Part shown: positions 1 to 64,000 of the stretch, piece by piece
Layout of the letters: each line of letters opens with the position of its first letter
How positions within the stretch are numbered: the first letter of the stretch is position 1
Assembly (NCBI GenBank): GCA_010909165.1
Contig: MU008165.1
Span: forward strand, 806,001 to 870,000
Reading direction: 5' to 3'
Length of the DNA: 64,000 bases
Origin: Anthoceros angustus
Lineage: Eukaryota > Plantae > Anthocerotophyta
Program-made: the position numbers and the translations under genes
Notes under the pieces: generated by a model
What the model was told of the DNA's origin: nothing
Database searches by the model: none
The model's input: the letters and a program-made list of their open reading frames with translations, nothing else

Positions 1-30
1 AGCTCTCTCGTCTCTACTTGTTCCTCCATA

Positions 31-42
31 TGGTATCAGAGC
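31..42 (+). promoter_or_regulatory. Primer binding site (tRNA-iMet) of the Copia element
   Basis: TGGTATCAGAGC, 2 nt after an LTR-like CA end. Confidence 0.9.
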
Positions 43-72
43 ATGGTACGCATCTTGAGAAAAAACTTTGAA

Positions 73-880
73 AATGCCAAGGCATGGTAGAAATCGTAGC
101 GGCCCACGCCGAGGTGAGTCTTCTAGATACAATCATCTAGCAGCACCAAGGCCAGTAGCACCCCTACCTCTAGATACGGTGCTAGACCTCTACGAACATA
201 ACTACCTTGCCCTCTGGCTACAAAGGTTTGCTGCTCAACGACGTCCTTCATCACCCATGCCTGTGGATTATATTCGAGAAGAAATCAAGAGACCGACCGC
301 TCTATCGAGAACGCCTGCATGCACTTGGACAAACCCCGATCTCAGACATTACACCTCGACCCGCAAAGATTGGCCTCACCTGCATTTCCTGCTCGCACTG
401 CTGGAAACACGCGACCTTTTGTCGTTCCAAGGACCGCATAACAGCAAAGAAGAACCACCGAGAGCAAAATGTAATTCAACCCCACACTGAATTAGAGGAG
501 TTAAGGACAAGACGCAAGAGCTCCTTACCTGTGGAGAGGGTCCGCCCCTTGCTTTCGTGAACTGATTTCTCTCAAGAATGTAATTAGTTTGGATTCACCT
601 ACGTATCAGCAATTTCTTGCTCAGACCGGCTTCAAAGACATCAACATCACTAATATCTTGCAACAAATGGATCTCAAGCTGGAGGTTCTTGCACAAAATT
701 GCCTATCTGATAGACCTGGATCCAGCGCTGGAGTTCTGTGAGATCTTCCGCTGCCCGAGAGCGGAGACACCAGAGGCGCAGGGGGAAATTGTTGTTCAGA
801 TTTGAATCGGTGCAATTTCTGCCTCGCACCTCTTGCTGAATTGTCACCAAACAATCAGATTGGTTAGTGAGTGTCGTTTC
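73..880 (+). CDS. Extra ORF of unknown function in the Copia 5' leader, upstream of gag (frameshifted, about 250 aa)
   Basis: Joined from ORFs 68-490, 207-560 and 617-805. Protein-like segments LDTVLDLYEHNYLALWLQRF, DWPHLHFLLALLETRDLL, LHKIAYLIDLDPALEFCEIF. Lies between PBS and gag ATG. Confidence 0.45.
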
Positions 881-1241
881 ACGTGAAAGGGACATGTCAG
901 TTATTGACTAACCTAATTGAACCGTCATAAAAAAATATAAAGGCATTGTTTTTAGGGTTCCGTCTTGAGTAACGTTTCATACTAGCCTGGAAGGAAAGCT
1001 GAGGAGTTCGACGTGAGCAGAGTATAGCCACCAGCTACCCCCTTCTCTTGTCAATTCCGCCTTCCCTCCTCGTGATACTATGGTCACCCATGAGTACACA
1101 TTACAAGATCCGATGCATGCATACTTACATGTACCGTAAGAGCCATAGCTTTTACTGTCTACCTAAGTGTTCATGTCCAATATTGTAGCATAAACAACGC
1201 CTCAAGAATCAGTGGCAATTAGAACCTAACAACCAGCAGTC

Positions 1242-4200
1242 ATGGCAGCAGCAGTAGTGATTACCCCTTCTTTCACATCAGAACTCAAGGAAAAGACAGG
1301 TTTAAGGGGCATGGCTACCTAGTTTGGAGAGTCCGCATGAAAAGCATGCTAGTAGCACGGGTGTTTGTGGTCGGTCGATGGTACCTCTAAAAGCCGCACT
1401 AAATGCCCCCTACACCTTCACCGCGAAATATCTCTAAATGGATCCGCATAACCAAGATTGGAATGGCCCTTCTCATCGGAGGCCTGGCGTCACCTCGCCC
1501 CTCGGCGGAGTTCTTCACTACTGCACATGAGATCTGGTCCCAACTGGAGAACACGTACAAGATTACCAATGTTCTGACCCTCTGCACAGCTAAACATGAA
1601 TTTTACAGCTTAAGAATGAAAGAGGGGGACAAGGTGGCTCCTTTCTCAAGTAAATTTTGCCACCTGAGGGCACAGATAGCTGCGTTGACTCACAAGCCGA
1701 TGGATGAAGTGGATGCTGTAGCTGAGTTCCTCACTCGCCTTCCTCCTTCATACCAGTCATTTGTTACTAGCCGCAATGCCCCCCGTACACATGCCGCCGT
1801 TTGCTGCTGGTCAACCTGCGGGCCATCACCTCAAGGAGGTGACACATTGTTCCGAGGAGCAAGAGCCGATCTACCGGTGTTCCTAAGAGCAAAGCGGAAA
1901 AGGTGTTAGCTGCGAATTTTGTTCTTCTAACAAGACGAACAAATTCAAGGGGGAGAACAATAATCCTCAAGAGCAAAGAAGTGAATCCTCCAAGCCACTG
2001 TGCTCCCTCGCAGAATTGGTGTGGACCCCGCACACCGGGCAAGAGAATGCGAAGAAAAAGGCGTGTGAGCCATAAGCAACCAAACTCGCTGCAAATGTGG
2101 GAGTCAAGGACAAATCAAAGCGATTCCAAGGCATCCGTGGAGGATCCTACCATCCGCTTGTCAAGTTCTTACAAGATGAAGGTCATACTTACCTAGATCG
2201 CCACCACCACATCCGCAGAGATGTGAAGTTGTTCACTTCTCGACCTTGCTCATGTCCATGACAAGGTGCTTCTTGGTGATGAAATACCCAAGACAAGTCC
2301 AGATAGAAGGTCGAGGCACATGTGTGTTTATGCCGCATGATCACACACACCTCACGCTAGAAGATGTTCTCTCGCCTGTGCATGGCCAAGAACCTCGTCG
2401 ATGAGTCAGTCATGAGATCAATGCACTTTAATGCGTGCAGATGATTTGCCGCTTTTATAGAAAACAATCCCCTGACAGATGTGTCTTTAAAGGCATTTTA
2501 GACAATGTCTGTACAGACTAGACATAACATGTTGTAATCACCGTCCAAAGATGTTGCCGGCTGTGGGCTAAGTCCCTAGCTCAAAGATGAAGCCATGCCG
2601 GGCAGCATGCTCGCATGTCAATCGCCCAAGCTCATAGACATGTCGATAATAAATGTCACCGAGAGCCACTCCCCAAGTGCTTCAAACATCTGCCTGTGTG
2701 CGAGTCCTATATTTTAGCGAAACAGAAAGAGTCTCCTTTTCCTAATGCACCTGCACACAGGGCAACACAAGTCCTTGGTTTAGTTCATGCTGATATATCA
2801 GGGAAAATTGGAACCATCACTCGGAGGTTCTCAATACTTTTTCACATTGACAAACGACTACAGATAGATATACCTGGACTTTCCCAATGCAACTGAAGAG
2901 TGAGACATTCTCTTATTTCAAGGATCGGCCGATCAGACAGACAACTGAATGCTGCAAGGTTTCAATCGACAACGGGATGTAATTCGTGGAACCAAGCTTT
3001 TGATTTACTTGCAAGAACATGGAGTTCTTCGCCAACTTATCGCTCCCTACACGCCACAAAGAAAATGGCGCTTCGTAACGAAAATCAAACTCAGCAATGA
3101 CTCGAAGCATGCTCATTTGGGCTGGATTACCTCAAGGTTACTGGGCAGAGGCCATCGTTACTGCGACGTACATCCTGAATAGGGTGCTGACAAGTTCTGT
3201 CCCACACAAGACTCCTTACGAGGTATTCTGGTCTCGCAAGCCAAGCCTGTTACATTTGAAGGTCTTCGGATCTCGAGCCTTCGCACACATCCCAGCTGAA
3301 AAAGGGAAGAAGCTTGATCCTCGAGCCCAGGGCCTTATTTTTGTTGGGTACAGTGATACTGCCAAGGCATACAAATTGGTTAATATGTAAATGTGATCCA
3401 TGGTGCTTGGAGAGTGTGACGCTCATTGAGCCACCCCAAAGATCTCGTTGAGCACAACAATTTACCTCCGTATAGTGATAACCTAACAATCATGTGATCA
3501 CCTTGAAGCTAGTGATACCCTCCTGATGACATGGAGCAGTCACTGTTTGATGTTGAATTACCAGCTCCAGATCCGAATGCAGGTCTTGCTCCAGCCATTG
3601 TCAACCCTGGATTAGCAAATCAACCTGACCCATTTTTACATGAAGATGAGGGGGTTATTCCAGATGCAGGGGTGCTCGACTTGATGCGCAGATTTTGCCG
3701 ACAATGTTGCCACCACCGCTTTGATCACCGGATCTTCTTGATCCAGATTATGAGCCTGACGAACAACAACTCGATGAGCCTGAACCAGAACCAGACCAAG
3801 GGCTCAGGCGATCCACACGATATAGGCAACCACCTGCAAAATGGAAAGAGCCTCGCTATCAGTCAATAGATTTTAGGACACATCTTGTTCTGTGCCTCAG
3901 CATACGCTTTTACCAGATGAGCCTACCGCCTTCTCAAGCCTTCAATGGCCCTCAACATGTGCAATGGAAGGCCGCTGTGGAGGATGAATATCATCGCTTG
4001 TCAAGAACAAAACTTGATTCTGCCGACTCCCACCAGCCGCAAGGCCATATCTTGCAAGTGGGTGTTCAAACTCAAGTTAAATGCAAAGGGAAGTTGCTAG
4101 ATTCAAAGCACGCCTCGTGGCTAGAGGATTTACTCAAGTGGAAGGGCTCGATCACCAAGAGACATTTTCACCAAAGTGGTTCGTAGCCACCCATCGACTC

Positions 4201-5400
4201 ATCCTAGCTTATGCAATGTAATTTGATCTTGACCTCCAGCATGGACGCTGCACGGCTTTTCTGTATGGCGCCTTGATGAGGAATTATACATGCTCCAGCC
4301 TGTAGGCCTATGAGGATCCCGACATCCAAACAAGGTGTTAAAACTCTGAAGTGCATATATGTCAAACAAAGTGAGAGTGTGGTACATTACTATGCATTTG
4401 TATTTGCTCAGCATAGACTTTGTTCAGAACACAGCTGATACTAATGTCTACAAGCTTTCCTAAGGATCCTCTATCGTGCTCGCCCTTTACGCCGATGACG
4501 TGATTTTTGCCACCAATGACCAAGCAATAGTTGTCAAGCAAAGCTACACAAGATTTTGATATGAAAGATATCAGAGCTTAAATTTTGCTTGGGCATTCAA
4601 CATGAGTTAGGGATGAAGGTCTCTGTTCATACACCAAAGACAAGTATGGAATGAGATACTTAAGAAATTTAATCTAAGTACCGTGCCAGCCACCACTCCC
4701 TATGCAATGTACCAAGTTAACACTTTCTCAAAGGCCTACAATCGCTGTAAGAAATTAAGGACATGGCAGATGTAATTTTATCTAAGATGCAATATCGTTT
4801 GTAGCAAATTGACCAGGCCCGACATACAATATGCTGTTAGCACAACTTCCCAATTTCTTGAGAATCCTACTAATGATGTACCGAAAAGGGTCTTCCCAGA
4901 TCTAAAGGGCACACATATGGCATGTACAAGCGCAAGGGTGCACCCACCTTGTCCGGATTTACAGATGCTGATTGGGGATCCAATTCTGATTCAAGGCGCA
5001 GCCTTTCAACATATTGCTTTCTCCTTGCCTCAGCTTCCGTTAATTGGAGCAGTAAAAAACAGTCTACCATTGCCTTGAGCTCCACTGAGGCAGAGTATAA
5101 ATCTATGACAGAGGCCGCTAAAGAGGCTGAATGGGAATGAGGGTTCCTTGCTGCCCTTGACAGTCCAAGATCGCCCACCTTAATTCTCTCATGACAACAA
5201 GAAGACTGAATTAGTTGCTGCTCACCTTTCACGCCAGTGACAACACATCGAGATCCAACATCACCACATCGTAGATGGTTGCTCGTGGTGTTATCAAAGT
5301 GGACTATATTGGCACAGTATGAAAATACCGATATTCTCACAAAGGGCCCCCAAGCACAAGCACTATGTTCACATGCAAGGGTTAGGTCTCCATGATTTCT
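1242..5400 (+). pseudogene. Copia gag-pol polyprotein (frameshifted)
   Basis: N-terminal RFKGHGYLVWRVRMKSML; UBN2/gag HEIWSQLENTY..RMKEGD..FLTRLPPSYQSF; integrase LVHADISG and WAEAIVTATYILNR..TPYE..LKVFGS; RT WKAAVEDEY, KWVFK, RPDIQYAVS; RNase H GFTDADWG..WSSKKQSTIALSSTEAEY..DILTKG. Confidence 0.93.
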
Positions 5401-5436
5401 CAAATTACTTTGACTGCTGAGGACACTTATCTCGCT

Positions 5437-5810
5437 TGAGGGGGTGGACACCGTTCCCATGTGTTGTTTTTCCGCCTCCCAACAATGTACCAAGTTGTCC
5501 CGCACCGCATACCACACATCCGTAAAGTACGCTTTAGATTTTCTCGCCGACAGACCGCCCACAAGTGGATGAAGCTCCATCGATGCATCAATCACCGGCC
5601 GTGGATGCCCTATCCGGCCCACAACCTCTCCTTCGGGCCGCCAGCTTGTGTAGTGTTTTCAAGGTGCTGGATCAGACTTCCCTCTTCTTTTATGCGCGTA
5701 GCCTCGCCTCCTTTACCCCGCCACGCCTTAGGCCGATCTCAGCTCAACATTGAAGCGCCTAGGCGCCAAGACCGCCACATCCTCGGTGCTTGATTCCCAC
5801 CTCCCAAATT
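5437..5810 (+). repeat. Polypurine tract and probable 3' LTR of the Copia element
   Basis: gagggggtg directly after RNase H. The 3' end only loosely matches bases 1-28. Confidence 0.5.
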
Positions 5811-6404
5811 TTGTTGCTCACAGTTGCTTTTCACCGCCTTTGCTGCACTGGATCCGAGGGAGATTCCTAGTTTTATGTGGAGCCCGCCTCCTTTCTTTCT
5901 TCAAAGACAACGGTGTCTTCGAGGCATGGCAATCAAGAGGAGTGAGCACAAACAAAGTCAGCTTCTCCTCCATGGAACGAAAAGTTTGGGCAACCAACAA
6001 AAGAGCCAAGACAAACAAGTTTGATTTTTTTTGGCTAAAACGATTGAAGGAGGAGCATGCTGTGAAATTTTCTCGAGAACCTTGAAGTCGGAGTTGTAGG
6101 ATATTGTTAAGGAAGTCAAGAAGAGGATATCCCAGAAAAGAACGGGTCAAACGACCCCAAGCGAGAGTAATGGCGTCAAAGGAGGGTCAGTACCGCCGTA
6201 GGGTCGCCACACTACAGGGTCGAGAAGGAGCAGTTACCGCGTAAGTCGCATTACCACGGCAGGTCGACAAATCTCGCTAAAAAGGAAATTAGATAAGGGG
6301 ATATCCACTATATATGCTCACCAATAGGGAGATAATAGATTAGAAGGTAATTAATTAGGGGATATAGCAGAAAATAGGTAATTTAGGCGGATTAGGTAAT
6401 TAGG

Positions 6405-9400
6405 AATGTTGAATGATCTAGGGTGCAAACTGTGGCGCAATCCAAGGAGGGCAAAGTGCGCTTGGGCGCCGCCAACTCTCTCGAATCGAGGCGCCTCACT
6501 GCCAAGATCGACCGGGCGGAGCGTAAGAGCGAGAAGGAGAGGAAGAAGCCGCCATCACCTCACCACCCCACGGGCGAAGCGCAAAAGGGAGCTAGGCACG
6601 CGAGCGAAGGAGAGGAACCCTCGGAGAAGGAGGAGAAGAGGAAGGCGCCAAACACTGAGGCGCGAGACCTCAAGCCTGCATGCAGAGGAGCGCTGGAGAG
6701 TCGCGAGGCCGAGGCCGAGGCGTGAGGCGCGAGACTGCATGAAGCGGCGCAAAAGTCGGAGAGGAGGAGGAGCCCATTTTCACCGGCGCCTCGGGAGGAG
6801 AAATCAGAGGAGCACCTGAAACGCTGAACGGTACTTGTGCCTCAGTGGGTGCCCGCCAGTGACAAGGAAGGAGTGTTTGGGAGTGCTGGAGCTTGCCCCA
6901 CTGGGAATTGGGGAGTAATTTCCTCTTGAAGCACACTTGAGAGGAAGCACCATGCCTCGAGGTGAAAGGGGGGAAGGAGCCACCGCCAAGGGCCTCCTCG
7001 CGAGGAAAAGGAAAGAAGGCAAGCAGCGAGGTCGCTACCGCCAGTGAGGGGTGAAGTCGAGATGCCCCAATTCACTTGTTTTGGGCGCTAACCGCGATTT
7101 GGTTGATTTTCTAATGGGCGAGGAGGATAACATCCAATTGGGATGGGTGTATGGCCGCCAATGGGCCTACACCAATTTGGAGTTGATTGAGGAGTGCTTC
7201 ATCAATCTCCATCAATCGAGGCACTTGCCGACACGGAAGGAATGCTCGAACGGATCCTCGCCGACCGTAAGGAGCATTCGATGTGTGTATGGAGACCGGA
7301 GGAGGAGAGCTCGAATTGCTCTCGAGAGGACGAATGGAGGAAGAGGACGCCCTCTCCGAAATTCCGCAGAGCTCCTCGACATGATGGACGGAGGAGTGAA
7401 GGCCCATGCCAAGAATGGCTGGAAAATGTATAGCATCAAAGAGTCAAGTGGAGGCTCTTTGCAAGATTGTCAGTTGGTAAATTACCAACTTCTATTTCAA
7501 AGACCAACTTCCTCCGCAATTTTTGTGGAAGATTTCAATGGAGGAGCCAAGATTGGGGCACCATCATGTATGAGGCCTACATCCACCACCGGAGAAGCTC
7601 CTCAAGCCAAATTCGTGGATGAGGAAGGGCCAAGGCTCGCTACCTTAGCACCTATTTGGTGCATTTGTGGAAACGGAGGGACTTCTCACAAGCAAGGAGT
7701 TGGAAGATGCTTGCATCCTTCTGAGATAATTCATCTCCAGCCAAGCTTGGAAAGGCCTTGCCTTGCATTGAGGAAGACAATGGGAGGTCGACTCCACAAG
7801 CATGCTAGAGCAAGGGGGAGGATGTAGAGGCAACAAGGCCGCCGAGTGGGAAGCTTTTCCCCACAAGAGCAAGGAGGAGGAGAGGAATGTGAACCGCCGA
7901 GGGGCCGAATGGTAGTCTATGAGAGGAGGACTACCACAGGGGTGATCCCCAAGGGTGGGGAGTCCCCACCATCTCATTTGTGCCAGCAGAGGCACCCCAG
8001 CACCACCCTGAGGGAGGCACCACCCAAGAGGGGGCACCACCAGAGCCACCACTACCAGGTAGGCAGGCATCACCGCTGGGGAGCAGCCCACCTGAAAAGC
8101 ACCTCACCTGTAGGGTGACTACCAAGGGAAGGAGCCACCGCCAAGGGCTCCTCGCGAGGAAAAGGAAAGAAGGCAAAGCAGGTCGCGCCCGCCTGTGAGG
8201 GGTGAGCTCAGATGCCCCAATTCACTTGTTTTGGCAGCTCAACCCCGAGATTTGGTTGATTTTCGCAAGGGCGAGGAGGATAACATCCAATTGGGATGTA
8301 TGGCCGCCAATGGGCCTACACTAATTTGGAATTGATTGAGGAGTGTTCATCAACTCCATCAATCGAGGCCCCTTGCCGATTACCGGAAGGAATGCTCGAA
8401 CGGATCCTCGCGGACCGTAAGGAGCATTCGTGTGTATGGAGACCGGAGGAGGAGCTCGAATTGCTCTCCTCGAGGACGAATGGAGGAAGAGGACGCCCTC
8501 CGAATTCCGCAGAGCTCGACATGATGGACGGAGGAGTGAAGGCCCATGCCAAGAATGGCTGGAAAACAGAGAGCATCAAGGAGTCAAGTGGAGGCTCTTC
8601 GCAAGATTGTGGTTGGTAAATTACCAAACTTTTATTTCAAAGACCAACTTCCTCCAATTTTTGTGGAAGATTTCATGGGAGCCAAGCCGATTGGGGACCA
8701 TCATGTATGAGGCCTACATCCACCACGAGAAGCTCCTCAAGCCAAATTCGTGGATGAGGAAGGGCCAAGGCTGCTACCTTAGCACCTATTTGGTGCATTT
8801 GTGGGAAACGAGGGACTTCTCACAAGCAAGGAGTTGAAGATGCTGGCATCCTTTGAGATAATCCATCTCCAAGCTTGGAAAGGCCTTGCCTTTGCATTGA
8901 GGAAGACAATGGGAGGTCGACTCCACAAGCATGCTAGAGCAAGGGCGGAGGATGTAGAGGCAACAAGGTTGCCGAGTGGGAACTTTTCCCCACAAGAGCA
9001 AGGAGGAGGAGAGGAACAGAACCGCCGAGGAAGGCCGAATGGTAGTCTATGAGAGAGGACTACGAGGGGTGATACCCAAGGGTGGGGAGTCCCCACCATC
9101 TCATTTGTGCCTACGAGAGGCACCATCACCCCGGAGGGAGGCACCACCCAAGGGGTGGCATCAGAGGCCACCACCAGGTAGGCGACTACCGCTGGGAGCT
9201 CACTAGGCAAGCACCCCACGCCAGAGGGGCAGCCTAGGAAGGGAAGGAGAAGCCACGCCGCGGCGCCGGCCGCCACCACCCGCTGAGGAGAGCGGATGGA
9301 GCGACTGAGGGGACCAAGGCCACCGCTGATGGCCCGGAGTGCAAGGGAGCTGGAAATTTCCAGCAAGAAGAACAAAGGGAATTGGGGACCCTAGAGAATT

Positions 9401-10300
9401 GTTGAGTGCTTGTGAAGCACTCACCGTGGATTTGAAGGGGCTAGGAGCTAGCAGCCTCCTTGTGGGCATGCTAAGAGGAAGTCAAAGCCCAAGAAATGAC
9501 CGGAGGAAAGCAGGACTAAATGGCAATTGGAGCCATGGAGTCCGAAGGCAAAGCCGGAGAAGGTCAGGAGAAGCTCCACGACCTTGTGGACCACGGAGAG
9601 CGAGAAGGTCCTAGAGGGAAGGTCACAAGAGAGAGAGCCATTCCAACAACCCAAAGGGATTGGAGTGGCGTATATGAGCATTTTGCCCAATTAGAGCAAG
9701 AGAAAAAGGGCAAAACAGAGGCTCTAGGAAGGAGAAGGTGGCGGTCCAACAAATGGATGCGAGCAGGTGTGATGGCTACCAAGCCATCAAGATCCGGGAC
9801 ATGGAAGAGGAATAAGGACCCGGCTCAATTTGGAAGAGAAGCTGGAGCTAAAGGCTCAAGATCGTACAAGAGCTAGAGCGGAGGGAAGTGTGGCAAGTGG
9901 AGAAGGAGAGACTGCAAGTAATGAATGGAACAAAGGAGGTTCCAGAGGAAGAGCACCAAGAAGGTGGTGGCACAATGTGGTGAGGAAGGGGTTTTGGTGG
10001 ACTATGCCCTTCTGTGCAAATTGGCTACCAAATTGGGAAGGGAGGAGAACAACCTCCATGTCAAGGTGGGAGAATTGACCAAGGAGACGCCTACAAGGGT
10101 AGGTGGAGGATGGAGAGTGGCCCATGGATTGATGATCTCCAAATGCAATCATAGCTTGGGGCTCCATCTTCACAATAGGATATTGAAGGCCAACAACGAA
10201 GTCGGGCCAAGAGGAGGACATTGGGTCCTCATGATGATGAAAGGAGCCGCAGTAAAATGGAGGCCTCCGATTTTGATGAGGCCACAAGTGACATGGACTC
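6405..10300 (+). pseudogene. Family E ORF-B: basic N-terminus, duplicated conserved domain, coiled-coil-like C-terminus
   Basis: Motifs GKVRLG, MPQFTCF..RDLVDF..EEDNIQLGWVYGRQWAYTNLELIEEC, YLSTYLVHLWETEGLLTSKELED; E/K-rich segment at 9500-10100; TATA box about 100 nt upstream at 6309. Confidence 0.6.
6970..9200 (+). repeat. About 1.15-kb tandem duplication inside family E copy A
   Basis: gatgccccaattcacttgttt at about 7061 and 8210; ggaaggagccaccgccaaggg at about 6972 and 8126. Copy B has only one such domain. Confidence 0.85.
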
Positions 10301-11870
10301 AAGGAGTCCTGGAAGAATCAAGGGAGGCGCCAAGCTGGAAGGATGGCGGAGCGCAAGGAGGGGGACAGCCTCCCTCGGGGGTCACCCTACCACGGTAGGT
10401 GACCACCTACCACTGTAGTCCGCCAGCATCACCGTGGTAGACAACACCACGCCCGGTAGTCCGCCAGACCGGGTAGAAGCAACCGGAGCTGGGGCTTGCC
10501 GAGGAGTCGCCAAGGCCCCGAGGATGAAGGAGCCGGGGCGTAGTGACGCACCTCCAGATAGGGGAGAGTGGGGAGACAACCCACCAGAGAGACTAAGACG
10601 GGTCCACCTGGTAGGGGAGGGAATTCTCACCTGACAGGGAAGAGCCAGGCCATGAGAAGAGTCGAATGCAAAAGGGCCCAAGAAGTTAATCCCACATTGG
10701 GGAGAAGACTGAGAAATGCCCAAGCAAGGTATGGACAAATCAAATAGGAGGATAGAGCAAGAGGATCCACCCGAGGGACATCAGACATGAAGAAGAAGAA
10801 GAAGAAGAAGAAGAGAAGGACTGACTACCATGGTAGGGTCGTCACCCAGACCCCATCACCGGTAGGGTGACGTGAAACGGGCGCGACCGTGAGGCTGAAG
10901 CCGAGAAGGAGGGGGGCGCAATTGCCGGATGGCAAGAGGAACTGTGGCGCGCCCGCTGAGATGGAGGAAGGGGGTAATCTGTACTTGCCTCCCACATTAG
11001 GAAGATGACAAGGACCGGAAAGGGCAAGAGCAAAAGGAGGAGGGAGCCAATCCACAACAACTGTCATTATCCCAAAGGTGGAGGACTAGATATGGTCAAA
11101 GACCATAAATGTAGATGGAAATAGAAAAGGACAGTGATGTGTCCGACATCCTCCAAGGATGACTTTACTTTAGAATAGAATTTACCTGAATCGGATTAGA
11201 CGTGAGGTTGCGTGCCTTAAATGTCAAGAGGAAATAATGGAATATTGGAAAAGGTGACCTGTGAGGGGTCACCGGAAGTGGGTCTCGGAAAAGAGGAGGA
11301 GGACTTCACAAGCAAAGTATCATGTCTTATGCGCCATACTCCGAGTCCTTTGCTCAAAGGAATTTTGTGCTGGCCATTGAGCCAACGCAACGTCTGTAGG
11401 TCGTGGCTTGTGTTTGGTGGAGGGCTGCTTCCTGCGCCTAAACGGTTGCCCCTTGTGAATGGTTGTCAGAAATTGCTTTGCTTTTTGCAAAAGGAACTCG
11501 TCAGACTAACAACGTTGGCAGACTGGAGTTGACCGTGTCAAACTCATAGCACCGCCCAAGAACTGGCGGTGGAGGCCGACCTCGCCAAAGCCGGGGGGCC
11601 AAAGCCTGAACCGAGGTAGGAATAGGAGTGGCGGCGGTCGAGACGGAGAGGTAGATTAGACGTGGTGTTAGTGGAAGGCCGTGCAGCCCAGAATCCCAAA
11701 TCTGCAAGTAAAGGGAGTGGAGGAGATTGGTCTGAAGTATGGACAAATGTACCTGGTGTGGACGTGGGGTCTCGCGCCCATGATGCAGAATGGGACCTCC
11801 GCCTGCCTCACGCTTTTCCTCGACTGAGCGAGACATCCGGCCGTCGCCTCCACCCTCCTGGAGGAGCACT

Positions 11871-12105
11871 GTAGGGGAAAAACCCCTGACTCAGATCCTC
11901 CCACTCTAGGCCACACTTATCCCACTGCCGTCAGACGTTGGGTTTAGGTCCATGAGACTGGTGGGAAAGTTCGAGGTCTTGGATAACCGATCACCTCCTC
12001 GCAGAGACACACCTTCTCATCCTTCTAAATGGAGCAAGGCGCCTCATCGACCCTCTTACAAGAGCCTGCCCCATTTGTAATCGAGACCCATTGTCCTTCT
12101 CACCG
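11871..12105 (+). repeat. Left member of a ~230-bp inverted-repeat pair (partner 24450-24677)
   Basis: gtaggggaaaacccc..ccacacttatccca..gccgtcagacg..aaagttcgagg..cgcagagacaca..agcaaggcgcctc matches the reverse complement of 24450-24677. Confidence 0.8.
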
Positions 12106-12524
12106 TGAACAAATGAGGCATGCGCAGAGGCCCAAGCACTGCGTAAGACCTCGCACCTGAGGGTGCGCAAGGAGGCGAGGCCTAAGAGGAGGCCCAAGCG
12201 GAGAGGGCTCGCGACTGCCGAGGGTGGCTTTACTGACCAACACCAAGCCGAGAGGCCTGGTGAAGGCGGCACGGGAGGCGGAAGCCGCGGCTAAGGCCGA
12301 CCGGGATCACCATCGACGTGATCAAAACCGGTGGAGGAGATACAGGGATAGCCACAAGCAACCCAGAAGGCGTATCAACAGAGGCAGTGAGTGCACGCCG
12401 CCTAGGCAGAGGGAAGGAGGCCAGCAACAAGAAGATGGAGGATTTCGAGCTTCAGCGTGAGGTGGAGCAATGCGTGAGATGGAAGACCGCAGGAGACAGG
12501 CTAGCGGCTCAAATATTAGGCTGA
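12020..12524 (+). pseudogene. Basic/charged ORF remnant of unknown function following the inverted repeat
   Basis: ORFs 12224-12460 and 12318-12524 (KPRGLVKAAREAEAAAK..; ASNKKMEDFELQREVEQ..). Confidence 0.3.
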
Positions 12525-12529
12525 CGCGA

Positions 12530-12760
12530 GGGGCGCGACGGCCGAGAAGCCGAGGCCGTTAGGCCGACCGTTTTAGGCCGCGGCGCCCGACGCGAGTCCG
12601 CTCGCGAAGGAGCGCCGAGGTCAGGGCCGACGCTGCACTCGATCGCATCGGCGTTAGCCGAGGTCTGTGCTCATTTAAGGGTTGCTGCCCAGCTTATAAC
12701 TCTTTTTTCTCTCTCTTCCATGTAATTGATAAGGTAACACAAGTTTTGATTTTAGCTTCC
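12530..12760 (-). repeat. GC-rich element end, homologous to 36460-36670
   Basis: Reverse complement (gacctcggct..gagtgcagcgtcggccctgacctcggcgctcc..aaacggtcggcc) aligns with 36535-36665; adjacent ttacat..ggagagaaaaaa..ataa is also shared. Confidence 0.75.
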
Positions 12761-14430
12761 GCTTGGTAAAAAGTCCCAGCAATTTTGACCTTTTAACTTT
12801 TTTCGGACGTTACGGTGTCTGATTCAAAGGACATATTCTATTGGGGTTGACGGGGTGTAAACAGGTGATCCCGGTGGTGCATAGTCTTCGGAGTAATGCT
12901 TTTTCATTTGCTCAGACGGTCTAGATAAAAGTTTATCATCTCAAAGATTCCCAGACGTGAATATTTCTACAAGCAATTTTATTTGTTAGTAATAGAGTTT
13001 TTAAAATTCCAAACAAGCAATTTAATATACTAACCTCAAACAGTGCAAACAACTCCTTTTGTTTCTTCGATAACTACAAACGAAGGTAGAACAGGTCAGT
13101 AAGTTACCTCCATGTCAAGTCGAAGGACGTCCTGCTCGGTAAATACCTTTCTGACTAACGTCATGCAGGTGCTGTGAAGATTCCCTACACTACGAAAGTG
13201 TGACTTTATGTTCTGGATAATGGGCAGATGTTAGAAATATGCAATTGAAGAATATAACTTAAGAATATAACTTGTAAATTTAAGAAATTACCTTTTGAAT
13301 GTTTTTTGTTGTCTCTGGATCCTCCATAAGCGCCAACAGGTCTGTAGTTTTGAGCTCTTTATTTTGAATGGCTTCAGATATCTCTACAAGTCACAACATG
13401 GGAAATTTAGGCATAAATAAACATTATAAAAAACAAAAATGCAAAGGTACTTACTTTTCTGAATCTCTATATACTGTTCAAAGGTTGGTGTAGTCCCATC
13501 TGCGTTGAGGATTGGCTGCACTGGGTCTTTGAGGCTATGCTCCCATATGGGAGCATATTTGTTTTTGAACTCTTGAAAAATCTGTGGATACTGGTAGTTA
13601 ATCATCCATTTTCCAAATTCAGTGAATTCTTTAGAAGGGCCATAAGTTGGAGCATTGTCTTGAGTCCTCTATTTTCCTCTTTTTTCCTGTAAAATGGAGA
13701 ATTTTGTTAAACAGAGGATATTGCATTTTGTTAAATGGGATATAAGACTTGAGTCATAATTTTGACCAACGATGTGAGATGTCCGTTTTGTTGATTTTGT
13801 CGTCGATGTCGTGTATTTTGTCTTTGATTTCTTTAGCTTGTGCTTGTTCTGAGACTGTAAACACATAGTTAACAAATTGGCGTGAAATACTACATGATGT
13901 AAATGCATTTATTTATTTACCTCTAGTATTGATTGAATGGAGATTTGATGCCGTTAAATCTTGACTAGAGTCATTGTCTCCAACTCTAAGCTGTCTTTGT
14001 TCGTAAGTTCTTTTTAATATCCTGTATGTTAACTTTTATAAAGTGACTTCATATCCATCTTGGATGAAATTTTATAAGGCCGGTAGAAAGTCGTACCTTT
14101 TTATCTTGTCCAATTGAGCAGGCATCTGGGTAAGGAGCTGTAAGTCTTTTTTGTCCATCGATGAAAACATGGTGTGCTCCGTGAGAACTGGAAAACATGC
14201 ATAAAGTTAGTTCATCATTCAAAAACTCGAGCATTTCGGTTCTCAACTATAGTATCTTTTCAATGGTGTACCTTTTTCCACGGTCTTTCTTATTTCAAGG
14301 AGTGGGATTTCAAACTCCGATTTCGTGCCATATCCTGGATCCCCATGGGCGGGAGCATGATTGTTTGACCGCCAGCTGTCAACGTTCGTGGGTTCTGCAC
14401 TTTCGTCGTGGCTTTCTGTCAAAATGACCG
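12760..14430 (-). pseudogene. Multi-exon gene of unknown function, probably carried by a DNA transposon
   Basis: About eight short GT..AG introns on the minus strand (e.g. gtaagtacc..ttgtag, gtaatttc..tccag). Exons include KTMLQLMALLKEFTEFGKWMINYQYPQIFQEFKNKYAPIWEHSLKDP and RYLKPFKIKELKTTDLLALMEDPETTKNIQK. Confidence 0.6.
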
Positions 14431-14449
14431 TGTTAGATAGCGGTGAGAA

Positions 14450-17400
14450 CGACGATTTGAGCGTCCGACGAAAATTAAAGGAGACCGAGATGACATAGCC
14501 TCGCGGATGGACATGGAAGCGAGTGGAGGGAAAGGGTGGTTATGGCCTGTAGGAGAGGATGGCCATTGCCCCGGCGGCATATGTCACAGGTCGAGAGGGC
14601 GAAGCGGGTTATTGCGAAATGAACGCATAAAGGCGCCAGCAGTGCGGATCTAACATAGCTGCGAAAATCGCGGCGGCAAGGTTGGAGCACGTGCCATGGC
14701 ACATAATGATGGAAGTAGTCTTCCCTATTGTCCTCCGGTGCATAGACCCCGATGTGTACAAGGCGGTGGTCAAGTTAGGCCGGTATGCGGTGGATTTGCC
14801 GGACAATACGCCATGAAATCCAAGCAATGAAAGAGGAGGCAGCGAGGGTGATGTGCGATCCGGAAAAGCAATTCCCTCCAAAATGTTTGATATATCGACT
14901 CACGATAATCCATCTAGTGGACGGTAGGTAATTGTGGGGTGCACAGGTGGATGTACCGAAAGATACCTTGGGACGAGGAAGCGGGATCGGCGTAGGAGGC
15001 CGGAGGCATATAGCGTTGGGGTACTTGAAGGAGGAGAGCATGCACTATGGGATGGCATTTTGCGGCGTTATTATGGTCACGTTGGAGGGCTATGGAGTGC
15101 GGCGAGAGAGAGAAGGTACTCGGTCTTTGGGAGGCCGTACAAATTGGATGCCGTGGAGGCACGCACGCACTGCGTATGTGTTGTACCACATGGAGGTGAT
15201 GCCGTTTCTAGATATGTCAGGAAGAGGGGAGGTATGGTTCACGTGGAGACCGGCGAACTTTCAAGGTTTGGGCGCATGCGGGAAGGGCTGCCATGGGAGA
15301 ATCACCCGGCTATGATGATGAAGTGCGCGCTATCATGGACGGTCCACGAATGGAGGCGGTAGCTTATCGGCATATGTGGAACAAAGGCAGCCACCTTAGA
15401 ACTATAGAGGCGAGATAGGCGCGGAGCACTAAGACAGTCGGTGCTCGCAAAATTTTTAATGAGCGGACGAGGCGGATGAAGGTTGTGAAGGAGGCGAGTG
15501 TTTTATGGTCACATAGAAATTTTTGCGTGCACTTGGGAGGAGTACAAGCTGTTATCAAGGTTCGTTGATGCAGTGTGAGCCGAGTGGACCCAGCCATCAT
15601 TGCGGACATCGTACACATTCGACAGTGAACATGGAGAGACTTTGCACATCTGAGTGCGCTCCATCGATGGCCCATTTGTGTGGCCCTCACAGGTAACCCA
15701 GTGCATGCTACATCCAGGCGATGGATGAAAACATCGGGTGGCGGTGGCGGTTCCGCACCCACGGGATGGAGGGGTAGGAACCCATGGATTGAGGCGAGAT
15801 AGGAATGATCGTGGTGGGGTAGAGATGATGGCGCAAGTGACGGGTTTGCCGACCTCCATAATATGGCGGGCTTGCGGCATTAATCCTCCGTATATGAACG
15901 AATAAGCGTCGATTACCAGCCATGAACACTAAATGCCTCGAATGCACATTGGTGACGGCACCCGATGGTAGGTAGTCAATGAACAAGGGATATGAGTGCG
16001 AGAAGCGGCGTCCAGGCGTCATGTTTAATTGCCTCGAAGGGCGCCAAGGATGGCTCATATGTTTCAAATCTAAGGCCGCCGGTTATGCGGAGTGCGATAC
16101 CGCCATGAGGGACGAAGGAAGGAAAAGGTTGCCTACAGAGGAGCCAAAAAATTGCGGAAGGAAGGCTGAGCGCATGCACGAAATGGCGTGGACGGATAGA
16201 GGTGGCCAAGGATGTCGGCCGTATGCGGCCGGCAGACCTACCATCGGAGGCGTCTCGGTGACGAGAGACCGTAGGAAGGTGGAGGGATGAGGAGGGGTAC
16301 GTCTTGCCTATCCTCCTCATCCGCCCCATCCACCTTCCGCTCAATCGGCGAGCACGGTGGGAGGAGGCTGCCATCGCGCAAAGGAGGCAACAAAGCGTGA
16401 AGGGGAAGCCGCGATGGCGGGCACAGTGGGTTCGGGTTCGATGGCGTGAAACTTGGCACCTTCCATCCCCGACGACGACGCAATTGGAGCAATGCAGCCG
16501 AGGACATGGACCAAGAAAGCGAAATCTTTGGACCGAGTTAGTGTGTTGTGGCACACGGATGATCGGTGACGCTCACGCAACACATTGTACTGTTATACAT
16601 ATCCGGTGTCCAGGGATGAAGCGTCATTTCCATGTGCATTGTGTGAATGCGATTGGATGTGCGAAGGCGATGGATGGCAAGTAGGGGGAATGGGAACTAT
16701 CAAGTGGAAGAGGAGAACAACCCGTCACGCTTCCATGCGGAGGAGTTGGATGTAAGAGGAGGAGGCGAAAATGCGGGAATGCAGAAGGTATGAGACACGA
16801 GCAGACGGTCGGAGGAGGAGGACAGCGAAGGACCGGCGGGTGCGAGGCCCTAGAAAGGGAATGGCGGGCGGAATTTGTTTGCGAGGTGTCATATCAACCG
16901 GCGAGGCGGGGAAGGACGAGGCACAATAGATGTGAATGCCCTCGTAAATGGTGTTGATAAGGCCTTGGTGAATGCTTTGCTGCACAAGCATGGAGTGAAA
17001 TGGCTGAGGCATAATTATGAGTTGTGAAAGGCGGCGAGCACCATTCGGTGGGCTAAGCGAAGGAGACACGAAGAAATCTTGGAGCTAGTCGGGACAAAGG
17101 TTGTGAGCGACACAGGGTACTGACAAGGTGGAGGGACGTTCAAAAGCAGAAGGCCGGTTAATCAAGTGTGTGGCGGAAGCCTTCCAGTTAGTCTTTGAAG
17201 TCGTGCATAAGTAGACATTTCTCTCAAATGGCGGACGCGGAATGCCGATGTGGATGTGCGAAGGCCGTTCTGGAAGAGAGGAAAAGGGGAACTACCTCCA
17301 TAGGAAACCTTCCATGGTGGACGATGAAGAGTGGAAGATGCCTTAGCATGGGCACGACACGTGAAAAGGAGCCGTTTTTCCATCCAAGCATGAAATAGCG

Positions 17401-19780
17401 AAGGAGAGACTAGCAGAAATGGCGGTATGGGTCCAAACCCGTGGGGAAAGGGAGGTCGGACTGGGTGTTGCGGTTTCACAAGCGGTATGGCACGTATCCT
17501 GCAGATGACGAGGCGGTATGGCATGCTAGAAGGGGACAAACATGGAAGGGTCCATGCGAAGGCGATTCGGTGCGGAGTTCCTCGGGCGTGTGAGGGAGGC
17601 AAAGTATGGGTCCCACGAGATGCGAGATTGCCGGGATAACGCGGGAAAGGACTGCGTTCTGAATGATATAGAGTTGGAGAAGGATCCCGATCTCGTGGCC
17701 TTCCAAGGAGGAGGATAGTGGAATGGGTCAATCCTTCCCGCGGACGGTGGGCGCTAGATGTGAGGCGGGGAAGCCATTCGAGCAGCGGGGAGCCACAAGC
17801 ATGTGGTGGAGCGCACAAATGTGGAAGGAAGGGCGAATGGGGGGACAAGAAGGCGGTGGAACCCGACATGGAGAGGGGCGTCACGAGGTGAGCGATCAAC
17901 CATGGGAGGACAGGACATCAAGGCGGTGGTAGGCCATGGAGCACCAAATGATGAGAACAAAAGCGGTGCGGCCGAGAGAAGAACGCTTACACGGTGGGGC
18001 AAACTCGTGACGTGTCAGCGAGGCAAGGCGGACATCGCCGACTATGGCGAGGCGATGAGGTGGTGGTCCTGACACCACGAACGGCCGTGGTTGTGGCGAA
18101 CATAGCGATCATGATCGTGAGGGGGCATGGTGGTGTGGGTGCCTCGGGAAAACGGGGCAACGAAGAACATGGTAGGAGAGGGGCGTCGGTATAAGTGAGT
18201 TGTACATGGGGCCGGTACACATCCATGGCGATCGGCGGACATCAAGGTGGTAGTGGCAGGATGGGCGGGATGGACAATGGAGGAGGCGGGGGGGGGCCGT
18301 GGGGTGACGACATGTGTGCGCAATGGTGCCAAAAATTGCCTCGGGCGGGCGGGAATGGAGGCGCGAGAAATGAGACATCATCACGGGATCCAGTGACCTC
18401 CAATGGAGCCGGCCACGGCGTCACGACATGGTGACGATGAGGAAGAGCAGGAGGTGGCGGAAGAGGATGGAGATGTGAACGCGCGTGCCGAACTTTGTAC
18501 CCGACATACCGCCGAGTCGATCCGAGAGCATGGACTGCAGGGGCTCAAAAGGTCGCAACCTATGGAGGATGGAGGAGGCCGGAAGAGGAAAGGAAGGGAA
18601 TGCCCGGCAAGGCGGATGGGGAAGGAAGAGTTACACGGTCGAGGGTGTGGCGGTGACAAAACCTGCGGAGGTGGGCGGGGCAAACAAAGAGAAGGCCGAG
18701 AAGGTAAGCACTTGCAATTGCCTCGTGTTTGTGCTACAGCCAAGGGCCATGGGAATGGCATGTGGTCATATGTTCTTGCAATCGAAGCAGGTGGAATCGC
18801 GGGCTGACGGAAGGAAAACCAGCCGCTTGAGGAAGGAAGGGCAAAATCGGTAAGTGTGGGAGGTGCAGTTTCCGGCTGCATCGACGAGAGTAGGCCTTCA
18901 AAAAGCAGGCGGGGCAGAGAATGCCAACCACAACCCCCAATTCACCCCTCCGGTGAGGAGGAGCCGGTAGGTCGCGGATGGAGATTGCGGTTCATTCCTC
19001 GCGACGAGTGAGCACGGACACGCGGATGCGGATGCCGGTAGATTCATCCCGCCCAGGGAGGACGCCAATTTTGGATGTGGATGCGGCAAAGAACCGCATG
19101 TTATCGTAGGGTGCGAAACTACGTCTTCGTTGTTCTTGTGGGTATAAGGGTTTCCAAAACAAGTACCCTATACGGGACGCCCACAAGGGCACGAAATACG
19201 AGTGGACGTGAAAGGCCTGCAGTGAATAGGGTGGAACGACAGCGTAAAATTTGCGGCCGCGTATTGCAAAAGCAGGAGTGGACAAATCTGATACCACTTA
19301 TGCGTGTACATAATTTGAAAAGGCATCGTATATAAATTTTGAGTAATGACATCGGGCAATACATCGTGCACGGAAGCCAAGGCATATTATATACTTATAG
19401 TGCATACATAACAATAAAGGGGAAAACAAAGGAATGAAAGCAATAATGGCAAACCCACATGGGAAGGAGGTTCGGTACCAAGCCTCAAAGCGTAACATAA
19501 GAGGGTGTAACACTTTGGTTGTTGCAAATATGTTGAAATTTTGAAAGGGCCAAATACCTCTCACTACAATGCAACAAAATTGCAACAAGGTATGTATTGT
19601 AACAAGATGGAGGTTGGTTACCAAGCACAAGGGCCAAATAAGTGTAACAAGACCCCAAGATTTCAACATAATTGCAACATGGGGGTTCAAATCTTAACAA
19701 AAATTAACATAGAGGCCATTTCTAGTAGGCTAGCGTGACCAACGATGTGGTGTTCTACTATGAAATTCCATATGTTGACA
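14450..19780 (-). mobile_element. Degenerate Ty3/Gypsy LTR retrotransposon with Met PBS (chromovirus-like); 3' LTR missing
   Basis: Minus strand: LTR, PBS, P/S-rich gag region, RT remnant (RFETYEP..APF), RNase H remnant (LDVACTGL..TQ; DHKTL), integrase remnant (STAYRP; YQTFWREL). Order is RT-RH-IN. Confidence 0.7.
19287..19780 (-). repeat. 5' LTR (19301-19780, TG..CA) and PBS (19287-19296) of the Gypsy element
   Basis: Minus strand reads TGTCAACA...ACGCA taag TGGTATCAGA. Confidence 0.65.
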
Positions 19781-19929
19781 AGGTTGATTCTTTGGCTGTT
19801 TGTTTGTTGTTTTCATTTCTTTTGGAGTTTCCGATTGTGTTCTTCTTGGCATTGTGAATCCGACTAGTGTAAGCGTATACATCCCTCATTTCAACATTGA
19901 TACGTTTCGAGGGAAGTCGATTAGCCCCT

Positions 19930-22900
19930 CTGGAGGGTGTGAACGTAAAAGTTTGGGCAACTGGCTCAAATCCGCCAAAACGAACAAGTTTGATTTTTTG
20001 GCTAAGAGCGATTGAAGAAGCATGCGGAAAACTTCGAGAATCTTGAAACAGTTGTAAAATTGTTAGGAAGTGAAAAGGATATCGAAGAAGAAGCGGTCGA
20101 AAGCGACCCCAGACGAGCGGCGGTCGAAGATTGGTAGGGCGAGACTACCCGTGACTGCCACCACCTTGATGAAAAAGAGCGAGACTACCGTTGGCGGACT
20201 ACAGCGGTGCCGGGGAATCGGCAGAAAAAGAATATGAGGATATCCACTATATATGCTCACCAATAGGGATAAATATAAAGAGTAATTAATGATTAATTGC
20301 GATAGAAATAGGAAAATAGGTATAGATAGATTAGGATTTTGAATGATGAACCAATCTAGGGTTGGGAACTCTCCGGTGGCGAGCATCCAAGGAGGCAAAG
20401 TGCGTTTGGGCGGCCAACTCTCTCTTGAGCAGGCATCCTCACCCAGGCTGGGCGGGAGGCTGGGCGTGGGGCGGAAGAAGGAAGGTTGCTATCACCGCCA
20501 TGGCCGCCACTCTGGCCCGAAGAAAGGAGGCTGCGCGGTGAAGGAGGAGAACCCTAGCAGTTGAGCGCAAGAGGAGGAAGGAAAGAGGGGCCAGCCGGTG
20601 GAAGGACCTTCAGCAGAGAGGAGGAGGAGTCGGGCGCGAGAGGCGCGGAGGAGCGAGCGAGGTGAAGGCGTGTGAAGGAAAAGGGGGACGCACCCTCCCT
20701 TGCCACAGAGGAAGAATCGCCGGAGAATTGGCGGCGGGCGTCAACTCCAAGCTAAGGATTGTTGTCGGGTGGGCTTTGCCCGGTGTGAAGAAGGGTTTGG
20801 AGAAGCCTCGGAGGGCACACCATTGGAGTAATTCCTTCCTTGAAGCATTTGGAGAAAGGCCATGCCTCGGGGGAAAAGGCAAGGGAAGGAACCCTAAGGC
20901 TCCTCCTCGAGAGGAAAGGAAGAAGCGTGGAGGCTGCGCCCGGGGAGGGTGTGATGCCCCAATTCACTTGCTTTTGGGCGCAACCCCGGGATTTGGTTGA
21001 TTTTCGGCAATGGGCGGAGGATAACATCAATTGGGATGGGTGTATGGCCAATGGGCCTACACCAATTTGGAGTTGATTGAGAGTGTTCATCAATCTCCAT
21101 CAATCGAGCGCCCTGCGTTAGGAAAGGAATGCTCGAGCGGATCCCATTGTTAGTAAGGAGCATTCGGCAGTGTATGGGAGGAGAGGAAGCTCGGAATTGC
21201 TCTCCTCGAAAGGTCAAATGGAGGAGAGGGCGGCCCTCTCAGAAATTCCGGAACTCCTCGACATGATGGATGGAGGTGAGGCCCATGCCAGAATGGGTGG
21301 AAGCAGGACATCAAGGAGGCTGAAGTGGAGGCTCTTTGGTGTCTTTGGGGTTGGTAAATTACGGGCGTCCTATTTGACACCAACTTCAATTTTGTGGAAG
21401 ATTTCCATGAGAGCCAAGCCGGATTGGGGCACCATCATGTATGGCCTACATCCACCAGGAGAAATCCTCAAGCCAAATTGTGGATGAGGAAGGCCACCTT
21501 ATCGGCACCTATTTGGTGCATTTGTGGGAAAGCGGAAGGGGCTTCTCACAAGCAAGGAGTTGGAAGATGCTTGGCATCCTTGGAGATAATTCATCTCGGC
21601 CAAGCTTGGAAAGGCCTTTGCCTTTTGCATTGAGGAAAAGTGGGAGGTCAGGACCTCCACAAGCATGCTAGGAGCAAGGCGGAAGAGAGGGAGGCCAAGG
21701 GGAGTGGGAGCTTTTCCCCACAAGCAAGGAGAGGAGCAAGAGCGGAGGGCCAAGTGGTAGTCTATGAGAGGAGACTACGGCTCCAAGGGTGGGAGTCCCC
21801 ACCATTGCATGGGCCTAGGGAAGAGGCACCCGGCCTGTGGGCTGACCTAGGGGTGAGACTACCGTGGTAGCGGACTACCAGTGAGGGCGACCTGGGTAGG
21901 CCTCGGTGGCGGCCTGTAGGGAAGGAAGGAAAGCGGTAGCCGTGGCGCGAGGCCGCCGCCCCCATTGGGAAGGCGGATGGAGGCGGCGGTGAGGGGACCC
22001 GCGCGCATGGTCCACAGTGCGGAAATTTCCAGCAAGAAGGTGGCGGAATTAGGACCCCTAGGAGACTTCTTTGAGTGCTTGTGAAGCACTCGGGTGTGGG
22101 TTGAAGGGGCTAGGGACCTAGCAGCCTCCTTGTGGGCGTGCCAAGAGGATGAAAGCCCAAGGCGAGGACTAAATGGCAATTGGAGGCCATGGAGTCGATG
22201 AGGAAGCGAAAGTGGAGAAGCTCAGCGACCTCATGGATGGCGGTGAGCGGAAAGTCTGGAAGGGAAGGTGAAGAGGGCTATTGGGGCAACCCAGCAGGAT
22301 TCATGGAGAGGCGGAGAGCACTTTGCCCAATTAGAGCAAAGAAAGGGCAAAGCGGAGGCTCTCGGAAGGAAGAGGTAGCGGTCCAGCAATTGGGACGAGA
22401 GCGGTGATGGCTACAAGCCATCAAAATCCGGACATGGAAGAGGAAGAATTGCGGAAGGTTCAATTTGGAAGAAATTTGGAGGCTCAAGACCTAAGACCCC
22501 AAGAGTTGGGCGAGAGTGCTTGGCGGAGAGGAGAGACTTGCCAAGCAAATGGTGGCTGGAACAAAAGGTTCCAGAGGAGGAGCACCACAAGAAGGTGGTG
22601 CAGAATCTTTGGTAGTAGGAAGCGAGATTTTTGGGCGAGCCCTTGAGGCCAGCCGCTAAAGAAGTGAGGGAGGAGAATGTGACCTCCATGTCAAGGTGGA
22701 GAATTGACCACCTCAAGGGGCCTACAAGGTAGGTGTGAGGATGGAGAGTGTACGGAGTTGATGATCTCAAATGCAATATCATAGCTTGGGGCTCACCTCC
22801 AGAGAAGGCCAACAAATCTTGCGTTTGGCCAAGGAGGACAATAGGTCCTCATGATGATGGAGGAAGGGGGCCAGTGGTGGGGAGGCCTCGATTTTGAGGC

Positions 22901-24400
22901 CATCAGTGAATGGACTCAGGAATCGGTGAGGAGGTGGAGGAGGCGTGGCGCCAAGGGGAGGCGAAGGATGGCGGAGGAGCAAGGAGGACGGCCCCTCCCA
23001 GGGGTCACCTACCATGGTAGGTGACCACCTACCAGGAGTCTGCCCGGACTACCGTGGTGACTCAACCACCTCGGTATGCGCGGACTAGGGGTGAGCACCT
23101 GTAGCAGGCTTCGGTCGGGAGCTGTGAGGAGCCGGGGGTCGTGTATACCCCTGGAGGCGGAAGAGGTGGTGGGAGACAACCCAGGAGGAGGACGGTCAGG
23201 CCGTCGAGGAAGAAGGGTGAAGTTCCCTCCCCCACGAGCAAGGAGAGGAGCCGGAGAGGAGGCCCGATGCAAAGGGCCGGAAGGATTAGAGAACATGGTG
23301 ACAATTGGGGGGAAGACTCTTTAAATGCTCCATGATAGGTATGGACAAATCAAGCAAGGGAGAAAAGGGCAAAAGATCTTGACCCGAGGGCCATCAGGAG
23401 AAGAAGGAAAAGAGACTACCATGGTAGGTAGTCGGCCTACCCGATGTCTGCGGACTACGCGGTGAGTCTTTGAGCGAGGCGACCGGCGGAGGAAAAGGCG
23501 CTGGAGAAGGCGCGCTGGAGACCAGGAATCAGGCGCCGCCCAGCGGATGGAGGAAGAGCAGGTACTTGCCCCACACATTAGGAAGATGACATGGGAAGGG
23601 CAAGAGCAAAAGGAGGCGAGGGCCAATCCACAGGACATCGTCCCAAGATGGGGATGGTCAAGACCATAAATGATAGAGAATAGAAGGATAGGGTGGGTGA
23701 CATCCTTTAAGGATGATCTTAGGTGAAGTTGCTAGAATAGAATTTACCGGACAATAGACTTAGGTGCGGACATTAAATCTTTGGCGGTAGGAAATAATAG
23801 AAAATTGGAAAAGGTGACTGCGGGGGTCACCTAAGGGAGGTGTATGTGGAAGGCCTCCTATAAGGAGGAGGATTTCACAAAGTAAAGTATCATGTCTTGC
23901 GCTTCCATGAGTCCTTTGCCATTCTGGAGGAATTCGTGCGGTGTGAGCCAGCCACGTAGAGTAGAGAGGAAGTCGCGGTGGTCGGAGTGCTTGGTGGAGG
24001 ACTTGCTGCAAGTGCCTAAGAGTTGCTCCCTTGTGAATGGTTGTTGTGAAATTGCTTTGCTTTGGGTGTGTGGCGTGCCGGGGAACTCGGGGTGACTACA
24101 GGAAAAGACTCACAGTGGCGCTCATGGTGTCAAACTCAAGCCCAGGAAGAACTTCTTTGGGGCCGACCCAGGCGGTTGTGCGTGAGGCGAGTCGAAGCGA
24201 TGGAGGCGAGGTTAGAATAGGAGGAAGAGGATGAGAAGATGAGTAGAGGATTAGAGGTGTAGGTGTTAGTGGAAGGCCACAGGCGAGCCTAAGGGGCAGA
24301 TCCGTCCCACCAAGTAAAGCGCTCCACAGGTGGAGAAGAGTGGTCTTAAGTAGGACGAAATCGCGGTGTGGATCGGGGGTCCACAGGCGCCGTGATAGGC
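19930..24400 (+). mobile_element. Family E copy B, with ORF-B remnant at about 20343-22900
   Basis: Colinear with copy A: TATA block at 20237-20265, GKVRLG, QWAYTNLELIE, YLVHLW, coiled-coil region, palindromes and downstream region. Confidence 0.78.
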
Positions 24401-24449
24401 TCCCTCATTCAGGCGGGACACGCAATTGTGTGTTGTGTCGTTGTAGGTC

Positions 24450-24677
24450 GAGGATTGGTGATTTTTGAGCGGTGCAAGTGGTGCAGTGCTGTAAGAGTAG
24501 AGGCGCCTTGCTGTTTAGAAGGCGAGAATTTTGTGTCTCTGCGGTGGCGATGGTCATCGCAAGGCCTCGAACTTTCACACAAGTCTCATGGGGCCGAAAC
24601 CCAGCGTCTGACGGCGGCGATTGGGATAAGTGTGGCGCTATAGTGGGAGGACCTCGGGAGTGCCGGGTTTTCCCTAC
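24450..24677 (-). repeat. Right member of the inverted-repeat pair (partner 11871-12105)
   Basis: Direct alignment by eye; ends gggttttccctac. Confidence 0.8.
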
Positions 24678-24865
24678 TACGAGGACATGGGCGGGTGATG
24701 ATTCATACGAAGTTAACTGAGCAATGTGGTACGTGGTAGCACCTTCTGGATATATTACTTGACTGTGTTGCAAATGGAAATGAAAGTGGCTTTGAGCGTG
24801 ACTTTTGAATCTCGAGCAGGGTGGAGAATGACAAATTGAAACGAAATGGAGTTTGACAAAAGGAT

Positions 24866-25520
24866 TTGGAGGCACTTATAGAGGCAGAGACGGTTGAATT
24901 ACGAGTCTCTAAGCAAAGAGAGGAGAAATCGGAGAGGAGACAAGAGCATATTAAGCATCAACGAGCGGCGGAGAAAGCGCAGCAAGAGGTTGGAGAATTA
25001 CGGTGGGAAAGACAACGGGAGGCGAAGGATGTGCCTCGAGATATTTCCATTTGCTATCTGCGAAAATCCGTCGGGATCGGTAAGCTTTATGCTTTTTTAA
25101 TCGGTTTACTAGATTGAAAATTAATGGTTGTGTTGTTTTAGGTTGTGACCTTGCGGAAGATGGTCAATTTCGTCCAAGTCCTCGGCTTCATCAATTGGTT
25201 GCCAATTATGATAATCTTGTACAAGTACCAATCAAGCCAAGTGGTCGTGAAAATTACATTTTCAATCTGTATAATTATCGATAAATTTCCCAAAATAAGG
25301 TGAGTATCAATGTTTTTATTTTAGTGTTTACTAGTAGCGTAATTACGGTTTGGGTGCTAATTTTGGTTTTGTTTGTAGGTTTCTTGTTGAGCGAGTTCAC
25401 TCTATCTTGGTATTTACTCTTCATTAGTTGAATTAAGTATTTCATGCAATTACGGATATAGGAAACTCTGCAAAGAAAAGGGTTCTTTGTTGGTTTTGTA
25501 TATCACGGATCCGCATGAAT
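24866..25520 (+). pseudogene. Spliced gene fragment of unknown function (probably transposon-borne)
   Basis: Charged exon EALIEAETVELRVSKQREEKSERRQEH, followed by introns gtaagc..ttttag (about 25080-25141) and gtgagt..tgtag (about 25301-25378). Confidence 0.45.
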
Positions 25521-25639
25521 ATTATTTAACGGAAAATGTTTTTGTCAGTTAAGCGATTTTGGTGGGATACTAGAATGAGCTTCTACTAGGCCTTTTGGTA
25601 TTCACTTGGTCGTCATGTTTTCTACTCTAGTGCTCATTT

Positions 25640-25820
25640 TCCACCTTGATGGTAGATCATATTCACCCACTTGGCATGTTTTCTACTATATTGTAATGAA
25701 TTTTACTATCTTTGGGTAAAATAATGGCCAATGGGGTCGATTCTCTCTCTAAAATTCACACTACCCACGAAAAAATCAATCAAGCGTCGAGGCCCCGAGA
25801 CGAGGCCGCCACTTTACGTT
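25640..25820 (+). repeat. Element terminus shared in inverted orientation with 31721-31900
   Basis: catgttttctacta..ttgtaatg.attttactat..aaataatg.cca..ttctctctcta..aaaaaatcaa..gaggcccc.gacg.aggccgc.actttacgt occurs in both. Confidence 0.8.
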
Positions 25821-26199
25821 GCTTTCTCTTTCTCGAATCCATTACGAAAGGGGATACATTAGAATGTTAAAATGAAGGGACTTGTGATAAGTAGAAAAGC
25901 TCTAGACTGCAGGCAACTGCAGCCAGACATCCAAGCATGCAGCAACTATTTGCATGGTATTACATGTCGGGCTCTCGACTGAACAGGAATGAACAGAATG
26001 AACACCATAGGCAGATGCATACAGAACTAATTACAAAGTACTAAAACAACGAGCCCAGAACAACAATCCATTGCACTGAACAGACCTACTTGTTTACGTC
26101 AAGGTTTAAACACAACTGTTTGCTAAAGGGAAAGGTTAAAATGCGGTCGGATGTGACTGCAGCCACTAAAGGTTGAGGCGCAAGCGCTAGTCAGTGCAC

Positions 26200-26645
26200 T
26201 GTCATGCATGCAGTGGCTTAAACTCCCATTCCATGAGCACACACACTTACGTCGGTCGGTCGCCGCCCCTCGAGTCAACAACTGCAAATGCATGCTTTCC
26301 CAACTACCATGCACCGCGTCTGATTGCAAATTGGCATGCGCAACTCTGCAGCACGCTACAAGCTACAAGCGGGTGGTAGAGACTTACGTGTGTGAGTGTT
26401 TCTTGTGAAGCTTGACAAAACTCTTTATGGCCACTTGTGTCTGGTTCCGTGACCTACGTGCAAGGCAATAGAAAGGATTTAGCTGGGTGTGGGCAAAAGG
26501 GCTAAAACAAAGGAGGTAAGGAGAACCGACTGGACGTTAGTGTGCTTGACGTCGTACCTACGGAGGAAGCAAAACGAGACTTCTTGTTGTCCTATTGGCG
26601 GCGGCAGGAGCTAAGCGTAAACTGGATGCCACCGGTGTGGGCTGC
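26200..26645 (-). pseudogene. Possible spliced gene fragment
   Basis: Successive canonical acceptor/donor sites on the minus strand (ttttgcag / gtacgac..cacgtag / gtaagt..tttgcag / gtaagt). Product not recognised. Confidence 0.3.
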
Positions 26646-29249
26646 AAAAAAAAGAGATGTGATTAGATGGTTTCCAGCAGAACCAGGATCAAAAAGTGCA
26701 ATTTAATGACACCTAGGGACTGGAACCAGAGACTAGGTGACTGAAAAAGAAGCCCATCAGACGCCAGGTACGTGTGGTGGGCAGTACCTAGATGAATGGA
26801 AAGTGGAGCCGATTGCGTCAGACCTCCCCCGAGGACACCAGCCAAACTGTGAGCAAGAGGTCACTGTGGCGAAGGCACTGATCGTAAACCAGATGCCGTC
26901 GACCGACTGTAACGAGGTTCAATATCTCACAACTGTGAGCCAAGATGATGAGTGACACACTTTCCGTTCAGTTGGAGTCTTCCAACAGTTTGATAGTGAG
27001 GTTGTTCTGTATCCTGTCAAACGGGTCGACCTTTGAGATGTCTAAACCTTGAAAAGAAAGCCAGACTGTTGACCAAAGACTGGACTATTACAGGACTTGT
27101 CAGGCCCACGACTGTAACAGAGGCTTATCTATCTCACAACTGTAGCCAAGATGCTGGACGACCCACTCAAACGATTTGAAAGCAAGAAGATATTAAGTTT
27201 CGGAAACCAACCTGAGAGTGTGCAGTGTGGGTGTGTGAGGGCGTCCTGCGGTCAAGTAGTGGTCAGGACAAGGTCAATGAGGGAAAAACAAGGGCAAGAA
27301 AGGGCAGTGATGTTTAAAGTGATGACAGACAATTGCAAACCCAACCTGACCTTTCCTGTCGCGAGGCTCCAAGAATGCGCGTTCTCCTCCTTGTCACGAG
27401 GTGGGCGAATCAACGTGATGAGCATGGAGCTCTCCGCTGTAGGCTAGAGGCTAGCGATGCAGACCATCCCTACCAGAAAGGGCACCCTATGTTACTTGGA
27501 TGTTGCAATTTTTGTTACACTTCCACATTGCAACATGTTTTGGAGGGTTGGTATTAAGTTTGTTAGTTCTGTCCCGTTTGTGCGCCATCTTAACACGAAC
27601 GACACTCTCTTCCCACCTCCCCTTCCGGTACACCCTCTCTCACAAGCATTGTTAATAATTTCCACTTCCAACTTCCATGGTTTGATGGCTTGGTGTTAAG
27701 TTGGTCCATTCTTTCTCTTCCTTCTCCCACCATCCTAACACAATGCTTGGTCTCTCACTTCATGTACCACTTCAAAATTGCAACACTTTATGGTGGCTTG
27801 GTGTTCAAGGTGTCCTTTTCTTATCCACTTCTCACCCCATCTTAACACAATACTTGGTCTCTCTCCTCTCACCTCACCCTCCTATTTATTGCCCCCTTAT
27901 CACACCCTTTTATACTCTTTCACTTCTCCTCCTCCTTCATGGTGAGAAGGACCTCCCCTATCACGCCATTTTATACTCTTCCACTATTCCTCTTTCAACT
28001 TGCTTGTTACAATGACCTCTCTCGCCCGCTGTCCTTCCTTCCTTTTACCTCCTTTGCATATACTCAATATACATATATATGTTTGTAGGCTTCAAGACAT
28101 AAGTATGTATGCGTTTATATGTACACATCCATCTGTTATACTTCTATTATATTAGTGTATTTGCCTCTTTGTATACGTATACGTCGTATATAGGCATCAA
28201 GACTTGTTTATATAATAATATATATGTGCTAACCCTTACGTCACTCTCATACCTTACATATCTAAGTGTTTGATTTTATTGACAATTTAAATCAAATTTT
28301 TGGACACTTCAATCGTCCTCTATCCCACCTTTGTTTCCACCGATGCAATCGAACTCCACGTGATATGGGCATATGCGTCGCGTGCACCACCAACATGTGC
28401 CTCGGGCGGGCGGCCAGCGGCGTCACTTGGTGACTCTTGAGACCAACACCAATGGTTTGAGGTTCCTCCACATCTTCCTACACCTATCCTGACCTCTATA
28501 ACCACTTTCACAATTCTGAGACGCTATGTCAATGCCGGGCTACAAAGGTGGGCAGACCAATTCCTCTTGTTTGTTGCTAATTGACCATCACCGGTCCACC
28601 CATGCACCTGGCGACTCCATCGTCCGCAGAAAACATCTCGACCATTTACATTCCCCTCCACAACGGCCCCCTACCCATAGGGGTACCAACCATTCCTATG
28701 TCACTTGCGCCTACACCCCTTCGCCACCGTCCACTCGGACTCCTCTTGCGGCTTCAACACCCGTTGTCTTTTGCTTGACCCTCTTCGCTCGGCACCTCCT
28801 CGTTTCGTCTGGTGTGGTCCACCTTACGTGCGGCATTCGACCCACTAGCCTCAATGGCTAGCCCTTCACTCCGGCCCCATAGGCTGCCAAATCACCACTT
28901 CCACAATTACGGCAAACGAATAGCATTCAATCTCTCGATCCGGGTTGCCACCCTACTCACGCTTTTGACACGGATCGTGTGATCGCCTTGTCGGTGGCAC
29001 GCCATCACACCTCCGGATCCCCACCATCCACGTTGCCTCCGGCATCACTTGGTGGCGCTCCCTGTTTGGCACCTTCCCTCCATCTTCCTTCTCTCCAGGT
29101 TGTGCCTTCCTTCACGACCCTTCACCTTCCACCGTTTTCCCTTCCCTTCTTCCCGTCATGCACGCATCACCATCACACGTCCTACATAGCGAAACCTACA
29201 TATCACAACCAAGCATTCCATTAACCAACGACTATTTTACCACTCCGAT

Positions 29250-30820
29250 TACTCGTCCAATCCATGCCTTGCTGCCCACTTCAACTCATCCAGGTTGCGC
29301 TCCCTCCCAGCGTTGGACATACCGTTTCTCGAACTCCTTTGCTCCCTCTGGACCAAAGGGATTCGTCCCATGCTCGTTGCAATTCTTGCCGGCGTTGCGG
29401 CGGCTTCGTGGTGTTGGCCACACACCCCATGCTTGTACCGCGTCACCACTTCTGCCCACCTTTCTCCATGCCTTCTCACATTAGGCGGATGCAACCATTT
29501 TGCATCCTTCCCTTCTCCCTCCACAATTGCGACTTGCACCTTCTTGCCCACATTGTGGTTCCTTGTCCATGCACCGCAAACCGGCCACAATATCCTCGCG
29601 CTCTATACTTGCAAACTCATACTCTACCTTCCTCACCGTCTTTCTCAAACTTTCGTGGCTCGACCATGGCACCATCACTCCATTTTGCACACACTAGCTC
29701 CAACACGCGGTGGAAGGCCTTCCTCACTCGTCCTTCCTCATCGGACGACTCTTCATCCTCCTCCTCATTCTCTATCCACCCTCCATCGCATAAGGCTCAC
29801 CCATGTACACGCCACCACGCCCATGTAGCGCACAACACGGCTATGACATCGCCTAATGGCTTACCGGCCGGTGCTCGTCAATTCTCCAATTTCATGTCTG
29901 GCAATGTAGTCGGCATGTCTTCCTCGACCTCGGCATCCGCCATCTCCACATCTTCCTCCTCGCTCCCTCTCCCCATCCTCTCGGTGTCCTCCTCCTCACC
30001 GCCCTCCTCACCATCATAGGCATGCGCTCCTTGGCCCTCCTCCGCAACCGTCCACCAGCAGACGTCTCCACTCCCACTGCAGGAGTCTCCTCCCCTCAAA
30101 GGCTCCCTCACCACGTTGTTGGGGTTGTCCGTCGCCACCAGCGGAAGGTCCACAAACGTATGCCATCTCTCTCGGCAGCCACGGTCACCCTCTTGTGCAC
30201 CACCACCATGCTCCTCAAGTTGGACCACGCCCTCAAGCTCCAGACTAAGGCCAATGTCCTCGTTCCCTCCGGATGTCGGCCTGGCGAATCCCTCCTCCCG
30301 GCGCTTTGGTATCTCTCCTGCAGAAGCTTGTAGCGTTAGCTCCCCACATTGGAGACACCACTCCACTTCCGGCCGCCGAGCATCGCCGCCTCTTGGCAGA
30401 CTCCACTCTATGAAGGTTCTCCCCTCGGCACCTCCACCTCTCGCCGCTTCCCGCTCCACGCCATGGCATCCACCCTCCACTTGGTGGAATCGGCTTTCTC
30501 CACGACCGCGCCCACCTCACTTGCCGCGCTTCCACCATCCGGCGCCGTGCTTCCATCCGGCCGTTGGGCGCCCGTCTCTCCGCCAAGTCCCTTGCATGGA
30601 CCATTTTCCGGCTTCGGCCTCTCCTCTCGGACCGCTCGATGGGCTAACTCCTCCTTCCGGCCGTTATGCACGGACATCCGCGGATTGGCGTTGTTCGAGC
30701 TTAAGCGAGCGACTTGACCAAATCCTCAAAGTCAACGTCCCAAACCATGGTCGAGGAAGGCCAGCAGTCACTGCACATACTGGCAAACCGCGACAAAGTG
30801 AGCAGGAACTCCGGTAGCGA
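29250..30820 (-). pseudogene. Antisense accessory ORF with acidic low-complexity tracts
   Basis: ORFs 29878-30480 (EEEDTERMGRGSEEEDVEMADAEVEED) and 29249-29590. Minus-strand TATA (tatatatgcc) near 31070. The same upstream block recurs at 36740-37200. Confidence 0.45.
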
Positions 30821-31089
30821 TGGCCCAAAGGCGGTGAGGTAACCACTGGTGATGGGGAAGAGGGCAAGAGGAGAAGAGGGGGCGGCGCAAGTCCTAGGGC
30901 ATGCCGGTGGCTCATGTGCCATGCATGCCGATTTTCGCGGGCACAAACTCGGAGTTTGCGCCCACCACCTATATGTGTACATGTGGCATTCACATGCCTA
31001 AAACACCAGCGCAACCGGCGATTGTCCACCACACCATTACTCGCATATGGCATCCATGCATGTTTGGCATATATAGGCATCCGTGTTTA

Positions 31090-31540
31090 TACGATTTTCG
31101 TCATCCAAGGACAAATTTAGCCCATTATGGATTACCATATCGCATCGAAGGAAAATAATTTCCCTTTGCTCATGCGCATTTCGTGGTCCAAGGACAAAAC
31201 ATTCCGTTTATGGTCATTTCGTGACCCAAGGACAAATGTTCCTCATTTGTCATGACCATCTGCCCTCGGTCAATTTTGGCCATTCTGGATGACCATTTCG
31301 AAAGCCAAGGACAAATGTTTCCGATTATGGAAGATCATTTTCTGATCGACGGACACTAATTTGCCATTGTTCATTACCGTTGCGTGGTCCAAGGACTATA
31401 CATTCCCATCATGCATGATCACTTCGTGACCCAAGGACAAATGTTCCTCATTCGTCATGACCATGTCTTTGCCTCATGTCAATTTTTGGCCATTACGGAT
31501 GACCATTTGGAGCCAAGGATTTGCCCTTTGTGGACAAGTG
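31090..31540 (+). repeat. Degenerate ~41-bp tandem repeat with ccaaggacaaa core, about 11 copies
   Basis: Cores at 31105, 31188, 31226, 31305, 31389, 31431 and 31513. Confidence 0.8.
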
Positions 31541-31720
31541 TTCACAATGCCATTTCTCAGGTAATGCCCACGGATGTAGCATGCCATTTCAAGGCAAGAC
31601 CAGAACTTGCCATGCTCCACGGACCATGCATGTGTTAATTGCTATTTTTATGCTTTGCCCGTTCTAGCATACCACATTGCCTCTGATCCAGATCGACCCG
31701 CGATGCGGCGATGTCGCGAC

Positions 31721-33700
31721 CACGTAAAGTCGCGGCCTGCGTCTGGGGCCTCGGCCAGCTTGATTTTTTTCGGGGTTAAAGGGTAGATTTCTAGAGAGAG
31801 AATTGACCATTTGGTCATTATTTTTACTCAATATAGTAAAATCCATTACAATAGAGTAGAAAACATGGCATGTCGGGTGAAATGCATCCACCATAAATGT
31901 TGAAACCAGGGCAGCGGGGTAGAAAAAAATAGACACCAAGTAAATACCAGGTACCAGCTTACAACCTGAGACACAACCAGCTACCCAGTAGTGCACACAT
32001 GTCGCAGATCAAAATGTATCCAAGTTACGTCGGACTGTTCCACCGGCCTTCACACTTCTGCAAAGGCACACAAGGCGCACAGTAAGAGCAGAGCCAACTT
32101 CCAAAGATTGTTTACTCAGAGAATCAGGACCAACACAACCACATAAAAGAAACCAGAATTGGCTTAGCCAAACCTCATTGTAAGAGCAAAAAAACATACA
32201 TGCAAAATAGCATACTACAATTGCTATCTATGCTACAAGAAAAGGACACAACATAGGAACAAATTACATGCAACCGACGTTACAGGAAGACACAGCAGAA
32301 AATAAAACAAAGCACGCGTGCAAACCAACCTCCAAACATAGACAAGAATCCAAACATAAACACTAAAAGAAACAAACACTTGAAGAGACTCAAAAGACGC
32401 TCTGTCGGTTTGGGACATTATTTGAGCAGACACGATATACTACGTGTTCTTACTTCCGATAACGTCTAAATCGGGGCGTTAGCACTTCAACGAAACATCG
32501 ATTCGCAACTACAAAGATTTTCGGTGTTTGCAAGCGACAAACAAACAAATGCAACATTAAAGAACACAACATGCGAACTCTAGACACAAAACTCCTATTT
32601 GATAAAACAGCAATTTCATAATGAAACTTGACTGACATAAGAAGGAAAAAAACCAAAACAGTCAAGTACTCACAGTCGGGTGAAAATGTTTTTGTTCGAT
32701 TCTGAGAAAAAACAACAATTAATAGAAGTATAAGAGAGGAAAGCATGGCGGAATTATGCGGAGAAACCAACGCATGCCACGCATAAGCAGAGCTCAAAAG
32801 TTCAGCAAAAGCTAAGGTACCAAATGAACTGTTCTAAGGCTTAAAAAAGAGGATGGAAAAGACAGCTCTGTTTACAGAACAAAGTAGAAGATGATCCCAG
32901 ACGTCTGACAGTACCGTCAGACGTCGTTTCAGATAGCTACAATCATACGTAGATATCAGTTGTGGATGGTTCGTTCAGCCAAGCAGCCTAGAACATAAGC
33001 AACACCAACGGTACCTAACTAGAAAGGTCAAGACTTGACTACAAATCAAAAGGAAAAGAAACATAGATACTTTCTTACAGGATAGAGTACTACCCGCAGT
33101 GGTATGTCACTCCCCTTATCTTTGTGTTTCTCCCGTGATTACAGAAGAATACCGTATTTCAGAGACCCAAAAGAAACTACATGGAACGCCTACACTTACG
33201 ATTTATTTCATTGGAAGCAAGCTGTTTAAGAACAGAACAAAAACAAAGCTATTAAAAGGCATGCTCGTGAGGGGCCTTGGTGTAAAGCGCGTGGGGCTTG
33301 TAGTTCAAAACTTCAAATCAATCAACAATCTTCAAAACTTGACAATAACTTCAATACCTCCAACTAACACCGTCAGTGACCTCGCGTCAAGAGACACTTT
33401 TGATAATGTCCTCCATTAAGCACACTTTAAAACCAGACACACAAAGCGAGAAATGCGCTCAAGACATCTGCGAATCAAAGAAGAAATTTCAAGGGCGCTT
33501 GACCAAACAATAAGACATCAAACAAACAAGAAGACAATGCAAGATCAACGAGGAGGCGCAACACACTCCTTCACTCGAGAAAACCGCCAAAGACCTAAAC
33601 GAGCAAAATCGCGAGAAAGCATGAACAGCGCTGAACCAAAAGACATAAGACTGCAGGAAAAGAGGTTTATATAGACAAAGAAACCCTAGGTTCTCTCTCT
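31721..33700 (-). mobile_element. Element carrying a decayed intron-rich minus-strand gene, ending in a CACGT-type terminus at 31721
   Basis: T-rich intron-like minus strand; minus-strand TATA (tatataaa) near 33670; terminus shared with 25640-25820. Confidence 0.45.
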
Positions 33701-34189
33701 GTCGGCGCCGACAAGCTCTCTCTACCAGACCTAAGTTTAAATTCCCAGACCTAACTCCCGAAGCCCGGTACCAAACCTACCTACAAAAATGATTCGTCCA
33801 CACCGGCCCGTATAACCAAACCTAAACATTCCAAACCAACGGCGGGCGTAAGCGAACCTAGGAACGAATCGCTTCACACTGGTATCCAAGCTGGAAGCGC
33901 CTAGAACCATCCACCTCCTCTTACTTAAAACAAGAGCAGTCTGCCACGTCCTCTAGCCCTCCCGCGTCCGTCATTTCATCCGCATCACTTTTTGCTCACA
34001 TCTAGTGCCCAACATGTTTTGGTGTACTTCCTTGCGCCATGATCTTTCTCTACTTCCGCAACCGCTTACGGGAGAAGGTCGGGTTTCGATTGCACAAGTA
34101 AGTGGATAGCATTTTCCGATGGATATACTTGAGATACGGCCGCGCCTCGGTAGTGCAAAGCCGGCGGGAGCAATGAGGAGGTGTCGGGG

Positions 34190-35389
34190 ATGGCGATGGC
34201 GGCGCCAGCTCTGGTGCGGGAGGGGCAGTCTTTGGCCCCGCTGGTCTGCAGGGATGCGGGCAGCAGAGGAGGAGGAAGGGCGTGGTGGCCATGGTGGCGG
34301 TTCCCGTCCGGCCTAGCTTCACGCCCGGCAGTTCCACGACGGGGAGCTGGAGTTCGATCGGCGCCTCCCCTTTCACCCGCGGACATCCGGGCTGCTATCC
34401 CCAAGCACTTCTGGGAGAAGAATACCTTGAGGTCCTTGAGCTATGTTGCGAGGGACGTGGCGGTGGTCTTGGGCTGCTGGCGCGTATCTCAACAACTGGT
34501 TTGTGTGGCCTCTCTGTCTTGGTTCGTGCAGGGCACCATGTTCAGGCCTTGTTCGTCTTTGAGGCACTGCACTGACAGGAGCTTCTCCAATAACAAGACG
34601 CTCAATAGCGTCATCGCACCTCACGCACTCGTCCATTCTTGTGCCGTTTCACGGGTGGAGGATCAGCCACGCACCACCGGAACCACGGGCATGTGGAAAG
34701 ACGAGTCCTGCACCCCATGTCGGAAAGCACGTACGGGGTTGGACAGCGTTACCGGTCGGCAGGCTCTCCTTGCCCTGGGCCATGTTCGCCTACCCGTTCT
34801 ACCTCTTCTCCAGGGCCGGGCAAGACAGGTTCCCATTTCGACCCGGCCGACACTGTTGTCCCTGGGCGGGCAGTGCTCACCTCCACGCCCTGGCTGCCAT
34901 GGCCGCTCTCTGGCGGGCTGGCCGTGGGCCCCTATCTGGATGCTCAAGCTCTACGTTGTGCCCTCGGCCAATGTGGTGTGGCTGGATGTGGTCACCTACC
35001 TCCACCACCACGGGTATGAGCACAAGGTCCCTTGGTGCAGGCGAGAGTGGAACTACATGCGTGGAGGGCTCTCCACCATCGACCGGGACTACGGCTGGAT
35101 CAACAACATCCACCACGACATTGGCACTCACGTCGTCCATCATCTCTTTCCCAGTTCCTCACTATCACTTGGTGTGGAGGAGGTATGAAGCCTGTCTTTG
35201 AGCAAATATTACAGGAGCCCAAGAAGTCTTTGTGGTTTCCTCTTCATCCGCCAACCCCTGGTCAAGAGCATGAAGGAAGACCACTATGTTCGACTACAGG
35301 AACGCCGTCTTCTACCAAACGACTCAGCCGATGGCAGTGGGAAGTGGAGTGCACTCGCCTCCCCTTCCGACGCGTCTCCGGGCCGATAA
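34190..35389 (+). CDS. FAD7: Plastid-type omega-3 fatty acid desaturase (FAD7/FAD8 family), intronless, frameshifted in this sequence
   Basis: Transit-peptide-like N-terminus, then ADIRAAIPKHFWEKNTLRSLSYVARDV, LVPFHGWRISH..HHRNHGHVE.DES, WLDVVTYLHHHG, EWNYMRGGLSTIDRDYGWINNIHHDIGTHVVHHLFP, DHYV. The first His box is garbled. Confidence 0.9.
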
Positions 35390-36158
35390 GAAGGAAGGTA
35401 TGTTTTGCCGAGGTGGATTGAATGTAAAGTGGAGTTCATGGCGTTTGTCCTTGATGCGTTGCGACTTGTCGAGAAGAATGGTGATCATTTGAGCAGACAT
35501 TTTTGAAGACAAAGAAGCATAGGGATGCAGAAGCTGGCAAGCTCGGATCACCCGTAGGTGGTGTGCTTGAGTCCTCTCGTTTCTTCTTGATGCTTAGTAC
35601 TAGCAATTTGTTTCGTTCATGATCGATGGTAGTTTGAGGTTATGTGCAGGTGTGATTAAAATCCAATTTCAGAAGTCTCATTGTGCAAGCGAGTTCAAAG
35701 CATCGATAAAGTGATTGTACTTATGGACTTCCTGCAAAGTGATTGCTCGGCCTCAACGCCCTTTTTCATATGTAAGGGTCACTCGGACTCTTTGCTTCAA
35801 TTTGTTTTCTTAGGACCCCAGTTTAAGGACTGGTTTACTAACAAGGTGCTTTTCCTGTGTGCCCTCGGATACAACACCACCCAAGGTGCGAGTAAAAGAT
35901 CTCCAACAGACATTGTATGCAGCGGGACTAGCCCAGTGCTCTGGTTTACTTTTCTCTCACGAAACTCCCAAAGGTATATCCGGCTCATGTGTTGGTGTGT
36001 TATGCGAGCAATAGATACCGTAGGTACCCTTAACTTACATCCAATGGTTCCCATCACAAATCTTTAGGTCTGTAAGTGCGGATATGTGCAGAAAGGGGCC
36101 CGTTTGTGAAGCTAGAGATTGCCGAGCTGCGGGATCTTCACCGGTTGATAACCAAGGA

Positions 36159-36198
36159 CACGGAACCCACCCCGAGTGCCTCAGGGGTGGGTTCCGTG
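36159..36198. other. Perfect 15-bp GC-rich hairpin
   Basis: cacggaacccacccc-gagtgcctca-ggggtgggttccgtg. Confidence 0.9.
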
Positions 36199-36459
36199 AG
36201 GGGTCCTTTGCGTACCCCTCACCATCCAATTTAATGTAGCAGCTCTGACCCTTCCAGGATGCGTTCGGAATGTGAAAGCGACGACGCAATGGTGGATATT
36301 GAAGAAGGTAATGAATCACTTTGTCATTTCCTCTTTGACTGTTTATGTTTACTAACCAATGTAACATCTTTCAGATAGTGACTATCGAAGTGTTCAACAC
36401 AATAACATTGCCGTGAACCTCTTTTGAAAAAACACTTCAAGAATGGTAAAACCAAGGCG

Positions 36460-36670
36460 TAGAAATATGAAATGTTACATCGTGGAGAGAAAAAAAGTAT
36501 AACACTTCGCAAGCAACAAGTCTTTAATTTTGAACGACCCTCGGCTCCTTCTCGATCTGCGGATCAGTGCGGCGCTCGGCCCGAGACTCGGCCGCTCCCC
36601 TTACGGAGGCGGACGTGCGTCGGGGGCGCACGCCCCCAAACGGTCCGGCCCTATGACTCGGCCTGACGTG
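36460..36670 (+). repeat. GC-rich element end homologous to 12530-12760, ending ..ctgACGTG
   Basis: Alignment by eye with the reverse complement of 12530-12760. Confidence 0.72.
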
Positions 36671-37969
36671 TATGCCCGTCCCTTCCAGAGCCCGTGGTGG
36701 CCAGTATGACGGGGTGGCCATGGTGTGGGGAGTGGTGGTCGGCGTGGGCGGCGCGGTGATGGGGGAGGAAAGAGGAGAGAGGAGGGAGACTTCGTGGCGT
36801 GCTATGCCACCGCAACCTTGGCTTGCCATTCCTCCATGCATGCCATGTATGGTCCCCTATGTTGAAGGCCATGACAATGTCATGGCCTTGAAACTGCCAT
36901 GAACCAAGACAATGGCTCCTATCTCTCGCATAAACTTGTCTTCTCCACGTTGTCCAAGAAAGGTGTGGTGAAGCCATTTTAATATTTGAAAAGCCGGGCA
37001 TGGTAGAAAACATGCCATGTCAAGGTCGGTGCATTGACAGACGCCGTTCTCTATTTGATATCTTCTTCTACACCATTGTGCAAGGGCGGTAGGTGGCGCG
37101 TGAGAGCCATTCAAGCAAACTAAATGCCCCCATTCATTATGCCATGAATGAAGGACCCGGCCGTATGTGAATTTGCCATATATATGCCAATTCGCGTTCT
37201 CCCATATAATGATGTGCATCGTTCGAGACTCCCGTTGTGCGATCCACCAATCAAAGCGTCACATGGCGAGCGTGTCATGTATTCACACTTTCGGCGGGGC
37301 GCCCTGGCGGCTCGTCACTCGTCACCGTCGCAAAGGATATCCGGACCTTGGGAGACATGACATGTACCGTGTTCCCGGTTTGCCCCTTGCGCCACACTGC
37401 CCCTCCATGAATTTACCGCCAATCAGCATTGATGGCCATGCCGACTGCCATGTCTCCTTTCTCACATGTAAGGCTGAAATTCAAGATCCTCTCATCCGCA
37501 ACCCGATGTGGCACGGAGGACAAGGCTGCCTAAGGTCGTCGTGTTTAAATGTCACTGTCACCTTGCCCTCGCTTCACGCTACTACCTTTGTTTTGGTGGT
37601 GGGGAGGATAGGTCCAAACGGCGGAATAAGCGGTGTCGTCGTCTGGGGCCTTTATGAAAGTGAGTGGGGTCGGGGATGGGATACTCTGTTGAGGATATCC
37701 TTACAAGGATCTAAATCTTATTCGATATCCTTTTTCCATCAAGTTCGAATCAAGGACAACGGAGATTTTCTCCGAAGCGTAAGTAGTGATGTTTTTGACT
37801 TGTTGATTTTGATAGTTCGACTTTCATTCACATGGTGATTTGATTTTCTCTTGTGCGGTTGATGTCTTTCTTTCGTGGTTTTAACCGAATTTTAACAAGG
37901 AAGTGCATCTTGAACCAAAGCCGGGTTCGATGTTCCTGATCAACATGTTTCATGGAATTTTCCATGGGT

Positions 37970-37970
37970 N
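37970..37970. other. Ambiguous base, probable assembly join
   Basis: Single N; family E copy C is truncated at this point. Confidence 0.8.
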
Positions 37971-40900
37971 ATACACCACATGACCGCGGGATTGTGCGCG
38001 CCGGCTGTCCATCGGTGGCCACAAGATGGTGACTGCCACGGTAGGCTGCCCACCCCTATGGTGCCTCCCTCACCAAGGGTGAGGTGGGGGGTGCCTCCTC
38101 GGTAGGCACAAATGAGATGGTGGGGACTCCCCCACCCTTGGGGCCATCACCCTCACAGTAGTCCTTCTCTCATAGACTACCATTCGGCCTTCCTCGGCCG
38201 GTTCTGCTCTTCTCCCCTTGCACTCTGTGGAAAGGATTCCCACTCGGCAACTTTGTTGCCTCACCTTTCCTCTTGCTTCTAGCATGTTTGTGGAGTCGAC
38301 CTCCCTGTCTTCCCATAATGCAAAGGCAAAGGCCTTTCCAAACTCGGCTGGAGGTGGATGACCTCAAAGGGATGCCACGCATCTTCAAGCTCCTTGCTTG
38401 TGAGGAGTCCCTCGGTTTCCCATAAATGCACCAAGTAGGTGCTGAGGTATAACTGGGCCTTCCTCATCCACGAATTTGAGGAGCTTCTCTCGATGGTGTA
38501 TATGCCTTCATACATGATGGTTCCCCAATCCTTGGCTCCCATGGAAATCTTCCACAAAAATTGGAGGAAGTTGGTCTTTGAAATAAGAAGTGGTAATTTA
38601 CCAACCCAGCACAATCTTTGCGAAGAGCCTCCACTTGACTCCTTGATGCTCTCGGTCTTCCAGCCATTCTTGGCGTGGGCCTTCCTTCCCCATCCATCAT
38701 GTCGAGGAACTCTTGCGGGATATCGAGAGCTGTCCTCTTCCCTCCATTGGACCTTTCGAGGAGAGCAATTCCAGTGCTCTCTTCCTCCGGTCTCCCGTAC
38801 ACCTGTCGAATACTCCTTACGGTCCAACAGCGGGGATCCGTTCTAGCATTCCTTTCCGGTAGCGCGGCGAGGGCTGCTTCCGATTGATGGAGGTTGATGT
38901 AACACTCCTCAATCAATTCCAAATTGGTGTAGGCCCATTGGCGGCCATACACCCATCCTAATTGGATGTTCTCCTCCTCTGCCCACTGCCGAAAATCAAC
39001 CAAATCTCGAGGGTTAAGCTGCCCAGCAAAGCAAGTGAATTGGGGCATCACAAGTTCACCTCCCCCTGGCGGCGCAGCCCCTGCTGCTGCTTTCTTTCCT
39101 TTTTCTCCTCGCGAGGAGGAGCCCTTGCCAGGCGGCTCCTTTCCCTTGCCTTTTCCAGCTCGAGGCATGGCACCTCCTTACTCCACGCTCCTAGCAAGAG
39201 GATTACTTCCCAATTTTCAGTTGTGTGCTCCAAGCTTCACCTCAAACACTCCTTTTCTCGTCGCGGACTCGACTGAGGCACAAGCACGTTAGCCTGTCTT
39301 GAGCCTCAGGGCCTTTTCCCCTTGATTTCTTCTCTAAGCGGTAGCCGGCAGGTAGTGTGATTTTCCTCCTTCTACTCTCACTCTCCTTCACCTTGCCGCT
39401 TCCAGGCGCTCCAACTCAGCGCTCTGCGGTGGCTCCTTCAATGTGTCCCTTTTCCCGGTGTTGAAGAGCTTCGGTGCCTGGGCGCTCGGTGCCGCCTCCT
39501 CTTTCTCCTTTCCCACTAGGGGTCTTCTCCTTCGCGCGCCGCCTTCCTCTCGTTCGCGGGTGGCGGCGGCGGCAATGGCGCTTCTCCCGGGCTTCTTTTG
39601 CGCTCGGGTCGATCTTTTGGGAAGTGAGTTCGCCTTCGGCTCGAAGAGGAAGTTGGCCCAAGCGCACTTTGCCTTCCTGGATGGCGCCACTGGCGGCCAC
39701 ACCCTAGATTGTGCATCATTCACAAAATCCTAATCGATCTATACTACCTATTTTCCTACTACTGCTATCCCTAATTAATCTCTTGCTAATTACTCTTATA
39801 TATTTATCCCTATTGATGAGCATATATAGTGGATATCCCCCTTTATTCTAAGTTTCCTTTTGGCGAGATTTGTCACCCATGATGCGCGCTTGCGATCTGC
39901 TCCCTTACTCGGGCTACGGCGTGGTGTGGCGACCTACGGTGGTAGTCGCCGACCTACCAACCTTCGTTGCCCATACGCGCAGGTCGCTTGACCCGTTTTC
40001 CTCTGGGATATCCTTTTGCCTTCCTAACAATATTCCACTCTAGTTCCAAGATCTTGAAGTTTTCCTCGCATGTTCCTCTTCAATGGGTCTTAGCCAAAAA
40101 ATCAAACATTGTTCCTGCGGCGGTTGACTAGTTGCAAACTTTACGTTCCACAGATAATAGGGGCCAACCCCACACTGGGCAGCATGGTAGAAGTATGCAC
40201 TTGGTCCTCACTTGCGATAGGTAGGCCACAGATCCCTCCTATTTCCACACGCACATGGCGGTGAAGTTAAGCCACGCGTTCTCCATTCACATATAGACCC
40301 GAGAACATAAGTTTCCTCATCCATGTGCCGAACATAATGGGACCTCCCGCAGATGAGGTGCTTACCCTCCTCCGTAGGCTACACCGTTGCTCGGGTCCAT
40401 GTCCTTGCGGGTGCCGTCATCCCTGCTCCGCCATGACCGCTCAGTTGGGCGCCAATGTCGGTAGCAGCCCACTCACCGCTAGTGGACTCCACGACATCCT
40501 GCTCAAAGAACCCCGGTAGGTGAGGTTTCGGCTACCTTGCTTCCTTCGCTCGTAGTTCCTTCCACTACCCCGGCCGTGGTCCTGCCACCGCCTCTTCCCT
40601 TTGTCTTTCTCGCTCGCCACGTGCCTCATCCCGCCTCCATTTATACCGCCTCCGCCACTTATGGGCCTTCTCCACCGAGGCCGCCCGCCTCCCGGGCTCG
40701 CAACAACCCCCTGCATCTCCCGGTTCGTCCTGGGCATCCTTAATTTGAGCCATGAGCTCTCACTGCCGGCTCCATGGCTGCAACTTCTCCGGCCTCGACA
40801 AATCTTCTCAATCTTGGCCCTTATTTCCTCTAGGACCGCTTGTCTTCCTCCAGCTTGCTTGCGCTTGGCCTCCTCTTCACAAACCCGGCCTTCACCACTT

Positions 40901-43790
40901 CCTCCGTCGCCTTGCACCGAGCTGTGAGAGCTAAAGCCGCTTGATCCAACAACCGCTTGGGCCGGATCATCGATGCGGTCACCCCCGCAAATCCACTAGG
41001 TGGCGGCCCCGGCCAGACGCCATCCTCCGTCGAGAACTTTCCTTCCCGGCAGCGCACCTCACCAATTCGGCATCCACCGCTGCTGGAGTCCCCTTGAAAA
41101 TCTCTTCCCATGCCGAGGAGGGTCCGCTCGAGGTCGCCCTAAACCTCCGGTTGATTCATCATCGCATCCGTGTCGAAAATTGTCCTCCTCGGATCGCGCC
41201 TTCCGCCACCTCAACTGCTTGGCCTTCATTTTCAGAAGGCGCCTGCTGAGGTGACGCGCCCGCCTTCACCTTTTCACGAGGCCCGCCTTCCACCCCGGTC
41301 TTCCTCTTTGCCGGGTAGAAATTTCCTTCTCTTCCTCGAATCGCCTGCCGCTGCACTCCAGCCTATCCGATTTTTCCTCGATTTCCTCCTTGGGCTCCTC
41401 CGCCTTCCATTTCACCTCCCTAAGCTTCCACATGTGGAGGAGGCTTCCACCTCGGGCGGTTAGCATAAACATAAAGATGGACCCCGAAATGGTGAAATTA
41501 GAGAGGGGGGGGTAGGAGAAATCGAGTTCAACCTCTTCACACAACTTGTCGAGAGAATTGGTCATCGATCTTCGCCTTGACCACTTCATGAAGGAGCAGC
41601 AAGTGGTGGGACAAATAATCACACTTCTTGTCTTTGCGAAACATAGGAAACCATCGCGGACCCATCAAGCTGTTGCCAAATCCCTCGTCAACCGGCCGTT
41701 GGGTTCCATTTCGCCCGCTTAACGGGGCTGCTGCTTTCTTCTTTGTGCTCTTTTAAGGCGGCTCCATCACCAAACCGCCTGCCTCCTCCTTACTGCGCCC
41801 ATACACCCTCCTAACCAGCTCCAGATCCCAATCCTGCGGCTTCGCTCTAAATCCCCCGCCCGGCTGTTTGTCCTTCAGGTGGCGCGCACACTCCTGCACC
41901 AGTCCCAAGTTCATGTAATTCCACCGTTCTTCCATGAAACCCAGCTTCAGCTCCTTCACCAGTTCTCCAGCTCGAACTTTCCAATGATCCATGTTTGGCC
42001 ATTGGGCAAGCACAATCTCAATTTGACCTTGGCGCCATCCTCCACAGTAGCCTCCGGGTCTTGCGCCTCCGTCGGTGCCATTCTGCGAATTTTCAGTCGG
42101 TCTCGGTTCCTACCTCCTCGGCCAAGGCCGCGGCCGTGGCCCTTCCTCCTCTGCGTCGCGACTCGCGATGTCGCGGATGGGGTTGAGCTCCTTCCCCTCG
42201 TTGCGCCTCGCGCCTCCTGCAGATCGGTGTTCTCCCGGATCAACTCCTCGACGTCGCTCCGGTCGTTGCGCTCCTGCTCGCTTAGCTCCGGTTGCGCTCC
42301 GTTGTCCGACGGACTTGTTACTCCCTAGGGTTAAGTTCCCGGGTTCCTCTCCTTCTGCTCGGCTCCCACACCCCAATCCATAACCCCACACTCATTCACT
42401 CGCCCAATCGGTTGACTCCAAGCCTATAGACCTATCACTCCCTAATTATTCCAACCCCTACCTCACATATATAGACCTTTTAGTGGACATCCCAAGTCCA
42501 TGGGCCAAGGAACATCGAGTTCCGGACCTTATTATCTAACCTAAGAAATAAAAACAAGGAAAACCATAGGCCAAGGGCGTTTCTTTTATAAATACCTCAT
42601 CAACGACTTATTTTCACCACACTCGACCAAAAACAAAAAAACACTTCAAGGCACATCCCAATAGGGGTTTCCAGTCAGTTGTTTACCACTCATGCATTCT
42701 ACAAAAGCAGACGGGCCCACACCTCGTGCTCCGTTCTCGGGTAGACTTGAAAGTGCATCTTTTATCAAAGGTATGACCTCGAGAAGGGTGCGCATTATCA
42801 AGTAGAAGCGGATATGCGGTTCTGAAGGGTGTACATCGTGACAAGGGGGTGCTGTCTCGACCGAAGGAGGTTACTATATTCCCCCCCTTCAAAAATTATC
42901 ATGTTTTCTCCACGAGCATCCTTATGGCAAGATCTTCTAGGCATACGAGGGAGGCACAACCTCTACACCTTCGCGGAGGAAGACGCGAGCAAGCCAGCCA
43001 ACAATGGACCTATTTAGCCTCCTCCGAAGTAGATGCAGCCTAAGGAAAGTTTTTGTGTGTCTATAGTTAGGAGGTTGTGTCATGAGCGTGCTCATGGGAC
43101 CAGATCAGCAGGTTGAGCAACCAATCGGGCCTTCACGGCCCCCAGTCACAAATTCCCGGTCATCGCCCTTGTCACTCTGCCGAGCTGGAACTTTAGCTAG
43201 CTAAATCTGCCATGCTGGAGTTTTAAGTGGGTGAACACAGCCAGTTGAAGTGTCAAGGTGCGACATCACAAGAAAAAAAGGGGTGAAACTTTTGGGAAAC
43301 TTTTGGATGTCCCAAACGAGCATACCATACGTCACCTTACTCCGACACCACTTGAGACAAATCCACCTGATCCCAACTCAAACCATTCAGCCCCCTTCCA
43401 AAAGTCCAACGGGGGAGGCTTTGAATGAGCTCCCGTTGGTTCTTAGTTGAATCCCGAACTTCCATCAATTCCACAAGAAAGTCGACCGATCTTCGACGAG
43501 CTTTAGACGCATTCTCATAGCCCTAAAGTCCTCCTAACACCTCGTACTCGTCCTAACACCTCATACTGAAGTGCATTTGCCAGTGTCATGTGGCTTAGGC
43601 AAATGTTATGATCCACCTTACCAAAATTTTCACCCTTTCAATGACTCCTCAATAGATAGCAAGCCTCGTGGGACAGTCTCCCATCAAAAGCATCAATGAA
43701 TGTGTGTTGATGTTTATGATGGGAGAATTAAGGTTTTTCGACACACAGAATCGTTGAAATGAAAACCCTTCCAAACGAGGTTGGTAATTC
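37971..43790 (-). mobile_element. Family E copy C, the most complete: ORF-A (about 42380-40040) followed by ORF-B (39719 to <37971)
   Basis: ORF 38464-39168 gives the cleanest ORF-B domain. ORF-A runs into the MERKV..TNKFDF..LKEEH block that precedes ORF-B in copies A and B. Separate TATA boxes at about 39825 and 42468. Confidence 0.7.
40040..42380 (-). pseudogene. Family E ORF-A, paralogous to ORF-B
   Basis: ERWNYMNLGLVQEC..ELVRRVYGRSKEEAG aligns to ORF-B RQWAYTNLELIEEC..SIRQVYGRPEEEST; FHHFGVHLY corresponds to YLSTYLVHLW; coiled-coil region follows. Confidence 0.6.
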
Positions 43791-43793
43791 TAG

Positions 43794-44330
43794 TGTAAGT
43801 TAGACCAGTGCTTGATTGTGGCAGCTATGGTTGGATGGAGCATCTCGGTTGGGTTACACAAAACTGTTAAGAAAAGAGCTGAGCCTTTATAGAGAGGGAA
43901 CACAACACTCCCATACAATATGGGTGATACACTAGGCCACTAGATACTAGCTCACAAGCACACAAGAACACTTGCAAACACCACACCCCACATGTCGGTC
44001 GGCTTGGCCTTATATAGTCCTAGCCTTGAGTCATACTGGTTACTTGACCTTGAATCCTATTGGTTACTTGACCTTGAGTCCTATTGGTCATTTGACCTTG
44101 AATCTTACTGGTCACTTGACTTGCCCTTTACTTTGGGCTTTCTAGAAGATACTTTCTAGAAGATGCATGACTTTCAAGTTTGTTATTTTTAGGGCATTCT
44201 TCATAACCTGCTTTTAGGGCACTCTTCATAACATATTTTGATATGTTGTAATAAATCACTTCTAATACAAAAGGCAAGACGTGCTGAGGGGATACTTGTT
44301 GTACACCCATGGACACAAAATCGTGGAGTA
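43794..44330 (-). repeat. LTR-like sequence with TATA box and 4 x 24-bp tandem repeat
   Basis: Minus strand ends ..acttaCA at 43794; ctatataagg at 44008-44017; ccttga(a/g)tc(c/a/t)ta(t/c)tggt(t/c)a(c/t)ttga x4 at 44024-44119. Confidence 0.5.
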
Positions 44331-44679
44331 ACTTGTGTTCGGATCCGTCCGGCTCAAAACCCTCGATCTCGGAGGACTATTCCGCCTTGTCTCTGGTTCC
44401 ACTGGGTGTGGGAGGTTGCGGAGGTGTGCATTTCTTGTCCTTAACTTGTGGAAGTACGTGTTTCGATTCAGTAATGTGGCTGCCATGCTGACCAACCACT
44501 TAGCTTTGATTACATTGTTACTCTTGAAAATGAGTGTGTTTTGAGACAACGATTGTTCGGACGATACAGTCATTTAGCTCTACATTTCTACTCCTCCTGA
44601 ATTACAGAGTTAACTTGATGATCTCATGCTAGCATTGCAGCATCAGCCATCCCCGATCTTACTTGTCCATGCTTGTTTC

Positions 44680-45226
44680 CGTCTACAATTGCTAAACTCT
44701 CATGAGGCTTCCACACACAAACAACCCGTGATCACACTCCTAGACGGCTCGATGCTAGCAGTCTTGGTGAGCTTCACCACGCCATATGTAATAACTAGAA
44801 TGGTGAATGGCCTCAGACTACTGTGCACAATCGACGTTGACTGACAGGCTTCCTTGTCCCAAGTAATTTGAATAGAGTAATTCATGCCATCGTTATCCCG
44901 TGTAATCATGCTTCTTCTTCTTCCGCGTGCGTTTAGGTCTAAGGACGTTAGGATCCTAAGAGGCGAACCCCGTGCCCGTACTCAGATACTACAACAATTC
45001 CACCTTCCAATTGAAACCATTGAATTGGCCACACATTGTCGCCCCAAATCTTGCGTAAGAAATCCTCTCTCCTATGATCCCAAACTCCCTCCAATTCCAC
45101 AATAAGGCCGTCGGATCTTCGGCGACCTCTATACACATTATCATAGCCCAATTCTCGCTCTAGCACCTCATACTCATTTGTTATTGCAGAACATTTCAAT
45201 AGCAGACCAGCAGGACCTCCCCCCAT
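44680..45226 (-). pseudogene. CDKF;1: CDK-activating kinase CDKF;1-like N-terminal fragment (subdomains I-VII), intronless
   Basis: AITNEYEVLER..VYRGRRRSDGLIVELEGVWDH..IVVVSEY and IQI..EACQSTSIVHSSLRPFTILVITYGVVKLT match recalled plant CDKF;1 ([52 protein letters not shown]). Confidence 0.7.
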
Positions 45227-45657
45227 TCCTTCTCACTGATTTATGGAACAACACTTTGTAGCCTCACCGCTCTCCCTGGTGACGCTCGCAAGACAAGGCA
45301 GCACAAATATATATGTTTGATGTCCTGGATGCCCACAACTTTATTCCCACAGTGTTAAAAAACAATAAGTCCAAGTTCAGTACATTAAATGATAGGGTGC
45401 TATACATACATATATAGCCCTTGGCCTTTGACATACTCTACATAGGTATGAACCCTATCATGATATTGTCCTGTACATTTCTTCTCTGAACTCTAATATG
45501 AGATGTATTGCACCAATCCTATACATTTCTAACACACGCCCCCTCTCCAATTTACTCACTCCGTCCGATCCTCAATGAGTACCTACCTGGAGCTCACTTG
45601 AAGCCACCAATATCGTCGTTGGGCTTCACTCAAATATACATAAGCGCTCAAAGATAC

Positions 45658-46502
45658 TCAGGCTGGGACTGAGGACCACGTGCTTCTAACGAGTCTCGTC
45701 CCAATCGGGCGAATGCAAGCCACGGAATTGTGCCTCAATTCCCAGGCAGATCGATTATAATGGCCTGCTTTGCCAGGGTGACGTGCCGCCGGTTCGTTTG
45801 AATTAACGAGACCTTCTGTTTTGGAGTCGCCAAATCGTCGGTGCTGGGAGACTTGTTGCAACCCTACGGCAATAGGCAATAAGTGTTTAAACCGATCCAC
45901 CTCCAGCACCGGTTGTAGCCATCTTCTCTTCGTCATCGTCTACTACGGACCCCGACCAACTTCTTACTTGTTGAAGAAGTTGTGAAACGAGCTTCGCTAG
46001 CTGGCGCTCAGCTAGGGAAAGCCTTCGAACCTTATATCTCGTTGTTGTCCGTCGCACGCTCTATGCAACTGAGCTGCTCCAGCTTTTTCTTTCAACATGG
46101 GATATGATAAAACGTATTACTAATCTTTTGAACCTGCTACCCTTCTCCACACTTGGATTCATGCGCAAACATGTTTTGTTGGCCTCATGAAATTTGGCCC
46201 GGTATCGTCGTCTCCAACGGGAAGCATAGGAGGTTTACAAGCGGCCGTTCTGACCGTTCTTTGTCTGGCCCGAATTTTTTCTTGCCTATCCAATTGTTCT
46301 GAAGCTTGCAACCGGTATTACCTGGCTAGCCTTACGTGTACGTCAAACCTGCTTCTTTTACGGTCCGCTGATAGGATTTCCCTCCTATCGTGCATCAACC
46401 TACTCCCAAAAGCTGTGCTGGAACGTGCTGAAATCAAAATTACTCCGCCCACATCAATAATGGGTACCTAATGGGTCCGGCTGAACTTTTTCAAAAGCCA
46501 TG
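45658..46502 (-). pseudogene. Unidentified ORF remnant
   Basis: Long protein-like stretches (VPIIDVGGVILISARSSTAFGSRLMHDRREIL; WLQPVLEVDRFKHLLPIAVGLQQV). No family recognised. Confidence 0.25.
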
Positions 46503-46589
46503 GTCCCACGAACGCACTTTCCAGAGCGAAACTTGGCATTGCAATGCTTGTTAGCATGATTACCGGAGTTTAATGCGAGTTATTTGTTC

Positions 46590-47050
46590 ATTGCCACTCC
46601 ACTGAGGATGTTGAGGCTTTGGGAGTTTTGGTGCAGACAAAGCGTTGTATTTCCAAGCCTCTCATTTTCTGTGTTCGGGGCACCTCTTGATGCTTGGAAG
46701 ACGCCCAGAGAGTGTTTGATGGGTTACACTGAAAAATGTGGCAACGTGGAACGTCATGATAACAATTCCAGCAGGAATACGAGAAGCCCTTCGTCTCTAC
46801 AGTGCTATGCAAGGAAAGGGCTTGGTTGCCCCTGATACTGTGACGTTTGTTTGTCTCCTCCAGGCCTGTGGCAATTCTGGGCCCTCCAGCCTTGGAGGTG
46901 GGAAGCAGCTTCATTTGCAAATTGGAGAACGGTTCAGTGTACTCAGCAGTGGCAAGATCTTTTGGGTTTAAAGTAGTGAGGTATGCAACTGTGGGATGTG
47001 AAGAGTGTTCTTGGGCTAGCAATGTCATTGTTACAGCCGTCGGGACCAGT
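46590..47050 (+). pseudogene. PLS-class PPR gene fragment (deleted paralogue of the next copy)
   Basis: LEDAQRVFDGL..KNVATWNVMI..EALRLYSAMQGKGLVAPDTVTFVCLLQACG..GKQLHLQI; the 5' part matches 47735-47810. Confidence 0.85.
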
Positions 47051-47470
47051 TCTTGATCGGCAGACTGAGTACCCCTTCCTGCGAATTTATGCATGCAAAT
47101 CTCATAAATGTAGCAAGTTTACAAGAAGTTGCTGTTCAGACTGTCGTACCAATCAATTCGAAAACGTACCACTATCACCAGAGGAGTGGAGAAGCTGGCG
47201 CTGGTGTGTGGGTGCGCAGAGGATTGCATTATGTTAACCATAGTCGAGGTGCCCAATTTTTTCTCTCGCACGATTTTCTGTCGGCAGGAGCCTTATGGTC
47301 TGGAGCTCGGTTGGGCCACACCAAGGATAGCACGACCCGCTAAGAGGACAGTTTTCGTGCACCCAACAGAATGGTGGATTGGCTGCTGGTCGGGGCATAG
47401 CTGCCGGTACGGTGGCTTCAAAAAAGCAACCGGTGGCAAACAACCAAGTCGGGAGGTGGAGCACATTGTC

Positions 47471-48890
47471 ATGAGACCCACCGCGTCAAAGAGAGTTTCT
47501 TTGGGCTTGTATTCTCCTGCGAGCCTCGACCTCGGGAGCTTTTGTGCCGACTGCTGCCTCAGCACACCATGCTCCAGGTCGATAAGGCAGACCAAGAGGG
47601 CTCTAGGTATGGAGATGGAGTTGGGTGGTGGTGGCTTGCACTGGAGTTTGCCGGACAAGCCTGACCGTCACAGGCCTGCTGGATGGTATACGAGTGTGAC
47701 GGCTGAGACCGTGAGAGAGCTATGTGGTCAGGGCCATTCCACTGAGGCTGTTGCGGCTTTGGGAGTTCTGGTGTAGACAGAGCGTTATATTTCTAAGCCT
47801 CTAATTTATGCTTTTTTGAAGAGATGTGTAGTCGAGCAGGACCTTGTTCTAGGTCAAAGGGTCCATGCTTTCTTGGTGAAACAAGGGCATCAGTCAGATA
47901 CGTTCCTGGGATTCCACATTCTGCGGATGTATGCTGCTCATGGCAGGTTGCAAGATGCGATCCAGAGATGTATTTTCAGTTGTGGCTAAAACAGATACCT
48001 TCACGTGGTCTGCCATAAGCTCTGCCCATGTTATACAATGGTGAGACTAGCAGGCCTTACAACTCTATGATAGGACATGCGCGCAAGTCAAGGGTGAAGC
48101 CAGATGGGATGTCTTCGTGGCAACTCTTCAGGCTTGTGCAAGGGGATTAGAGTTGAAAATTGGGCAGCAGGTGAATGCGGACGTGTTGGACAGTGGCGTT
48201 GAGCCTGATTGTTTTGTCTGTAATTGCTTGGTAAGCATACGCAGCTTGGAAGACGCTGAGAGTTTCTACTGTGCTATGCAAGGATAGGGCTTAGTTTCCC
48301 CTATACTATGACGTTTGTTTGTCTCCTGCAGGGCCCTTTAGCCCTGAAGATGGGGAAGCAGCTAGTTTCTTTTGCAAATTGGAGAACGGTTTCAGTGAGC
48401 TCGCAAGTGACGAGATATTTTGGGTTTGAAGCCCTGAGAGATTTCCAGGTGCTCGCCAAAGTGAGGAGTCTTTCCTTTTAGTTCCCATGATGTCATGCAT
48501 AGTTGAAAATTGAGGGTTGACAAGCAAGGATGGCCATTGTTTATCAACCCTCAATTTGTCAACTACGTATGACATCATGGGAAGAAGCCCACATGCACTT
48601 GGGAAGAAGCCCTTCGTCTGTATAATGGTATGAAAGGAAAGGGCATGGTTGTTCCTGGTATCGTGACGTTTGTTTCTCTCCTGCAGGCCCGTGCAAGTCT
48701 GGGCCCTTCAGCCTTGGAGATGGGCACGCAGCTTCATCTGCAAATTGGAGAACAGGATCATCAGGCTCATGTAGTTGTAGCCTACAGTTCGGTAAACATG
48801 TATGCAAACAGCCTGGAAGACGCTCGGGAAGTCTTTGACAGCCTTGGTGAAAAAAATGTGGTGACGTGGACTGCTCGAATTGCGATGCTT
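47471..48890 (+). pseudogene. PLS-class PPR protein gene, truncated by the tandem array
   Basis: N-terminal extension, then YAFLKRC..DLVLGQRVHAFLVKQGHQSDTFLG, GRLQDA, VEPDCFVCNCLV, EEALRLYNGMKGKGMVVPGIVTFVSLLQA..LEDAREVFDSLGEKNVVTWTA. Homology stops at the 85-bp repeats. Confidence 0.88.
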
Positions 48891-48896
48891 AATTAA

Positions 48897-49152
48897 CATA
48901 ACCATTTCGTATTAATTAATTAATACTAATAACTTACTTAATGATAAGTCATTAGATTAATTAATGCTAGATATAAATGAATTTAACCACTTCATATTAA
49001 TTAATTAATACTAATAACTTACTTAATGATAAGTCATTAGATTAATTAATGCTAGATATAAATGAATTTAACCACTTATATTAATTAATTAATACTAATT
49101 ACTTACTTAATGATAAGTCATTAGATTAATTAATGCTAGATATAAATGAATT
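48897..49152. repeat. 85-bp AT-rich hairpin repeat x3 (unit 1); x5 at 53030-53441, x3 at 57225-57470, x3 at 61333-61580
   Basis: aaccacttcatattaattaattaatactaataacttacttaatgataagtcattagattaattaatgctagatataaatgaattt, containing a ~21-bp imperfect inverted repeat. Confidence 0.95.
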
Positions 49153-49261
49153 TAACATAAATCAGCAGCACTATCTCTTTCTAAAATAGATGCCAATATA
49201 CCAATCGACACACCGTTGAAAATTTACCAATTTACTAGTTGCCAATATGAAGCGGTAGTTT

Positions 49262-49280
49262 CTCATGGGGTATAAATGGA
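49262..49280 (+). promoter_or_regulatory. TATA-like motif (ggggTATAAATgg) between the two repeat arrays, present in all units
   Basis: Motif only; conserved at about 49268, 53559, 57584 and 61695. Confidence 0.3.
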
Positions 49281-49359
49281 GACTTAAATCGAAACCACTG
49301 GACTCGAACTTGAAATCTTGTTATCCATTCTTCTTGCATGTAACTTTTTTATAATTCTA

Positions 49360-50462
49360 TGATCTACTGTTAAGGTTTGTTCAATGAAGATTGATGTTCT
49401 CCTTTACGGAGGGATGAGTTTATGCATGTATATTCCTATGTGTGCTAACGAATTCATTCTCTCTACTTGTTCTCTACAGTTTCCCTAGAGGGCACGTAAA
49501 TTACCCAAAGGCGAGACCTAAACCAAAGATTTCCTCCACGCCATGAACTTCAAAATCTCCTACTCTTGCAAATATCTTTTAATGATCGTGTGATCTACGG
49601 TTGTTAAGGTCTGTTCAATGAAGATTCATGTTCTCCTTTATAGAGGGATGGGTGTATGCATGTGTATTCCGGCGCGTGTTAACGAATTCATTCTTTCTAC
49701 TTGCTTCCTACAGGTTTCCCTAGAGGGCACGTAAATTACCCAAAGGGCGAGACCTAAACCGAAAGATTTCCTCCGCACCATGAACTTAAAAATCTCACAT
49801 TCTTGCAAATATCTTTAAATAATCGTGTGATCTACGGTTGTTAAGGTTTGTTCAATGAAGATTCATGTTCTCCTTATAGAGGATGAGTTTATGCATGTAT
49901 GTTCCTATGTGTGCTAACGAATTCATTCTCTCTACTTGTTCTCTGAGTTTCCCTAGAGGGCACGTAAATTACCCAAAGGGCAACACCTAAATCGAAATAG
50001 TTCCTCCGCGCCATGAACTTCAAAATCTCATACTCTTGCAAATATCTTTTAATGATTGTGTGATCTACAGTTGTTAAGGTCTGTTCCATGAAGATTCATG
50101 TTCTCCTTTATAGAGGGATGGGTGTATGCATGTGTATTCCGGCGCGTGTTAACGAATTCATTCTTTCTACTTGTTCCCTACAGGTTTCCCTAGAGGGCAC
50201 GTAAATTACCCAAAGGGCGAGGCCTAAACCGAAAGATTTCTTCCGCACCATGAACTTAAAAATCTCACATTCTTGCAAATATCTTTTAATAATCGTGTGA
50301 TCTACTGTTAAGGTTTGTTCAATGAAGATTCATGTTCTCCTTTATAGAGGATGAGTTTATGCATGTATGTTCCTGTGTGTGCTAAGAATTCATTCTCTCT
50401 ACTTGTTCCTGGGTTTCCCTAGAGGGCACGTAAATTACCCAAAGGGCGAGACCTAAACCGAA
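49360..50462. repeat. ~236-bp tandem repeat, alternating A/B variants, x5 (unit 1); x3 at 53652-54292, x5 at 57680-58752, x5 at 61790-62857
   Basis: Core gaagattcatgttctccttta..ccctagagggcacgtaaattacccaaagggcgagacctaaaccgaaaga. A has atgagtttatgcatgtatgttcc; B has atgggtgtatgcatgtgtattcc. Confidence 0.95.
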
Positions 50463-50493
50463 GAAATACTCCTATTTATCAATCTTTAAAATT

Positions 50494-51297
50494 ATGGAGT
50501 CCACAATGAAAATTGAAGTGAGAATGTTTGAAGAAAGATACATATGTGGAAAATGTATCGGTGAAGGAGGTTTTTCCAAAGTCTATGAATGCTATGACAA
50601 ATATACGGAAAGATATTTTTGCAAAATTATGAAAAATCTAAAGACATAAATGATGCAATATGTAGAGATCAACACTCTTGATCTCTTCCAAAATATTCTC
50701 ATATTATTAACACAAAAGTGTTCATGAGGATATTGAACATATTTATATTGTGATGGAGCTATGTACCAATGGTACACTAAAGGATGAACTAAAAAGGGGA
50801 GCTTATTGTGAAGAGGATGCAAAAATACTTATGTTTAACCTAATGGAGGCAATCAATTTTGCCACAGGCATAATGTTATGCATCGCGATTTGAAACCGCT
50901 AATATACTATTACTTAGTCTCAAAGTCATACTAGCAGACTTTGGTTTGTCTCCATGTCTCCAAAAGCGAACATGAATTATTATGCTGCAGGAACCCCATG
51001 TTACATGGCTCGGAGGTATTGAGTCGGAAGACGATGTAAACATAAGCTATACTTCAAAAGCCGATATTTGGAGCGCAGAGTCATTTTGTATGAAGTTTTA
51101 ACGAAATCGTCCTTATATAGGATATGAGTTCGACGTAAAAAGAAGAATGGATAACTCAATTGGACCTAGATGAGTGGCCCAACATGTCACACAGTGAAAG
51201 ATCTACTACACTCAATGTTACATTTAGAACAAGAGTGTAGACCGGATCTTGACAAGTTCTAAACCATTCTTGGTTTTGCTCGCTATCTTATATATGA
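50494..51297 (+). CDS. Minimal (~267 aa) CAMK/CDPK-like Ser/Thr kinase, intronless and AT-rich, unit 1
   Basis: Cross-copy consensus: IGEGGFSKVYEC, FACK, REINTL, IYIVMELCTNG, VMHRDLKPANILL, LADFGL, GTPCYMAPEV, KADIWSAGVILY, WPNMS..DLLHSML..VLNHSWF*. Two 60-nt lines counted at about 32-33% GC. Confidence 0.9.
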
Positions 51298-51639
51298 AAG
51301 ATAGTAATTTTATTATATAAGAACTTTTATTTGTATTATATATTTTAATATAATGATTTTTATTTTAACTTTATTCATAATTTCATTAAACCACTCTTGA
51401 CCTCTTTCTTGTGGAAAAGTCTTCAAGCCATGCAAGCGAGTCATGAAATTGATGTAGTGAAGCTAAGATTGGAGTATATCGCTATGTGTTTAGCCTGAGT
51501 CTTTGTTTTGGTCATTGTCATAGCATGGCATAATAGCATCGGACAATTTCTTCTTCTATAGCTACGCATATTATAGTTACTAAATCGCATGTTAGAATCT
51601 TGGCCGGGTTCAAACCACGATTCTGCGCTCTAAGCGGTG

Positions 51640-52830
51640 CTCAGCTGGGGCGACCACACCAAGGGTGTGCGAATGTTTTGAATCATGAGCCGAGCAAGTG
51701 AGCGTGGCACAGGCGGTGTGAAGATGGCGGCGAGAAGGAAAATTGGCATTTAGGAAGCGGATTGTTGAAGTCCCACCTTGCGGTAGTCACAGAGAACTCC
51801 TAGCACAGGCAATGGACACCGTTCGAAAGAAGCCATCACACAAGAAAGGGGCGGGTAGGCTTTAGCACGCCTTGATGAACTGGAGAAATCCTTGCCCATG
51901 GCCCCGTGAGTCTCGATGGCAAGGGGATGAAGGCGTGGCCCTTCTTGCATGGGCGTAGTGAACGTTGTTGTCGCGCATCTCGCCGCTGGAGGGTTGATGA
52001 TGGCGTGCTTGCGGGCAAGGTCATTCGGCCACATCCACAACGGTCCCTCGGCCGTCGAGAACATGGCGTCGCGGACGGCGTGATCGTGTGCTGGCCATTT
52101 GGAGAGCGAGGGCTCGGCGGCGAGTCTAAAGAGAGCGAGCCAAAGGTTGGACCAAACCAGGCGGAACCTCATCGCGGTAGAAAAGAAGTGCGACTCGAAA
52201 TACCTTGATGCAAGGTCGGGCTAGAAGCCATGAACACCTCCTTCCCGAGCAAGAGCGGGCGAGCTCGGGTCAAGGAATGGAGGAATCGAGGAGCAAAGCC
52301 CGCGTGCCCATACAAGTTTCTTCTCATGGAGGGAGGCCAAAAGCCGGCCCGTCCAGAGAACGAGGGACGAATGCGGCACGCCTAGCCTCGGAGGATAGGA
52401 CACCTAGCCAATCTTAAGGACAAGCATGCAGGGAAGGCGCCTCCTCGGCGAGACGAGGCCTTGAAGATGCGGTAATCCCAGGATTAGGAAATGGGAGGCC
52501 TAGATGCGGGTTGAGAGGACCAAGCTCAAGCGTCGTGCGGATGCCTTGCGGCGCACTCTAAGGGGCCGCTCTTGAGGTAAGCAATTGCATTCATGTGAGC
52601 ACTTCCTCAACGGACAACCAAGCAAAACAAGTCTAATATGCAAATATAGGTGCAAACCAATTTGTAACACTAGGAGAGAGTAGCTCGCACGTTGTGGTTT
52701 TCCTCCCACACTCTCCCCACGAGAACAACACGCAAATTGTTGGCACATGGCTCTCGGAGTGATAGCTTTGGCCTCCTCACAACACTCTTGCATCGCATAT
52801 CTAGAGGACAAGCTATGATGTGAGCTTGTC
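51640..52830 (-). mobile_element. 3' fragment of a CRE-clade (RLE-type) non-LTR retrotransposon, unit 1
   Basis: Cross-copy consensus RARLRSCSG..SWLLARP..F, HDAVRDAMFSA, VVDVA, KY..GHAFIPLAIETHGAMG..F, FFQQRVSIALQ: the RT C-terminal/zinc-knuckle/RLE tail. No RT core. Confidence 0.8.
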
Positions 52831-54322
52831 CTTTGTGAAAGGGTCTATATAGATATACTAGGCCTTGGCATTGGCATATTCCTAAGATATCCTATTGGCA
52901 TCAGCATATGCCGGAAATATCCAAAGAATACACCATAATATGCAAGGAATATGCTAAAGCATATAACTTGTGTTTATCCACTTAGTTATTGCTAGCGTGT
53001 TTAATTAGGATGTATGCTTAATTAACATAACCACTTCATATTAATTAATTACTAATTACTTAATGATAAGTCATTAGATTAATTAATGCTAGATATAAAT
53101 GAATTTAACCACTTCATATTAATTAATTAATACTAATAACTTACTTAATGATAGGTCATTAGATTAATTAATGCTAGATATAAATGAATTTAACCACTTA
53201 TATTAATTAATTAATACTAATTACTTACTTAATGATAAGTCATTAGATTAATTAATGCTAGATATGAATTTAACCACTTATATTAATTAATTAATACTAA
53301 TAACTTACTTAATGATAGGTCATTAGATTAATTAATGCTAGATATAAATGAATTTAACCACTTCATATTAATTAATTAATACTAATAACTTACTTAATGA
53401 TAAGTCATTAGATTAATTAATGCTAGATATAAATGAATTTAACATAAATCAGCAGCACTATCTCTTTCTAAAATAGATGCCAATATACCAATCGACACAC
53501 GTAGTTGAAAATTTACCAATTTACTAGTTGCCAATATGAAGCTGGTAGTTTCTCATGGGGTATAAATGGTGAGACTTAAATCAGCTACGCTCGGACTGAA
53601 CTTAAAATCTTGTTATCCATTCTTCTTGCATGTAACTTTTCATAATTCTATGATCTACTATTGTTAAGGTTTGTTCAATGAAGATTGATGTTCTCCTTTA
53701 CGGAGGGATGAGTTTATGCATGTATATTCCTATGTTATGCTAACGAATTCATTCTCTCTACTTGTTCTCTACGTTTCCCTAGAGGGCACGTAAATTACCC
53801 AAAGGCGAGACCTAAACCGAAAGATTTCCTCCGCGCCATGAACTTAAAAATCTCACATTCTTGCAAATATCTTTTAATAATCGTGTGATCTACGGTTGTT
53901 AAGGTATGTTCCATGAAGATTCATGTTCTCCTTTATAGAGGGATGGGTGTATGCATGTGTATTCCGGCGTGTTAACGAATTCATTCTTTCTACTTGTTCC
54001 CTCTGGTTTTCCCTAGAGGCACGTAAATTACCCAAAGGGCGAGACCTAAACCGAAAGATTTCCTCACCATGAACTTAAAAATCTCACATTCTTGCAAATA
54101 TCTTTTAATAATCGTGTGATCTACGGTTGTTAAGGTTTGTTCAATGAAGATTCATGTTCTCCTTTACGGAGGGATGAGTTTATGCATGTATGTTCCTATG
54201 TGTGCTAGCAATTCATTCTCTCTACTTGTTCTCTCTGAGGTTTCCCTAGAGGGCACGTAAATTACCCAAAGGGCGAGACCTAAACCGAAAGAAATACTCC
54301 TATTTATCAATCTTTTAAAATT

Positions 54323-55123
54323 ATGGAGTCCACAATGAAAATTGAAGTGAGAATGTTTGAAGAAAGATACATATGTGGAAAATGTATCGGTGAAGGAGGT
54401 TTTTCCAAAGTCTATGAATGCTATGACAAATATACGGAAAGATATTTGCCCAAAATTATGAAAAATCTAAAGACATAAATGATGCAATATGGAGAGATCA
54501 ACACTCTTGATCTCTTCCAAAATATTCTCATATTATTAACACAAAAGTGTTCATGAGGATATTGAACATATTTATATTGTGATGGAGCTATGTACCAATG
54601 GTACACTAAAGGATGAACTAAAAAAGGGGAGCTTATTGTGAAGAGGATGCAAAAATACTTATGTTTAACCTAATGGAGGCAATCAATTTTGCCCAGGGCA
54701 TAATGTTATGCATCGCGATTTGAAACCGGCTAATATACTATTACTTATATCTCAAAGTCATACTAGCAGACTTTGGTTTATGCATTCCATGTCTCCAAAA
54801 CGAACATGAATTATTATGCGAGTGCAGAACCCCATGTTACATGGCTCGGAGGTATTGGAGTAAGGCGATGTAAACATAAGCTATACTTCAAAAGCCGATA
54901 TTTGGAGCAGTCATTTTGTATGAAGTTTTAACCGAATCGTCCTTATATAGGATATGAGTTCGACACAAAAGAAGAATGGATAACTCAATTGGACCTAGAT
55001 GGGTGGCCCAACATGTCACACGGTGAAGATCTACTACACTCAATGTTACATTTAGAACAAGAGTGTAGAGGATCTTGACAAGTTCTAAACCATTCTTGGT
55101 TTTGCTCGCTATCTTATATATGA
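54323..55123 (+). CDS. Minimal CDPK-like kinase, unit 2
   Basis: Same motifs as unit 1. Confidence 0.9.
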
Positions 55124-55439
55124 AAGATAGTAATTTTATTACATAAGAACTTTTATTTGTATTATATATTTTTAATATAATGATTTTTATTTTAACTTTA
55201 TTCATAATTTCATTAAACCACTTCGGCCTCTTTCTTGTGGAAAGTCTTCAAGCCATGCAAGCGTCATGAAATTGATGTAGTGAAGCTAAGATTGGAGTAT
55301 ATCGCTATGTGTTTAGCCGGGTGAGTCTTTATTTTGGTCATTGTCATAGCATGGCATAATAGCATCGGACAATTTCTTCTTCTATAGCTCGCATATTATA
55401 GTTACTAAATCGCATGTTAGAATCTTGGGTTAAAACCCC

Positions 55440-57030
55440 GATTTCTCGGCTCTAAGCGGGCTCAGCGTGCTTGTGGGGCGACCACCAAGGTGTGCGAATG
55501 TTTTGAATCATGAGCCGGGCAACGTGGCGAGGCGGAGTGTGAAGATGGCGGTGCGAGAAGGAAAATTGGCATTTAGGGGAAAGCGGCTATTGTTGAAGTC
55601 CCACCTTGCGGTGGTCACGGAGAGAACTCCTACCTGCAGGCAATGGACACCCGTTGCTGAAGAAGCCATCACACAAGAAAAGGGGGCGGGCTGTAGGCTT
55701 AGAGCCTTGATGAACTGGAGAAATCCTTGCCCATGGCCCCGTGAGTCTCGATGGCAAGGGGATGAAGGCGTGGCCCTTCTTGCATGGGCGAGTACTTGTG
55801 AGCGTTCGTTGTCGCATCTCTCCGCCACCCAACCGGAGGGTTGATGATGGCGATCTGCGGGCGGTGTCCGGGCAAGTGCATACGGACATCTGACGTCCCC
55901 CTCGGCCGAGAACATGGCGTCATGACGGACGTGCGTGGCGCGCCGCACGGAGCGAGCTACCGGTCTAAAGAGAGCAGCCAAAGGTTGGACCAAACCCAGT
56001 GAACCTCATCAGTAGAAAAGAAGCCGGTGCGACTAAATACCTTGATGCAAGGTCGGGCTAGAAGCCATGAACCTCCTTCCCGAGCAAGAGCGGAGGCGAG
56101 CTCGAGGCTGGTCAAGGAATGGAGGAATCGAGGAGCAAAGCTGCGTGCCCATACAAGTTTCTTCTCATGGAGGGAGGCCAAAGCCCGGCCGTCCGCAGAG
56201 AACGAGGGGCAGATGCGGCGCGCCCTAGCCTCGGAGGATAGGACACCTAGCCAATCTTGGGACAAGCATGCAGGGAGGCGCCTCCTCGGCCGAGAACATG
56301 GCGTCGCGACGGCGTGATCGTCAATGCGCTGCCACGGTGGAGAGCGAGGCTACGTGACAGTCTAAAGAGAGCAGCCAAAGGTTGGACCAAACCCAGTGAA
56401 CCTCATCAGTAGAAAAGAAGCCGGTGCGACTCGAAATACCTTGATGCAAGGTCGGGCTAGAAGCCATGAACACCTCCTTCCCGAGCAAGAGCGGAGGCGA
56501 GCTCGTTGGTCAAGGAATGGAGGAATCGAGGAGCAAAGCAGCCACGTGCGCCATACAAGTTTCTTCTCATGGAGGAAAAGCCCCGGCCGTCCGAACGAGG
56601 GGCGAATGCGGCGTGACCGCCCTAGCCTCGGAGGATGGGACACCCTAGCCAATCTTAAGGACAAGCATGCGGGAAGGCGCCTCCTCGACGCACGAAGGCC
56701 TTGAAGATGCGGTAATCCCCGATTAGGAAATGGGAGGCCTAGATGCGGGTTGAGGCTCAAGCGTCGTGCCGGATGCCTTGCAGGCGCCTCTAAGGGCCGC
56801 TCTTGTGAGGTAAGCAATTGCATTCATGTGAGCACTTCCTCAACGGACAACCAAGCAAAACAAGTCTAATATGCAAATACCAATTTGTAACACTAGGAGA
56901 GTAGCTTGCGTTGTGGTTTTCCTCACACCTCACGAGAACAACACGCAAATTCGGCACATGGCTCTGGGTGATAGCTTTGGCCTCCTCACAACTCTCTTGC
57001 ATTGCATATGTAGAGGACAAGTTATGATGT
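55440..57030 (-). mobile_element. CRE-like fragment, unit 2, with an internal ~385-bp tandem duplication (55903-56690)
   Basis: Block from ctcggccgagaacatggcgtc to gcagggaggcgcctcctcg occurs twice, joined through cctcggc. Confidence 0.8.
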
Positions 57031-58786
57031 GAAACTTGTCGCTCAGAAATCTATATAGATATACTGGGCCTTGGCATTGGCATATTCCTAAGATATCCTA
57101 TTGGCGTCTACGAAATATCCAAAGAATACACCATAATATGCAGGAATATGCTAAAGCATATAACTTGTGTTTATCCACTTAGTTGCTACCGTGTTTAATT
57201 AAGATGTCGATGCTTAATTAACATAACCACTTCATATTAATTAATTACTAATTACTTAATGATAAGTCATTAGATTAATTAATGCTAGATATAAATGAAT
57301 TTAACCACTTCATATTAATTAATTACTAATAACTTACTTAATGATAGGTCATTAGATTAATTAATGCTAGATATAAATGAATTTAACCACTTCATATTAA
57401 TTAATTAATACTAATTACTTACTTAATGATAAGTCATTAGATTAATTAATGCTAGATATAAATGAATTTAACATAAATCAGCAGCACTATCTCTTTCTAA
57501 AATAGATGCCAATATACCAATCGACACACTTGAAAATTTACCAATTTACTAGTTGCCAATATGAAGCCCGGTAGTTTCTCATGGGGTATAAATGGGCGAG
57601 ACTTAAATCAAACTACCGCTCGGACTCAACTTAAAATCTTGTTATCCATTCTTCTTGCATGTAACTTTTCATAATTCTATGATCTACGGTTGTTAAGGTT
57701 TGTTCAATGAAGATTGATGTTCTCCTTTACGGAGGGATGAGTTTATGCATGTATATTCCTATGTAACGAATTCATTCTCTCTACTTGTTCTCTCTGTTTC
57801 CCTAGAGGGCACGTAAATTACCCAAAGGCGAGACCTAAACCGAAAGATTTCCGCGCCATGAACTTAAAAATCTCACATTCTTGCAAATATCTTTTAATAA
57901 TCGTGTGATCTACGTTGTTAAGGTATGTTCCATGAAGATTCATGTTCTCCTTTATAGAGGGATGGTGTATGCATGTGTATTCGCGTGTTAACGAATTCAT
58001 TCTTTCTACTTGTTCCTGAGTTTCCCTAGAGGGCACGTAAATTACCCAAAGGGCGAGACCTAAACCGAAAGATTTCCTCCGCCATGAACTTAAAAATCTC
58101 ACATTCTTGCAAATATCTTTTAATAATCGTGTGATCTACTGTTGTTAAGGTTTGTTCAATGAAGATTCATGTTCTCCTTTACGGAGGGATGAGTTTATGC
58201 ATGTATGTTCCTATGTGTGCTAACGAATTCATTCTCTCTACTTGTTCTCTGAGTTTCCCTAGAGGCACGTAAATTACCCAAAGGCGAGACCTAAACCGAA
58301 AGATTTCCTCCGCACCATGAACTTAAAAATCTCACATTCTTGCAAATATCTTTTAATAATCGTGTGATCTACGGTTGTTAAGGTATGTTCCATGAAGATT
58401 CATGTTCTCCTTTATAGAGGATGGGTGTATGCATGTGTATTCGCGTGTTAACGAATTCATTCTTTCTACTTGTTCCCCTGGGTTTCCCTAGAGGGCACGT
58501 AAATTACCCAAAGGCGAGACCTAAACCGAAAGATTTCCTCCGCATGAACTTAAAAATCTCACATTCTTGCAAATATCTTTTAATAATCGTGTGATCTACG
58601 GTTGTTAAGGTTTGTTCAATGAAGATTCATGTTCTCCTTTATAGAGGGATGAGTTTATGCATGTATGTTCCATTAACGAATTCATTCTCTCTACTTGTTC
58701 CTCGAGGTTTCCCTAGAGGGCACGTAAATTACCCAAAGGCGGACCTAAACCGAAAGAAATACTCCTATTTATCAATCTTTAAAATT

Positions 58787-59589
58787 ATGGAGTCCACAAT
58801 GAAAATTGAAGTGAGAATGTTTGAAGAAAGATACATATGTGGAAAATGTATCGGTGAAGGAGGTTTTTCCAAAGTCTATGAATGCTATGACAAATATCGG
58901 AAAGATATTTGCCTGCAAAATTATGAAAAATCTAAAGACATAAATGATGCAATATGTAGAGATCAACACTCTTGATCTCTTCCAAAATATTCTCATATTA
59001 TTAACACAAAAGTGTTCATGAGGATATTGAACATATTTATATTGTGATGGAGCTATGTACCAATGGTACACTAAAGGATGAACTAAAAAGGGGAGCTTAT
59101 TGTGAAGAGGATGCAAAAATACTTATGTTTAACCTAATGGAGGCAATCAATTTTGCCACAGGCATAATGTTATGCATCGCGATTTGAAACCGCTAATATA
59201 CTATTATTTAGTCTCAAAGTCATACTAGCGGACTTTGGTTTGTCATTCCATGTCTCCAAAACGAACATGAATTATTGTGCGATGCGAGAACCCCATGTTA
59301 CATGGCTCGAGGTATTGGAGTCAGACGATGTAAACATAAGCTATACTTCAAAAGCCGATATTTGGAGCGCAGGAGTCATTTTGTATGAAGTTTTAACGAA
59401 ATCGTCCTTATATAGGATATGAGTTACGAAAAAGAAGAATGGATAACTCAATTGGACCTAGATGAGTGGCCCAACATGTCACACAGTGAAAGATCTACTA
59501 CACTCAATGTTACATTTAGAACAAGAGTGTAGACCGGATCTGAACAAGTTCTAAACCATTCTTGGTTTTGCTCGCTATCTTATATATGA
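58787..59589 (+). CDS. Minimal CDPK-like kinase, unit 3
   Basis: Same motifs; ORFs 58619-58975 and 59240-59422. Confidence 0.9.
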
Positions 59590-59899
59590 AAGATAGTAAT
59601 TTTATTACATAAGAACTTTTATTTGTATTATATATTTTTAATATAATGATTTTTATTTTAACTTTATTCATAATTTCATTAAACCACTCTTGAGGCCTCT
59701 TTCTTGTGGAAAGTCTTCAAGCCATGCAAGCGTCATGAAATTGATGTAGTGAAGCTAAGATTGGAGTATATCGCTATGTGTTTAGGATGAGTCTTTGTTT
59801 GGTCATTGTCATAGCATGGCATAATAGCATCGGACAATTTCTTCTTCTATAGCTACGCATATTATAGTTACTAAATCGCATGTTAGAATCTTGACGGGT

Positions 59900-61140
59900 T
59901 CGCAAACCCCGATTACCGGCTCTAAGCTCACGTGCTTGTGGGACGACCACACCAAGGGTGTCGAATGTTTTGAATCATGAGCCGAGCAAGTGAGCGTGGC
60001 CAGGCGGAGTGTGAAGATGGCGGCGTCGAGAAGGAAAATTGGCATTTAGAAGCTATTGTTGAAGTCCCACCTTGCGATCACGGAGAGAACTCCTAGCACT
60101 GCAGGCAATGGACACCGTTGCTGAAGAAGCCATCACACAAGAAAAGTGTGGTAGGCTTTACGAGCCTTGATGAACTGGAGAAATCCTTGCCCATGGCCCC
60201 GTGAGTCTCGATGGCAAGGGGATGAAGGCGTGGCCCTTCTTGCATGGGCGAGTACTTGTGAACGTCGTTGTCGCGCATCTCTCCGCCACCCAACCCGGAG
60301 GGTTGATGATGACGTGCTGCGCGGTGTCCGGGCAAGGTCTTACGCCACATCCACAAACGGTCCCCCCCTCGCCGAGAACATGGCGTCGCGGACGGCGTGA
60401 TGCGTGTAATGCGCGCCGGAGCGAGGGCTACGGTGTCTAAAGAGAGCGGCGCCAAAGGTTGGACCAAACCAGTGAACCTCATCGGTAGAAAAGAAGCCGG
60501 TGCGACTCGAAATACCTTGATGCAAGGTCGGGCTAGAAGCCATGAACTGCTCCCTTCCCCGCAGGCGGAGCGAGCTCGGTCAAGGAATGGAGGAATCGAG
60601 GAGCAAAGCCATGCGCGTGCCCATACAAGTTTCTTCTCATGGAGGGAGGCCAAAGCCCCACGCAGCCGTCCGCAGAGAACGAGGACGAATGCATGGCCGC
60701 CCTAGCCTCGGAGGATAGGACACCCCTAGCCAATCTTAAGGACAAGCATGCAGGAAGGCGCCTCCTCGACGCCCGACGAAGGCCTTGAAGATGCGGTAAT
60801 CCCAGGATTAGGAAATGGGAGGCCTAGATGCGGGTTGAGAGGACCAAGCTCAAGCGTCGTGCGGATGCCTTGCGGCGCACTCTAAGGGCCGCTCTTGGAG
60901 TAAGCAATTGCATTCATGTGAGCACTTCCTCAACGGACAACCAAGCAAAACAAGTCTAATATGCAAATACCAATTTGTAACACTAGGAGAGAGTAGCTTG
61001 CGTTGTGGTTTTCCTCCCACACTCTCACGAGAACAACACGCAAATTGCCGCACATGGCTCGGAGTGATAGCTTTGGCCTCCTCACAACTCTCTTGCATTG
61101 CATATGTAGAGGACAAGTTATGATGTGAGCTTGTCCTTTG
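59900..61140 (-). mobile_element. CRE-like fragment, unit 3
   Basis: ORF 60093-60653 carries SWLLARP and LHPLAIETHGAMGKDF. Confidence 0.8.
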
Positions 61141-62888
61141 TGAAAGGGTCTATATAGATATACTAGGCCTTGGCATTGGCATATTCCTAAGATATCCTAT
61201 TGGCATCGACTATCGAAATATCCAAAGAATACACCATAATATGCAAGGAATATGCTAAAGCATATAACTTGTGTTTATCCACTTAGTTATTGCTAACCGT
61301 GTTTAATTAATGAATCGATGCTTAATTAACATAACCACCATATTAATTAATTAATACTAATTACTTAATGATAAGTCATTAGATTAATTAATGCTAGATA
61401 TAAATGAATTTAACCACTTATATTAATTAATTAATACTAATAACTTACTTAATGATAGGTCATTAGATTAATTAATGCTAGATATAAATGAATTTAACCA
61501 CTTATATTAATTAATTAATACTAATTACTTACTTAATGATAAGTCATTAGATTAATTAATGCTAGATATAAATGAATTTAACATAAATCAGCAGCACTAT
61601 CTCTTTCTAAAATAGATGCCAATATACCAATCGACACACTGTTGAAAATTTACCAATTTACTAGTTGCCAATATGAAGCCCGTAGTTTCTCATGGGGTAT
61701 AAATGGGCGACTTAAATCGAACTGCTCGGACTCGAACTTCAAATCTTGTTATCCATTCTTCTTGCATGTAACTTTTCATAATTCTATGATCTACTTGTTA
61801 AGGTTTGTTCAATGAAGATTGATGTTCTCCTTTACGGAGGGATGAGTTTATGCATGTATATTCCTATGTGTGCTAACTAATTCATTCTCTCTACTTGTTC
61901 TCTGAGGTTTCCCTAGAGGGCACGTAAATTACCCAAAGGCGAGACCTAAACCGAAAGATTTCCTCCGCCATGAACTTAAAAATCTCACATTCTTGCAAAT
62001 ATCTTTTAATAATCGTGTGATCTATTGTTAAGGTATGTTCCATGAAGATTCATGTTCTCCTTTATAGAGGGATGGGTGTATGCATGTGTATTCCGCGTGT
62101 TAACGAATTCATTCTTTCTACTTGTTCCCTGAGGTTTCCCTAGAGGGCACGTAAATTACCCAAAGGGCGAGACCTAAACCGAAAGATTTCCTCACCATGA
62201 ACTTAAAAATCTCACATTCTTGCAAATATCTTTTAATAATCGTGTGATCTACGTTGTTAAGGTTTGTTCAATGAAGATTCATGTTCTCCTTTACGGAGGG
62301 ATGAGTTTATGCATGTATGTTCCTATGTGTGCTAATTCATTCTCTCTACTTGTTCTCTGTTTCCTAGAGGGCACGTAAATTACCCAAAGGGCGAGACCTA
62401 AACCGAAAGATTTCCTCCGCACCATGAACTTAAAAATCTCACATTCTTGCAAATATCTTTTAATAATCGTGTGATCTACTTGTTAAGGTATGTTCCATGA
62501 AGATTCATGTTCTCCTTTATAGAGGGATGGGTGTATGCATGTGTATTCGTGTTAGAATTCATTCTTTCTACTTGTTCCCTGGGTTTCCCTAGAGCACGAA
62601 TTACCCAAAGGCGAGACCTAAACCGAAAGATTTCCTCACCATGAACTTAAAAATCTCACATTCTTGCAAATATCTTTTAATAATCGTGTGATCTCTACGG
62701 TTGTTAAGGTTTGTTCAATGAAGATTCATGTTCTCCTTTATAGAGGGATGAGTTTATGCATGTATGTTCTGTGTGTGCTAACGAATTCATTCTCTCTACT
62801 TGTTCCTCAGTTTCCCTAGAGCACGTAAATTACCCAAAGGCGAGACCTAAACCGAAAGAAATACTCCTATTTATCAATCTTTAAAATT

Positions 62889-63705
62889 ATGGAGTCCACA
62901 ATGAAATTGAAGTGAGAATGTTTGAAGAAAGATACATATGTGGAAAATGTATCGGTGAAGGAGGTTTTTCCAAAGTCTATGAATGCTATGACAAATATAC
63001 GGAAAGATATTTGCCTGCAAAATTATGAAAAATCTAAAGACATAAATGATGCAATATGTAGAGAGATCAACACTCTTGATCTCTTCCAAAATATTCTCAT
63101 ATTATTAACACAAAAGTGTTCATGAGGATATTGAACATATTTATATTGTGATGGAGCTATGTACCAATGGTACACTAAAGGATGAACTAAAAAGGGGAGC
63201 TTATTGTGAAGAGGATGCAAAATACTTATGTTTAACCTAATGGAGGCAATCAATTTTGCCACGGGCATAATGTTATGCATCGCGATTTGAAACCGCTAAT
63301 ATACTATTACTTAGCCGTCTCAAAGTCATACTAGCGAGACTTTGGTTTATGCTCCATGTCTCCAAACGAACATGAATTATTATGCAGTGCAGAACCCCAT
63401 GTTACATGGCTCGGAGGTATTGGAGTCTCAAGACGATGTAAACATAAGCTATACTTCAAAAGCCGATATTTGGAGCGCAGGAGTCATTTTGTATGAAGTT
63501 TTAACGGAAATCGTCCTTATATAGGATATGAGTTCGACCGCGAAAAAGAAGAAGAATGGATAACTCAATTGGACCTAGATGAGTGGCCCAACATGTCACA
63601 CAAGTGAAGATCTACTACACTCAATGTTACATTTAGAACAAGAGTGTAGACCGGATGTGACAAGTTCTAAACCATTCTTGGTTTTGCTCGCTATCTTATA
63701 TATGA
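62889..63705 (+). CDS. Minimal CDPK-like kinase, unit 4
   Basis: Same motifs; ORF 63342-63524. Confidence 0.9.
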
Positions 63706-63853
63706 AAGATAGTAATTTTATTACATAAGAACTTTTATTTGTATTATATATTTTTAATATAATGATTTTTATTTTAACTTTATTCATAATTTCATTAAAC
63801 CACTCTTGATTGCCTCTTTCTTGTGGAAAGTCTTCAAGCCATCTGGCGATCAT
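63630..63853 (-). CDS. Small (~70 aa) K/I/N-rich ORF convergent with and overlapping the kinase 3' end; present in each unit
   Basis: M..WLEDFPQERG.QEWFNEIMNKVKIKIIILKIYNTNKSSYVIKLLSFIYKIASKTKNGLEL; frame stays open through very AT-rich sequence. Confidence 0.3.
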
Positions 63854-64000
63854 GAAATTGATGTAGTGAAGCTAAGATTGGAGTATATCGCTATGTGTTT
63901 AGCTGAGTCTTGTTTTGGTCATTGTCATAGCATGGCATAATAGCATCGGACAATTTCTTCTTCTATAGCTACGCATATTATAGTTACTAAATCGCATGTT

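Follow-up and report, generated by a model that had tools for sequence, protein, structure and literature searches.

Tandem arrays in which the units share LTRs, and the capture of genes by TRIMs, have been described in several systems (PMC4717578, PMC7215508, PMC5932611, PMC13317346). For RLE elements, a motif order of zinc knuckle, RHD/N, PD-D and K-Y, which we used for the CRE tail described below, is set out in PMC12857005. Long tandem arrays have been little described in the plant group to which the hornwort Anthoceros angustus belongs, and no literature on a composite architecture such as that reported here was found in open-licence PMC and bioRxiv texts. The present analysis concerns an array at the right-hand end of a 64,000-nucleotide stretch of A. 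angustus contig MU008165.1 (hereafter the window).

Results

Layout of the array

A sequence-only reading of the window had described at least four head-to-tail units with a fixed order of parts, and this was borne out: four units were found, the fourth of which ends at the window edge. When unit 1 was aligned with unit 3 by full-length BLASTN, the identity was 91.8%, with 219 gaps and 127 mismatches. The features of the array and of its left flank are the following.

46600..48886, plus strand: frameshifted cluster of PLS-type PPR genes, stopping mid-motif at the array start
48887..53015, no strand: unit 1, 4129 bp
53016..57211, no strand: unit 2, 4196 bp
57212..61319, no strand: unit 3, 4108 bp
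61320..64000, no strand: unit 4, 2681+ bp, limited by the window end, which falls before the CRE part
48899..49156, no strand: 85-bp imperfect palindromes, 3 copies, 17% GC
53028-53443, 57224-57472, 61332-61582, no strand: 85-bp palindromes in the other units
49160..49330, plus strand: spacer with TATA-like GTATAAAT
49331..50462, plus strand: 236-bp A/B array, ~112-bp mini-LTR (TGTTAAG..CA) plus ~124-bp internal part
53623-54292, 57652-58757, 61759-62859, plus strand: 236-bp array in the other units
49368-49478, 49602-49712, plus strand: examples of the mini-LTR in unit 1
50494..51297, plus strand: intronless CAMK/CDPK-like Ser/Thr kinase of ~270 aa, without EF hands
54323-55123, 58787-59589, 62889-63705, plus strand: kinase in the other units
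51298..51400, no strand: very AT-rich stretch after the kinase stop, 13.5% GC
51441..51590, minus strand: 49-codon ORF, not supported as a gene
51600..52560, minus strand: tail fragment, truncated at its 5' end, of a non-LTR retrotransposon of RLE type (likely CRE clade), 58% GC
55908..56291, minus strand: 384-bp tandem duplication within the CRE tail of unit 2
52560..52662, minus strand: leader adjoining the LTR-like repeat, high copy
52663..53027, minus strand: LTR-like repeat of ~365 bp, once per unit, with TG..CA ends, a TATA-like CTATATAG and an internal repeat of 30 bp
52996..53027, no strand: junction stem-loop with TTAATTAAG arms and a 9-nt loop

Two of these had not been listed in the sequence-only reading, namely the ~365-bp LTR-like repeat with its ~100-bp leader (52560-53027) and the 384-bp duplication in unit 2 (55908-56291). 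The unit consists of tandem 236-bp monomers, the kinase, a truncated RLE-type tail, the leader and one ~365-bp high-copy boundary repeat, and the LTR-like parts overlooked earlier explain much of the unit architecture. The 85-bp hairpin array reported earlier is present as palindromes in all four units (3.0, 4.9, 3.0 and 3.0 copies in units 1 to 4), and its monomer folds better than 200 of 200 shuffles, with z -3.8, as compared with -1.8 for a variant copy. The spacer was likewise found with its TATA-like sequence, and it continues into a diverged stretch (81%, 37 bp) that copies the 3' end of the internal part of the 236-bp monomer.

The GC content of the FAD gene, given earlier as about 62%, was measured at 61.6%, and that of the kinase at 35.5% rather than about 32%. 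The AT-rich character claimed for the first part of the unit holds as well (34.5% GC at 48890-51600, as against 58% in the CRE part). However, this AT-richness is less foreign than the contrast with FAD implied, because the copia element at 31-5440 has 46.6% GC and the ~365-bp LTR-like repeat 42%. A tRNA gene search found none, Rfam on 44000-57300 gave only sub-threshold miRNA-family matches on a hairpin outside the array, and the counts of sigma-70 promoters and terminators were no different from chance.

The TRIM-like 236-bp array

The A/B array of 236-bp monomers occurs in all four units (4.7, 2.9, 4.9 and 4.9 copies of a 225-237-bp repeat in units 1 to 4), and a dimer period of 460-470 bp was seen in two of them. 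Private substitutions are more numerous in the monomers of unit 1 than in the other three units. The start TGTTAAG was found in 18 of 18 monomers, and in 17 of them the 3' end shares 12-16 nt with the U5 end of the copia element, whereas the terminal CA of the mini-LTR is clear in four monomers, this site being error-prone. Moreover, the copia element at window position 31 has a perfect PBS, and within the 30 nt upstream of it there is a 16-nt exact match to the mini-LTR 3' end of the monomers. The match was spotted post hoc; when 1625 further 30-nt windows from DNA outside the array were compared, none reached 15. Because a ~112-bp TG..CA mini-LTR shares 16 nt with a copia LTR end, we regard the monomer as TRIM-like, and short TG..CA direct repeats do alternate in the array with a short non-coding internal domain, as in TRIMs. 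A tRNA-matching PBS was not found after the mini-LTR, where GGTTTCCCTAG stands without a match to TGGTATCAGAGC, and a comparison with other tRNAs suggested none either. Nor was a polypurine tract found before the mini-LTR, as TGTTAAG is preceded by GTGTGATCTACGGT. The array begins with a diverged 3' end of the internal part and ends 52 bp inside an internal part, 32 bp upstream of the kinase ATG. The monomer was also considered as a gene for a 79-aa repeat protein and rejected, the longest stop-free stretches (4/18 monomers) being no longer than in shuffles (p 0.09-0.83).

The ~365-bp repeat and the left edge of the array

The 365-bp repeat has TG..CA termini, a TATA box and a high copy number, and its TG..CA ends are followed by AATTGGTAT. 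This is also how the leader begins in units 2 and 3 (PBS-like, 6/12 nt), while it begins with AATTGGTTT in unit 1; accordingly, the PBS site reads CA-AAT-TGGTAT in two of three units, with 6/12 nt of the iMet PBS, and TGGTTT in unit 1. A full tRNA-matching PBS is absent from both LTR-like repeats. No PPT was found before the 365-bp repeat, which is abutted by the AT-rich hairpin, and Pfam searches on translations revealed no gag or pol within the unit. The repeat did not align significantly with the LTR-like stretch at 43750-44300 (score 26-29, as against a shuffle mean of 26-27), and its best match in the window, beside a gag-like region, scored 47, hardly above the shuffle maximum of 46. A metagenome match to a 20-mer of the LTR was a lone 21-bp match and was taken as chance.

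At the left edge, the breakpoint between the PPR genes and the array lies within the loop of the junction stem-loop, 14 bp from the LTR-like end. A complete LTR with a target duplication was not found at this edge, only 14 bp of the 365-bp repeat being left; the right edge of the array falls beyond the window. The PPR cluster itself gave Pfam PPR/PPR_2 matches under the cut-off in two of three frames, and no contig bridging the PPR junction was among the 16 listed of 2170 pieces.

The probable CRE tail and the small ORF

The GC-richer fragment that had been called CRE/RLE is indeed richer in GC and has RLE-like motifs (HDHAVRDA, HKYSP and HPLAIETHG, spread across frames), but the label stems from motifs read by eye and from matches to eukaryotic Atlas clusters without a family name (0.92-0.93), while Pfam and PDB returned nothing for the tail. 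The tail is likely to belong to the CRE clade. It has no RT domain and no poly(A). A target duplication at its borders was considered and discarded, as only a chance-level 7-bp repeat was found there, and neither a CRE 3' tail nor a target duplication was found bounding the unit at its ends. A viral match to a CRE piece proved to be an off-frame alignment in a GC-rich phage. In the bins 51962-52349, within the CRE part, cover in run X1 is low (9.0, 2.4), but the letters of the window are most error-rich there and the low cover was given no weight. The small convergent ORF failed as a gene, having only 49 codons and no credible family match.

The kinase

The intronless kinase of the sequence-only reading gave Pfam Pkinase matches on all four fragments scanned, each under the curated cut-off. 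The catalytic motifs are all present and no in-frame stop was found in any of the four units; the frameshifts are located at homopolymers and at CG/CHG sites. The C-terminal EF-hand domain is missing, since the stop falls six codons past the HSW motif in 4/4 units. When the read-through protein was used in BLASTP, the best matches were plant PEPKR2-like/CDPK proteins at 33-37% (the top one, PEPKR2-like, at 36.8%), and no relative above 37% identity appeared in the protein searches run. With phmmer, 107 matches and none close were obtained against 1.84 billion representatives; among proteins of 92-2000 aa none shared a word with a 52-aa piece, which is weak evidence. Although the kinase differs from the nearest protein by 63%, all four units have retained the catalytic motifs and a frame free of stops, which suggests long selection.

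The viral search and the kinase phylogeny that the sequence-only reading had called for revealed no viral relative, and they neither grouped the kinase with those of plants nor rejected such a grouping. Four scans of IMG/VR, with two kinase pieces and two repeat cores, returned 0 relatives; the kinase pieces had no relative in GTDB genomes either, and a plasmid and phage search gave no match. For the phylogeny, 77 of 167 kinase domains were kept after removal of near-copies, and the careful tree was built from 46 rows, taken from the 77 or added by hand and including no named viral kinase, together with the window kinase; the non-plant rows mostly lack a name. The window kinase fell on a long branch that belongs neither to the plant clade (100/98) nor to the CAMK-like clade (98/98), near the 275-aa metagenomic kinase P0217 from a 77-kb ENA contig, a grouping without support. 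A nesting of the kinase among ordinary host CDPKs, which had been named in advance as damaging to the sequence-only reading, was not seen in the free tree. However, a plant origin remained acceptable in AU tests (p 0.118 and 0.082). When P0217 and P0335 were used as probes in viral contigs, one 32% match and none were obtained, respectively.

Copy number and differences between units

The depth of short-read contigs was 2251-4291 in the 365-bp repeat, 1856 in the leader and 6.6-10 in flank contigs, so that the repeat, which marks every unit boundary, is present several hundred-fold in these contigs. The contig across the CRE 5' junction had a depth of 61, as against 217-444 at places in the kinase. 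These depths suggest about 30-50 kinase modules, only about 8 of them with a CRE tail, although summed contig depth is not copy number, and the runs X1 and X2, of which X2 may be RNA, are one sample, maybe the assembly's own source. Since the depth of the kinase module is far above that of the CRE junction, the CRE part is a passenger. Kinase copies with a 191-bp deletion (depth 42) and diverged relatives at about 88-93% were also detected.

Of the columns near CG, 24% vary between units, compared with 37% near CHG and 5% elsewhere, and outside CG/CHG contexts only two isolated substitutions and one 2-nt difference were left in 1163 columns. By this clustering the differences look like long-read errors. 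The units are nearly identical, and the error patterns indicate that the array is probably methylated.

Discussion

The reading that we tentatively prefer, while granting it somewhat less than an even chance, is that of an LTR/TRIM-derived patchwork unit with a captured kinase, amplified by unequal recombination. In this view a TRIM-like element related to copia would have supplied the 236-bp monomers as its mini-LTR and internal domain, and one such internal domain would enclose ~3 kb of cargo, the 5' 52 bp of the domain lying before the kinase and a diverged 3' end after the hairpins of the next unit. The kinase could have entered as RNA via template switching; its donor would be a CDPK/PEPKR-type gene of the host, at an early date, or another source. 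Captured behind a TRIM-like mini-LTR promoter, the module may then have spread to roughly 30-50 copies, one subtype of which would have acquired the CRE tail and the LTR fragment, and unequal exchange between direct repeats could have produced about 8 tandem copies. The left edge of the array may have broken in the cruciform-forming junction palindrome, and the array would now be heavily methylated and likely silent. If true, nested pieces of retroelements have here given rise to a multi-kilobase macrosatellite, and a complete kinase gene is multiplied along with it.

Two origins had been offered by the sequence-only reading. In the one, an endogenised viral or plasmid segment was hit by a CRE; the late addition of CRE stands, while the viral part met the 0 relatives in IMG/VR and the lack of plasmid and phage matches. 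Here the hairpin-spacer-kinase module would be the remnant of an AT-rich DNA virus or plasmid, its palindromes once an origin or terminal repeats, which integrated and spread, acquired parts of TRIM, CRE and LTR elements and multiplied as a tandem array. We consider this rather unlikely, in spite of the compact intronless kinase without EF hands, its 35.5% GC and 13.5% GC 3' flank, the want of relatives above 37% identity and the free tree that puts it outside plant kinases, loosely near P0217. Moss NCLDV-like regions have 34% GC and are methylated, but by the same account GC cannot separate NCLDV-like DNA from other repeats, and the word kinase is absent from the main text of this source (PMC4083422). 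Moreover, 0 of 36 Pfam-scanned translations, covering only part of the window, had a DNA-virus core domain, and the second ORF is not credible as a gene. The other origin offered, a non-autonomous CRE derivative with the kinase as cargo that forms tandem copies through target-primed reverse transcription, we hold to be scarcely credible: the ends of the unit do not coincide with those of a CRE, poly(A) and a convincing target duplication are lacking, and the depth of 61 at the CRE junction stands against 217-444 in the kinase, even though tandem repeats and truncated copies are known from the RLE elements FoTeR and MoTeR (PMC12857005).

The position of the PPR breakpoint inside the 9-nt loop of the junction palindrome would suit a non-autonomous element of the rolling-circle or tyrosine-recombinase type, with nicking or recombination at the stem-loop, capture of flanks and formation of head-to-tail concatemers. 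Such an element would also agree with the repetition of TTAATTAA at both unit ends and with the 365-bp repeat alone, which is readable on the minus strand as A|TC...CTAG|T in unit 2; Replitrons, a group abundant in non-seed plants, end in short direct repeats (PMC10288648). Nevertheless, we hold it to be decidedly unlikely, as the unit taken as a whole lacks the Helitron layout of a 5' TC, a 3' hairpin plus CTRR and insertion at A|T, CTRR being missing from the 3' end of both strands, no Rep, RepHel or recombinase ORF was found in the unit, and in the 8-contig loose-end consensus other copies of the 365-bp repeat finish in a TG..CA-type end. It is improbable, too, that the array is an ordinary tandem segmental duplication of a transposon graveyard, in which unrelated fragments lie between two repeats and the kinase is a decaying retrocopy without a role. 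The parts do come from at least three element types, kinase copies with the 191-bp deletion and relatives at about 88-93% exist, and double insertions can seed satellites (PMC5932611); yet the kinase has kept its motifs without an in-frame stop in 4/4 units despite 63% divergence, and its module is far commoner than the CRE-bearing subtype.

Beyond the patchwork origin that we prefer, the locus might belong to an undescribed family of mobile elements of a non-seed plant, with about 30-50 copies, whose own Ser/Thr kinase, deeply diverged and catalytically intact, is driven by tandem mini-LTR promoters and flanked by palindrome arrays. Selection would have preserved this kinase as an accessory protein, encoded by the element or by a virus, that acts on host signalling or silencing. 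Judged from sequence, this is possible without being what we expect. If the kinase is conserved and expressed as part of the element, a non-seed plant would have a signalling kinase carried by a transposon or virus, which would be surprising and is directly testable.

Comparison with known systems

The NCLDV-like insertions of Physcomitrium and Selaginella resemble the array in their ~34% GC and in being multi-copy, intronless, methylated (here inferred from error patterns) and retrotransposon-invaded, but they are 13-kb multi-gene blocks, whereas no core viral gene or viral relative was found here (PMC4083422). With CRE-clade elements (CRE/SLACS/CZAR, MoTeR, FoTeR) the unit shares C-terminal RLE-type motifs and 5' truncation, although here there is only a ~950-bp passenger fragment that does not set the unit ends (PMC12857005). 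The minus-strand layout of LTR, leader, cargo, antisense ORF, tandem arrays and LTR recalls the 3' regions of Retand/Ogre, from which the unit differs in having no gag-pol, TRP28 domain or PPT and in that its ORF is a kinase (PMC11963269). Like TA-TRIMs, Cassandra long arrays and Veju long TRIMs, it forms LTR-internal-LTR tandems with shared short LTRs, foreign sequence in the internal domain and incomplete terminal units; unlike them, it has no recognisable PBS or PPT, and its 3-kb cargo comprises a complete kinase ORF, the CRE tail, another LTR-like repeat and palindrome arrays, with a higher-order period of 4.1 kb (PMC4717578, PMC7215508, PMC13317346). Finally, the head-to-tail units with one terminal repeat each, the internal duplications and the copy variation are those of TE-derived satellites formed by unequal exchange, and the unit is distinguished from these as a composite of several element types together with an apparently intact gene (PMC5932611).

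Organization of the array

The macrosatellite claimed by the sequence-only reading was confirmed, with four units in the window and their parts in the order it gave. In each unit an 85-bp palindrome is present three to five times, followed by a spacer and by a 225-237-bp repeat, also in three to five copies, that alternates between A and B forms; the kinase lies on the plus strand and the GC-rich part on the minus strand. A ~365-bp LTR-like repeat, one per unit, had been missed.

Units of the array and the LTR-like repeat (window positions)
Unit 1: start 48887, 4129 bp
Unit 2: start 53016, 4196 bp
Unit 3: start 57212, 4108 bp
Unit 4: start 61320, 2681 bp, cut by the window end
52663-53027, minus strand: ~365-bp repeat, TG..CA ends, TATA-like box

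The predicted fold of the 85-bp monomer beat 200 of 200 shuffles, and that of one variant copy did not stand out against shuffles. BLASTN (E 1e-5) aligned no part of window 1-48880 to unit 1. The left edge, at which a frameshifted PPR gene cluster meets unit 1 in the assembly, falls within the loop of a stem-loop with TTAATTAA arms, 14 bp from the end of a ~365-bp repeat. Within the PPR cluster there is also a near-perfect, MITE-like hairpin of ~110 bp (48475-48587), with sub-threshold Rfam matches to MIR6135/MIR6143 on both strands.

In units 2 and 3 the ~365-bp repeat runs into AATTGGTAT. Contig depth, a rough guide only, with both read runs from one sample, was 2251-4291 at this repeat, 1856 in the adjoining leader (52560-52662, minus strand) and 6.6-10 on flank contigs. 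The repeat lacks a PPT, and alignments to the window's other LTR-like stretches were not significant. Two such stretches with TATA motifs occur at 43800-45550 together with two gag-like fragments, and a clear purine tract near 45536-45550 closes one of them. An unclassified GC-rich repeat family is dispersed over 6014-12045, 19941-24677 and 38050-40148 (copies 68-88% identical; no Pfam match for the single ORF scanned, 7048-7827), and a frameshifted omega-3 fatty acid desaturase with 62% GC, apparently without introns, lies at 34154-35421. This desaturase and the PPR genes mark the host as a land plant, probably a non-seed one judging by its PPR type; the desaturase search did not settle the latter point.

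Differences between units

Aligned to each other, units 1 and 3 show 219 gaps and 127 mismatches. Over the 1163 columns aligned from the kinase on, 24% of those near CG and 37% of those near CHG were variable, versus ~5% elsewhere; outside these contexts there were two isolated substitutions and one 2-nt difference. Frameshifts are also present in host genes of the window. We infer that the differences are uncorrected long-read errors at methylated cytosines; the units would then be nearly identical, and the array itself probably methylated, as predicted from the error pattern.

The 236-bp array resembles a TRIM

A ~112-bp segment inside the 236-bp monomer, likewise overlooked before, begins with TGTTAAG, and its 3' end shares up to 16 identical nt with the bases that directly precede a copia element's perfect PBS at 31; matches of at least 15 nt to that sequence were found in 0 of 1625 control windows. 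These features make the 236-bp array TRIM-like by sequence, although no clear PBS or PPT was found in it. After the last mini-LTR come 52 bp of internal sequence, and the kinase ATG lies 32 bp further; a diverged internal 3' end sits before the first mini-LTR. Thus, the unit can be parsed as a TRIM-like tandem carrying ~3 kb of cargo within one internal domain. The copia element itself (1-5450) has an iMet PBS, a gag match and, near 5435, a PPT-like tract; its 3' LTR was looked for and not found.

The kinase

A frameshift-aware alignment, allowing for 7-11 frameshifts per unit, reads through the kinase in all four units without meeting an in-frame stop. The frameshifts common to all units sit at A/T runs or CG sites. 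Among the 12 of 89 indel rows listed, short-read contigs insert letters at several variable sites; homopolymer sites were unconfirmed. The glycine loop, ACK lysine, helix-C glutamate, HRDLKPAN, DFG and DIWSAG are kept, and there is no EF-hand tail. An inverted match between the spacer (57641-57666) and the kinase (59422-59447; 16/16 nt, 22/26 overall) covers codons EEWIT and is borderline with chance.

No close relative was detected in 1.84 billion representatives or in a 5.8-billion set. After local rescoring the top matches were angiosperm PEPKR2-like proteins (33-37%), with CDPKs, PPCKs and protist-type CaMKs just below. The careful tree placed the kinase on a branch of 1.06 that falls in neither the plant clade nor the wider CAMK-like clade and has no supported sister, and a quicker tree paired it with P0217, a 275-aa metagenomic kinase, at 89. 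Neither a position within the plant superfamily (p 0.118) nor grouping with PEPKR/PPCK (p 0.082) was rejected by AU tests. This multi-copy, deeply diverged and apparently intact kinase is the array's unusual element.

The tree placed two short EF-hand-less metagenomic kinases (P0335, P0290) inside plant CDPKs; one cluster member is on a 59-kb contig, and both are possibly virus-captured CDPKs. A giant-virus-like IMG/VR contig (L001, 6071-9187) carries a 263-aa kinase together with a Rep/helicase-like ORF and a near-identical pair of capsid-like ORFs whose starts are rich in arginine/lysine; judged by eye, the Rep/helicase-like and capsid-like ORFs resemble a small circular DNA virus.

Origin of the unit

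The putative CRE part (51600-52560, minus strand) has RLE-type motifs spread across frames (motif order after PMC12857005). It matched unnamed eukaryotic clusters of the Atlas resource at 0.92-0.93 and nothing in Pfam or PDB. It lacks an RT domain and poly(A), and no target duplication beside it was convincing. One contig, of depth 61, spans the 5' junction between the CRE part and the leader, versus 217-444 for kinase places, which suggests, at the rough precision of contig depth in one sample, ~8 CRE-bearing copies among ~30-50 kinase modules. The contigs also hold a kinase version missing 191 bp (depth 42) and diverged relatives of ~88-93% identity, so the kinase module makes up a family of both old and young members, in which the CRE is a late passenger. 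This depth gap, together with the missing poly(A) and target duplication, speaks against the earlier proposal of a non-autonomous CRE derivative with kinase cargo, which we regard as highly improbable.

The other earlier proposal, a viral or plasmid segment hit by a CRE and then amplified, fares better in one respect, as contig depth marks the CRE as a late addition; however, no relative of the kinase was found in IMG/VR, GTDB, plasmids or phages, and the module is unlikely to derive from a virus or plasmid. An element of the rolling-circle or recombinase type that is cut at the junction hairpin (compare PMC10288648) is a weaker candidate, and plain segmental duplication is more doubtful still.

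The reading we favor, tentatively, is that an LTR/TRIM-derived unit captured the kinase as RNA, would later have acquired the CRE tail and an LTR fragment, and may have been enlarged at the present locus by unequal exchange between direct repeats. Because PBS/PPT signals are absent and the left edge is broken, we place it somewhat short of an even chance and do not file the unit as a TRIM or LTR element. Each step has a precedent: TA-TRIMs and gene capture by TRIMs (PMC4717578), Cassandra arrays whose end units are incomplete (PMC7215508), capture by template switching in Veju TRIMs (PMC13317346), shared-LTR tandems (PMC5932611) and Retand, with antisense ORFs and tandem repeats (PMC11963269). 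The composite macrosatellite is real, and its architecture as a whole looks undescribed, with a frame built of familiar retroelement parts.

What the first reader, a model, noticed from the sequence alone, without database searches (positions are those of the whole stretch)
50494..51297. Stand-alone CDPK-like catalytic domain without EF-hands, possibly intact and multi-copy
Seen: all catalytic motifs recoverable (Gly loop, K in FACK, alphaC E, HRDLKP, DFG, APE, DIWS). CDPK-like VMELC / VMHRDLKP / WPNMS..DLL, but the ORF stops 4 codons after HSWFC, with no junction or calmodulin-like domain and no introns. Indels differ between the four copies (e.g. gatcttgac / gatctgaac / gatgtgac, consistent with gatgctgaa = D-A-E), so the genomic gene may be intact. 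Known: removing the CDPK autoinhibitory/EF region gives Ca-independent activity; PPCKs are natural minimal examples. Inference: a constitutive kinase of viral or other foreign origin, amplified in dosage.
Basis: partly seen in the sequence, partly recalled or inferred. Interest (0 to 1): 0.7.

Follow-up and report, generated by a model that had tools for sequence, protein, structure and literature searches.

The report
Kinase gene riding an LTR retrotransposon
A stripped-down protein-kinase gene without calcium-sensing parts sits backwards inside a repeated 4-kb unit of plant DNA that is likely a self-priming jumping gene, so its many copies likely reflect the jumping gene's spread rather than a need for more kinase, and some abundant variants are already broken.

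Summary
The kinase is real: four near-identical, intronless CAMK-group kinase domains that end five residues after HSWFC, with no junction or EF-hands. Most breaks in the window are likely long-read errors: the host desaturase and PPR genes are broken alike, and short-read contigs of run X1 add letters at seven breaks. Each copy lies antisense inside a ~4.1-kb head-to-tail unit with LTR marks: TG...CA ends, a purine tract, a jump in short-read depth, and a primer site complementary to the LTR itself (best of 1737 tested 16-mers). That fits a non-autonomous self-priming LTR retrotransposon carrying the kinase as cargo beside tandem repeats. No close relative was found: 30-35% identity to CDPKs and CaMK1s alike, lower to 80 viral kinases; trees cannot fix the origin. 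High-depth X1 contigs carry frameshifts at 50821 and 51188, and other variants have deletions, a stop and a Gly-loop change, so much of the family is decaying. Viral origin and selected dosage are not supported; an intact copy is possible but unshown. No kinase appears among surveyed extra ORFs of plant LTR elements, so an element-serving kinase remains a live, untested reading.

The parts
48885..64000 (-). Head-to-tail array of four ~4.1-kb units (ATG-to-ATG spacing 3829, 4464, 4102); runs off the right end of the window
50494..51297 (+). Kinase copy 1 (the finding): intronless CAMK-group catalytic domain, antisense to the element, 15 frame switches as read, GC 0.35, GC3 0.31
54323..55123 (+). 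Kinase copy 2
58787..59589 (+). Kinase copy 3
62889..63705 (+). Kinase copy 4 (14 frame switches; shares the one-base loss that X1 shows at 50821)
52663..53457 (-). LTR-like segment between units 1 and 2 (795 bp, TG...CA, holds the 85-bp AT-rich tandem at 53040-53443); the part 52663-53000 lies at X1 depth 400-11000. The right boundary rests on the purine tract alone
56886..57486 (-). LTR-like segment between units 2 and 3 (601 bp); self-primer-like stretch at 57071-57086
60976..61596 (-). LTR-like segment between units 3 and 4 (621 bp); self-primer-like stretch at 61170-61185
48885..49170 (-). Leftmost LTR-like copy, cut short; abuts a PPR gene fragment in mid-motif
60958..60973 (-). Primer-site-like 16-mer two bases past the LTR end, complementary to the LTR itself (14.5 of 16); same at 56868-56883; broken by a 10-base insert at the unit 1/2 junction (~52640-52661)
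53458..53469 (-). Polypurine-tract-like 12-mer directly before the LTR's TG (also 49171-49182 and in units 3 and 4); weakly specific, seven such sites per unit
49331..50462 (.). ~237-bp tandem repeat (4.7 copies; 2.9, 4.9 and 4.9 in the other units), ending 32 bases before the kinase ATG; candidate promoter region, untested
51298..51400 (+). Very AT-rich stretch (GC 0.14) after the kinase stop, like a plant 3' UTR
51650..52580 (-). GC-rich coding fragment resembling the C-terminal endonuclease region of an RLE-type non-LTR retrotransposon (motifs recalled; no Pfam or PDB match)
47741..48884 (+). Host PPR gene fragment interrupted by the array; frameshifted like the kinase

Best explanation
The kinase lies antisense inside a 4.1-kb head-to-tail repeat unit that is likely a non-autonomous, self-priming LTR retrotransposon, which likely carried and multiplied the gene as cargo, and much of the family is now likely silenced and decaying. 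Shown: the unit's layout on the minus strand (LTR-like end, LTR-complementary primer-like site, coding fragment, antisense kinase, 237-bp repeats, purine tract, LTR-like start), high and varied copy depth, and broken variants. Inferred mechanism: the element's RNA would start about 200 bases before the LTR end, fold back onto the primer site as in Tf1/Tcn1-type elements, and be reverse-transcribed and integrated by Gag-Pol of an autonomous partner; recombination between LTRs would then give the shared-LTR array. The kinase would be transcribed from its own promoter in the 237-bp repeats. An intact copy would be calcium-independent because the junction and EF-hands are absent. Its ancestor was likely a CDPK-superfamily gene that lost its regulatory tail and evolved fast under selection before or during its stay in the element.
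For: Unit structure and spacing. LTR-like ends TG...CA at 3 of 3 full junctions. LTR-complementary 16-mer: 0 of 500 resampled LTRs reach its score at each of 2 junctions; it is the only one of 1737 internal 16-mers tested (every second offset) at 14 or more; the helix is in both the MFE and centroid folds. This fits the self-priming definition in PMC6317226 (passages). X1 depth is about 300-1100 over the kinase and rises to 4200-11200 at 52760-53000; contigs that share the primer-side 70 bases diverge inside the LTR. Antisense ORFs beside tandem repeats before the 3' LTR are a known layout (PMC11963269, PMC7264820). Decay: X1 variants with a one-base loss at 50821 (depth 142 of 1244) and a two-base loss at 51188 (143.5 of 156), each giving an early stop; deletions of 191 and 129 bases; of 6 listed coding codons changed in X1, 2 are silent, 3 missense (one in the Gly loop) and 1 nonsense. 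CHG sites are depleted in the unit (0.44 of expectation against 0.87-1.1 in the desaturase, copia and PPR stretches). CDPK affinity: 97% SH-aLRT group with plant and red-algal CDPKs once long rows are dropped, and the highest likelihood of three constrained trees.
Against: No target-site duplication or intact outer end can be seen: the left LTR is cut short and the array leaves the window. The primer-like site is broken at the unit 1/2 junction (11 of 16; 391 of 500 nulls as good), and I looked for it after seeing that no tRNA-Met site was there. The whole 276-base fold is no more stable than shuffles (z = -0.01). The purine tract is not specific (7 sites per unit). No gag or pol lies in the unit, so no lineage can be assigned; Tcn1 and TAR elements have no extra ORFs in the REXdb table. 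Depth has no single-copy control and 54 indel rows were not shown. X1 may be another individual, and contigs drop rare variants. All four window copies are longer than the dominant X1 contig at 51188, and the X2 variant keeps the frame there, so they may be intact. The rest of the window is also CHG-poor (0.66). The 72-row tree put the kinase outside the CAMK group among long branches, a scaffold-free piece matched CaMK1 (26.7 bits) better than plant CPK3 (14.3), and no origin was rejected.
Confidence: 0.55

Rival explanations
1. The kinase is an accessory gene of the element itself: an active, calcium-independent kinase kept by selection because it helps the element family spread (for example by acting on its Gag-Pol or on host silencing), with intact master copies among many dead ones.
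For: All catalytic motifs and a stop-free frame over 240 codons of copy 1 survive despite a branch of over 2 changes per site from the nearest kinase, which needs long selection. It has its own upstream repeats and AT-rich 3' end, in the place where Retand and Grande carry transcribed antisense ORFs. Seven of 9 listed kinase indel rows in X1 add letters at window breaks, one of them shared by all four copies.
Against: High-depth variants are frameshifted and listed substitutions are mostly missense or nonsense. The selection may have acted on a host gene before capture. No target or expression is shown. I chose the stop-free pieces by homology landmarks, which is partly circular.
Confidence: 0.17
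2. It is a host gene family: a lineage-specific minimal kinase (PPCK-like in build) amplified by ordinary tandem duplication for dosage, with the LTR and LINE pieces being passengers inside the duplicated block.
For: Four near-identical neighbours (6-14 substitutions per ~800 bases); shared short C-terminus; the left LTR is incomplete, as a duplication breakpoint would leave it.
Against: Both an LTR end with primer site and a purine tract with LTR start bracket the kinase in the right order; many diverged, deleted and broken variants; GC3 0.31 against 0.84 for the desaturase and 0.48 for the PPR fragment.
Confidence: 0.15
3. The kinase came from a giant virus or another foreign donor and was later caught by the element.
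For: Intronless although antisense to the element, so the element's own splicing cannot explain the lack of introns; AT-rich; no close plant relative; a tree holding it with three viral kinases is not rejected (p-AU 0.72), nor one with stramenopile CaMK1 (0.60).
Against: Best of 80 viral-contig kinases 95 bits, median 53, against 125-131 for cellular ones; two direct viral scans gave one chance phage hit and nothing; no viral gene in the unit; long-branch pull favours such joins.
Confidence: 0.1
4. The four copies are an assembly or library artefact (concatemer of one molecule).
For: Raw long-read quality; copies differ mostly by indels (22 of 26 difference clusters).
Against: Units differ in repeat counts, a 0.4-kb internal duplication and a 10-base insert; X1 shows high depth independently.
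Confidence: 0.03

Closest known systems
Self-priming LTR retrotransposons: Tcn1 (Tf1/Sushi-related chromoviruses of non-seed plants) and TAR copia (PMC6317226, passages and supplements 4 and 5; PMC2864245, passages)
   Same: TG...CA LTR, no tRNA site, primer site complementary to the LTR starting within 0-5 bases of the LTR end, purine tract.
   Different: No gag-pol or chromodomain; carries an antisense kinase, tandem repeats and a LINE-like fragment; REXdb lists no extra ORFs for Tcn1 or TAR.
Retand/Grande/Ogre antisense extra ORFs (PMC11963269, passages and section 11 part 1; PMC7264820, passages)
   Same: Antisense ORF and tandem-repeat array just inside the 3' LTR.
   Different: Those use tRNA-Lys/Arg primers and encode TRP28, plant mobile domain and similar; no kinase is in the REXdb domain table (domains found in five or more elements).
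Non-autonomous LTR elements (TRIM/LARD range) with tandem arrangements and LTR-borne retroduplicated genes (PMC13570524, PMC5664825; passages)
   Same: About 4 kb, no coding capacity for transposition, shared-LTR array, host-type gene inside.
   Different: The cargo is antisense, has no findable close parent, and is about 65-70% diverged from every kinase retrieved.
Plant CDPKs and PPCK (architecture recalled; CDPK sequences P0160, P0208, P0001, P0003)
   Same: CAMK-group domain with VMELC, VMHRDLKP, ADIWSAGVILY and W..S..KDL motifs; PPCK-like lack of extensions.
   Different: No junction, EF-hands or N-terminal Gly2; only 30-34% identical; no labelled PPCK was in the comparison set.

Membership tests
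Plant CDPK (CPK) | CAMK-group Ser/Thr kinase domain | tested here: met
Plant CDPK (CPK) | Autoinhibitory junction after the kinase domain | tested here: not met
   stop five residues after HSWFC in 4 of 4 copies
Plant CDPK (CPK) | Calmodulin-like domain with four EF-hands | tested here: not met
   AT-rich non-coding DNA and an opposite-strand fragment follow
Plant CDPK (CPK) | Nests in the land-plant CDPK clade | tested here: inconclusive
   outside; in a wider CDPK group (97%); AU p 0.82, best likelihood by about 4 units
Plant CDPK (CPK) | A near-identical full-length host parent | not testable with these tools
   no genome held; none in public proteins
PPCK | Bare kinase domain without extensions (recalled) | tested here: met
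   about 270 residues read through with X
PPCK | Groups with PPCK sequences; phosphorylates PEPC | not tested
   no labelled PPCK among the 275 proteins compared
Endogenous giant-virus gene | Closest relatives are viral | tested here: not met
   95 bits best of 80 viral loci against 125-131 cellular
Endogenous giant-virus gene | Viral neighbour genes | tested here: not met
   unit holds repeats, a LINE-like fragment and LTR-like DNA only; no DNA match to any fetched locus
Endogenous giant-virus gene | Tree rejects or supports a viral clade | tested here: inconclusive
   p-AU 0.72
Self-priming LTR retrotransposon (Tcn1 or TAR type) | LTR with TG...CA ends | tested here: met
   3 of 3 full junctions; right boundary inferred from the purine tract
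Self-priming LTR retrotransposon (Tcn1 or TAR type) | Primer site complementary to the LTR, 0-5 bases past its end | tested here: met
   2 of 3 junctions, 14.5 of 16 with one mismatch and one wobble
Self-priming LTR retrotransposon (Tcn1 or TAR type) | Polypurine tract before the 3' LTR | tested here: inconclusive
   present in 4 of 4 units but one of seven similar sites per unit
Self-priming LTR retrotransposon (Tcn1 or TAR type) | 5-bp target-site duplication | not testable with these tools
   left end cut short, right end outside the window, no genome
Self-priming LTR retrotransposon (Tcn1 or TAR type) | gag-pol (and chromodomain) placing it in a lineage | tested here: not met
   no such ORF seen in six-frame translations of the unit; so non-autonomous and unassigned
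Retand/Ogre (OTA) elements | Antisense ORF and tandem repeats before the 3' LTR | tested here: met
Retand/Ogre (OTA) elements | tRNA-Lys/Arg primer site and TRP28 or plant mobile domain | tested here: not met
   LTR-complementary site instead; the ORF is a kinase
RLE-type non-LTR retrotransposon (51650-52580) | RH..RD, PD..D, K..Y and P.AIET.G motifs (recalled) | tested here: inconclusive
   look-alikes seen in shifting frames; no Pfam or PDB match

The most novel reading that the evidence does not exclude
A plant LTR retrotransposon family has domesticated its own constitutive protein kinase as an antisense accessory gene, the plant counterpart of a retrovirus-borne kinase, and keeps intact master copies that phosphorylate element or host silencing proteins to aid its spread.
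Probability: 0.17. Interest if true: 0.85.

Novelty: new variant of a known kind. Interest (0 to 1): 0.48.

Why it matters
The function of antisense extra ORFs in plant LTR retrotransposons is an open question (PMC7264820), and nearly all known ones are domains of unknown activity. A kinase is an enzyme with an assay and findable substrates, so an intact copy would make that question testable. Even as dead cargo it shows a self-priming non-autonomous element multiplying a signalling gene stripped of its calcium control. It also warns that kinase-family counts in such genomes can be inflated by element-borne copies.

Tried and rejected
No whole genome was held, so dispersed copies, solo LTRs, target duplications and a parent gene could not be sought. 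No RNA holder was listed; X2 is only a guessed RNA run and shows one 1055-base contig matching 51025-51192 at about 90%, with unrelated sequence upstream: no evidence on expression either way. Low X1 depth over 51655-51824 and 51995-52420 is not interpretable (filtered records). The short-read check of the breaks shared by all four copies is missing except for 50713, as is a single-copy depth control. Plasmid blastn found nothing. An exact 26-base scan of metagenomes found 0; a peptide scan gave 17 loci, none over 33% identical across the domain. Viral scans with window pieces gave one chance phage locus (L001) and none. The Atlas could not read the piece. Alignments of short pieces on a scaffold were unreliable (A5 discarded; A6 and A8 used), and their hits lean to the scaffold's CaMK1 relatives, so all were re-scored locally against the X read-through. 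The careful tree did not finish; only quick trees were read; the 35-row tree left out 37 of the 72 rows, including the longest viral ones and P0004. Rfam and ARAGORN found nothing. A tRNA-Met primer site was rejected for this unit. Helitron ends were looked for by eye and not seen. The idea that the 237-bp repeats are a decayed inverted kinase was not upheld: no protein-level match. No structure or complex was predicted, as no unbroken full-length sequence exists in the window. Earlier findings: three look-ups returned nothing. Nine paper searches (listings and abstracts) turned up no report of a kinase as an LTR extra ORF; REXdb supplements 1 and 3 were too large to read and might list rare cases.

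Full report
Setting. The window is raw long-read-quality land-plant DNA: a fatty-acid desaturase (Pfam DUF3474 and FA_desaturase) at 34154-35400 and PPR fragments at 46600-48884 are both broken by many frameshifts. That the host is a non-seed plant is my recalled impression from the PPR style and is untested. No genome is held.

The observation. A kinase starts at 50494 and ends at 51297, with copies at 54323, 58787 and 62889, 95-97% identical. The motifs appear in shifting frames. The stop follows HSWFC by five residues in all four copies, and nothing like a junction or EF-hand follows. APE cannot be read in any copy, and several breaks are common to all four. Read through with X, copy 1 has 15 frame switches over 240 stop-free codons and copy 4 has 14.

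Are the breaks errors? Of 26 difference clusters between copies, 22 are indels and 18 lie beside CG or CHG, against 20% of background 10-mers (cluster windows are somewhat longer than 10). That pattern suggests basecalling errors at methylated cytosines (inference). One public run, X1, holds 0.47 of the sampled words. Its contigs add letters at 7 of the 9 kinase indel rows shown, including 50713, a break shared by all four copies; 54 further rows were not shown. So most window breaks are likely errors. But two rows go the other way: one base left out at 50821 (depth 142 of 1244) and two at 51188 (143.5 of 156). Each gives an early stop; the second removes the last two helices. Other variants skip 191 or 129 bases, and of six coding codons changed in the listed X1 rows two are silent, three missense (one a Gly-loop Gly) and one nonsense (32 rows not shown). 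All four window copies are longer than the dominant contig at 51188 and the diverged X2 contig keeps the frame there, so the window's own copies could still be intact. X1 may be another individual, and contigs drop rare forms.

The unit. The kinase is part of a head-to-tail unit (spacing 3829, 4464, 4102) with an 85-bp and a ~237-bp tandem whose copy numbers vary between units. On the minus strand a segment of 601-795 bases runs from TG to CA at 3 of 3 full junctions, preceded by a 12-base purine tract. X1 depth is about 300-1100 over the kinase and 4200-11200 at 52760-53000, and contigs sharing the 70 bases next to the segment's end diverge inside it: the look of a high-copy LTR with several subfamilies. 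No tRNA-Met site follows it, unlike the copia at 26-41. Instead the 16 bases from offset 2 pair with a stretch 201-210 bases inside the LTR (14.5 of 16): 0 of 500 resampled LTRs score as high at junctions 2/3 and 3/4, it is the single best of 1737 internal 16-mers, and the helix is in both folds, although the whole fold is not unusually stable. At junction 1/2 a 10-base insert breaks it. PMC6317226 (passages; supplement 5) defines self-priming this way and finds it in Tcn1 and TAR elements. Between the primer site and the kinase lies a GC-rich fragment resembling an RLE-type LINE end (recalled motifs; no library match). No gag or pol is present. The left end is cut inside the LTR and abuts a PPR fragment, so no target duplication can be read. 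The kinase thus sits antisense, beside tandem repeats, just inside the 3' LTR, where Retand and Grande carry extra ORFs.

Origin of the kinase. No close relative exists in the searched sets: none for a 50-residue piece, six distant hits for the core, none among 150 representatives or 17 metagenome loci. Against 275 proteins the best scores are 122-131 bits at 30-35% identity (X counted as mismatch), shared by a red-algal CDPK (P0208), a citrus CDPK (P0160) and a diatom-type CaMK1 (P0121). Eighty viral-contig kinases reach 95 bits at best. A 72-row quick tree put it among long branches outside the CAMK group; a 35-row tree without the longest rows put it with CDPKs at 97% on a branch of 2.24. 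Constrained trees with plant CDPKs, viral kinases or stramenopile CaMK1 were all unrejected (p 0.82, 0.72, 0.60; likelihood gains 12.2, 8.5, 4.3). The origin is open, with a CDPK-superfamily ancestor slightly ahead. GC3 is 0.31 against 0.84 and 0.48 for the two host genes. CHG depletion in the unit (0.44) offers methylation-driven mutation or miscalling as a cause without a foreign donor, though much of the window is also CHG-poor (0.66).

How it likely works. Shown: layout, copy number variation, missing regulatory domains, broken variants. Inferred: a minus-strand RNA primes itself, is copied by an autonomous partner's enzymes, and arrays arise by recombination between LTRs; the kinase is read from the opposite strand and, if intact, needs no calcium (established for CDPKs lacking junction and EF-hands; recalled). 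Keeping every catalytic motif over so long a branch needs past selection. Whether that selection served the host before capture or the element afterwards is the open point; present-day variants look mostly neutral.

Novelty. Genes inside non-autonomous LTR elements and tandem arrangements are known (PMC5664825, PMC13570524; passages). A kinase is not in the REXdb table of extra-ORF domains seen in five or more elements, and Tcn1 and TAR show no extra ORFs there; nine searches listed under Tried and rejected found no such report, and two large REXdb supplements were unread. I rate it a new variant of a known kind, interest 0.48, with a 0.17 chance that it is an element-serving kinase.

Noticed in passing
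window 49320-49335 and 51140-51155: An exact 16-base inverted match between the first 237-bp repeat and the kinase's EEWIT codons, with weaker inverted matches nearby; 0 of 2000 resamples reach 16, blastn E 0.023. Unexplained; no protein-level homology.
   Followed up: partly
window 34154-35400 (+): Omega-3-type fatty-acid desaturase that appears to lack introns, GC3 0.84; possibly a retrocopy.
   Followed up: partly
window 26-41 and 1400-5440 (+): Copia-like element with a canonical tRNA-Met primer site and no CHG depletion.
   Followed up: partly
window ~55890-56285: A ~0.4-kb internal duplication of the LINE-like fragment in unit 2 only.
   Followed up: no
window 46600-48884: Several PPR fragments on both strands, partly repeated (46782-46973 resembles 48262-48753); the last is cut by the array.
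   Followed up: no
window 7005-8604 and 38097-39105: Another repeat family present in inverted copies about 30 kb apart.
   Followed up: no
X2 record 9, laid on window 51025-51192: A 1055-base contig of a guessed RNA run holds a diverged kinase fragment (mostly G-to-A changes) behind unrelated sequence.
   Followed up: partly
window 49331-50462 (-): The repeat period of 237 equals 79 codons and short minus-strand frames recur, but stops interrupt them.
   Followed up: partly
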